Positions 1 to 32,000 of a stretch of 32,000 nt of DNA are shown here, one piece after another (the first letter of the stretch is position 1; every line of letters begins with the position of its first letter). The stretch covers positions 16,103 through 48,102 of the forward strand of contig JBBIMK010000017.1 in NCBI GenBank assembly GCA_037444445.1. Direction: 5' to 3'. Source of the stretch: a bacterium (GTDB taxonomy: Bacteria > UBP7 > UBA6624 > JBBIMK01). The notes below the pieces were generated by a model. It ran no database searches. It had not been told where the DNA came from and worked only from the letters and a program-made list of their open reading frames with translations. The position numbers and the translations under genes are program-made.

Positions 1-354
1 AATGGCTTTCGGGTTTATTTCCGGAATGACCAGGGGCACATCAGGGGAAAGGCGATAAGCGCTGGAGAGGTCAATCACCACGCACCCACAGTCCACTAAA
101 AGGGGTGCCACAGCCCGGCTGATGGGAGCATCCAGACAGAGGAAAACGATGGAGGAATTCTTAAATCTTGCCGCCGGGTTAGGAAATAGAGGCTGTACAT
201 CCTGGAGTATCCCATAATCGTCCTGGTAAGCATCGTATATATCATGGCCAGAGGCGAACTGCCAGTGATAACTGTTCCACGGAGGCGTCTTGCGAACGAT
301 TTCCGCCATCGTTGAACCGGTGAGGCTATAAAATCCTGCGAGTCCCAGTTCCAT
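1..354 (-). CDS. asd: aspartate-semialdehyde dehydrogenase-like protein, N-terminal 118 codons (gene continues past the left edge)
   Basis: Absent from the ORF track because it runs off the edge. My manual minus-strand translation from ATG 354-352 gives MELGLAGFYSLTGSTMAEIVRKTPPW...SSIVFLCLDAPISRAVAPLLVDCGCVVIDLSSAYRLSPDVPLVIPEINPKAI. The VVID-SSA-R-DVPLV-PE-NP block is the familiar Asd N-domain signature. The ATG lies 3 nt after the dapB stop. The GxxGxxG loop is poorly kept, so a paralogue is possible. Confidence 0.5.
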   Translation of the reverse strand, partial: MELGLAGFYSLTGSTMAEIVRKTPPWNSYHWQFASGHDIYDAYQDDYGILQDVQPLFPNPAARFKNSSIVFLCLDAPISRAVAPLLVDCGCVVIDLSSAYRLSPDVPLVIPEINPKAI

Positions 355-357
355 CTT

Positions 358-1167
358 TCATCCCTTCCTGTTAAAAAGGAGGCTTTCCAGCCCCATTCGG
401 AGGCCGCGGGTGTGGACCACCTCTCGCAATGCCAGGAGAACACCGGGCAGGTAAGCCTCCGGATTGATTACGGAGTGAGAGATAGTGAGGATTTCGCCGG
501 GAGAGGTGAGGAACACGGTTTGAGAGGCAGTGAATCCGGGGAGGCGAAGGCTATGAATCCGAATTCCGCCCACGGAAGCGCCGCGAGCCCCCGCCACCGT
601 CTCTGAGAATGCAGACTCCTCTTCAATCCTCCCCGCCTCCTGCATCTGTCTGGCTGTGGTTAAGGAGGTTCCTGAGGGAGCATCTCTCTTCCCCCGGTGG
701 TGGATTTCCACGATTTCAGAGGCGGGGAAAAAGGGAGCTCCTTCCCGGGAAAATTTCATCATCAGCACAGCACCAATGGAAAAATTCGGAGCCCAGATCA
801 GCGCCACCCCCTCCTTCTCCGCTTCCTCCCCTAACCGGTGGAGCAGGTCCTCGGAAATCCCTGTGGTTCCCACCACCTGATGAATCCCCTGACGGATGAG
901 ATAGGAACCGTGGCGGGTGAAGGCATCCGCAGAAGTAAAATCCACGCTCACCTCAGGCTGAACCTCTTTCACCGCAGATTCTACGGATGCAAAGACGGGG
1001 ATGTCCGGGTAGTCATCGCCGAGGGCTTTCAGCGAAGAATGAGGGAAGTGAGGGGCCACGCCTCCGACCACCTGCACGGACGCGCTTTCCCGCACTCCAG
1101 CCCGGGCAAGACCGCAGGCTATAGCTCTGCCCGCTCGCCCCGTCGCTCCACACACCAGCACCTTCAC
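358..1167 (-). CDS. dapB: 4-hydroxy-tetrahydrodipicolinate reductase
   Basis: 269-aa ORF with an MKVLVCGATGRAGR dinucleotide-binding N-terminus and EIVEIHHRGKRDAPSGTS, both typical of DapB. GTG start at 1167 with AGGTGA just upstream. Confidence 0.9.
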   Translation of the reverse strand: MKVLVCGATGRAGRAIACGLARAGVRESASVQVVGGVAPHFPHSSLKALGDDYPDIPVFASVESAVKEVQPEVSVDFTSADAFTRHGSYLIRQGIHQVVGTTGISEDLLHRLGEEAEKEGVALIWAPNFSIGAVLMMKFSREGAPFFPASEIVEIHHRGKRDAPSGTSLTTARQMQEAGRIEEESAFSETVAGARGASVGGIRIHSLRLPGFTASQTVFLTSPGEILTISHSVINPEAYLPGVLLALREVVHTRGLRMGLESLLFNRKG

Positions 1168-1292
1168 TCTCTCACCTGCCTCAGGGGGATAAAAACTGAT
1201 TCCCTTCTTCCATCTTCTTCCCCTCTCCCCTGCTTTTCATCGTTTGGATTCTGAATCACCAGAACTTGTCCCAGATTCCTGATTTTTTAACC

Positions 1293-1976
1293 TCAGGGCA
1301 TTTCCCCTCCAGACTCTATCCACTCCCGATACAATTTCATCATTCCCTTCCAGTCTTTGGGAATCGTTGGCGATTCCGAAGATGAAGAAGGGAAGCGGAT
1401 GATGAAACGGGCTCTAAACTTTTCCGGCTTCAATGGTTTCCCGTTTTTCCCCTTCAATCCCCGGGCTTCTATGATGTACACCTCTCCAGGATGAGGATAG
1501 AACTCCGGCAGGAGGTGGAAGTAGACTTCCCTCCCTCCTTTCTTCCACTGGAACTCCCCTTTCCCCCGGACAGGGAAGGGGCCTATCTGCTTCTCATCGG
1601 GCTGAACAATATAATAGAACAGTCCCCCCTCCACGGAAGCCTGGTCCATAGGTTGGCTAAACAGAGCGGCTCCTGTAAAGTTGGGAGGGATTTTCCTGCT
1701 TTTCAGAGGATTGGGCGTGAGGGCAAGAATCTGTGGAGGCTCATTCTTCGCCTGATAGACGCTGAATACCGCTCCCCCCGCAAACAGTAAGACCACCCCT
1801 ATCCCGACCCCTGTCACCCACCTTCTAAAGTGGAAAGGTGGGAAAAAGGTATGCATTCTCCCCCCTTCCCTCCTCTCAAGTTTCATATCTTGCATCCCTA
1901 TCTCGGGTGGGATTGCCCTGCCAAGATTGAGGGTTTCCGTTTCTTCCTGCAAGGGTGGTTTCCTTTTGACCTTCAT
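1293..1976 (-). CDS. hypothetical membrane-anchored protein
   Basis: The track ORF 1293..1997 starts at a TTG. The first ATG (MKVKRKPP) is at 1976, after AAGGAAAGG. It has a basic N-tail, one TM helix (WVTGVGIGVVLLFAGGAVFSVY) and a beta-rich ectodomain. No family recognised. Confidence 0.5.
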   Translation of the reverse strand: MKVKRKPPLQEETETLNLGRAIPPEIGMQDMKLERREGGRMHTFFPPFHFRRWVTGVGIGVVLLFAGGAVFSVYQAKNEPPQILALTPNPLKSRKIPPNFTGAALFSQPMDQASVEGGLFYYIVQPDEKQIGPFPVRGKGEFQWKKGGREVYFHLLPEFYPHPGEVYIIEARGLKGKNGKPLKPEKFRARFIIRFPSSSSESPTIPKDWKGMMKLYREWIESGGEMP

Positions 1977-2018
1977 TCTGCCTTTCCTTTTACCCAACCC
2001 TGACTCCGACTGGTTGAT

Positions 2019-2762
2019 TCACTTCGCCACCGCATCTGCCTGAACGGTGAACTTCACATCAAAGCCAGACCCGGAAATGACCCCTAAAGTAGGGTTCACC
2101 TTGCCAGTGCCACTTCCCACCACCTTCTTTAACTTCCCATTCTCGGTGGAAAGATAGACTTTTCCCCTGAAATGAACTTCTTCCCGATGCCCCAGGACGC
2201 CGGTATATTCATTTTCATAGTCAATTTCCGCCTCAATTTCCGCAATTTTATCTTTCACCGATAGCAGTTTATATTTCCCCGTGATTGAGCCCTTCTGACC
2301 CCTGTCATCCCAGGGGCTATAATAGGGCCAGACATCCCCCGGTTTCACCTCTATGAGAGGATACAACCCTACATTAAACGGGTTGAGCGGGTGCATCAGG
2401 AACTCCGATTCATCCGCACAGATGTAGCCGGTGATAAAAGCAGGGGTGAGAGTGGAGGACTCTATTTTACAGCGAGATTTCATTTTCACCAGCCCGTCGG
2501 GACGATCCTCTGCTTTCCACAGAGTGGCTTTTTCCACTACGGTGCCTTTTGCCACCTTTGTGAAAAACCCCACTTTCGCCGTGCCATCCAGGGTCGCAGA
2601 AATCCGGAAATACTCCATCGCTCCTGTGGCAAGAGTATATTTGAGGGTATACAGGGTCGGAGGCGGGGCTGACTCCTTCGGCGGATTCCCCGGTTTCGCC
2701 GATACCACCCCGGTCAAGAGAGTGAGCAAAAGATAAACACCCCACCTTTTCCTTCTCCTCAT
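2019..2762 (-). CDS. hypothetical secreted protein
   Basis: Track ORF 2019..2849 trimmed to ATG 2762. MRRRKRWGVYLLLTLLTGVVSAKPG is a classic signal peptide, and GAGGTGG lies upstream. No family recognised. Confidence 0.55.
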   Translation of the reverse strand: MRRRKRWGVYLLLTLLTGVVSAKPGNPPKESAPPPTLYTLKYTLATGAMEYFRISATLDGTAKVGFFTKVAKGTVVEKATLWKAEDRPDGLVKMKSRCKIESSTLTPAFITGYICADESEFLMHPLNPFNVGLYPLIEVKPGDVWPYYSPWDDRGQKGSITGKYKLLSVKDKIAEIEAEIDYENEYTGVLGHREEVHFRGKVYLSTENGKLKKVVGSGTGKVNPTLGVISGSGFDVKFTVQADAVAK

Positions 2763-2810
2763 TTCTTCACCACCTCTTGTTATAGCAATTACCATTATAC
2801 ACCATTTTAA

Positions 2811-2858
2811 CAGGAGAAAGAAATGACACCTTTTGGGGTCAGGCACCAAACGGTGTCA
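2811..2858 (-). terminator. intrinsic terminator candidate after the OstA-like gene
   Basis: Hairpin with 2824-2830 pairing 2852-2858 (7 bp) and 2832-2836 pairing 2846-2850 (5 bp), a 9-nt loop and one 1x1 mismatch. On the minus strand it is followed by TTTCTTTCT. It lies 12 nt after the stop at 2870. Confidence 0.45.
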
Positions 2859-2869
2859 CATCTGATTTT

Positions 2870-5236
2870 TCACAGCCCCACATCGCCTGTGGCTTTCTCC
2901 AATGTGGGCAAGCCGGTTTTCAAATCGTAGAGAAAGCGAGCCCCTTTTAACTCTGCGCCTTGCTTCGTTGTCAGCGTGATATTTCCTTCCACCACGAGGA
3001 TAGAGTCCAGGATAAGAAAATAGGCGCTATCACCGGTGATTTCACCATCTCTGGATTCCAGTTTCACCGGTCCTGTGAAATCTATTTTATCGTTTTCTTT
3101 CTCTCCCTTCAGGGAGGAGCAGGTGAGATGGAAGGAGTTTTCGTTCATCCGGCGGGTGAGAGCCACATTCCCTTCTGCCTGAAAGGTGTGAGTCTCGTTC
3201 TCGGGTTCGCCCGAAGAGAGGGATGAGAATTTATCTGCGGACAGCGTGGTAGCTTCCTCTTGCAAGCGGGCATTTCCTGTGATTTCCATCTTCTTTTCTG
3301 TAAAGGAAAGAGTAGAACCGGTGAGGGTGGCTCCACCGTCGCTGCCCAGGAAATTCTCCGGGGTGTTCAAGGTGACATCGGAGAGTTCACCTTCCCTTCC
3401 ACCATCCGTGGGCTGGTGATACAGGAAGTTAGAGCCTGTGATGGTCAGGCGTCCCTGCTGGATCCGGGAGTTCCCGTCCACCTGCATAGAAATGGGTTCA
3501 TAGGTGAAAGAAACCGCCCGCCCGATGACAACCAGAGGTCCTTTACCAGCCCCAATAGCGGATGGCAGACTGGTTTTCAGAAGGTGAATCTCCGGCGAGC
3601 CGGTGGCGGTTCCGGACTTTTTTTCCGTATCCAGAGAGATAGCATCTGCAGTGAGGATAAAATCTTCCTGCTGTTCGGGCTCCGGGCGGGTCTTCAACTC
3701 TGCGCTCCCTTTCAGACTCACGAAAGGCTCTTGAAGGGTCAGGGTTTCCGCAGAGGCCTGGAAGGTTTTCCCCGTCAGCCGTGCTTTCCCCATCAAGGCT
3801 ATGCGGTCCTGCTCTTTCCTGGCCGATGAAGCGGAGAAGGTGTAGCCTTTATATTTCCCCTCGGTCCCGCCGGTAAAATGAAAATAGGAAGAGCCCTTCC
3901 AGTTGCCCTCCGGAGCCCGAATGGAGGTCTCTTCCTTCAGGAGAGTGAGGCGTAAATCCCCGCTCCCTTCCCCGGTTTTCTCCTTCTGCTTCAAAGTCAG
4001 GGTTCTGGCGAAGACCTCATAGCGCTCCGTGGTTACATGGGAGTTGGCCAGGAAAAATGTGGAGGAGGAAGGAAAGAATGCAAGTTTGGAAGCGGAAGCG
4101 GAGGACTGCCCCTGCTCTATCAGAACATCCCCTTCCGCAATCAGGTCGCCTTCATCTATCGTAGACTGCAACAGCCTGGCGCGAAGCGTTCCGGGTGGCG
4201 CCTCTGCACCGGTGTAAAACCACTCCGGATGAGAATCTTTCACCAGTACATTGCCCGACAATCGCAGTTGATTCTCTTTAACAATCACCGTGGCTTCTTC
4301 CGCAGTGATGCCCATAGATTGATGAGATATATCCACATTCCCTCTGGCGAAGAGGTAGCCCAGTTCCCAGTAGAACTCCAGGGAGTCAGCGGAGAGGAGG
4401 CTGGAAGACCCGAAAGAGGCATCCCCGCGCCCGTCGGAGTAGACCTTTTTCGTCTCCGTATCCACCTTCAATGAATCTGCAAAGAGGGTATTCTTCCCGG
4501 ACCTCACTGAGGCTTTTTCCCTCCTGAATGGTAGGGTTAACTCGGACTGAAGAAAGAAGCGAGAGGGCCAGGAAATCCGTTGCAAGTAAAAATTTTTCGT
4601 CCACTCCTTTCCATGCAAATCCGCATACTTAAAGTTCTCCTGATACTGGATGTATTCCGCCTCCATCTGCACCTTTTTCTTTCCCTTGAGTTGAACCTTC
4701 ACATTTCCGAACAGCTCTGCCATTTTCTGGTCCGGGTAATACAGAAGAACATCGGCGGTGAAACGGTGGCCATCCCGGGTGGTGATGAGAGTACGGCTGG
4801 GGGCGAAAAGCGTCCGATACTGCTTAGCCCAGTAGAGGCTATTCGTGGAAATCCTGGCACCGTCGGAGGTTATCACCTGTATCTTATCCTCAAATTGGAG
4901 TTTCCGCAAGTTCCAATCGTAACTGGCTTTGCGGGCTTTCAGGCTCGCCACCTTCTCACCCTTTTCATAAAATTCGGCGTTCGTTATACCCGTGAGATTA
5001 GAGATAGAAAGCGTTTCTTGTGAGGTTCCTTTCTCCGCCTCCAACCGGGCGATGGGGACGCCTTCCTCATCCACCACTTCCACCTTCACATCCCTGGATT
5101 CTGTGGGCACAGTCCCCCGATTCAGAATCTTCTGCTCCAGTTCAGTAGATTTCTGAAAGATGAGGTGGATGCCTTCGTAGACCCCTGCACCCGCCAGCCC
5201 CATCAGGAGAAGAAAATGAACGGTATGAAACTTCAT
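2870..5236 (-). CDS. membrane-anchored protein with repeated LptC/LptA (OstA-like) modules
   Basis: 788 aa with an N-terminal TM helix (MKFHTVHFLLLMGLAGAGVY). The strand motif of OstA/LptA jellyrolls recurs: FGNVKV, ARGNVDI, LSGNVLV, AEGDVLI, ITGNARL, AEGNVAL, VEGNITL. The first ~180 aa resemble LptC. Confidence 0.6.
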   Translation of the reverse strand: MKFHTVHFLLLMGLAGAGVYEGIHLIFQKSTELEQKILNRGTVPTESRDVKVEVVDEEGVPIARLEAEKGTSQETLSISNLTGITNAEFYEKGEKVASLKARKASYDWNLRKLQFEDKIQVITSDGARISTNSLYWAKQYRTLFAPSRTLITTRDGHRFTADVLLYYPDQKMAELFGNVKVQLKGKKKVQMEAEYIQYQENFKYADLHGKEWTKNFYLQRISWPSRFFLQSELTLPFRREKASVRSGKNTLFADSLKVDTETKKVYSDGRGDASFGSSSLLSADSLEFYWELGYLFARGNVDISHQSMGITAEEATVIVKENQLRLSGNVLVKDSHPEWFYTGAEAPPGTLRARLLQSTIDEGDLIAEGDVLIEQGQSSASASKLAFFPSSSTFFLANSHVTTERYEVFARTLTLKQKEKTGEGSGDLRLTLLKEETSIRAPEGNWKGSSYFHFTGGTEGKYKGYTFSASSARKEQDRIALMGKARLTGKTFQASAETLTLQEPFVSLKGSAELKTRPEPEQQEDFILTADAISLDTEKKSGTATGSPEIHLLKTSLPSAIGAGKGPLVVIGRAVSFTYEPISMQVDGNSRIQQGRLTITGSNFLYHQPTDGGREGELSDVTLNTPENFLGSDGGATLTGSTLSFTEKKMEITGNARLQEEATTLSADKFSSLSSGEPENETHTFQAEGNVALTRRMNENSFHLTCSSLKGEKENDKIDFTGPVKLESRDGEITGDSAYFLILDSILVVEGNITLTTKQGAELKGARFLYDLKTGLPTLEKATGDVGL

Positions 5237-5314
5237 CCTCTATTATTTTACCCCGGAAATTTCGTGCAGTGAAGGGCTACCTGCTCCCCCACCTGAAGTG
5301 AACAGGTAATTCTC

Positions 5315-6787
5315 TTAATCCTGCGGGATTGAGATGTCCAGCATTGTGGGGGGACCGTAGCCGAGGGATTCTAACGGTTTGTCAAAATCCGTGCTTTTAC
5401 CCACGGTGAGAAAGATAAAGGATTCCGGATGAACTTTTCGTCGTGCCGCTGACAGCATCTCTGCCTTCGTTGCCTTTACGATGCCTTCCCGATACCGCTC
5501 CAGGAAATCCGCCGGATAGCCGTAGTATTCGTAGGTCAATTGCCTCTGAATGATTTCGCCTGTGGTATCAAAATTGAAGATAAAGGAGTTCAGCAGGCTC
5601 TCTTTGGCATACCGGATGTCCTCTTCGTTGAATTCGCCGTTCAGCATCTTCTGAAACTCTTCCAGGATAGAAGAGATGGCTTCCAGAGTGGACTCTGATT
5701 TGGTTCCAGCGGAGGCGGCGAGGATGCCGGGGTAGAGGTAGGAAGCACCCATACCGGCACCCACCGAGTAGGCAAGCCCCTTCTTCGCACGAACAGTAGC
5801 GAAGAGCCTGCCCGCAAACCCGCCAGAGAGAATTTCGTACCAGACCGAAAGGGGAAAATAATCCGGGTCGTCCATCCTGAAGCCCAGATTTCCCATCCTC
5901 AGATTGGACTGGTTCACATCCTCTTTCTCCACATGATAAACGGCAGGCCCGGAGGGGGCAACGATGGGTGGTATCGGCGGGAAGTTCACATCTCCAGGCT
6001 CCCATCCAGCGAAGGCTTCTTCAATTTTTTTCACCAGGTCGTCGGTATCAAAATCTCCCCAGGCTCCTAAAATCATAGCATTGGGCTTGAAATACCTCCG
6101 GTGGAATGCGATCAGGTCATCCCGGGTGATGGAGTCAATGGTCTGATATTCCGTGTGGCGTGCCAGGGGGTGATTCTTCCCGTAAATCAGTTTTGCAAAT
6201 TCCCTGAAAGCGATACCGCTCGGGCTATCATTTCTTCTGGATATACTACTTTTTGCCTGAATTTTCGCCAGAGCGATTTTGTCTTCTGGAAAGGCAGGAT
6301 TCCTGAGGACATCCGAAAGATATTTCAAGCCTTCACCCAGGTTTTCCTTCATCACGGAGAGGGAGGCGAAGCCGGATTCCTGCCCGATGCCCACTTCCAG
6401 AGAGGCGGCAATGGACTCTAAATCTTCATCCAGCTCATCGCCGGAGATAGATTTCGTGCCCCCTGTTCGCATCACGGTTGCGGTGATACCTGCCAGCCCC
6501 ACTTTATCCGCAGGTTCATAGATACTCCCGGTCCGGATGCGCACCTCTATATCCACCGTGGGGAATTCGTGGTCTTCCAGGAGTAAAAGGAGCATGCCAT
6601 TGGAGAGTGGAATGCGCCGGGGATGAGGGATGTCAAAAGCGGGCAGGGGCGGGTATTTCAGCGTTTTCCACAGGGGAGGGGGTTTTCGCCCCACCATCTC
6701 CGAGTCATCCCCTCGCCCCGCTAACAGCAGAAAAAAAGCCCCCAGGCACAGGGTGAAAAAAGCAGGATGAAATCCTTTCCTTCCCAT
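5315..6787 (-). CDS. M16 family peptidase, non-catalytic-type subunit (no HxxEH)
   Basis: Track ORF trimmed to ATG 6787 (MGRKGFHPAFFTLCLGAFFLLLAG signal). It has the M16 two-domain sequence grammar, but GLAGITATVMRTGGT stands where HxxEH would be. It starts 1 nt after the upstream M16 gene stop. Confidence 0.8.
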   Translation of the reverse strand: MGRKGFHPAFFTLCLGAFFLLLAGRGDDSEMVGRKPPPLWKTLKYPPLPAFDIPHPRRIPLSNGMLLLLLEDHEFPTVDIEVRIRTGSIYEPADKVGLAGITATVMRTGGTKSISGDELDEDLESIAASLEVGIGQESGFASLSVMKENLGEGLKYLSDVLRNPAFPEDKIALAKIQAKSSISRRNDSPSGIAFREFAKLIYGKNHPLARHTEYQTIDSITRDDLIAFHRRYFKPNAMILGAWGDFDTDDLVKKIEEAFAGWEPGDVNFPPIPPIVAPSGPAVYHVEKEDVNQSNLRMGNLGFRMDDPDYFPLSVWYEILSGGFAGRLFATVRAKKGLAYSVGAGMGASYLYPGILAASAGTKSESTLEAISSILEEFQKMLNGEFNEEDIRYAKESLLNSFIFNFDTTGEIIQRQLTYEYYGYPADFLERYREGIVKATKAEMLSAARRKVHPESFIFLTVGKSTDFDKPLESLGYGPPTMLDISIPQD

Positions 6788-6788
6788 C

Positions 6789-8276
6789 TCACTTCCCTCC
6801 TTTCGGAACTGTGCGAATAAACGCCACCGTTCGGTTAGACTCTTTGAGATACTGTCGTGCCACCCGTTGCACATCTGCGGGCGTCACTTGCATAATTTTC
6901 TCCGGTTCCCGGAAAAGGTTATGCCAGGAACCCGTGATGACTTCAAAAAATGCCAGTTGACCGGAGAGTCCAAAATTAGAGGATAGCCCGCGAATGAAGG
7001 AGGCTTTCGCACGAGTTTGAAATCTTTTTACCTCTTCCGGGGTCACGCCTTCGTCCTGGATTTTCTGAATTTCCAGGTAGATGAGGGGTTCCAGAGCCTC
7101 CGCCGTTTTTCCCTTTACCGGTGTGGCGCTGATTTCCAGAAGCCCGGGATATTTATTTCCGGGCGTGCCGGAGAAAACGGAAACGCCCGTGGCAATTTTT
7201 TCCTGCTTCACAAGGCGTTGATACAGACGGGAAGTGCGCCCGGAGCCGAGAATACTTGCCAGCGCCTGAATGGCCGGGCGGTCTGGATGCACAAACTCAA
7301 CCGTGTGATACCCGATGAAGAGTTGAGGCTGGGCCACATCAAAAAGAATTACCCTGCGCTCTGCATTTTGAGGGGGCTCTTGAGTGACTACCGGTGGGGG
7401 GTCTTCACCCGGCGGGATTCTCGTAAAATACTTCTCTGCGAGGCGTTTTACTTCATCCGGGTCCACATCGCCCACGACGACAATGACCAGGTTTTTAGCG
7501 CCGTAGTATTTTTTGAAAAATGCTTGCGCCTGGGTGAGAGAAACAGTGGAAATGTCTGCGCGATGCCCAATGACGGGGCGACCATAGGGGTGGGCTTTGA
7601 AGGCGGCAGCATCAAACTCTTCTGCCAGCCGCCCGAAGGGGCTGGACTCGGTCCGCAATCGCCGCTCCTCCAGCACCACATCCCGCTCCCTGTAAAACTC
7701 ACGCAGCACCGGGTCCGCAAACCTTTCCGACTCTAACACCGCCCAGAGTTCCAGTCGGTTGGAAGGTAGAGCGTAAAAATACTGGGTGGATTCTGAGGTG
7801 GTGAATGCATTCAAAGAAACCCCGCCATTCTCCTCAATAATTCGGTCAAACTCGTTCGTCACAGCGTAAGAATCTGCCTTCGCACGTAACTTCAGGAACT
7901 CTTCCTGAAGATGTTGAACGGTGTCCGGGTCGGCTTTCCTTTGCACCGCATCCCGATAAGCCTGATAAGCCTCCTCCATGGCCCGTATGGCTTTCTTTTC
8001 TTCCCGATAATTCCGGGTGCCGATGGTGGAGGTGCCCTTGAATGCCATATGCTCAAAAAGATGAGCCAGCCCCGTTTCACCCATGGCTTCATCCACCCCG
8101 CCCACATCGGCATAAGTGCGGAAAGTGAACACCGGCGCCTCTCCCCGGTCCAGCACAAGCATCTTCAGCCCATTGGAAAGAGTGAACTCCACCACCCGAC
8201 TCTCATACTCGGTGTAAGATGCCCCGATGAGCACGACGATGAAGAAAGATATTGCAACCTTCCAGAAATTTTTCAT
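6789..8276 (-). CDS. M16 family zinc peptidase (pitrilysin-like), catalytic subunit
   Basis: The HLFEHMAFKGT zinc motif (HxxEH) is present. N-terminal signal/TM is MKNFWKVAISFFIVVLIGA from ATG 8276. The track start at 8288 is a GTG 4 codons upstream. Confidence 0.85.
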   Translation of the reverse strand: MKNFWKVAISFFIVVLIGASYTEYESRVVEFTLSNGLKMLVLDRGEAPVFTFRTYADVGGVDEAMGETGLAHLFEHMAFKGTSTIGTRNYREEKKAIRAMEEAYQAYRDAVQRKADPDTVQHLQEEFLKLRAKADSYAVTNEFDRIIEENGGVSLNAFTTSESTQYFYALPSNRLELWAVLESERFADPVLREFYRERDVVLEERRLRTESSPFGRLAEEFDAAAFKAHPYGRPVIGHRADISTVSLTQAQAFFKKYYGAKNLVIVVVGDVDPDEVKRLAEKYFTRIPPGEDPPPVVTQEPPQNAERRVILFDVAQPQLFIGYHTVEFVHPDRPAIQALASILGSGRTSRLYQRLVKQEKIATGVSVFSGTPGNKYPGLLEISATPVKGKTAEALEPLIYLEIQKIQDEGVTPEEVKRFQTRAKASFIRGLSSNFGLSGQLAFFEVITGSWHNLFREPEKIMQVTPADVQRVARQYLKESNRTVAFIRTVPKGGK

Positions 8277-8372
8277 CGGACCTTTCACCCCCTTGTAGAA
8301 CCTCTACTCTAATATTATAATCCTTGACTTTCTCCTGGAGAGTTTTCTTTATAACGGGAGAGAAGAAGCCAT

Positions 8373-9407
8373 CTATGGACCTCCTGTCCAGAAGCGGGGG
8401 AGAATCTTCCGTAGCAGGCGGCAGGGGAGCATTCTCGGCCGCAGGTGATTCAGAGTCATCTTCCGGGCAGAACGGAGATAGCCTCGCCACTGGCATATCC
8501 GGGGTATCAGGGGAAGAAGTAGAAAATCTGCCAGGAGGAGCCGGGGGTCGTTGAACAGGGTTCGGATAAAGCGATAACCGAGGAAAAGTCCGATTTCCGG
8601 TAGGTCCAGCAGGAGGCTGGTAAGCGTTTCATACTTGAATAGAAGGAGAAGGTAATTCTTGTGGGCACGCCACCGAACTTGAAAAGTTCGGCGTGAGGCC
8701 CTGCTAAAATGGATAGCCTTCGCCTCCGGGACGAACAAAAAAGAATAACCCAGTAGATTCGCCCTGTAGTCCAGGTCCACATCCTCCAGGTAAGAGAAGA
8801 AGGATTCATCAAAAATTTGCTCCTGAAACGCCAGTTGAAGAAGAAGGGAAAACCGATACAGGGAAGCAGTGGCCGGGATGCCAAAGACCTTTTCTTGCTG
8901 GAGGCGGGTGGTTGAAGCCAGAGGATACCTCTGATATCGGTCCTCCACAACCCGGTCCCGGTATGCGGTATGGCCCGCAGAATCAATTTTCCCATCGGGG
9001 GTTATCAGGAGCCCGCTGGCTCCCACGGAATCCACTTCGGTTTGGAGAGCCTTCACCAGCCTTTCCACATAATCGGGAAAAAGTTCCACATCCTGATTCA
9101 GCAGGAGAATCCCGTCGGCATCCGCACAAGAAATCCCCTGATTCGCCGCTCTGGCAAACCCTTCATTGTTGGGGTTTCGTATCAGAATTCCATTCGGAAA
9201 GTGAGAAAGAAAAATCTCCTGCGAGCCATCGGTAGAACCATTATCTACAAGAATCACGGAACGGATGGGATAGGTTTGACCGGCGATAGACTTGAGAGTG
9301 CGGGGAAGGGTTTCCCTGCCGTTACAGGCAATCACGAGAGCACAAACCTGAAAGGGGGATGGGAGGGTGGAAAGGGCTATGGAATTTTCGTGCTCACTTA
9401 ATCGCAT
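8373..9407 (-). CDS. family 2 glycosyltransferase
   Basis: VCALVIACNGRETLPRTLKSIAGQTYP...VILVDNGSTDGS and ...LLLNQDVE (DxD-like) are typical of GT2. ATG 9407 overlaps the upstream stop by 10 nt. An alternative ATG at 9470 would overlap by 73 nt. Confidence 0.8.
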   Translation of the reverse strand: MRLSEHENSIALSTLPSPFQVCALVIACNGRETLPRTLKSIAGQTYPIRSVILVDNGSTDGSQEIFLSHFPNGILIRNPNNEGFARAANQGISCADADGILLLNQDVELFPDYVERLVKALQTEVDSVGASGLLITPDGKIDSAGHTAYRDRVVEDRYQRYPLASTTRLQQEKVFGIPATASLYRFSLLLQLAFQEQIFDESFFSYLEDVDLDYRANLLGYSFLFVPEAKAIHFSRASRRTFQVRWRAHKNYLLLLFKYETLTSLLLDLPEIGLFLGYRFIRTLFNDPRLLLADFLLLPLIPRICQWRGYLRSARKMTLNHLRPRMLPCRLLRKILPRFWTGGP

Positions 9408-10468
9408 AACTTCTGGTAGACGGCAAGAGTGGCGTCTGCTGTCTTCTCCCAGGTATACTGGGAGGCGCATTCCAGCCCCCTGACAATCAGCAACAGCCTC
9501 AGGTCAATGGAGGAATAGATTCGCTGGAGGGATAGAGCCATCTCCTCAATATCCAGGGGATTCACCAGGAGGGCGGCTCCGCTTAGCAACTCTAAAAAGG
9601 GGTCCCGGCGGGAAGCGATCACCGGACACCTGCACGCCATCGCTTCCAGAGGCGGGAAGCCGAATCCTTCCTCCAGAGTGGGGAAAAACAAAAGCCCTGC
9701 GGCGGAGTACAGGTCCACCAGTTCATCCCGTGTCACATATCCGGACAGAATGACTTTATCCTCCAGCCGTAACTGATGAATCAGCCTGCTCACTTCTTCC
9801 GCATAGGTCCCCTTTCGTCCGCCTGCGAGGAAGAGATAAGCGTCTCCCCCCCGCTGAAGAAAAAGTGAGTAGGCTTTCACCAGATTGAGGAGATTTTTTC
9901 GCTCTTCAAAACTCCCCACGAAAAGGATAAAATTTTTGACCTTCCAGCGAGAAAAAACCCGCTCTGATGCATCTTCCCGGTATGTAAACGCCCTGGAAAT
10001 GCCCGAGTGAATCACCGTGATTTTCCTCTCGGGAATTCGGAGGTATTCCACGAGATTGGTGCGAGTATACCCCGATACTGCAATGATGTGAGCGGCTTTT
10101 CTAAGGGATTGAGGGACAACTCTTCGCCAGTAGAATCGGGAGAGGGGAGTCCGCATGTACGAGGGGTATTTATAAACGGCGATGTCGTGTGCGGTAGCCA
10201 CGCAACAACCGGAATAAAAAAATGGCAGAGAGAATCCGGGAGAATGAAACACCCGGGGACGGTGGCGATGCAGGTGAGCCAGAACCCCCGCTTGCTCCCA
10301 ATAAAGGCGCTCTAAAATGGTCTGAATGGGCTTATCCGTGCGTCGGCGGGCAAGGATGAGATCCTCCCCCAGACGCTGTTTCAATGCCTCCGTTAGATAC
10401 TCGGTATACACTCCCACACCTGTGGATATACCGCCCACAGCCGTCTGGTAATCCAGCAGTATTTTCAT
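9398..10468 (-). CDS. family 1 (GT4-type) glycosyltransferase
   Basis: Starts MKILLDYQTAVGGISTGVGVYT and has the C-terminal EEGFGFPPLEAMACRCPVIAS motif typical of GT4. The track ORF extends to 10933, but that part overlaps the upstream GT2 gene out of frame and is low-complexity. Confidence 0.85.
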   Translation of the reverse strand: MKILLDYQTAVGGISTGVGVYTEYLTEALKQRLGEDLILARRRTDKPIQTILERLYWEQAGVLAHLHRHRPRVFHSPGFSLPFFYSGCCVATAHDIAVYKYPSYMRTPLSRFYWRRVVPQSLRKAAHIIAVSGYTRTNLVEYLRIPERKITVIHSGISRAFTYREDASERVFSRWKVKNFILFVGSFEERKNLLNLVKAYSLFLQRGGDAYLFLAGGRKGTYAEEVSRLIHQLRLEDKVILSGYVTRDELVDLYSAAGLLFFPTLEEGFGFPPLEAMACRCPVIASRRDPFLELLSGAALLVNPLDIEEMALSLQRIYSSIDLRLLLIVRGLECASQYTWEKTADATLAVYQKLCD

Positions 10469-10529
10469 TCGGAGGTAAAGAAGAACAGAAAAAGCCACCG
10501 AGTCGCTAACGGTTCGTGTGAAAAACAGG

Positions 10530-11483
10530 TCAATGGAGAACCTGAAAACGCTGGAGTATTTCCACATCCGTAAGGGCAGGAGTGGAAGGAGAACTGGCGG
10601 GGCGGGGGTGGGCCTCTTTCCATAATCTCCAGGCATCCTGAAATGCCAGAGGATATGCCAGGTCCAGCCTGGCTGGTGCATAAAAATTTTTGAGGATGGC
10701 AAAGGTGAAATGAAGCCTTCGCAGGGAGGGTGAGGTAAGATTTTTCCAGTGGAAGAGCAATTGATTTCGGTAGAACAGGCGAAGACGGGTGGACCGGGGG
10801 AGGGAAGAAAGGGTCTGCCCACGCCGATGGTAGACCGGAGGGGTGGGGCAGTGGAGTACCCGCATTCCCTGTTGATATGCCCGGAAGGATAAATCCACAT
10901 CTTCCCAGTAGGCAGGGGAGTAGAGGAGGTCAAACCCGCCCAGGCGCTGAAAGGACTCTCTTCGCGTCAGGAAGCAGGCGCCCGTTGCCCAGGCTACTTC
11001 ATACGGCTTCCCGGGGATGAGAGGGGAGGGGTCGCCCTCCGCTACTCCCCACACAAACCCCTTCCTGAAGTGAAAGCCCGTGCGGGCTTCATCCGTTAGA
11101 TGCCGATTTTTATAAGTTAAAACGCCAGGGGTGGCGGCGAAAACATCCTCCGCTTCCAGCGCCTGAAATAAGGGTTCCAGAAAGGGATGGGTCAGTTCCA
11201 CATCATCATTGATGAAAAGAATGTAAGGGGAAGAGGAAGCCCGGACCCCGGCATTGCACCCCGCCCCGTAGCCACTCTTCCCCGAGTACACGACCTTCTG
11301 AATTTTTCCATCCAGCAAGCCCGATTTTGACACAGAAGCCCCCGCATCGGGAGAAGAATGATGGAGACAGATGAAAATAGATTCCACCCTCTCTTTCTTC
11401 AGAACAGAAAGAAGGGAGGAGGAAAGAAGGAGGGAACGCTCTAAGTTCTCTGTGGGGATGACAATGGAAACCGGTGGGGGCAA
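10530..11483 (-). CDS. family 2 glycosyltransferase
   Basis: VSIVIPTEN..., YGAGCNAG, ILFINDDVEL and WEDVDLSFR are GT2 hallmarks. TTG start lies 4 nt after the upstream stop and no ATG precedes the VSIVIPT strand. Confidence 0.8.
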   Translation of the reverse strand: MPPPVSIVIPTENLERSLLLSSSLLSVLKKERVESIFICLHHSSPDAGASVSKSGLLDGKIQKVVYSGKSGYGAGCNAGVRASSSPYILFINDDVELTHPFLEPLFQALEAEDVFAATPGVLTYKNRHLTDEARTGFHFRKGFVWGVAEGDPSPLIPGKPYEVAWATGACFLTRRESFQRLGGFDLLYSPAYWEDVDLSFRAYQQGMRVLHCPTPPVYHRRGQTLSSLPRSTRLRLFYRNQLLFHWKNLTSPSLRRLHFTFAILKNFYAPARLDLAYPLAFQDAWRLWKEAHPRPASSPSTPALTDVEILQRFQVLH

Positions 11484-11487
11484 GAGG

Positions 11488-13383
11488 TCAAGGGGGTGGA
11501 CGGGGGACGAGCTTGATGTCTCCTACATCCGTGTTCACGCCTGTCACAACGGTAAAAACACGAGATTGAGATTCGTAGCCTTCCGCAGAAACATCCAGGG
11601 TATGAGTCCCTGGTGCAACAGCGGGGATGTAAAAGAATCCTCCGGCGGAGGTGAAGTCTCTTTGCCCGGTTTCCCGAATAATCACAAATGCACCATCAAT
11701 CGGGATGCCCGTTTCCCGGTCAATCACTCGGCCGGATACGGACCCTGTTCTCAATCGGGTTTTCGGTGTGATGCTCAGGTTAAGGGTTAAAATTTCGCCC
11801 GGAATGATGTCAAATTCCTTGGTGGTGGAGAAATAGTTCTGCTTGGAAGCGGCTATGGAACGGCGACCCGGAATCACACCGTTGAACGCATATCTCCCTT
11901 CCGCATCGGTGGTGGTAATCAGATTCCGGTTCCAGTCCTGAAGGATGACTGTGGCGCCCGGCACCGGCTTCCCAGTATCCGAGTCCGTCACCGTGCCCTG
12001 AATACTGCCGGGTACTACATTGACCGGCAACTCCTTGAAAACAATATACAGGTCCTCCACGAATGAACCCGTTTGAGGGTCTGTTCCCCGGTCAATAACC
12101 CAGATTCTTCCATAAGGGTCCACAAAAACCTCTACAGGACCAGCGAAAGTGGTGGTCGTTACACCCCGGTTTACCGATTCATCCCCCTCCACAATCACAT
12201 CCTTAAAATCACCCAGGGAGTCAAACACCACCACCCGGTTGTTGATGTTATCCGCCACATAAACGGTGTTGGAGCCATCGGTTCGGTCCACAGCGATTCC
12301 CCAGGGAAATCGGAGATGGTCGTTGATGAGCCCGGAATTGGCTCCCAGCCTCCCTCTCATCATTGAAATTTCAATGGGACGGGGAGGAACATTCCGCATC
12401 AGTTCACCCAATAGGTCAGGTATTGGCTTGGTGTAGAAAATGGCATCCGAGCAGAAATCCGTGAGAACCATCCGATTGTTGGAGTCAAAATCAAAATCGG
12501 GAGTGCAATAAAGGTCACGCAACGGGAAAACACTGGTATCCACGATGTGAATGTCCCTGGGACCCCACGGTGGGTCCATACTATTCGTGATGGTCCCGCA
12601 GGTGGAATTACTGCAGTTGGGCCCAGAAGACCCCCGGATAAAATACTGAATGGTAGGACATCCTATATCGCAGGGGGGAACAGTGGCACAATTATTTGCT
12701 GGGTCTGTTGCTGTCGCTGTGCCACGGAAGAAAAGATTCCCGTAAATATCCCACTCAAAACCCAAACCGATATGGAGTCCACCACTCAACGGGTCCAGCG
12801 GAGGCCCTTCAATGTTCAGAATGAAAGAGTCCTGGGGTCCACCCAGATTTGTATGGCTCCACCAGTCAAAGCCAGTCTGCCCGTCGCATAACTGTTGATG
12901 GTAAGGATTAGGCGCCACGACGAAGTGGTTGAGGGTATATAAAGAAGAGGTGGCGTCATCGTTCAGAACCATGAAGATTTCGCCACTGTTAATAAAATCG
13001 TTGACCGCATCCCCTTCAATATCGCTCCAGAACATCACTTCTCTGCCAAAGGTGTCAAAGATGTGAACGCCGGCATCATCCATAATCAGGATGGCAGAGC
13101 CGATTTCCGGGAAGAATTCTACAAACGCCACATCCCGTATGTTGGTATACTGGTTTTCCGCTTCACCACCCGGGGCTCCGGGCTGTGGCCGGAAGGGATT
13201 AAAGTTAAAGGTGCCAACACCGCCGGCGCCACCGCCAGGGTCGCCCGTGTGGTCCTCCCCGATACCCGGGATTCCCCCCTCGGGTGGAGGTTGACGGACG
13301 ACGACTCCTGTGTCGGGATTTTTGCAGGTTGAGAGGAAGAGAATTACCGCACCCACCAGTAAAAGAAGCCCCTTATTTTTCAT
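11488..13383 (-). CDS. lipoprotein with NHL-repeat beta-propeller and two CarboxypepD_reg-like domains
   Basis: MKNKGLLLLVGAVILFLSTC is a signal/lipobox-like N-terminus, with AAGGGGAG upstream of ATG 13383. NHL repeat: FPWGIAVDRTDGSNTVYVADNINNRVVVFDSLG. C-terminal GSIQGTVTDSDTGKPVPGATVIL...DAEGRYAF and GSVSGRVIDRETGIPIDGAFVII. An alternative ATG at 13422 shares one base with the upstream TGA. Confidence 0.65.
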   Translation of the reverse strand: MKNKGLLLLVGAVILFLSTCKNPDTGVVVRQPPPEGGIPGIGEDHTGDPGGGAGGVGTFNFNPFRPQPGAPGGEAENQYTNIRDVAFVEFFPEIGSAILIMDDAGVHIFDTFGREVMFWSDIEGDAVNDFINSGEIFMVLNDDATSSLYTLNHFVVAPNPYHQQLCDGQTGFDWWSHTNLGGPQDSFILNIEGPPLDPLSGGLHIGLGFEWDIYGNLFFRGTATATDPANNCATVPPCDIGCPTIQYFIRGSSGPNCSNSTCGTITNSMDPPWGPRDIHIVDTSVFPLRDLYCTPDFDFDSNNRMVLTDFCSDAIFYTKPIPDLLGELMRNVPPRPIEISMMRGRLGANSGLINDHLRFPWGIAVDRTDGSNTVYVADNINNRVVVFDSLGDFKDVIVEGDESVNRGVTTTTFAGPVEVFVDPYGRIWVIDRGTDPQTGSFVEDLYIVFKELPVNVVPGSIQGTVTDSDTGKPVPGATVILQDWNRNLITTTDAEGRYAFNGVIPGRRSIAASKQNYFSTTKEFDIIPGEILTLNLSITPKTRLRTGSVSGRVIDRETGIPIDGAFVIIRETGQRDFTSAGGFFYIPAVAPGTHTLDVSAEGYESQSRVFTVVTGVNTDVGDIKLVPRPPP

Positions 13384-13421
13384 CTTTCTCCCCTTATGGA
13401 TAAAGAATTTTTTGTATTCCA

Positions 13422-15275
13422 TCAGCCTCCGCCACCTCCGACGCCGCCACCTCCACCTCCGCCACCTCCGGTGCCTCCACCTCCACCTCCGCCGGTTCCA
13501 CCTCCCCCGGTTCCTCCCCCACCACCACTCTGGAAGGGGTCTACGGGCTTAAAAGTATACGGGCCAGAACTCCACTGGGCTCCCGGCAGGAGAACCATCG
13601 GACCGAACAGGATGGGGCGATATGCCGTCTGTTGCTGACTCCCACCTCCACCCGGTATAGAGGGAGTGGCACACGCTTCCAAACTGGCTTGCTGACCACC
13701 ACCACCACCCATCGTGCCTCCGGCATTGAGGCAAACGATTACCACACCCACGGGAGGAAAGATTTCCACAGTGCCCTGACTCGTCAGGTCGAAGGAAAAA
13801 TCTTGATTGGCTACCCCAAGACTGCGGAAGACGCCCGATACATCACCGGCAGATGGATGAGGGTCAGTGAAAGGAGAAGGTAGGTTGGGGTTTTTAACCT
13901 GAACCCGGGCAAACACACGCGCCACAGGAGGTTCGGTTATCGTAATACCTTCCGCCAGTGAACCCTCTACTGTGCTAATCCCCATCAGCGCCCGCGGGTG
14001 GATATTCGTGTAGAAAAACTGGGTTAATGGCTGGTCGTGAAACACCAATAGTACCTCGTCATTCGCCGTGAAAGAAAGATTATCCCAGTTGGAGGTGGTG
14101 ATAGCCACCTGTGGGTCAAGGATAAACGATTGTGGGTCAACGGCTACATATTTTAAGTTCATAAATCGGATGCGATAGGGCGGTTCATCCGAAAGGTCAA
14201 TCCCCAGTCCGGGAACGCCACTCAACGCATCGCTATGGCTTGCAAACCAGTAGGACGTAAGGGCAGGGCGGAAGAACTGGGAGCCACCGCCCTCCCGAAG
14301 AGCCACCACGCCATCAAAAATGCCGGACACATTGAATCCCCTATCCAGAAGGGATTGCACCCGATCGCCCATCGCAGAGTCGGTGAAATCGTGAATCGCA
14401 AATGCGGCAGATTGCTCCACCCCCGCAAAAACCTTGTCCGCTAACACTGCTTTTATGACGGAATTGCCCGGACCAAAATACAGGTCTAACCGGCTATTCC
14501 CCAGGTGAATGTCCAGATATTCAGAATGTTCCAGAGGCTTTGTGATGCCAAATAATCCGAACAGCATATCGGTAAAATCCGCCACAAAGGCATCCGCCAC
14601 TCTCTTGGAATCTATCACGACCACGAGACTATTGGAGAAGTGAAAGGTCCGAGCGGTGAAATTTCCGGTGGATACAATCACCCGTGGATTATTTGACTCC
14701 GCATCCACAATCATATACTTGGCGTGCATCTGGCGGTTCAGCAGGTCTCCGTCGTCCACCACCGTAATCCCATTCGCCACCAGGCGGTCATAGAATGCCC
14801 GGTCGTTGTGCTTGACGCCGTTCAAGTCATACAGGGGGCTCCCGTCGGAATCCCGATAGAACTTCTCTGTCACGACTTCTATCTGCACACCCCGGAGACG
14901 AGCAGAAATGAGTGCATCCACTACCTCATTCAAATTGATTTCCGGTATCGCCAGGCGAATGCTTCTCGTGGCCTGGTTGATGTAATCCACGATGTCAAAC
15001 TGTCGCCTCACCCGGTCCGGGAACTGGAGTTTAATCTGGTCCAGAAAGAGCCCGAAATCTGTCACCACCGTAGGGGCTTGCATGGGTTCTAAATCGGGGT
15101 CAATGAAAGCCACCCCAAAATGCAGGCGGTCCATGGAGGTGGGAGTTCCTACCAGCGGAGGCTGAGGTGCCCGAAATAAACTGTCTATTATGGGCCCTCC
15201 CGGATTCCCACACCCCCACGCTACCACCACGATGAGAAAAATTAACCCCTTCCTCCAGTTTCCTCCCTTCCTCAT
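13422..15275 (-). CDS. phospholipase D-superfamily (HKD) lipoprotein with C-terminal poly-glycine tail
   Basis: MRKGGNWRKGLIFLIVVVAWGCG is a signal/lipobox-like start from ATG 15275, with GAGGTGG upstream. First HKD motif is HAKYMIVD...STGNFT. The second is degenerate: NLKYVAVD...TTSNWD. The C-terminal 34 residues are G/T/V only. Confidence 0.7.
   Translation of the reverse strand: MRKGGNWRKGLIFLIVVVAWGCGNPGGPIIDSLFRAPQPPLVGTPTSMDRLHFGVAFIDPDLEPMQAPTVVTDFGLFLDQIKLQFPDRVRRQFDIVDYINQATRSIRLAIPEINLNEVVDALISARLRGVQIEVVTEKFYRDSDGSPLYDLNGVKHNDRAFYDRLVANGITVVDDGDLLNRQMHAKYMIVDAESNNPRVIVSTGNFTARTFHFSNSLVVVIDSKRVADAFVADFTDMLFGLFGITKPLEHSEYLDIHLGNSRLDLYFGPGNSVIKAVLADKVFAGVEQSAAFAIHDFTDSAMGDRVQSLLDRGFNVSGIFDGVVALREGGGSQFFRPALTSYWFASHSDALSGVPGLGIDLSDEPPYRIRFMNLKYVAVDPQSFILDPQVAITTSNWDNLSFTANDEVLLVFHDQPLTQFFYTNIHPRALMGISTVEGSLAEGITITEPPVARVFARVQVKNPNLPSPFTDPHPSAGDVSGVFRSLGVANQDFSFDLTSQGTVEIFPPVGVVIVCLNAGGTMGGGGGQQASLEACATPSIPGGGGSQQQTAYRPILFGPMVLLPGAQWSSGPYTFKPVDPFQSGGGGGTGGGGTGGGGGGGTGGGGGGGGGVGGGGG
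13425..13526 (-). repeat. imperfect (GGN)n triplet tract encoding a 34-residue Gly-rich tail; 10 GGAGG motifs on the mRNA strand
   Basis: Codon-by-codon translation gives GGGGGTGGGGTGGGGGGGTGGGGGGGGGVGGGGG then stop. GGA-GGU codon pairing creates GGAGG ten times by my count, the last one 3 nt before ATG 13422. Confidence 0.9.
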
Positions 15276-15306
15276 TTTCACCACCTCTTTCTCCACTGAC
15301 ACTCTA

Positions 15307-15335
15307 ATCCTACAGGATAATTCTAAAAAAGTCAA
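15307..15335 (-). promoter_or_regulatory. sigma70-like promoter candidate for the PLD-like/NHL/GT operon
   Basis: On the minus strand, TTGACT (15335-15330), a 17-nt spacer, then TAGGAT (15312-15307). It lies about 30 nt upstream of ATG 15275. It assumes E. coli-like consensus applies. Confidence 0.35.
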
Positions 15336-15416
15336 CCCCCCCTCTACTCCTCGTGGCTTTTGCCCTGTGAACGGCTTTTTTCAATGGGTTTTCTCCCGTC
15401 CCTCTCGTTTCCCCTT

Positions 15417-17030
15417 TTACAGACTCCGCTGATAGGATGCGGGCTCGAGTTTCCACACAGGTATGCCACAGTAGCGTTCCCCTTCCGGGCAGAAGGGTCG
15501 CACACCGGCTAACTGGCGAACCCCGCAGGGGGGAAGCAGGTACCTTCCGATGCGGGGGTTCACCTCCTGTATCTGCAGAACCTCATTCAGGGAGGCTCGC
15601 CAGATTTCTTCCTGAGCGTTGTAGCACAAACGAAGCGTGTGCTTGTGCCAGAGATTCAGCAGGTCCGCCGTTTCCGTGAAGCGGATGGACACCGCATTGG
15701 GAAGAAGGTAACTCGCTTCCGCTACCCCCACACCCCTCTTTCGGAGAGAAAGGATTGCTTCCCAGACCCTCTCCATCGTCTCCTGATATAGCACTCGGGC
15801 TTCATCCCGCTTGAGAATAAGGTCGGGGGTAATATAATCGGGCTCTTCCGACAGATGGAACGACAGCAGGGGGCGGGATGCCGGTGTCATCCGATGCCTC
15901 TGGTCCTGAGAATCCGCCGTGTGAGACAGTTTCTTCCGAAAGGTCCAGGAAGGGTGAACCATTGCCCGGGAAAGCTTGGTCATGCTGGTGAGATTCAGGG
16001 ATTCTCCCAGATACCGGTTCTGAGAAGGGTCCATCACCAGCCGAATCGCTTCATCATCCGACATCGCCGACGAGGGTAGCCCCAGCACTTCCCGTACCGC
16101 CCGGGCTAACAGGATTTCATTCTCCGGTTTATAACTTACCAGTCTGGATACCTTCCCCTTCAGGCTTGCATCAAACTCCTCGCGGAAGGCTTTCTGATGT
16201 GGGTAAGCGGTAGCAGGCCACAGACAACCGGTTAGAGGCTGAAAAAAACGATACTCCGGGGTCTCTTCCAGAGGAATGGGCTCCTGTAGGATTTCTTGAT
16301 AAGAAGGGTCTGCTCGCAACAATTCGTCCCGCATCTTCTGAACCACCACCTTCTGCTCTACTGGCGCATCCAGTTGCTCACAAACCCGATGATACCGAAG
16401 CAAAGTGATGCCGTTAATCGTATGGTACATATAGGTAAAGGTGGCTACTGGAAGGAGATAACGGGCAATTTCTATGGCTTTTCTGTGAATCCCCCGACGC
16501 CACTTCCTGTTTTCCTGGCTACGCCCGGGAAAAATCTTAAAATATTCCGATTCTACCACGGGAAGTAACATTTCTGTCAGACGACGATACGCCTCCATCT
16601 GGAGGCGTATCGTGTCCTCATAGCGCCCCAGAGAATCCCCCTTCAAAGCCGGAATAAAATAGCTCCCGGGCTTCACTTCCACATACCGCTGGCTCACTTG
16701 TTCGGAATTGTAGAATGGATGACTGTGGAGGAAGGACCAGACGAAGTGACGGGAAATTTTATTGAGGGCAAACTGGAAGTGAGCATGCTGATAAACGGTA
16801 TGGTGCCCTGCCCGATAGATGTCCCGAGCCAGCCTGTTTCTCTTCTCTATGATGCTCTTTTTTTCTTCCGGCTCCTGCAGTTCATCCCCCGCCACCTCCT
16901 CCGGCGAGATTATCCCCCTGGAGGAGTAGCAGGTGCGAGCGGATGCGATGGCGAAATCAAACGGACGATAAAAACTATTCACCAGTATCACCTCCGGCTC
17001 GGGAGATAGAAATGAAGGCGTTTTCATCAT
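15417..17030 (-). CDS. thyX: ThyX-family (flavin-dependent thymidylate synthase-like) protein, tandem two-domain long form
   Basis: 537 aa. Half 1: GHHTVYQHAHFQFALNKISRHFVWSFLHSHPFYNSEQVSQRY. Half 2: HPSWTFRKKLSHTADSQDQRHRMTPASRP ... YLLPNAVSIRF ... RLCYNAQEEIW. Both resemble the ThyX core (HETPFEH..FTF..RHR..S..S.RY ... R....AQ.EI) as I recall it from T. maritima. Confidence 0.6.
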   Translation of the reverse strand: MMKTPSFLSPEPEVILVNSFYRPFDFAIASARTCYSSRGIISPEEVAGDELQEPEEKKSIIEKRNRLARDIYRAGHHTVYQHAHFQFALNKISRHFVWSFLHSHPFYNSEQVSQRYVEVKPGSYFIPALKGDSLGRYEDTIRLQMEAYRRLTEMLLPVVESEYFKIFPGRSQENRKWRRGIHRKAIEIARYLLPVATFTYMYHTINGITLLRYHRVCEQLDAPVEQKVVVQKMRDELLRADPSYQEILQEPIPLEETPEYRFFQPLTGCLWPATAYPHQKAFREEFDASLKGKVSRLVSYKPENEILLARAVREVLGLPSSAMSDDEAIRLVMDPSQNRYLGESLNLTSMTKLSRAMVHPSWTFRKKLSHTADSQDQRHRMTPASRPLLSFHLSEEPDYITPDLILKRDEARVLYQETMERVWEAILSLRKRGVGVAEASYLLPNAVSIRFTETADLLNLWHKHTLRLCYNAQEEIWRASLNEVLQIQEVNPRIGRYLLPPCGVRQLAGVRPFCPEGERYCGIPVWKLEPASYQRSL

Positions 17031-17096
17031 GGACTATGAACCAGGCAATTTAAATTTTTGAGGATTTCCACAGGGCATCACAGGCAGGGTTCTTTC

Positions 17097-17684
17097 TCAT
17101 CCACGAGCCCGGGAGTGAATCAGGGACAAGACTTCCGCACGGGATCTGGAATCTTCCTTAAACACCCCGGTGAGGGATGAGGTCACCATGCGTGCCCGGG
17201 ATTTCTTCGCCCCTCGCATCGCCACGCAGAGATGGAAACCATCCATCACCACCGCCACTCCCTTCGGCTCCAGAACCTCCTCTAAATACTCCGCAATTTG
17301 AACCGTCAGCCGCTCCTGAACCTGCAACCGCCGGGAGAAAACTTCTACCAGCCTCGGTATCTTGCTCAACCCGATAATCTTCCCCCCCGGAATATACGCT
17401 ATATGGCAGGTCCCAAAAAACGGGAGTAAATGATGCTCGCATAGACTGTAGAAATCCATATCCTTCACCAGAATGATCTCGTTATAACCACTCTTGAAAA
17501 TGGCTTTATTCGTCACTCGATTCGGGTCTAACCGGTATCCAGAAGTCAGTTCTTTATACATCTTCTCCACTCGTTCCGGCGTCTTCAATAAGCCCTCTCT
17601 ATCCGGATCCTCCCCCAGTTCCCGGAGAAGCCATCGGATACGCTCCTGAAATGCTTCATCCGCTGAAATTCTGATTCCCTTCAT
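17097..17684 (-). CDS. folE: GTP cyclohydrolase I
   Basis: 195 aa. CEHHLLPFFGTCHIAYIPGGKIIGLSKIPRLVEVFSRRLQVQERLT is the FolE active-site/signature region. Confidence 0.9.
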   Translation of the reverse strand: MKGIRISADEAFQERIRWLLRELGEDPDREGLLKTPERVEKMYKELTSGYRLDPNRVTNKAIFKSGYNEIILVKDMDFYSLCEHHLLPFFGTCHIAYIPGGKIIGLSKIPRLVEVFSRRLQVQERLTVQIAEYLEEVLEPKGVAVVMDGFHLCVAMRGAKKSRARMVTSSLTGVFKEDSRSRAEVLSLIHSRARG

Positions 17685-17721
17685 CTTTTTCTATCCCTTT
17701 CCTATCGGTTAGTCTCCATCT

Positions 17722-18660
17722 TTACTCTTTCGGCAGGGCTTCAAAATAAATACTACGGGTCTCCCACAGGAGAACTCGGCGAAGAACGACCCGGGTTTGA
17801 CCGGGTATTGAAAGGGCAGGCAATGCCTCCTTTATTCCCTGAAAGAGGTATCCTGCAATGTGCTCTCCCGTAGGATTATGGGTTTGAAAGTAGGGAACTT
17901 CCACATCCAGCCGTTTGTGGTCCAGTTCATTCAGTATCTTCTGAACGGTAGCATTTAGAGGGTCCAGGGGAACTCCCACTCCTGTTACGGGTGAGGGAAC
18001 CGCTTCCACTGTGGCTTCCAGAATATAATCGTGACCGTGGCCCTTCTCTCGCCCGCACTTCCCGAAAATTCGGAAATTTTGTGCAGAAGACAGATGGGGC
18101 GCCCACAGGCGATGCGCCGCAGAAAAACCATACTTCCTCGTAAGCCCTACCCCGCCAGGCTCCCTCTGGCTCCCCGCCTCCTTCCTCCCTCTTCCTTTCT
18201 CTAATATCCCTGCTTTTTCCTCCCCGTAATATTCCACATACAGGTCATCCGTTTCATAGAGTTTCAGCCGATGAAGGAAAATACCTCTGGGCAGTTTCTT
18301 TTCAATCTTTCCCCACAACACCTTGCAAAGATTCTCGGTAGTGGGCTGGATATTCTTAAAGTAGGGCGTTTCTTCGTTCAAAAACCGGTGGTCAAACTCC
18401 TCCAGAACCCGATTCACCAGGTTCTTCAACTCTGTCACATTGAGTATCATACCCGTCTCAGGATTCACAGGCCCGGACACCGTGACCTCTAACAGGTAGT
18501 TGTGTCCGTGTCCATACGGGCTCACACACTTCCCGAACACCCTTCGGTTCTTTTTTTCCGTCCACGCCGGATTCCAGTAACGATGGGAGGCGGAAAATTC
18601 AAACCGCCTGGTTAAGCAAATCTTCACATCAGGGGTTTCGGGTAGTTCCTTTCTTTTCAT
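17722..18660 (-). CDS. tandem-fused 6-pyruvoyl-tetrahydropterin synthase / QueD-family protein (two complete modules)
   Basis: Trimmed to ATG 18660 (MKRKELPE), 6 nt after the upstream stop. Module 1: FSASHRYW...FGKCVSPYGHGHNYLLEVTV...EFDHRFLNEE...LYETD. Module 2: FSAAHRLW...FGKCGREKGHGHDYILEATV...ELDHKRLD...LWET. Both are close to mammalian PTPS GKCNNPNGHGHNY...DHKNLD. Confidence 0.8.
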   Translation of the reverse strand: MKRKELPETPDVKICLTRRFEFSASHRYWNPAWTEKKNRRVFGKCVSPYGHGHNYLLEVTVSGPVNPETGMILNVTELKNLVNRVLEEFDHRFLNEETPYFKNIQPTTENLCKVLWGKIEKKLPRGIFLHRLKLYETDDLYVEYYGEEKAGILEKGRGRKEAGSQREPGGVGLTRKYGFSAAHRLWAPHLSSAQNFRIFGKCGREKGHGHDYILEATVEAVPSPVTGVGVPLDPLNATVQKILNELDHKRLDVEVPYFQTHNPTGEHIAGYLFQGIKEALPALSIPGQTRVVLRRVLLWETRSIYFEALPKE

Positions 18661-18665
18661 AAATT

Positions 18666-19556
18666 TTATCTTGCACTCTGCACCCTGCCACGGGCTATGT
18701 TCACTTCCACCTGATACCGGCGGTATGCCACCACAAACCCCCAATACAGGTTCATCGGAACCAGAAACATCCACAGGGCATAGTCGGGATGCCCTGCAAA
18801 AGCCCAGAGAGTGACCAGGAGGATTTGAAAACCGAGAGCCAGAGGGCTGACCAGGGTCAGGAAGGAAGGTGTAACCTCCCCGGGTGCGGAAACGCCCTCC
18901 ATTGTCGTCTTCTCCAGAAATTGCATCAGCCGGTCCTGCCAGCCGTAAATGATGGCATACAGCCGCTTCAAAAAAGAGAGTAGGTGAGGATTATCCCCGG
19001 TGAGAGCAAAATTTTCTGTTTCATCTACCCGGCTGGTGGTATCCCCCTCTGTCTGCTTCCGATACACCACGGAATAGTAGTTATAATAGGAACACTGAAG
19101 CGTAGCAAATAGCAGAGCCAGAAGGGCAAAAATCAGATGATGCGGGGCAATGGCAACAAAGACCAGCAGGTTAATGAAAAAATCGGCGAGGGAATCCAGA
19201 AATCGTCCAACGCGAGAAGGAGTTGAACGAGCCCTCGCCAGGGAGCCATCCACCGCATCCAGGAGATTTTTGACCTGTAAGATCATCGCGCCAGCCACCA
19301 TCCTTCCCCGCCCCCCTCCCCGAAGCCCCCCCGTAAAGAAACACCAGGCTGAGAGCACCCCGAACACGGTGTAGACCCCCGTCACCCACCGGGGGGAAAT
19401 GGGCGTGGGCAAGAGCCACCGCACCAGAAGAACCGCCGCAGGACGAGCATAATCGCTCAAGTCCAGAAAACGGGAGGATGGAGGCACTTTCGCCCACCTT
19501 TCCGCTCCCCTCTCTCCACCTTTCTCATCCATTGCTTCCCCTTCTTTTCCTGTCAT
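18666..19556 (-). CDS. CDP-alcohol phosphatidyltransferase family protein
   Basis: DAVDGSLARARSTPSRVGRFLDSLAD matches D-x2-DG-x2-AR-x8-G-x3-D-x3-D. It is a multi-TM protein. Confidence 0.8.
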   Translation of the reverse strand: MTGKEGEAMDEKGGERGAERWAKVPPSSRFLDLSDYARPAAVLLVRWLLPTPISPRWVTGVYTVFGVLSAWCFFTGGLRGGGRGRMVAGAMILQVKNLLDAVDGSLARARSTPSRVGRFLDSLADFFINLLVFVAIAPHHLIFALLALLFATLQCSYYNYYSVVYRKQTEGDTTSRVDETENFALTGDNPHLLSFLKRLYAIIYGWQDRLMQFLEKTTMEGVSAPGEVTPSFLTLVSPLALGFQILLVTLWAFAGHPDYALWMFLVPMNLYWGFVVAYRRYQVEVNIARGRVQSAR

Positions 19557-19581
19557 CTTCTAACCCCTGCCCACCAGTATT

Positions 19582-19610
19582 ATGCTATCCTGTGAAACCC
19601 AATCCGTCAA
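19582..19610 (-). promoter_or_regulatory. sigma70-like promoter candidate for the minus-strand pterin/lipid operon
   Basis: On the minus strand, TTGACG (19610-19605), a 17-nt spacer, then TAGCAT (19587-19582). It lies in the 130-bp divergent intergenic region. A plus-strand TATAAT at 19653-19658 and an AAGGAGGG RBS precede the GH gene. Confidence 0.35.
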
Positions 19611-19686
19611 ACCCCTGAAAAGTGGCAGGGAGGCTTGCCACCCCGGTGTGAATATAATTGTATCAGGAAAAGGAGGGAAGTGAAAG

Positions 19687-22209
19687 ATGGATATTTCTGG
19701 ATTGCTGGCTCGTTTTCCGATAGAAAAGCCTCCCCTTGCCATTGAAAGGGCTGTCCGGCCTTCGGACTATTTTGATGTTCTCGGATTGAGGGCGGGGATT
19801 TTAGGAAATCAAAATGGGAATCTTCAGGTGTGGGTTTATCCCCTCAAAATCGCTCATGATATTCGTCTTTCCTTCCAGTTGGAAGGGGAAACGAATCCCG
19901 TTTCCGGCGAAGAACTTGCCACGACCCTTACCACTTTTCCTTCTCACTCCTCTCTCATCTACTCTCATGAAAAATGGAGGGTGAAAGAAATCTTTTTCGT
20001 TCCGAGAGAAGAGCCTGGAGCCCTGATTTTACTGGATGTGGATACTTCTAAACCCCTCACCATCCTCGTTCAGTTCGTGCCCGATATGCAGCCAATGTGG
20101 CCCGGGGGTCTGGGCGGGCAGTATTCTTACTGGGATGACAGCCTGAAAGCCTTCGTGATAGGAGAGGGGAGAGGGAAATTGTACAGCCTTCTGGGGTCGC
20201 CGGCTGGTCAACAGCCCTCTTACCCCCCCGCTCATGCTCTCCCCGATACACCCAATACCTTCCGAATAGAAGTAACCCCTGCGGATGCCAGAAAATTCTA
20301 TGTCCCTGTTGTCATCGCCGGCTCGGTAGAAGGGTGGGAGCAAACGAAGGACACTTACCAGTCTCTGTTGAAAAATGCAGAAGTCCTGTTCCGGGAACGG
20401 GAAACTTATTACCGGAAATTCTTGCAAGACGACACCGTTCGCGTGTTCACTCCAGACCCGGTTTTGAATGAGGCGGTGGAATGGGCAAAACTCGCTATGG
20501 ACGCCGGCCGGGTTTGTAACCCCCATTTAGGGTGCGGGCTGGTGGCTGGATATGGGCTGTCCGGAAAGGGCGCACGCCCGGGCTTCGCCTGGTTCTTCGG
20601 CGGCGACGCCTCCATCAATTCCCTTGCCATCCTCTCCTACGGACACTCCCCATCGGTAAAACAGGCTCTCCAATTCCAGATGAAGTATCAGCGCGAAGAT
20701 GGTAAAATCCCCCACGAAATCTCTCAGTCCGCAGGCTTCATCCCCTGGTTCACTGAGTATCCCTACCCCTACTATCACGGCGATACCACCCCGTGGTTCC
20801 TCATCTCTATGGCGGAGTATTACAAATACACCGGCGATGCCCGCTTTATCCAGTCCTCCCGGGAGAGCCTTTTGAAAGCCTACCGTTATTGCCTTTCCAC
20901 AGACACCGATGGGGATGGGCTGATGGAAAACACAAAAGCCGGACTGGCGGCTGTGGAGGAAGGCCCTCTCCGACAGCGAGTGCTGGTGGACATCTTCCTC
21001 GCCTCCGTATGGTTGGAAGCCCTGAAAGGGATTGCCCTATTAGCCGAGCCCCTCAACGACCCTCCCTTGAAGGATGAAGCACAGGAAATCGGGAAAAAAG
21101 CGGAAAAAACCTTCCTGAAGAACTTTTTTGAAGGCAGGGAATATCCCTATTTTGCCCTCTATGAGAAGGGAGGCGGGATTGATGAAATCACCGCCTGGCC
21201 CGCATTTCCCCTTGCCTTCCTCCAGATTCCAGATACCCTGGCGGAACCCATTCTCCAGCGCCTCTCAGCCGCAGATATGTTCTCCGACTGGGGGATTCAC
21301 TTCCTCTCCACGAAGAGTTCTGTATACGACCCGACACGATATAATGGGGGTGCGGTCTGGCCCTTTCTATCCGGCTTCGCAGTGTGGGCGCAATACCAGT
21401 ATCATCGCCCCTACGCGGGATATTCCGAGTTACAGGCCCTTGCAGGCTTGCATTTTTTCTCTGCTCCGGGTGCCGCTCATGAGGTCTTCTCCGGGGATTA
21501 TTTCCGCCCTCTGTTCGCCTCCGTTCCCCACCAGCTCTTCTCTTCAGGCTCCTTCTTAACCGCCTTCTATCGGGGGCTTTTAGGCGTGAACCTCAACGCC
21601 CACATTCACTCCCTCTCCTTCTCGCCTCATCTCCCTCCGCAATGGCACCGGATAGAGATTCAAAATATCTCCATCGGCACCAGCCGTGTGAATATCCAGA
21701 TGGAAAGAAACGAAAATCGCCGGGTAGTGCGGGTTCTAAAGCAGGGAACGACACCGGTCAATTTCCACTTCTCCCCCGCCTTCGGTATCGGAGCCAGGAT
21801 TTTGAATATCAAAGTCAACGGGAAACCCGTAAAATGGACGGTTCACGATACCGGGCTGGATTCTCATGCCACCGTGGAAGTCCCTCTCACCGAAAGAACC
21901 CTCATTGAAATGGAAGTGGAAGAAGGGATAGAAATTTTTTCACCGGTGTGGAAGCAGGAAACCGGCGCCCGCACATCCGGGCTGAAAATCCTTTCCGCCT
22001 CACGGAAGCATTCTTCTTTCTCCATTACCGTACAAGGCTTATCCGGGAACTCCTACGAATTGCAACTGTTTTTGCCCTATCCCCCGGAAAAGGTAGAAGG
22101 TGCCGAACTTCTTCTGCCGTCGGAGAATAAGACCTACCGCTTCCAATTCCATCTCCCACCCTCCGAACCCCCTGCTTCTATTTCCCACACCCTCACACTT
22201 TACCTCTAA
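19687..22209 (+). CDS. large (alpha/alpha)6-barrel-type glycoside hydrolase, glycogen-debranching (GDE_C)-like
   Basis: 840-aa ORF with a strong RBS. ARPGFAWFFGGDASINSLAIL...EDGKIPHE...GDTTPWFLISMAEYYKYTGD...DGDGLMEN resembles the amylo-alpha-1,6-glucosidase / GH15-63-like catalytic barrel. The exact family was not determined. Confidence 0.55.
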   Translation: MDISGLLARFPIEKPPLAIERAVRPSDYFDVLGLRAGILGNQNGNLQVWVYPLKIAHDIRLSFQLEGETNPVSGEELATTLTTFPSHSSLIYSHEKWRVKEIFFVPREEPGALILLDVDTSKPLTILVQFVPDMQPMWPGGLGGQYSYWDDSLKAFVIGEGRGKLYSLLGSPAGQQPSYPPAHALPDTPNTFRIEVTPADARKFYVPVVIAGSVEGWEQTKDTYQSLLKNAEVLFRERETYYRKFLQDDTVRVFTPDPVLNEAVEWAKLAMDAGRVCNPHLGCGLVAGYGLSGKGARPGFAWFFGGDASINSLAILSYGHSPSVKQALQFQMKYQREDGKIPHEISQSAGFIPWFTEYPYPYYHGDTTPWFLISMAEYYKYTGDARFIQSSRESLLKAYRYCLSTDTDGDGLMENTKAGLAAVEEGPLRQRVLVDIFLASVWLEALKGIALLAEPLNDPPLKDEAQEIGKKAEKTFLKNFFEGREYPYFALYEKGGGIDEITAWPAFPLAFLQIPDTLAEPILQRLSAADMFSDWGIHFLSTKSSVYDPTRYNGGAVWPFLSGFAVWAQYQYHRPYAGYSELQALAGLHFFSAPGAAHEVFSGDYFRPLFASVPHQLFSSGSFLTAFYRGLLGVNLNAHIHSLSFSPHLPPQWHRIEIQNISIGTSRVNIQMERNENRRVVRVLKQGTTPVNFHFSPAFGIGARILNIKVNGKPVKWTVHDTGLDSHATVEVPLTERTLIEMEVEEGIEIFSPVWKQETGARTSGLKILSASRKHSSFSITVQGLSGNSYELQLFLPYPPEKVEGAELLLPSENKTYRFQFHLPPSEPPASISHTLTLYL

Positions 22210-22562
22210 ACCGCCTCTGCGGTGATATAATTCCAGAGTGGTGGAAGCAGACGGGGTAATAAAATGGGAGCCCTCCCTTTCCAGCCTCCATCCTGCCACA
22301 TTCCGGCGCGGAGCAGGATTCCAGTTCCCATCAGAACCGTGTTCATTTCTCCCTCCCCGCAAAAACTTCTCTCACCCCGGAACCGTTGTGATGAAATGGG
22401 GGTGGGGAGGGAAAAGAAAAGTTGAAAAACTATGATGAAGAAAAGGATGTTGACCTGAAAATTCCGGTGTGAGTGTGTATTATCAGGAAGAAGTGCTTCC
22501 ACTGATGGAAGTTGCACGGGAATAAAGGGCATTCTTTTGTTGCGAGGTGAGGGGATAAATGG

Positions 22563-22591
22563 GGGGGCGTGGGAAAGTTTCCCACGCCCCC
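22563..22591 (-). terminator. GC-rich hairpin after the capsid gene (terminator-like, weak U-tract)
   Basis: A perfect 12-bp stem, GGGGGCGTGGGA (22563-22574) pairing TCCCACGCCCCC (22580-22591), with a 5-nt loop. It lies about 50 nt after the stop at 22644. The minus-strand tail is CCATTTAT, so there is no strong U run. Confidence 0.4.
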
Positions 22592-22643
22592 GACCCTGCC
22601 CCGGCTCCCCATCGCGAAGGGCGGGGCGAATGAGCGCCTGCGA

Positions 22644-24164
22644 TTATACGCTGGATGCGATGTTGTAGCCGATGCCGACGATTTTTTGCGTGGAAGCGTC
22701 CAGCCGGTCCACAAACCCGATGCGCTGGCTCGCCACAATCTCAATGGTTCCCGTCTTGATGTCCCGAAATGCCTCAATGAAAGCCATCCGACGGTTCCCA
22801 TAAATGAATCCCCGACGATATACCAGAGCGAGGATGGTTTTGTTCGTGGTGATGCCGTCGTAGACGCCATTGGCGTTCAAATCCTCTCGCACATATTCGG
22901 AGACGATGATGGGGATGCCGTCCAGCCTTCCCAGTTCCCCGTTGAGAAGAGTCGCCCGGGCTCCGTATTTGTCCACCGTGAGAACCACAGGATTGCCGGC
23001 AGAGTCCTTCAGGTTCAACAACTGGATGTAGCCACCGATGGAAACCACCCATGCCAGGTCGTTCGGGTCCACGCCATAGATACCAAGAGCACCGCGAAGG
23101 GTGCGCATCTTCTCCACGGTGAGGGTGCCGAGAAAATCTATCCTGGCACCACTCAGGGCTTTCTTCCGATACCCCTTCCAGGCTTTCCTGACATCGGTGG
23201 CCTCGGTGACATCGGAGTCCATGTGGGATGCGGAGTCATCGCCATTGATGGTGGCGTTCTCTATGCCGGCAGCCAGGGCGGAAACGATGTCGCTCTTAAT
23301 GACCGGCAGGAGAGCGAAAACGGAATCTTCCTCCAGTTCATAGGAGACGGGGACGAAGACGGCGAGGGTTCTGGCATCCAACGAAGCCTGCCCGGTCCCC
23401 AGCGCCGAGGAGGGCGGAGCCACATTCTCACTCTTCAGATAGGCCGTGGAAAAACCGGTTTGCCTCGGGAGTTTGAACGGGTCTGTGGGCATAGAAAGGT
23501 GCTCGTGAAGGGAAGCCACCTTCAACTGGAGTCGGACTTTTTCCACCAGTTCTGGTGAGAAGCCGGTGGGAATCCACTCTGCGCCAGCCCCCGGTGTTCC
23601 CGTGTCCATCGCCTTTCCCAGTTCCTCCACCTGGCGCAGGTAATCCTCCCACTTCCGCAAAAGTTGCGGGGGCTTCCCGAGGAGTGCGGAGGCGATGTAA
23701 AGGTCATCCGCTGTCTGCTGAACCCGTTGAACCTGCGGGTTTTGTGAAGATTTCTGCAGAATCTCTCCCGGCTTCATCCCCCCATCAGGAGAATCGGAAA
23801 CGGGAAATCCTCCCTTCCGGACCAGTTTGCCCTTGAAACTCTCCTCATACTTCAGAAGAGCCTGTGTGATAAGTTTCTCACCCTCTTCAGGCGAGAGGTT
23901 GTCAGAGGCGGCTTTTCGGGCAGCTTCCGCCACCAGCCGTGCCCCTTCCTCTGCTGTCAATGCGTTCTCCATAATTGGATTCACCTCCTTGTGTGAGTTT
24001 TCAGGATTTTCAAATTCTAAATTTTGTATGTCTTTCTCTGTTCCCCGGTGCCGTTTCAACAGGAGAAATTTCCGACGGTTAGCGGGTGAGTCCACCAGGC
24101 TCACCTCCTGAACCAGAAACTTCAGAACCTTCCTTCCCTTCTTCCTGCTTCCCTCTTCCATCAT
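22644..24164 (-). CDS. HK97-fold phage major capsid protein homologue with N-terminal scaffold/delta-like extension (orphan)
   Basis: The C-terminal ~320 aa (TGTPGAGAEWIPTGFSPELVEKV...VPVSYELEEDSVFALLP...ENATINGDDS...) read like PF05065-type capsid proteins. The N-terminal ~190 aa are charged and helical and contain EVSLVDSPANRRKFLLLK. AGGAGG (24179-24174) lies 9 nt before ATG 24164. The track start at 24194 is a GTG 10 codons upstream. Confidence 0.8.
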   Translation of the reverse strand: MMEEGSRKKGRKVLKFLVQEVSLVDSPANRRKFLLLKRHRGTEKDIQNLEFENPENSHKEVNPIMENALTAEEGARLVAEAARKAASDNLSPEEGEKLITQALLKYEESFKGKLVRKGGFPVSDSPDGGMKPGEILQKSSQNPQVQRVQQTADDLYIASALLGKPPQLLRKWEDYLRQVEELGKAMDTGTPGAGAEWIPTGFSPELVEKVRLQLKVASLHEHLSMPTDPFKLPRQTGFSTAYLKSENVAPPSSALGTGQASLDARTLAVFVPVSYELEEDSVFALLPVIKSDIVSALAAGIENATINGDDSASHMDSDVTEATDVRKAWKGYRKKALSGARIDFLGTLTVEKMRTLRGALGIYGVDPNDLAWVVSIGGYIQLLNLKDSAGNPVVLTVDKYGARATLLNGELGRLDGIPIIVSEYVREDLNANGVYDGITTNKTILALVYRRGFIYGNRRMAFIEAFRDIKTGTIEIVASQRIGFVDRLDASTQKIVGIGYNIASSV

Positions 24165-24354
24165 TTTTTCCAACCTCCTGCTATCATCCATCACAAGGCT
24201 ATGCGAAAAGTTCAGGTGGAAGCGGGTTCACCCCCCTAGGAGAGAAGGAAGGCGGAGTAGGGAACCACCTGAAGCCGTCCGCCTGTCAATGGGTTAACTA
24301 CTCTCAATCTTGCCCCCAATCCTCCGGCAGACCTTTGTGCTGACGGCATACAAC

Positions 24355-24383
24355 TTGACATCTTCAGGGTTGTATATTATAGT
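24355..24383 (+). promoter_or_regulatory. sigma70-like promoter immediately upstream of direct-repeat copy 1
   Basis: TTGACA (24355-24360), a 17-nt spacer, then TATAGT (24378-24383). The repeat starts at 24386. Confidence 0.45.
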
Positions 24384-24385
24384 AG

Positions 24386-24481
24386 AATTGTCATGCGACA
24401 GCAGGAGATTGACGGTATTTATGAAATTCGCCAGATTGCAGGTGAAAGTGCTTCCCCGAGGGGGAAAATCGGAAGTGGTGG
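24386..24481 (+). repeat. direct repeat copy 1 (96 bp, identical to 25471-25566)
   Basis: Base-by-base comparison: aattgtcatgcgacagcaggagattgacggtatttatgaaattcgccagattgcaggtgaaagtgcttccccgagggggaaaatcggaagtggtgg is identical in both copies. Confidence 0.95.
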
Positions 24482-24504
24482 TGCAAGTAGGTGAGAAAAT
24501 ATGA
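24421..24504 (+). pseudogene. 5' fragment of the DUF167 gene (codons 1-20 duplicated, then 7 novel codons), acting as a 27-codon upstream ORF
   Basis: [20 protein letters not shown] is identical to the start of the intact DUF167 gene at 25506. It then reads VQVGEKI and stops. Stop TGA 24502-24504 overlaps ATG 24501-24503 of the next gene (ATGA). Confidence 0.6.
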
Positions 24505-24758
24505 ATGAAGAGGAAAAAGAGAAGAAGGGTAAGATTGCCCGAATAGAGAATTTCGGATACGGAATTATTGTAGATGAAGAAGGAAAGGAATACTTTTTCA
24601 CATTAGATAAGGTAGAAGGGTATCAGGGTCAAACCGTGCAAGCCCTCAGGTGGAAGAAAGGGAATCCCGTTCACTTTTCTATCCAGAATGGTAAAGTATC
24701 TTCCGTGAAAGTCCTGAAAAACTCTGACAAAGTGAAGGGATTAGTGATTGCCCCCTGA
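24501..24758 (+). CDS. small cold-shock-domain/OB-fold-like protein
   Basis: 85 aa with AGGTGA 6 nt upstream of the ATG. GKIARIENFGYGIIVDEEGKEYFF resembles the CSD RNP1/RNP2 arrangement (KGFGFI...VFVHF). It has an unusual acidic-lysine N-tail, MNEEEKEKKGK. Confidence 0.6.
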   Translation: MNEEEKEKKGKIARIENFGYGIIVDEEGKEYFFTLDKVEGYQGQTVQALRWKKGNPVHFSIQNGKVSSVKVLKNSDKVKGLVIAP

Positions 24759-25404
24759 CCCTTATCATTTCCTCGACCCCAGGAAGCCAGTTCACACACG
24801 AGAGATTCGCCCTGACAAGCCCTTGCCTCGCCATATTCGCAAATTTGGTTACCTGCCAGACGCAGGTTTCTTACTGCCAGGAGACCTGATTCTGGTTCAT
24901 AACCTGAAACTCCCTTACTTTTCTAAGGCTATTGTGAGTGCTCAGAGAAATGGAGGATATCAGGAAGAAGATGCCAGATGGCATCATGCGGCAGTGTACA
25001 TAGACGGCTATCTAATTTGTGAGGCTCAACTTTCTGGGGTAAAGACGGATTACCTTTATCAATACATTCCTACCCATTTGATTCGTATCAGGCGTGATGT
25101 ATCTCTTCTGCCGGATGACAGATGGAAAATCGTTGTAAACGCCTTGAGGAAACTTCGTGAGCCATACGGATTCCGGTCCATTGTAGCCCTCTATTGGCAA
25201 AGCAAAATTGGATTCTGGAGGCCAATTCTGAGGTTTGGATATACCCGTGGAGTCATCTGCTCTCAGCTTTACGCGGAAGCCTACTCACTGGTAACCCACC
25301 GGCTGCTTGTTCCTGGAACCCTCGGGCGTCCAACCCCTGCGGATTTGAGTTTAACACCGGTATTGACAGATATTCCCATAGATTGGATAAAACTCCAGGT
25401 TTGA
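24748..25404 (+). CDS. permuted papain-like (NlpC/P60 superfamily, YiiX/YaeF-type) hydrolase
   Basis: 218 aa with a TTG start, the only start after an in-frame TGA, and GAAGGGA upstream. It overlaps the previous gene by 11 nt. Motif order PGDLILV..SKAIV..WHHAAVYI..ICEA..REPYGF..VICSQLYAEAY parallels E. coli YiiX (TGDIIFQ..SKAIQ..YSHTGMLV..VFEA..GKPYDF..YCSEVVWKVY). No signal peptide. Confidence 0.65.
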   Translation: MPPDPYHFLDPRKPVHTREIRPDKPLPRHIRKFGYLPDAGFLLPGDLILVHNLKLPYFSKAIVSAQRNGGYQEEDARWHHAAVYIDGYLICEAQLSGVKTDYLYQYIPTHLIRIRRDVSLLPDDRWKIVVNALRKLREPYGFRSIVALYWQSKIGFWRPILRFGYTRGVICSQLYAEAYSLVTHRLLVPGTLGRPTPADLSLTPVLTDIPIDWIKLQV

Positions 25405-25439
25405 TGTCTTCTCATACTGTATGTGGTTTTCTGAAAGAT

Positions 25440-25473
25440 TTGACAATACGCCTGGAATGTGCTACTTTATAAT
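25440..25473 (+). promoter_or_regulatory. promoter candidate upstream of direct-repeat copy 2 / DUF167-ileS
   Basis: TTGACA (25440-25445), a 17-nt spacer, then TACTTT. A perfect TATAAT also sits at 25468-25473. The TTGACA ends exactly 25 nt before the repeat, as in copy 1. Confidence 0.35.
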
Positions 25474-25566
25474 TGTCATGCGACAGCAGGAGATTGACGG
25501 TATTTATGAAATTCGCCAGATTGCAGGTGAAAGTGCTTCCCCGAGGGGGAAAATCGGAAGTGGTGG
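25471..25566 (+). repeat. direct repeat copy 2 (96 bp, identical to 24386-24481)
   Basis: See copy 1. This copy runs into the full-length DUF167 gene. Confidence 0.95.
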
Positions 25567-25784
25567 GCTACCGGGATGGAATCCTCACCATCAGAGTTAA
25601 CGCTCCTGCTGAACGCGGTAAAGCCAATTCGGAGTTAATTCGCTTCCTCCATCGGCGCCTGAGAGTCTCTCCTCAAATCCTTCGTGGTGAATTCTCCCGG
25701 CATAAAGTTCTGACCATTCCAGACCTGACCCTTTCGGAAGTCTTAAAACTTCTGAATATACCCCACACATCCCGGGAGGGATAA
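25506..25784 (+). CDS. DUF167 (YggU-like) family protein
   Basis: 92 aa from ATG 25506. [44 protein letters not shown] parallels E. coli YggU LRLYIQPKASRDSIVG...[22 protein letters not shown]. The track start at 25473 is an upstream TTG. Confidence 0.8.
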
Positions 25785-25786
25785 AG

Positions 25787-28711
25787 ATGCTTACGGATTA
25801 CAAGAAGACCTTGAACTTGCCGAAGACAGAATTTGCCATGCGAGGGAACCTGGTGAAGCGGGAGCCGAAACTGATTGCCTTCTGGCAGGAAATCGGTCTG
25901 TATGAAAAAATCATCCAATTGAGGGAAAATGCACGCAAAGAACACAAAATCTTTATCCTTCACGATGGACCCCCTTATGCCAACGGCGACATCCATGCTG
26001 GCCATGTCCTGAATAAAGTTCTCAAGGACATCGTGGTCAAGTTCCGCCTGATGCAGGGGTTTTATTCTCCTTATGTGCCCGGCTGGGACACCCATGGCTT
26101 GCCCACCGAGCAGGAAGTCATTAAGAAATTCGGATTAGACAGAAAAGCGGTCTCTCCCTTACAGTGGCGGAGAAAATGCAAGGACTTCGCTGAGATGTAT
26201 GTGGAACGCCAGCGAGAGCAATTCATCCGCCTCGCCTGCCTCGGCGACTGGAAGAATCCTTACCTCACCTACGACCCCGCTTATGAAGCCAGAGAAATAG
26301 AAATCTTAGGAACGCTGGGTGAAAAAAATCTCCTGTATCGGAAGAAGAAACCCATCTACTGGTGCGCCGGTTGTGAAACCGCCCTCGCTGAGGCAGAGAT
26401 TGAATATGAAGATGTGCCTTCCCCCTCCATTTATGTGGCTCTCCCGCTGGAATTACCTTTGCGATTGGAAGCCCGGGGTAGTGTTCCCGCCTCATTCGTC
26501 ATCTGGACCACGACGCCCTGGACCCTGCCAGCCAATCTGGCTGTTGCCCTTCATCCCTCTGCCAGTTATTCCCTCTACCACACGGAAAAAGGGAATTTTA
26601 TTGTGGCAGATGCCCGATGGCAGGAGTTCTCTGAAAAAGCGGGCATCCCAATTTGGGAAAAGTGGATGTCCTGGAATGGAAGCCACCTGAAAACCCTTCG
26701 GTATTTCCATCCAGTTGTGGGTAATCCCCAATCTAAAAGGCTGGGGCTTCCTGAGATTTTTCAAGAAATGAAAAAATATCCTGAACTTTTTCGTGAAAAA
26801 TATCCTGAACTTTTTGAGAAAGAATATACCGGAACTATCCAGCAAGTCATTACTTCCGAGATGGTGGATTTGTCCACGGGCACAGGGATAGTTCATATCG
26901 CCCCGGGGCACGGGGAAGAAGATTATCACATCGGGCTGGAAAATAACCTGCCTGTCTTCTCCCCCCTGGATGATGAAGGGAAATTCACCCTTCCCGCTGG
27001 CACTGGCTTTGATTTCATAGATGGGAAATTTTACGAGGATGCAAACCCCTTGATTTTAGACAGGCTGAGGGAGGCGGGAAACTTACTCCATCAGGAAGAA
27101 ATCATTCACTCTTATCCCCACTGCTGGCGGTGTAAAAAAGCGGTGATTTTCCGTGCCACCCCCCAGTGGTTTTTAGATATAGACAAAATACGGGACGCCC
27201 TGATTCAGGGTGCAGAAGCCATTCAATGGCATCCTGCCTGGGGGAAGGAGAGGCAGGTGAATATGCTGAAAGAGCGCCCGGATTGGTGTCTCTCCCGCCA
27301 GCGAGTGTGGGGCGTTCCTCTTCCTGTTTTCTACTGCCAGTCTTGCCGGATGCCCATTCTCTCCACAGCCAGTGTTGCCCGCCTGGTGGAACGGGTTCGC
27401 CAGCGCGGGGTGGATGTGTGGTGGCAAGAACCAGCAAAAGAACTGTTGCCTGCCGGGTTCATCTGCCCTCATTGTGGCGGTGAAAACTTTGAGAAGGAGA
27501 AGGACATCGTGGATGTCTGGTTTGATTCCGGCGTCTCCCACTTCGCTGTCCTCCAGCAGAGGCAGGAACTCCGCTGGCCCTGCGAGTTATACCTGGAGGG
27601 CACCGACCAGTATCGGGGATGGTTCCAGACCTCGCTGACCACTGCCGTAGCGGTGGCGGATACCCCCCAGACCCGCCAGGTCCTCACCCACGGCTTCGTC
27701 GTGGACGAAGAAGGCAGAAAAATGTCCAAATCCCTTGGAAATGTCGTTGACCCACAGGAGGTCCTGAAGTCCTTCGGCGCCGAAATCCTCCGCCTCTGGA
27801 CCGTTTCCTCTGACTTCACCTCCGATGTAAAAATCTCCCCCGAAATCCTTTCCAAAGTCGCTGACGGATACCGCAAAATTCGGAATACCTTCCGCTTCCT
27901 CCTCGGCAATCTATATGACTTTGATACCTCCCTCCTCCTCCCTTACGAAGAACTCCGAGAAGTTGACCGGTGGGCGCTTCATTCTCTTTCCCATCGGATT
28001 CGTCAGTTGACCGAGCAGTATGAAAATTACCAGTTTGATGCCGTTTTTCGCACTCTCTACCAATACTGCACCGTAGACCTGTCCTCCTTTTATCTGGACA
28101 TATTGAAGGACCGATTATACACCTTTCCCGCAGATTCCAGCGCCCGTCGCTCCGCCCAAACCGCTTTTTACCACATTCTCAATGCCCTGCTCCGGCTCAG
28201 CGCTCCCATCCTTTCCTTCACGGCGGAGGAAGCCTGGCAGGCTTTTGGTGCGAATCAAGAGCGCCCCTCCAGCGTTTTCCTCGCGAATTTCCCCACTCCA
28301 CAGCCGGATTGGGAAGACAGCCGATTGGAAAGCCGTTGGAACACCCTTCTTTCCCATCGGTCACGTGTCAACCGAGCCCTGGAGCAGGCAAAAAATCAGG
28401 GCTGGATTCGTTCCCCTATGGAGGCTTTTATCACCCTCTACGCCGATGAAAACCAGGAAGCATTCCTCCGCTCCTTCTCCCCGCAAGAACTGGAAGAGGT
28501 TTTCAACACTTCTGGTGTGAGGGTGGAGCCTTTGAAAGCCCTCCAGGAAGAAATGATTGAGTCGGAAACGAGAGAAGAAGGTGTGGTGGTGAGTGTGGAG
28601 CGGAGTGCAGGCGAAAAATGCGCCCGATGCTGGAAACGCTACCGCTCCGTAGGACTGAATCCGGCTTACCCAGACCTCTGCCATCGCTGCATCTCCTGCC
28701 TCACCACCTGA
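25787..28711 (+). CDS. ileS: isoleucine--tRNA ligase
   Basis: 974 aa with [12 protein letters not shown] (HIGH), KMSKS, a CP1 editing region and a C-terminal CARCW...CHRCISC zinc knuckle. The ATG lies 2 nt after the DUF167 stop, with a GGGAGGG RBS. Confidence 0.95.
26772..26819 (+). repeat. in-frame 24-bp tandem duplication inside ileS
   Basis: aaaaatatcctgaacttttt occurs at 26772-26791 and again at 26796-26815, with period 24. It encodes [16 protein letters not shown]. Confidence 0.9.
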
Positions 28712-28727
28712 ACCAATCTTCTTCCGG

Positions 28728-29621
28728 GTGATGTGTTACAATGCCAGAGGGATGAAAGCCGGGAAGGAATTGATTGAAAGAGCCCTGGCGGAAGACCGAG
28801 TCCGGCAGGATAAAACCTCCTTCGCTCTCTTCCCGGAAGAACATCACAGTGTGGCTTTTCTGATAGCCGGCGCCACCGGCGTGCTATCGGGAATGGAGGT
28901 GGCCAGGCAGGTATTCCAGGCAGTGGATAGAAACATCCAATTCCAGGCATTCAGAAGAGATGGAGAATCGGTCAGAAAGGGCCTGAAGATTGCCCGACTG
29001 AAGGGGAGAACACGAAGCCTTTTATCCGCAGAACGAGTGGCACTGAACTTCCTGATGCACCTGTCGGGAATCGCCACTCTCACGGCGAAGTTTGTTAAAG
29101 TCCTACAGGGAACTCCTGTCATCCTTCTGGATACCCGTAAGACCTTACCCGGCTTACGCATGCTGGAGAAATACGCTGTCCGCTGTGGCGGGGGCAAAAA
29201 TCATCGGATGAACCTCGCTGAGGCTATCCTCCTGAAATCCAACCATATTCGGGCTTTCGGCTCCATTTCCGATGCGGTTATGCTGGCACGAAAAAAATAT
29301 CCCCGAATGTGGATTGAGGTGGAAGTGCAGAACCTGAAGGAATTTCAGGAAGCCCTGAAAACATCCGCCGACCGCATTATGCTGGATAATTTTTCCCTCC
29401 CCTGCCTGCGAAAAGCGGTTGCGCTCAGCCGAAAAAGAACCCCGGCAAATCCCATACCCCTGGAGGCTTCCGGTGGAGTCACCCTGAAGAACGCTCGTCG
29501 CATGGCACGCATCGGGGTGAATTTCATTTCCGCAGGCGTTCTCACCCACTCCGCACCCGCCTTGAATATCTGTATGAAAATCGTCAGAGGAAAGGCTTCA
29601 CCCTCTCTGTCAATGAGGTGA
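28728..29621 (+). CDS. nadC: nicotinate-nucleotide pyrophosphorylase (quinolinate phosphoribosyltransferase)
   Basis: AERVALNFLMHLSGIATLT, LDTRKTLPGLRMLEKYAVRCGGGKNHR and IMLDNF are NadC signatures. The start is ambiguous between GTG 28728, ATG 28731 and ATG 28752. Confidence 0.9.
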   Translation: MMCYNARGMKAGKELIERALAEDRVRQDKTSFALFPEEHHSVAFLIAGATGVLSGMEVARQVFQAVDRNIQFQAFRRDGESVRKGLKIARLKGRTRSLLSAERVALNFLMHLSGIATLTAKFVKVLQGTPVILLDTRKTLPGLRMLEKYAVRCGGGKNHRMNLAEAILLKSNHIRAFGSISDAVMLARKKYPRMWIEVEVQNLKEFQEALKTSADRIMLDNFSLPCLRKAVALSRKRTPANPIPLEASGGVTLKNARRMARIGVNFISAGVLTHSAPALNICMKIVRGKASPSLSMR

Positions 29622-29628
29622 TTTTCTG

Positions 29629-30531
29629 ATGAGAAAATGGTTTGAGTGTGTGCCCAATGTGAGCGAAGGAAGACGACCGGAGGTGATTCGGGAAATCCAG
29701 AATGCTATCCAATCAGTGAAAGGAATTAAACTTCTGGATGTGGAGTCGGACAGCGACCACAATCGGAGTGTATTCACTTTCGCCGGCCCGAAAGAGCCGG
29801 TCAAGGAAGCAGTATATCAACTGGTGGACATAGCCATCCGGCGTATTGACCTGCGAGAGCATAAAGGGGAACATCCAAGGATTGGTGCGGTGGATGTGAT
29901 TCCCTTCGTCCCTCTCTGGGATGCCACCGTAGAAGAAGCCATTGTTCTGGCGAAAGAAGTGGGCGAGCATCTGGCGAACACCTACTCTTTGCCCATCTAT
30001 TTCTACGAGGATGCAGCCTCAGCACCCCATCGTCGTAACTTATCGGACATCCGACAGGGGGAGTTTGAAGGGCTGGCAGAGAAGATGAAAAAGCCAGAGT
30101 GGAAGCCAGACGCAGGGCCTGAAGAACCGCACCCCACTGCCGGCGCTACCGTCGTGGGCGCCCGTTTCTTCCTCATCGCCTATAACATCTACCTCGGCAC
30201 CACCGATGTGTCCATCGCCAGGAAGATTGCACGGGCAATCCGGGCTTCCGATGGTGGATTCGCTTATGTAAAAGCCCTCGGCTTTGAAATCAAACAACGG
30301 AATCTGGTTCAGGTGAGCATGAACCTGGTGGACTACCGAAGAAGCCCAATGCACCGCGTCTTTGAACTGGTTCGCCTGGAGGCGGAACGATACGGCGTTC
30401 CCATCGTTTCCTCAGAAATCGTGGGCCTGGTCCCTCTGGATGCCATTGTCGCCGCCGCCGACCACTTCCTCCGACTGGAAAATTTCTCCAAAAAGCAAAT
30501 CTTAGACTTTCAACTGCTAAAAAATGAATAA
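29629..30531 (+). CDS. ftcD: glutamate formimidoyltransferase (FTCD N-terminal-type)
   Basis: MRKWFECVPNVSEGRRPEVI is the hallmark N-terminus of formiminotransferases. 300 aa, with GAGGTGA 8 nt upstream. Confidence 0.85.
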   Translation: MRKWFECVPNVSEGRRPEVIREIQNAIQSVKGIKLLDVESDSDHNRSVFTFAGPKEPVKEAVYQLVDIAIRRIDLREHKGEHPRIGAVDVIPFVPLWDATVEEAIVLAKEVGEHLANTYSLPIYFYEDAASAPHRRNLSDIRQGEFEGLAEKMKKPEWKPDAGPEEPHPTAGATVVGARFFLIAYNIYLGTTDVSIARKIARAIRASDGGFAYVKALGFEIKQRNLVQVSMNLVDYRRSPMHRVFELVRLEAERYGVPIVSSEIVGLVPLDAIVAAADHFLRLENFSKKQILDFQLLKNE

Positions 30532-30569
30532 CGGAATGGCTTCCGAGTATAATAAAACTGGAGGCAAAG

Positions 30570-30947
30570 TTGGCGGTCATTGAAAAGAAGATAGAGTTAG
30601 CAGGCTCCCGTGGAAAGGAAGAGGTGGTTGCCCTTTTTGATTCCAGTGCCACCTATTCCTGCATCCAGCCCGAACTGGCAGAAAAACTGGAAATGACAAC
30701 CCCCTTGCCAGAGCCGATGGAATTCGGAACCGCAGAAACAGAAAAGAAGGTCACCGCTTGCCATCGGGTGGTTTTGAACTTCTACCTCAATGGTTATCTT
30801 TTCTCCGATGAATTTATGATTATTCCAAACCTGTCAGAGCCTGTGAATACCGGTGTCGCTACCCTGCAGAAGTGGCGGATAAAACTGGATTTTGAGAACG
30901 ACGAGGTCATCATTGACCCGAGAGTCACCAAACTCCACCTCCTCTAA
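30570..30947 (+). CDS. small retropepsin-like (clan AA) aspartic-protease-fold protein, DSS variant
   Basis: 125 aa with a TTG start 5 nt after GGAGG. VVALFDSSATYSCIQPELAEKL and GVATLQKWRIKLDFEN match the layout of single-domain retropepsin-like proteins, but the D-T/S-G triad reads D-S-S. Confidence 0.5.
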   Translation: MAVIEKKIELAGSRGKEEVVALFDSSATYSCIQPELAEKLEMTTPLPEPMEFGTAETEKKVTACHRVVLNFYLNGYLFSDEFMIIPNLSEPVNTGVATLQKWRIKLDFENDEVIIDPRVTKLHLL

Positions 30948-31028
30948 CTGGTTACCAGTTACCGGATGCCTGTTGCCAGTGGAAGTCCCTTCTCTTCCTA
31001 CAAGTCTTGTAAAAGGAGGATTGGAAAG

Positions 31029-31607
31029 ATGGACTTAGAAGCATACCTGAAGGATTTATCCTCTTCATCGCCGGCACCTGGCGGTGGGAGTGCATCTGCC
31101 CTTACGGGCGCCATCGCCGCTTCTTTGAACTCTATGGTGGCTTCCATCACGGCGAAGAAAAAGCCAGAACTGGAGGAAATCGGTCAAAAAGCCCGTGACA
31201 TTCGTGATGACCTCTTACGCTTAATGGAGCAGGACACCTCCGCATTCCTCTCTTTGATGAAAGCGTTCAAAGAAAAGAACGAATCCGAGATAGCCCACCG
31301 GGTGAAAGAAGCGGCTACCGTTCCCCTAACCACTGCGGAGAAATCCCTTCAGGCTCTCGTGCTGGCAGTGGAACTTCTCCAGAAAGGTTCTAAAAGCGTC
31401 TTCACTGACTCTGCGGGAGCGGGGTTCTTAGCCTGGGCCGCCGTCCGCTCCGCCCTCCTTAATGTCCTCATCAACCTCCCCTCTATGAAAGACGAAGCCC
31501 TGAAGGCTCATCTAAAAGAGAAAACAAACGCCTGCATCCGAAAATCCGATGAACTCCTCCAGGAAGTGATTCAACAATCGGAGGCTTTCTTCGCCCCGAA
31601 AACTTGA
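31029..31607 (+). CDS. formiminotetrahydrofolate cyclodeaminase (FTCD C-terminal-type)
   Basis: Trimmed to ATG 31029, with AAGGAGG upstream. LEAYLKDLSSSSPAPGGGSASALTGAIAASLNSMVA is the cyclodeaminase/FchA-family signature. Confidence 0.85.
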   Translation: MDLEAYLKDLSSSSPAPGGGSASALTGAIAASLNSMVASITAKKKPELEEIGQKARDIRDDLLRLMEQDTSAFLSLMKAFKEKNESEIAHRVKEAATVPLTTAEKSLQALVLAVELLQKGSKSVFTDSAGAGFLAWAAVRSALLNVLINLPSMKDEALKAHLKEKTNACIRKSDELLQEVIQQSEAFFAPKT

Positions 31608-31623
31608 GGGAAAACGACGCAGG

Positions 31624-31905
31624 ATGAACAACCTCACGCCCCGAAAATTCTTCCTCCTCCTTATCCCCGTATATAACCTCGTCATCTCCCTCTGGAACCT
31701 CCGGGATATTCTGATAGCGGACTCCTATGCCACCGACCCATCCAGCCTCGTGATGATGATTGTCAGCCTGATTGCCCTGCCGGTGAGCATAGCGCCCTTC
31801 TTCTTTCTCCGCTCCCGAACCCCCTATGGTTCCAGATTGTTAGAACTGAATATCCTCTTCCTGTGGTTCTTCTTCCTCCTGACATCTCTCCTTCCCCAGT
31901 ATTAA
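31624..31905 (+). CDS. small hypothetical membrane protein (about 3 TM helices)
   Basis: 93-aa ORF with hydrophobic segments FFLLLIPVYNLVISLW, MMIVSLIALPVSIAPFFF and ILFLWFFFLLTSLL. No family recognised. Confidence 0.45.
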   Translation: MNNLTPRKFFLLLIPVYNLVISLWNLRDILIADSYATDPSSLVMMIVSLIALPVSIAPFFFLRSRTPYGSRLLELNILFLWFFFLLTSLLPQY

Positions 31906-32000
31906 ATTTCGTTACAGAGGCAAAGATTGTAGAGCAATGCCAAATTCCCGGGCGTTGTATCGGGATGTCGCGATATATTCCCGGCTGAATCCCGCCCCCA

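Follow-up and report, generated by a model that had tools for sequence, protein, structure and literature searches.

The window, that is, the whole 32,000-nucleotide stretch of bacterial DNA that was analysed, carries on its minus strand one gene for a predicted HK97-fold major capsid protein (MCP). The gene lies between a convergent GH gene and yggU-ileS and has no operon partner. The features of the locus are the following:

22644 to 24194, minus strand: capsid open reading frame (ORF) as first listed, from the upstream GTG 24194; basis of the 516-residue numbering
22644 to 24164, minus strand: capsid gene with the likeliest translation, from the first start; 506 amino acids plus stop
24165 to 24194, minus strand: 5' leader, ten in-frame codons from GTG 24194 to the ATG, delimited by sequence and by alignment with protease-capsid fusions
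24051 to 24164, minus strand: putative remnant of a protease C-terminus, codons 1–38, from alignment with the fusions
23973 to 24050, minus strand: predicted disordered linker, codons 39–64 (AlphaFold2 pLDDT below 50 for residues 1–65)
23610 to 23972, minus strand: internal ATG, Met65 (23970–23972), and delta/scaffold-like helical domain, residues 65 to ~185
22647 to 23609, minus strand: predicted HK97-fold body with N-arm, E-loop, spine helix (279–307) and A and P domains
22563 to 22591, minus strand: GC-rich hairpin with perfect 14-bp arms and a 1-nt centre, 53 nt past the stop codon

The initial annotation described the gene as an orphan in a housekeeping neighbourhood, and this description holds. 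All genes recognised in the 22 kb of one flank and the 8 kb of the other are cellular, the neighbours being GH, ThyX, FolE, PTPS, YggU, IleRS, NadC and similar genes. Those other window ORFs of at least 100 residues that were scanned with Pfam and PHROG are cellular or unassigned, and the 32 kb examined contain no tRNA gene and no phage gene besides the capsid gene. Searches with Pfam, PHROG and tblastn detected no portal, terminase, protease or head-tail adaptor gene next to the MCP gene, as a functional head module would contain, and an intact prophage was rejected on these grounds. The conserved head cluster of GTAs, consisting of terminase, portal, protease, MCP, adaptor and tail genes, was not encountered within the 32-kb window either, and the GTA reading was rejected. 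Repeats resembling att sites around the capsid gene are short and at chance level, an Rfam scan of the flanks gave no match, and the codon usage and GC3 of the gene are near the host range.

The true start of the gene is most likely ATG 24164, which gives a protein of 506 residues that is 100% identical to the database protein P0001, and not GTG 24194. The locus is also present in a sister strain (L076, in SRR11582170) from a separate sample and assembly, in which the same truncated 5' end of the capsid gene adjoins yggU-ileS at 95–96% identity; the agreement of the two assemblies spans the yggU-ileS side only, from the start of the capsid gene across the intergenic stretch. Because a 1-nt deletion throws the upstream GTG out of frame in L076, it was excluded as the start. 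The AGGAGG ribosome-binding site (RBS) at 24174–24179, retained in L076, was correctly noticed at the outset, but it serves ATG 24164, which it precedes by 9 nt, and not GTG 24194. The leader codons derive from a protease: their DDSRRLEK is aligned to DDALWREI in the fusions. Inside the linker, at 23981–23990, lies another Shine-Dalgarno site, AAGGAGGTGA. In the alignment, Met65 takes the position at which the stand-alone MCPs of the clade start, and initiation there would yield a protein of 442 residues. The fusion gene of L001 contains GGAGGTGA-N6-ATG at the equivalent site, and the RBS and ATG pair at Met65 is the ancestral nested MCP start. The hairpin, which had been taken as a sign of expression, is real and found nowhere else in the window (z = -2.9 for the 91-nt region), but it has no T-tract after it and was not called as an intrinsic terminator, and no sigma-70-type promoter was detected on the strand of the capsid gene. 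The ORF is free of the internal stops and frameshifts of a pseudogene, yet it is truly shorter at the 5' end than the ancestral fusion, and the gene is intact as an MCP but not as the fusion gene from which it derives.

The product of the ORF is a predicted HK97-fold MCP, nearest to pb8 of phage T5. Its C-terminal ~290 residues (208–494 in the 516-residue numbering) match PF05065 (E=1.4e-16, 61.2 bits against a cut-off of 24.2), and TIGR01554 (major_cap_HK97) matches with 76.8 bits (cut-off 27.5). PF04454 (Linocin_M18) gave no match in the protein, and the matches to PHROG 10 and 617 begin ~205–250 positions into fusion-length profiles. The AlphaFold2 model has a pLDDT of 81, a pTM of 0.71 and 271 residues at 90 or above; the body, mostly above 90, displays the N-arm, E-loop, spine helix and P and A domains of the HK97 fold. 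The Foldseek search proposed in the initial annotation found this fold, with probability 1.0 to the capsid proteins of T5/DT57C, RcGTA and HK97. The matches include HK97 Prohead I structures (8fqk and 3qpr) and, significant but low at rank 49, a mycobacterial encapsulin (8wol). The T5/DT57C protein pb8 (PDB 8ho3, 8zvi, 5tjt) is both the best fold match (E=6.5e-16) and the best sequence-profile match (E=1.7e-33), and is likewise an HK97-fold MCP whose precursor carries a scaffold domain at the N-terminus. However, the two proteins are only 20–22% identical, and pb8 is served by a separate protease, a portal and a terminase, all missing from the window locus. The N-terminal helices of the model (71–113 and 143–185, pLDDT 84–92) belong to a region homologous to the N-terminus of the stand-alone clade MCPs and to part of the delta region of the pb8 precursor, to which the family profile aligns from residue 61. 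The C-terminal HK97/PF05065-type capsid protein noted initially is supported by Pfam, TIGR01554, the model and Foldseek, and the delta/scaffold-like extension by these two homologies.

The nearest relatives (P0002–P0004) are PF14550+PF05065 fusions of ~710 residues, to which the window protein is 60–61% identical overall and 65–67% over the MCP core. In the alignment, the window protein begins inside the last ~15 residues of the S78_2 protease core, the end of which was set by Pfam (residue 235 in P0002). Only ~6–9 residues of the core end (MMEEG) are left, and PF14550 gave no match in the window protein even at E≤1. In all, ~215 N-terminal residues of the fusions are missing, comprising the whole protease body and the GFSMGG strand. 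The post-core strand EVSLVDSPANRRKF is kept in codons 1–38, and the motif FLVQEVSLVDSPANRRKF aligns with the strand directly after the S78_2/S78 protease core in relatives; in P0051 and in the proteases of L009 and L011 it likewise comes after the core. The suggestion that this opening motif comes from a prohead protease that has lost its body is thus confirmed by the alignment and by tblastn, which finds no body. The order of post-protease strand, linker, delta domain and MCP is that of the fusions, and tblastn covers fusion residue ~245 to the end. The fusions P0002 ('bacterium JZ-2024 1') and P0003 (PHROG 10 and 617) share with the window gene the post-protease EVSLVDxPAxxR strand, the linker, the delta region and the nested RBS and ATG. 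The fusions in L001 and L007 are followed by an adaptor (HCP) gene and a gene for 341–344 residues, whereas the window gene is without both, and tblastn of the window with module proteins found no remnants of the protease body, adaptor or tail genes.

More distant relatives are found in phages. The MCPs of four head modules from IMG/VR (L012, L013, L015 and L017) are 45–57% identical to the window protein (53–57% in L012, L013 and L015) and are accompanied by a protease of the same S78_2 family. They are stand-alone genes placed after portal, Mu-F and protease genes (TerL was seen in L015) and before adaptor and tail genes. Because the relatives with 53–57% identity occupy complete TerL-portal-MuF-protease-MCP head modules on viral contigs, the gene is almost certainly a phage relic by origin. 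The occurrence of relatives in complete head modules had been named beforehand as an argument against a domesticated shell; it supports the phage origin, and a dead prophage of which this is the last gene to survive, as had been suggested, is the right account of where this truncated S78_2 protease-MCP fusion came from. Chromosomal copies form a graded series, with at least 8 module genes in L007, 3 in L001 and part of one in the window. Portal-less protease-MCP-adaptor islands recur in several candidate phyla; divergent portals may escape the in-house portal HMM, and negatives were cross-checked with Pfam for L001, L007, L009, L011, L081, L082, L086, L087 and L093 only. Scans of JGI metagenomes with an exact 32-mer and a protein query returned nothing closer than 39% identity. 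The adjacent GH gene, used as a synteny anchor in species-representative genomes, gave 91 pattern matches and no relative. The IleRS neighbourhoods of the 59–63% relatives are not syntenic, and therefore no orthologous empty site can be defined.

We propose that the gene is the only piece left of an integrated phage-like element with a head gene in which an S78_2 (XkdF-type) prohead protease was fused to a T5/HK97-type MCP. A deletion took the protease body and everything upstream, and whatever followed the stop codon, such as the head-tail adaptor gene, is lost as well. Left over are the C-terminal stub of the protease, the linker that is predicted to be disordered, the delta/scaffold domain and the HK97-fold body in full, with two persisting RBS and ATG pairs, one at the stub (506 residues) and one at the ancestral nested MCP start (442 residues).

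The main reading is that this phage relic is maintained by selection, to which we assign a probability of roughly 0.55. The strongest alternative, unlikely but serious, is that the gene is the last fragment of a dead prophage that has not yet acquired a disabling mutation and brings the cell no benefit. Such a neutral relic would explain the 5' truncation with a useless protease stub, the loss of all partner genes, the want of a detectable promoter and canonical terminator, and the stepwise decay that such elements show in relatives. The window strain and L076 have a pooled dS of 0.099. Changes in IleRS polarise 11:8 between the two lineages, each of which has accumulated ~0.05 substitutions per site. 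The truncation is older than the strain split, yet none of the 75 family-conserved positions has been altered since, against ~8.4 replacements expected under neutrality (P=2e-4, or 0.002–0.003 at looser thresholds); the test assumes a near-equal share of divergence per lineage, and P rises to 0.18 if the window lineage took 10%. An intact ORF of 1518 nt would have a neutral probability of 0.07 without indels and 0.003 at an indel:substitution ratio of 0.05. The first 115 nt, covering codons 1–38, are identical in the two strains (P=1e-5 to 1e-4 under neutral divergence), and the cores of both RBSs are retained. The branch of the window protein does not exceed those of the fusion sisters in length, and the protein deviates from the consensus at no more positions than its module-borne relatives. 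These observations uphold the initial impression that the gene has been maintained rather than decayed.

The linker, codons 39–64, is the sole directly comparable stretch past codon 38, and it evolves at a neutral-like rate, with five non-synonymous and one synonymous difference between the strains. Over the 64 codons available from the sister allele, dN/dS is ~1.4, calculated from 6 changes. Because the comparison with the sister allele spans these 64 codons, selection on the MCP body was inferred indirectly, from family conservation; against the 60% relatives, synonymous sites are saturated. The evidence from conserved residues is drawn from two strains only, and the thinness of this comparison favours a neutral relic. 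On balance, the truncated gene appears from the sequence comparisons to have been kept by purifying selection since the strains diverged and therefore to have been exapted. Domesticated genes of defective prophages are reported by Bobay, Touchon and Rocha (PNAS 2014, cited through PMC6379469) to persist by vertical descent with signs of purifying selection. The window gene would resemble them in both respects, but it is a single truncated structural gene and not a multi-gene remnant.

What a selected capsid gene might do is limited by its missing protease. Its delta domain could not be removed, and therefore the product would, from established HK97 biology, get no further than capsomers or prohead-I-like shells incapable of maturation. 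The gp5 protein of HK97 builds Prohead I on its own, and the confident HK97-fold model and the intact delta-like domain suggest that the window protein may be competent to assemble. T5-type MCPs reportedly need a protease and a portal for correct procapsid assembly, a finding attributed to Huet et al. in 2016; this requirement weighs against a relic with a function.

It is conceivable, although somewhat doubtful, that the cell keeps a lone capsid precursor without a protease for its own benefit, either as a decoy or as a new delta-domain shell that belongs to none of the four encapsulin families. In that case the hyper-conserved peptide which the protease tail has left at the N-terminus would have a function as a module, for instance in targeting capsids or in preventing cleavage, instead of being debris, and the portal-less protease-MCP-adaptor islands that recur elsewhere would be kindred elements, exapted in part. 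As the likeliest mechanism, although with low confidence, we speculate that the protein acts as a dominant-negative decoy, an uncleavable precursor that would co-assemble with the capsid protein of related phages and poison head assembly or maturation. Its targets would be related infecting phages; such elements occur in genomes of relatives of the host. Fv1 and enJS56A1 are capsid-derived restriction factors of animals, both of Gag origin. The analogy with them is functional only, with no homology: the product of a defective capsid gene residing in the genome could enter the assembly of related viruses and thereby block them. We know of no bacterial counterpart of such restriction, and the capsid protein matched no family among the defence-system models of PADLOC-DB.

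Next after a decoy we rank a cargo-bearing shell, an improbable reading in which the protein would assemble by itself into a closed, encapsulin-like nanocompartment and sequester an enzyme cargo whose gene lies elsewhere. In its favour, the HK97-fold gene stands alone, has no phage context and appears to be under selection, and the assembly of HK97 gp5 on its own, together with the Prohead I structures and the mycobacterial encapsulin among the fold matches, is consistent with it. However, the closest relatives are bona fide phage MCPs (53–61% identity), and the retained delta domain would fill the lumen. To our knowledge, no described encapsulin family has been reported to have a delta domain. 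A conserved cargo gene next to the capsid gene is also missing. The initial annotation had proposed the adjacent OB-like and YiiX-like ORFs (85 and 218 residues) as cargo; both are strain-specific, lying on a 1085-bp compositionally foreign segment that is absent from L076 and flanked by a 99-nt (k-mer-length) duplication 190 nt from the capsid gene. Family 1 encapsulins are recognised by a PF04454 shell protein and an adjacent cargo with a targeting peptide; neither a PF04454 match nor a conserved adjacent gene was found. The suggestion of a Family 3-type encapsulin did not survive either. Family 3 encapsulins share with the window protein the HK97 fold, a PF05065-type sequence, the absence of nearby phage genes, as observed at the window locus, and a presumed origin in prophage-capsid domestication. 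These 'natural product encapsulins' are, however, defined by being embedded in natural-product clusters (NRPS/PKS, sulfotransferase, SDR, AmCP) (Andreas & Giessen 2021, PMC8346489), and the candidate was rejected since no biosynthetic cluster surrounds the window gene. The locus further differs from them in having no candidate cargo or targeting peptide and an unrelated host lineage, and the window protein, unlike Family 3 encapsulins, keeps a delta domain and a protease stub.

Still less probable is that the gene continues to serve a phage-like element scattered over the genome, GTA-like or helper-dependent, with its portal, terminase, protease and tail genes at other sites. Continued capsid production is the simplest account of selection on an MCP, portal-less head islands of the clade recur in other genomes, and one of the best fold matches is to the RcGTA capsid protein. 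Against this, the gene itself has lost the protease that should process the delta domain, and the adaptor gene, which comes after the MCP in all related islands, is missing here. The protein database contains no second closely related capsid protein from the same organism, and the 32 kb examined offer no other phage gene. A fragment of a phage contig mis-joined into the host contig, which the metagenome-assembled source and the suspicious duplication beside the foreign segment could suggest, is hardly credible, since the independent L076 assembly repeats the junction of capsid 5' end, intergenic region, yggU and ileS and the composition of the capsid gene is close to that of the host.

The gene is probably a phage leftover put to some use and not a recognised encapsulin. 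Encapsulins are thought to have been derived by the domestication of prophage capsid genes, and intermediate stages are seldom caught. If selection on the window gene fails to hold, the gene would be an ordinary prophage scar and a warning that PF05065 outside a phage context is insufficient to name an encapsulin. If selection holds, the locus would be a snapshot of capsid exaptation under way in a deep uncultivated lineage, with the phage origin plainly traceable in the truncated fusion, the nested start still present and the loss of every partner gene. It would then provide a tractable one-gene test case, with two possible N-termini, for deciding between a compartment and an anti-phage decoy.

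The product of the minus-strand capsid gene belongs to the HK97-type major capsid proteins (MCPs). It matches PF05065 (E=1.4e-16; 61 bits against the Pfam cut-off of 24), TIGR01554 major_cap_HK97 (76.8 against 27.5 bits) and the PHROG major-head-protein families 10 and 617. An AlphaFold2 model calculated from an alignment of 43 homologues (mean pLDDT 81, pTM 0.71) predicts disorder in residues 1–65, followed by helical segments 71–113 and 143–185 and a body modelled at high confidence. When the modelled body was submitted to Foldseek, as the initial annotation had suggested, the HK97-fold capsid proteins of T5/DT57C (E=6.5e-16), RcGTA and HK97 were recovered, all with a probability of 1.0. The family sequence profile matches the T5/DT57C pb8 precursor (E=1.7e-33), and the alignment extends into the N-terminal delta region. 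Both the HK97 assignment of the C-terminal part and the description of the N-terminal extension as helix-prone and similar to a delta or scaffold domain are therefore borne out. Identity to named phages is 25–30% at most. The features of the locus are:

22644–24194, minus strand: capsid ORF present in the sequence
24174–24179, minus strand: AGGAGG ribosome-binding site, 9 nt ahead of ATG 24164
23981–23990, minus strand: second Shine-Dalgarno site, AAGGAGGTGA, preceding the internal ATG
23970–23972, minus strand: internal ATG (Met65), aligned with the start of the 420–430-residue stand-alone MCPs of the clade
24383–25566 including repeats: segment of 1085 bp, carrying the two following ORFs
24501–24758: 85-residue ORF, OB/cold-shock-like
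24748–25404: 218-residue ORF

Judging from its alignments, the window gene is a truncated protease-MCP fusion. Apart from P0001, its own database entry, the nearest database proteins are 60–61% identical, ~710 residues long, and carry PF14550 (Peptidase_S78_2, XkdF-type) ahead of PF05065. The alignment starts with RLEKMMEEG of the window protein opposite LWREIEEGK of the fusion, the fusion segment ITGFSMGGYIW is missing from the window protein, and the alignment picks up again at FLVQEVSLVDSPANRRKF opposite ILLEEISLVDKPAVNRTF. Since the S78_2 core of the fusion P0002 (residues 121–235 in Pfam) ends at residue 235, the window protein retains ~9 residues of the core end and the following strand. 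The same strand stands behind the protease core in L009 (a stand-alone S78_2 protease), L011 and P0051 (S78 proteases), which bears out the earlier linking of the N-terminal motif to prohead-protease/XkdF-type proteins. In a tblastn search of the window, the queries came from two related elements and comprised the fusion, the adaptor, the 341- and 344-residue proteins, the PKD protein, the lysin and flanking proteins. Only fusion residues ~245 to the end were recovered, so the protease body is absent, as had been noticed, and no other remnant of these elements was found. The window retains ~70% of the fusion gene and no other element gene.

The phage-relic origin of the gene is secure. In IMG/VR, 64 loci matched the family alignment; for the four best, the genes upstream of the MCP were analysed by Pfam. 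L012, L013 and L015 encode a portal (PF04860) there together with a Mu-F domain, L012, L013 and L017 encode an S78_2 protease, and L015 additionally encodes TerL. With profiles from module genes, a portal was located 2–5 kb upstream in nearly all viral contigs with at least 4 kb of upstream sequence. These portal-bearing contigs identify the clade as a genuine tailed-phage MCP lineage. The truncated fusion, its relatives in viral portal/protease modules and the lack of other remnants in the window uphold, as to origin, the proposal that this is the last surviving gene of a dead prophage. Among chromosomal relatives, L007 and L008 contain the fusion, then an adaptor (HCP), a 344-residue protein, a PKD protein and a glucosaminidase. 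L001–L006 of 'bacterium JZ-2024 1' contain only the fusion, HCP and a 341-residue protein amid cytochrome and other cellular genes. There is no synteny among these loci, or between any of them and the window, which points to independent integrations at different decay stages.

The isoleucyl-tRNA synthetase (IleRS; ileS 25787–28711) shows the host to be a deep lineage without classification. Its closest matches come from a sister strain (97%, Logan contig), the assembly GCA_900175145, also home of the L008 fusion (63%), and 'bacterium JZ-2024 1', the MAG to which L003 belongs (59%); all others are at most 54% identical. The capsid protein is 65–67% identical to two relatives, which are 84% identical to each other. 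Across the same lineages, IleRS identities are 59–63% to the window and 71% between the relatives, slightly below the capsid values and with the same topology. This agreement fits phages tracking this host group. The host carries LPS-transport genes (diderm-type) and has a GC content of ~53%.

All neighbours with a family match in the window are cellular: DapB, Lpt, two M16 peptidases, GT2, GT4, PLD-like, ThyX, FolE, PTPS, CDP-alcohol transferase and a convergent 840-residue glycoside hydrolase (GH) on one side, and YggU, IleRS, NadC and FTCD on the other. No structural-phage PHROG match was found among unannotated window ORFs, no tRNA in the window, no Rfam match in the gene flanks and no att-like repeats around the capsid gene, which confirms the initial observation of an orphan capsid gene among housekeeping genes. 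The strong hairpin reported after the stop codon is present (22563–22591), but it has no T-tract, and no sigma-70-type promoter was seen on the gene's strand. Two neighbouring ORFs, thyX (15417–17030, 537 residues, two Thy1 matches) and PTPS (17722–18774, 350 residues, two PTPS matches), appear to be tandem-duplicated or fused forms of normally single-domain enzymes. A further ORF, orf125 (30570–30947, 125 residues), is retropepsin-like with a weak Asp_protease_2/gag-asp match; its dN/dS between the two strains is ~1, compared with 0.09–0.28 for its neighbours.

The sister strain is represented by L076 (Logan SRR11582170), an independent contig from another sample, which aligns to window 23971–24481 at 95% and 25468–31280 at 96.4%. 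In L076, the loss of one nucleotide between GTG 24194 and the ATG shifts the GTG out of the reading frame, whereas the AGGAGG and ATG are retained. The start is therefore ATG 24164, giving 506 residues, the same as P0001; the AGGAGG site of the initial annotation is real, but it does not serve a start at 24194. In the L001 fusion gene (about 10800–10900), GGAGGTGA lies 6 nt ahead of an ATG equivalent to Met65, and its core is conserved in L076, so the nested MCP start is ancestral. A 442-residue product from Met65 is, on these signals, as plausible as the 506-residue one. In the fusion ORFs, the internal Shine-Dalgarno site and ATG fall precisely where the MCP portion begins, which suggests nested translation yielding little fusion protein and much free MCP, similar to nested scaffold/protease genes of other phages.

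Conserved sites, relative rate and strain comparison say that the gene is not decaying, and of these the strain comparison tells most. At none of the 75 alignment columns with at least 90% agreement among the other 42 family members does the window protein depart from the consensus; the family median is three deviations, and the nearest relatives in module contexts have 0–2. Three-point branch lengths, from sequences picked by similarity to the query, are 0.16–0.23 for the window and 0.22–0.30 for the fusion sisters, the window branch never being meaningfully longer. The truncated 5′ end and yggU junction are common to both strains; therefore, the truncation is older than their split. The shared 5.8 kb of host genes has a pooled dS of 0.099 and dN/dS of 0.09–0.28, and the intergenic spacer differs by 7.8%. 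Outgroup-polarised IleRS differences (11 on the window lineage, 8 on the sister) indicate ~0.05 substitutions per site on each. Neutrality would predict ~8.4 replacements over the 171 non-synonymous sites of the 75 conserved codons, and none was observed (P=2e-4; 0.002–0.003 at 80% and 70% conservation thresholds), a test that presumes a roughly equal split and gives P=0.18 if the window lineage carries just 10% of the divergence. A neutral 1518-nt ORF would still be open with a probability of 0.07 if nonsense mutations alone are counted, falling to 0.003 once indels are included at an indel:substitution ratio of 0.05. In GC3 (0.66) and codon usage, the gene lies at the margin of the range of host genes.

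The sister-allele comparison covers 64 codons, all outside the MCP body. Over its first 115 nt (24051–24164, the remnant of the protease tail), the coding sequence is 100% identical between the strains, whereas neutral sites differ by 8–10%; such identity has a probability of roughly 1e-5 to 1e-4 if divergence is neutral and of 0.016 at average coding divergence. A functional N-peptide or a leader RNA may account for this conservation, or it may be due to chance. Of the six changes in linker codons 45–63, five are non-synonymous and one is synonymous, a neutral-like rate. On this thin sampling, we give a probability of roughly 0.6 that the gene is maintained by selection. A neutral relic is a strong, though less likely, rival. 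The earlier description of the gene as intact stands for the open frame, the conserved residues and the branch length, but not for the 5′ end, truncated relative to the fusions.

The window gene has kept its delta domain and HK97 body and has lost the protease; its two start signals are conserved, and the truncated gene occurs in two strains. An HK97-type MCP precursor with an uncleavable delta domain can form at most capsomers or prohead-I-like shells, and T5-type proteins reportedly require protease and portal for correct assembly. The activity we hold most likely, tentatively, is that the product would co-assemble with the capsid protein of related phages and thereby interfere with their head assembly.

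A cargo-bearing shell ranks next and is unlikely. The adjacent OB-like and YiiX-like ORFs, proposed as cargo, lie on the 1085-bp segment, which is flanked by 99-nt direct repeats (24383–24481 and 25468–25566, 98/99 identical), has a GC3 of 0.45 compared with 0.53–0.64 in host genes and is missing from the 96%-identical L076. The capsid gene therefore has no conserved partner in either ORF. The repeat is a copy of the yggU promoter and 5′ end, and 99 is a common assembler k-mer length; the segment arose either by recent insertion with duplication of the target or as an artefact of the assembler. The encapsulin label does not apply. Family 3 encapsulins are not simply PF05065 genes outside phage contexts, as had been assumed, but PF05065-annotated shell proteins within natural-product biosynthetic clusters of Actinobacteria and Proteobacteria (PMC8346489), and such a cluster is absent at the window locus. 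PF04454 of Family 1 is not matched by the window protein, and no PADLOC model matches it. Readings as a gene transfer agent or an intact prophage fail because no other module gene is present in the window.

Several uncultivated phyla (JZ-2024 1, Hydrogenedentota, Poribacteria, Abyssobacteria and Dehalococcoidia) have genomes or MAGs in which compact islands around MCPs of the clade recur:

L009/L010: 8857–16184
L011: 6311–12870
L001: 10001–13736
L082: 9057–18309
further islands: L081, L085, L086, L087, L090 and L093

They contain a protease, the MCP, usually a head-tail adaptor and sometimes a ~350-residue protein and large PKD or Laminin_G proteins. The upstream gene, where identifiable, is cellular or belongs to restriction-modification, and the L009 island has type III Cmr genes on one side and cas4-cas2-cas1 on the other. 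No portal or TerL was found within 8–10 kb of the islands, whereas the clade's viral contigs carry both. A dispersed active element is a still fainter prospect for the window gene. An assembly artefact is very improbable, since L076 independently confirms the yggU-side junction of this MAG-derived locus, a confirmation that covers that side and not the GH side.

Bobay et al. reportedly found in 2014 that defective-prophage genes are kept under purifying selection. The phenomenon has been reviewed (PMC8987985) and is mentioned in PMC6379469, and we file the window gene with such genes. The islands may be decay products, satellites or exapted modules.

Follow-up and report, generated by a model that had tools for sequence, protein, structure and literature searches.

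The two copies of a direct repeat that bracket a two-gene cassette in the window, the whole 32,000-nt stretch of DNA analysed here, are probably of unequal standing: the left copy (R1) would be an ectopic copy lying in the leader of the cassette, the right copy (R2) would be the original, and recombination between them would delete the cassette, with a related sequence, L006, representing the deletion allele. The phenomenon is ordinary recombination and not a new mobile element. The features concerned are:

22644..24194, minus strand: lone HK97-fold capsid gene, the left neighbour (Pfam Phage_capsid E=1.4e-16; TIGR01554)
24355..24383, plus strand: P1, sigma-70-type promoter of the cassette (TTGACA-17-TATAGT; 11/12 consensus positions; identical in L006)
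24386..24481 (from 24383 if TAG is counted), plus strand: R1, putative derived ectopic copy of the DUF167 leader, RBS, ATG and 20 codons
24421..24504, plus strand: chimeric 27-codon ORF, 20 DUF167 codons followed by VQVGEKI
24482..24500, plus strand: junction J1b (R1 joined to TGCAAGTAGGTGAG), then the native ORF A leader and RBS; the leader aligns with AAAGTAGAAGGTGAGAAAAAATG of L007
24501..24758, plus strand: ORF A, 85-aa small beta-rich protein, tentatively cold-shock-domain/OB-like (PADLOC CSD_V E=2e-4)
24748..25404, plus strand: ORF B, 218 aa, predicted cysteine hydrolase, circularly permuted papain-like (NlpC/P60 superfamily, YaeF/YiiX-like fold)
25405..25438, plus strand: 3' untranslated end of the cassette, the last stretch homologous to L007 (the BLAST alignment ends at window 25433)
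25439..25468, plus strand: P2, putative native DUF167-ileS promoter (TTGACA-17-TACTTT; -10 box decayed)
25471..25566, plus strand: R2, putative original copy in native context, contiguous with P2 and the remaining DUF167, as in L010/L011
25506..25784, plus strand: intact DUF167 (YggU family; Pfam PF02594 E=6.7e-16; TIGR00251)
25787..28711, plus strand: ileS (isoleucyl-tRNA synthetase), downstream in the same operon (Pfam tRNA-synt_1 E=6e-128; Anticodon_1; zf-FPG_IleRS)

The repeats are observed directly. As the first-pass annotation had reported, R1 and R2 are identical at 96 of 96 positions (99 nt with one mismatch), and a search allowing up to three mismatches finds the 96-mer at exactly two places in the window, with none expected from 100 shuffles. 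Similarity extends leftward by 3 nt, to 24383 and 25468, with one mismatch (TAGAAT vs TATAAT); the TAG before R1 is the state in the related DUF167-ileS sequences L010/L011, and the TAT before R2 appears to be one substitution that followed the duplication. The content assigned earlier was also confirmed, each copy holding a 35-nt leader with AGGAG, an ATG (24421 for R1, 25506 for R2) and, with one further nucleotide, the first 20 codons of a gene that PF02594 identifies as DUF167. Copy 1 is truncated and feeds the cassette, as had been noted, through the 27-codon chimera, whose TGA overlaps the ORF A ATG as ATGA; that this chimeric ORF is translated, and that its translation is coupled to that of ORF A, we only infer from the sequence.

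The TTGACA hexamers noticed in the first pass end exactly 25 nt before each copy (24355-24360 and 25440-25445), and the bases between hexamer and repeat are indeed unrelated, matching at 7 of 25 positions by hand count. P1 and P2 match each other at 13 of 31 positions; between P1 and the promoter that lies directly 5' of the L007 ORF A, 22 of 27 ungapped positions agree. In L007, TTGACATCTTTTCAGTAGTATATTATA lies directly upstream of the ORF A RBS and the R sequence is absent. This P1-ORF A linkage is a direct observation, and because promoter and ORF A are contiguous there with no repeat between them, P1 appears to be the cassette's own promoter. L007 is one short contig of 1,162 bp; its lineage has diverged by about 23%, its left flank is only patchily similar to the window, and nucleotide identity over the cassette is 77.5%. 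In silico removal of 24383-24481 made the window align colinearly with L007 all the way from P1 to the end of the cassette (990 columns, 77.3% identity), and the spacing from TATATTATA to the ORF A ATG, counted by hand, is 23 nt in this virtual ancestor and in L007 alike. A 5-nt target duplication, AGTAG (24381-85 and 24487-91), was also tried and aligned worse to L007 than the removal of 24383-24481.

P2, for its part, can be taken from sequence comparison as the native DUF167-ileS promoter, being conserved together with R in L010/L011 in another upstream context. There the order is purE, TTTGACAATAC...TATTATAG, AATTGT...R and DUF167-ileS, so that the P2-R linkage is seen directly; DUF167 shares 84% amino acid identity with that of the window, and DUF167-ileS 80% nucleotide identity. 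Homology of the window to L010 starts exactly at 25439, and P2-R-DUF167 is therefore the ancestral linkage. The 11-mer TTTGACAATAC of P2 is common to L010/L011, whose -10 box is TATTAT (5/6), and a geometry of TTGACA, 17 nt, hexamer, 2 nt and AATTGT or leader is common to all four promoters. L007 and L010 come from the same sample and have no sequence in common; the cassette therefore does not adjoin DUF167 there.

With P2 native and P1 belonging to the cassette, it would follow that copy 1 is secondary, or ectopic, and not an att site. These linkages do not support the earlier proposal that a mobile unit of about 1.09 kb carrying a copy of its target had inserted at an ancestral empty site, with attL/attR-like repeats: P1 lies outside the bracket and P2 inside it, so the bracket does not delimit the unit (P1-ORF A in L007, P2-R-DUF167 in L010/L011). 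The other earlier proposal, duplication of a promoter-leader module before other genes, comes close to the data: it holds for the leader and the 5' coding part and fails for the promoter, which was not duplicated.

A cassette-less allele, which the first pass had suggested seeking among relatives, was found in L006 (Logan assembly SRR11582170, from a different run and assembler than the window), and two alleles are thus directly on record. The L006 strain is about 95-96% identical to the window on both sides of the locus, contains exactly one R and lacks the 1,085 bp between the copies. Positions 1-510 of L006 match window 23971-24481 and positions 412-6224 match window 25468-31280, the two blocks overlapping by exactly the 99-nt repeat; positions 1-411 are identical to window 23971-24382 at 388 of 412 columns. 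The difference comprises exactly one repeat unit and the intervening DNA, so that the two alleles are connected by recombination across the repeats. The resulting structure is P1-R-DUF167, with neither cassette nor P2. A single-R site without the cassette is what an empty att site would look like, but the site in L006 carries P1 instead of P2 and therefore looks like a deletion product; the best reading of this comparison is that L006 represents the product of deletion between R copies and not the ancestral empty site. Among the sequences searched, no strain with the ancestral arrangement P1-cassette-P2-R-DUF167 without R1 was found. A capsid homologue search, in which the nearest relative was 60% identical, yielded no strain of ancestral type and no sequence from the capsid side of the L007 organism. 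Exact-protein look-ups with the window DUF167, ORF A and ORF B gave no contig on record, and the sole returns of a genome-contig scan with IleRS and of a metagenome-contig scan with the capsid were a 23%-identical and a 39%-identical relative, respectively.

In the history that we propose, R1 would be a secondary copy made from the start of the DUF167-ileS transcription unit (96-99 nt), extending from about the last base of the -10 box through the leader, RBS and ATG to codon 20, and placed between P1 and the ORF A RBS of a pre-existing, horizontally acquired two-gene cassette; R2, still joined to native P2, would be the original. Being identical direct repeats, R1 and R2 could undergo ordinary homologous recombination, in which a crossover would remove 1,085 bp (the cassette and P2) and leave P1-R-DUF167-ileS as in L006, with P1-R joined directly to GCTACCGGG at the deletion junction. 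The essential ileS gene would then be driven by the cassette's near-consensus P1 and, since a promoter precedes each repeat copy, would be expressed in both states. R1 itself could have arisen by a single templated insertion of 96-99 nt, or in two steps, in which 24482-25566 was first duplicated in tandem and an in-register P1 x P2 deletion then took place at a shared TAG, such as P1 (TATAGTAG) and ancestral P2 (TATTATAG) have in common at the junction. An 8-nt microhomology between P1 and P2, TATTATAG, was dropped as out of register, the in-register match being TAG only. A reverse-transcribed, RNA-mediated origin of R1 was likewise dropped, because the left end of the copy lies about 5-7 nt before the predicted transcription start.

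From promoter linkage only, we infer that a deletion was the last event, and the recombination pathway and the first origin of R1 are proposed in the same conditional sense. Against this history, the ancestral linkage of P1 to ORF A depends on the one L007 contig, and J1b is known from this assembly alone, its 17-mer being present in the window only. The identity of R1 and R2, in spite of the 3-6% by which the flanks of the window and L006 differ, would also call for constraint, gene conversion or a more recent origin, and R itself evolves slowly between strains (1 difference in 96). L006 could in principle come from an R1-less ancestor by a P1 x P2 microhomology deletion, and the window could then derive by re-insertion of a circle.

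Re-insertion is the core of another explanation, which we consider unlikely: a 1,085-bp non-replicating circle (R-ORF A-ORF B-P2), excised from or generated in another cell, would have integrated by a Campbell-type pop-in at the single R of an L006-like chromosome, the cassette shuttling between strains without a recombinase of its own. A single crossover would give exactly this geometry, and a one-R allele exists; on such a circle P2 would read into R and the cassette, so that both products would keep promoters, and an in-register P1 x P2 deletion at microhomology would be another, direct route to an L006-like junction of P1 and R. However, the circle must already hold J1b, which is available only from a window-like or tandem-duplicated genome, and the pop-in therefore presupposes the structure to be explained. 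No fewer than three events would also be required, one of them a transfer between cells. The cassette at more than 55% protein identity was found only in L007 besides the window (about 15 billion proteins searched), and a scan of viral contigs with the ORF B profile gave no match. Finally, the first pass had suggested checking whether the cassette occurs at other loci flanked by the 5' ends of other genes, and comparable flanking repeats of neighbouring gene 5' ends were present at none of eight other homologous cassette loci, and target 5' ends bracket the cassette at no other locus examined.

Somewhat more doubtful still is the idea that R1 has been kept because it is useful, the same leader and mini-ORF co-regulating the cassette with DUF167-ileS, for instance as translation or isoleucine status changes, with copy identity held by selection or gene conversion and the deletion allele a by-product. 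The register of R1 to P1 exactly equals that of R2 to P2, and the ATGA overlap of the 27-codon ORF with the ORF A start would permit translational coupling. R has also changed more slowly than its surroundings: 1 of 96 positions differs between the window and L006, compared with 3-6% in the flanks, and 83 of 96 positions (86%) match L010, compared with 80% across DUF167-ileS. In addition, the concerted change in both copies of a 24-nt tandem repeat in ileS means that short-repeat homogenisation may occur in this lineage. By contrast, an Rfam search of 22000-26500 matched no RNA family, R is predicted to fold no better than shuffled sequence (z=-0.4), and a small hairpin of the R leader is not kept in L010 on inspection of the alignment. 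ORF A retains its own RBS and, in L007 as at all other loci, functions with no R present, and the cassette is dispensable, as L006 shows. Literature searches returned no description of a DUF167-ileS leader element.

We give only slight credence to a bolder combination, in which a recombinase-free 1,085-bp cassette pops out and in, or a leader ties a hydrolase module to the translational control of ileS, or both. If this were true, the excised circle would carry the 5' end of an essential operon, copied complete with promoter and leader, and could re-enter any related chromosome at DUF167 by homologous recombination; a promoter would always be supplied on both sides, so that ileS expression would never be interrupted, and the copied leader might place a defence-like or toxin-like hydrolase module under the translational control of isoleucyl-tRNA synthetase.

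An assembly artefact, in which the second R would be spurious and stem from a loop or strain chimera formed during metagenome assembly, is very improbable: the source is a single 48-kb NCBI contig, probably a MAG, the repeat of about 96-99 nt is near common maximum k-mer sizes, and J1b and the junction of ORF B with P2 are known here only, but J1a (P1 joined to R) occurs independently in L006, from another run and assembler, and is therefore not specific to the window assembly, a mixture of R1-less and L006-like genomes has no J1b k-mers and so a chimera cannot make J1b, the P1-R fusion of L006 with its lost P2 is hard to explain without a P1...R...P2-R genome, and the sequence on either side of each junction is homologous to real relatives.

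Apart from the repeat, the bracket holds the CSD-like ORF A and the papain-like ORF B, and the earlier statement that no recombinase lies inside it stands. Pfam searches detected no recombinase or transposase domain either in the bracket or in 26 other ORFs of the window, including the longest. ORF A may tentatively be regarded as a cold-shock-like protein on the basis of sequence similarity. It matches the NCBIfam retron Se72 effector model below cutoff (E=2.6e-3, 17.7 bits vs a cutoff of 82), hhalign gave 55% probability against a Methylibium 'cold shock domain-containing protein', and Pfam and PDB sequence searches were negative; a single-sequence AF2 model is all-beta and poor (pLDDT 60). 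A homologue of ORF A lies upstream of an ORF B homologue in L001, L004, L007 and L008/9, and a small ORF occupies the same position in L017, L019 and L016, the RefSeq name of the L016 protein being cold-shock domain-containing.

ORF B is predicted with greater structural detail. H80, C171 and further residues are invariant across 39 homologues, and the His precedes the Cys, an order that in the model is consistent with a permuted papain fold, where the catalytic His comes before the Cys. The window protein itself has no Pfam match at E<=0.1, while 25 of the 39 homologues weakly match PF05708 (best E 8.9e-6) and 13 match NLPC_P60. The AF2 model has a pLDDT of 91, and its top Foldseek matches are 3kw0 and 2if6 (YiiX), with probability 1.0 and TM 0.53-0.64; a search of the ORF B profile against PDB sequences was negative. 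YaeF/YiiX (Peptidase_C92) and LRAT/PLAAT-like proteins are circularly permuted NlpC/P60 papain-fold enzymes (PMC3142127). ORF B resembles YaeF/YiiX in its His-before-Cys order and in its best structures, 3kw0 and E. coli YiiX (2if6) followed by PLAAT proteins. It differs in lying below every Pfam threshold, with 15-18% sequence identity to solved structures, and in always being paired with a small upstream cold-shock-like gene. Literature searches returned neither an account of YaeF/YiiX paired with such a gene nor a description of a cold-shock-like and permuted papain-like gene pair.

The ORF A-ORF B pair is conserved at at least eight other, widely scattered loci, on chromosomes and on one conjugative megaplasmid. 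The L008/L009 pair is bracketed instead by a generic repeated intergenic element of 40-120 nt. In a phage collection, ORF B retrieved only peptidases of Streptomyces phages at about 30% identity. The GC content of the cassette is 45.4%, compared with 52.7% for the window. The capsid gene to the left is N-terminally shorter than its nearest relatives, 60%-identical protease-capsid fusions of 708-716 aa, and a 160-nt spacer leads from its 5' end into P1. No terminator-like site was predicted after 25302, and no tRNA genes were found in the window. On the other side, ileS contains a 24-nt tandem repeat that shows a concerted change in both copies between strains.

The locus provides a clean natural example of how an ectopic duplication of about 100 bp destabilises an accessory gene cassette, whose loss rewires an essential gene, moving ileS from its native, decaying P2 to the near-consensus P1. 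It also carries a caution for comparative genomics, in that a single-repeat "empty site" can be a deletion scar and not the ancestral target of a mobile element; only the promoter-level comparison with more distant relatives brought this out. Finally, it flags a scattered, uncharacterised pair of a small cold-shock-like protein and a permuted papain-fold hydrolase.

The cassette is not a recombination module. Insertions of transposons and IS elements are marked by 2-15 bp target-site duplications, terminal inverted repeats and a transposase; the view that 96 bp is too long for a transposase target duplication was upheld, and insertion of this type does not fit the 96-99 bp duplication, the lack of an inverted-repeat pair at the cassette ends and the lack of a transposase. 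Integron gene cassettes carry attC at the 3' end, with intI and attI nearby; no integrase was found among the scanned window ORFs, and no inverted repeat in 25405-25470. Site-specific integrative elements encode a tyrosine or serine recombinase in or beside the element, and some, such as phages and islands in tRNA genes or gene termini, carry a replacement target gene end. The locus resembles Campbell-type and attL/attR elements in that gene-end direct repeats bracket foreign, low-GC DNA, the target gene is intact and a single-repeat allele exists. Unlike in such elements, the R copies do not bound the inserted unit, whose promoter P1 and left flank fall beyond the bracket; no integrase was found, the promoter linkage is opposite to that of an insertion into an ancestral site, and the cassette was not seen at other targets.

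The closest parallels are RecA-dependent deletions between short direct repeats and the ectopic or segmental duplications of bacteria. With these the locus shares identical repeats of about 100 bp, a natural allele that has one copy and has lost everything between, one copy in ancestral context and another that is clearly secondary, and a junction microhomology of 0-3 nt, as is typical of illegitimate joins. What sets it apart is that the copied segment is an essential operon's 5' end and lies in register downstream of a second promoter, so that the loss swaps the ileS promoter and inactivates nothing.

The two copies of the 96-nt direct repeat R were identical at all 96 positions, and the similarity reached 99 nt from 24383 and 25468 with a single mismatch (TAGAAT versus TATAAT). 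With up to three mismatches allowed, the 32-kb window contains just two occurrences of the 96-mer, and 100 shuffles contained none. Each copy is preceded by a TTGACA hexamer ending exactly 25 nt before it, within promoters here called P1 (before the first copy) and P2 (before the second). The second copy continues into an intact DUF167/YggU gene (PF02594, E=6.7e-16) and ileS, whereas the first is cut short and feeds a two-gene cassette; it runs on as a chimeric ORF of 27 codons, its TGA overlapping the start codon (ATG) of the gene that follows. All of the descriptive statements of the first-pass annotation on these points were borne out, and the feature is real. The features are as follows.

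24386-24481 (R1) and 25471-25566 (R2), plus strand: the repeat R; it holds the AGGAG-bearing leader (35 nt), the ATG, and the first 20 codons of the DUF167/YggU gene with 1 nt more
24501-24758, plus strand: ORF A, 85 aa, small beta-rich protein, weakly similar to cold-shock-domain effectors
24748-25404, plus strand: ORF B, 218 aa, from a family of about 57 proteins
25506-25784, plus strand: intact DUF167 gene, continuing R2
25787-28711, plus strand: ileS, after DUF167 and downstream of R2

The 90% clusters of the window DUF167 and of IleRS each contained one further member, from a Logan assembly. L006, a 6,224-bp contig from SRR11582170 representing a strain of about 96% identity, aligns at positions 1-510 to window 23971-24481 (95.1% identity) and at positions 412-6224 to window 25468-31280 (96.4% identity, ungapped). 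The overlap of the two blocks is exactly the 99-nt repeat, and L006 therefore equals the window less 1,085 bp and has a single R and no cassette; a search for such an empty site had been proposed in the first-pass annotation. In L006, P1 is present and P2 is entirely absent.

The sole other DUF167 relative found (84% aa) lies on contigs L010 and L011, both with the order purE, TTTGACAATACACGGATGGTGTGCTATTATAGAATTGTTATGCGAGAGCAGGAG, DUF167 and ileS. BLAST homology between these contigs and the window starts exactly at 25439, at TTTGACAATAC of P2, and spans R (83/96) and ileS (80.3%), which argues that P2-R2-DUF167 is the ancestral linkage. The closest cassette relative, L007, comes from the same metagenome as L010 (ORF B 74% aa; DNA 77.5% identical to window 24486-25433); it contains no R sequence and carries TTGACATCTTTTCAGTAGTATATTATA immediately 5' of the ORF A ribosome-binding site. 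This stretch matches P1 (24355-24381) at 22 of 27 ungapped positions, compared with 13 of 31 between P1 and P2 within the window. In silico deletion of 24383-24481 produced a single colinear window/L007 block of 990 columns from P1 to the cassette 3' end and outscored two alternative deletions; the leader of the window minus R1, when counted, is 23 nt, equal to that of L007. Together, the promoter match, the lack of R and the restored colinearity indicate that P1-ORF A is also an ancestral linkage and that R1 is an insertion in the cassette 5' leader.

When a circle carrying R inserts at the ancestral site, the native DUF167 promoter is expected 5' of copy 1 and the element promoter 5' of copy 2. 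The arrangement found is the reverse, which does not support the earlier suggestion that a ~1.09-kb unit had inserted with a copy of its target. Nor can L006 be the ancestral state, because the distant L010 and L011 share the P2-R contiguity, which could not arise anew from L006. The simplest reading of L006 is that R1-R2 recombination produced it, making it a deletion scar rather than an empty site: the event, in a window-like genome, would have removed the cassette and P2, leaving ileS under P1. P1 (TTGACA-17-TATAGT) matches 11 of 12 consensus positions. The -10 box of P2 has decayed, reading TACTTT (3/6) in the window versus TATTAT (5/6) in L010 and L011, which may reflect relaxed selection after P1 came to lie upstream. 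The stretch from ORF B to P2 has no predicted terminator, so part of ileS expression may already come from transcripts that start at P1 and read through. Comparison of the window (25463-25473) with L010 (9958-9968) also shows a G>T substitution that generates a perfect TATAAT 5 nt beyond the P2 -10; 22 nt separate it from the -35, a non-canonical spacing.

In all four promoters, 17 nt separate TTGACA from a hexamer, and AATTGT or the leader begins 2 nt after that hexamer. A TAG located precisely at the P1|R junction is shared, in register, by P1 (TATAGTAG) and ancestral P2 (TATTATAG); at the right-hand junction (GGTGG|TGCAAG) the microhomology is 0-1 nt. Three routes to R1 are compatible with the data. 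In the first, sequence lying 1 kb downstream would have served as the template for one insertion of 96-99 nt. In the second, tandem duplication of 24482-25566 would have produced the R|ORF A junction, and the first copy would then have been lost by deletion at the in-register microhomology between P1 and P2. The third, in which deletion directly between P1 and P2 gave an L006-like genome and a circle later re-inserted in Campbell fashion, ranks lowest, because the circle must already carry the R|ORF A junction, presupposing a window-like or duplicated genome elsewhere, and because transfer between cells is required.

The TAG ahead of R1 is the L010/L011 state and R2 now has TAT, giving one substitution since duplication. 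Window and L006 diverge by 3.2-5.5% in flanking genes and at 1 of 96 positions within R. The zero differences between R1 and R2 are unremarkable at R's own rate of about 1% (P about 0.38) and unlikely at the flank rate (P about 0.02); of the earlier reading of zero divergence as a recent event or gene conversion, conversion (or constraint) is thus possible but not required. An in-frame 24-nt tandem duplication in ileS (window 26772-26819; L006 1716-1763) reads TTTTT/TTTTT in the window versus TTTTC/TTTTC in L006, the same position having changed in both copies, which suggests that short repeats are homogenised in this lineage.

The copied leader may, less probably, have a regulatory role, the points in favour being that R1 is placed in register, that the chimeric ORF overlaps ORF A through ATGA and that R evolves slowly; against this, R has no Rfam match and no unusual fold, and everywhere else the cassette works without it. 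An assembly artefact is an unlikely source of the second copy: although the R|ORF A junction is known from the window assembly only, the P1|R junction recurs independently in L006 and is hence natural, and a mixture of R1-less and L006-like strains holds no k-mers for the R|ORF A junction.

ORF A matched PADLOC CSD_V (E=2e-4) and, below that model's cutoff, the retron Se72 effector (E=2.6e-3), and sequence searches of Pfam and PDB gave no match. Across 39 aligned ORF B homologues, H80, C171, D46, W78, E92 and R115 are invariant; 25 weakly match Peptidase_C92 (YaeF/YiiX) and 13 match NlpC/P60. In the PDB, the best matches to the confident AlphaFold model (pLDDT 91) were 3kw0, a cysteine peptidase of B. 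cereus, and 2if6, YiiX of E. coli; PLAAT/HRASLS proteins came next. From these family and structural matches, ORF B is predicted to be a papain-fold enzyme with circular permutation rather than a recombinase. The lower GC content of the cassette (45.4% versus 52.7% for the window) is consistent with a horizontal origin.

The gene pair is conserved across loci. A homologous small ORF lies 5' of the ORF B homologue in L001-L003, L004, L007 and L008/L009. L017/L018, L019 and the conjugative megaplasmid of Methylibium petroleiphilum PM1 likewise have a small ORF there, and the megaplasmid protein is named 'cold shock domain-containing' by RefSeq. Contexts vary, from ordinary chromosomal genes in cyanobacteria to HNH, DUF4258 and MqsA genes in L008, and at none of these loci does DUF167, ileS or a capsid gene adjoin the module. 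In L001, the module sits between an IS3-family transposase pair (988-2141) and a tRNA-Phe gene (3458-3533), a typical variable or integration hotspot. In L008 and L009, copies of a GC-rich intergenic element lie on both sides of the module and on both sides of the neighbouring hydrolase gene.

L009, 120-157, 1381-1495 and 3346-3460: repeated intergenic element, 40-120 nt, copies 82-87% identical
L008, 2094-2214, 3910-3947 and 5165-5285: repeated intergenic element, 40-120 nt, copies 82-87% identical

This element has no Rfam match; as ssDNA it folds better than shuffled sequence (z=-3.1), with no single long attC-like hairpin, and it could be REP/MITE-like or cassette-array-like. The conserved, uncharacterised gene pair, encoding a cold-shock-like protein and a permuted papain-fold hydrolase, is the most novel element here, though peripheral.

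To the left of the cassette, after a glycoside hydrolase, lies a lone HK97-fold capsid gene (22644-24194, minus strand, 516 aa); the window holds no other phage genes and the surroundings are otherwise housekeeping. The closest relatives, at 60% identity, are fusions of Peptidase_S78_2 and capsid with a length of 708-716 aa (L013-L015, 8001-10127); those of 'bacterium JZ-2024 1' are likewise solitary, with cytochrome and housekeeping genes around them, and precede a PF24163 (HCP) gene. In the window copy the protease part is missing, and the gene may be a remnant or encode a domesticated capsid of the encapsulin-like type. The pyrimidine-rich 5' region of the capsid gene and the purine-rich ORF A start form an imperfect inverted repeat of 49 nt (24131-24179/24486-24534, 73% complementary), which is probably a low-complexity coincidence. 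ThyX (15417-17030, minus strand, 537 aa) and 6-pyruvoyl-tetrahydropterin synthase (17722-18774, minus strand, 350 aa) each matched their Pfam domain in two stretches and appear to be internally duplicated or fused versions.

In its repeat geometry, the window resembles the attL/attR of integrative elements, and site-specific insertion of this kind had been proposed. However, no recombinase was found between the repeats or among the 26 other window ORFs scanned against Pfam (the longest ones included), the repeats are not the boundaries of the unit, and no recurrence at other targets was seen; features of transposons and integron cassettes are likewise not clearly present at the locus. Collectively, the original observation is confirmed and its interpretation partly supported. 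The class that fits best is an ectopic segmental duplication creating direct repeats, together with the deletion polymorphism that those repeats mediate. Events of both types are well known and the case is ordinary in kind, its particular twist being a promoter swap at an essential operon, and it is instructive in that an apparent empty site is most simply a deletion scar.
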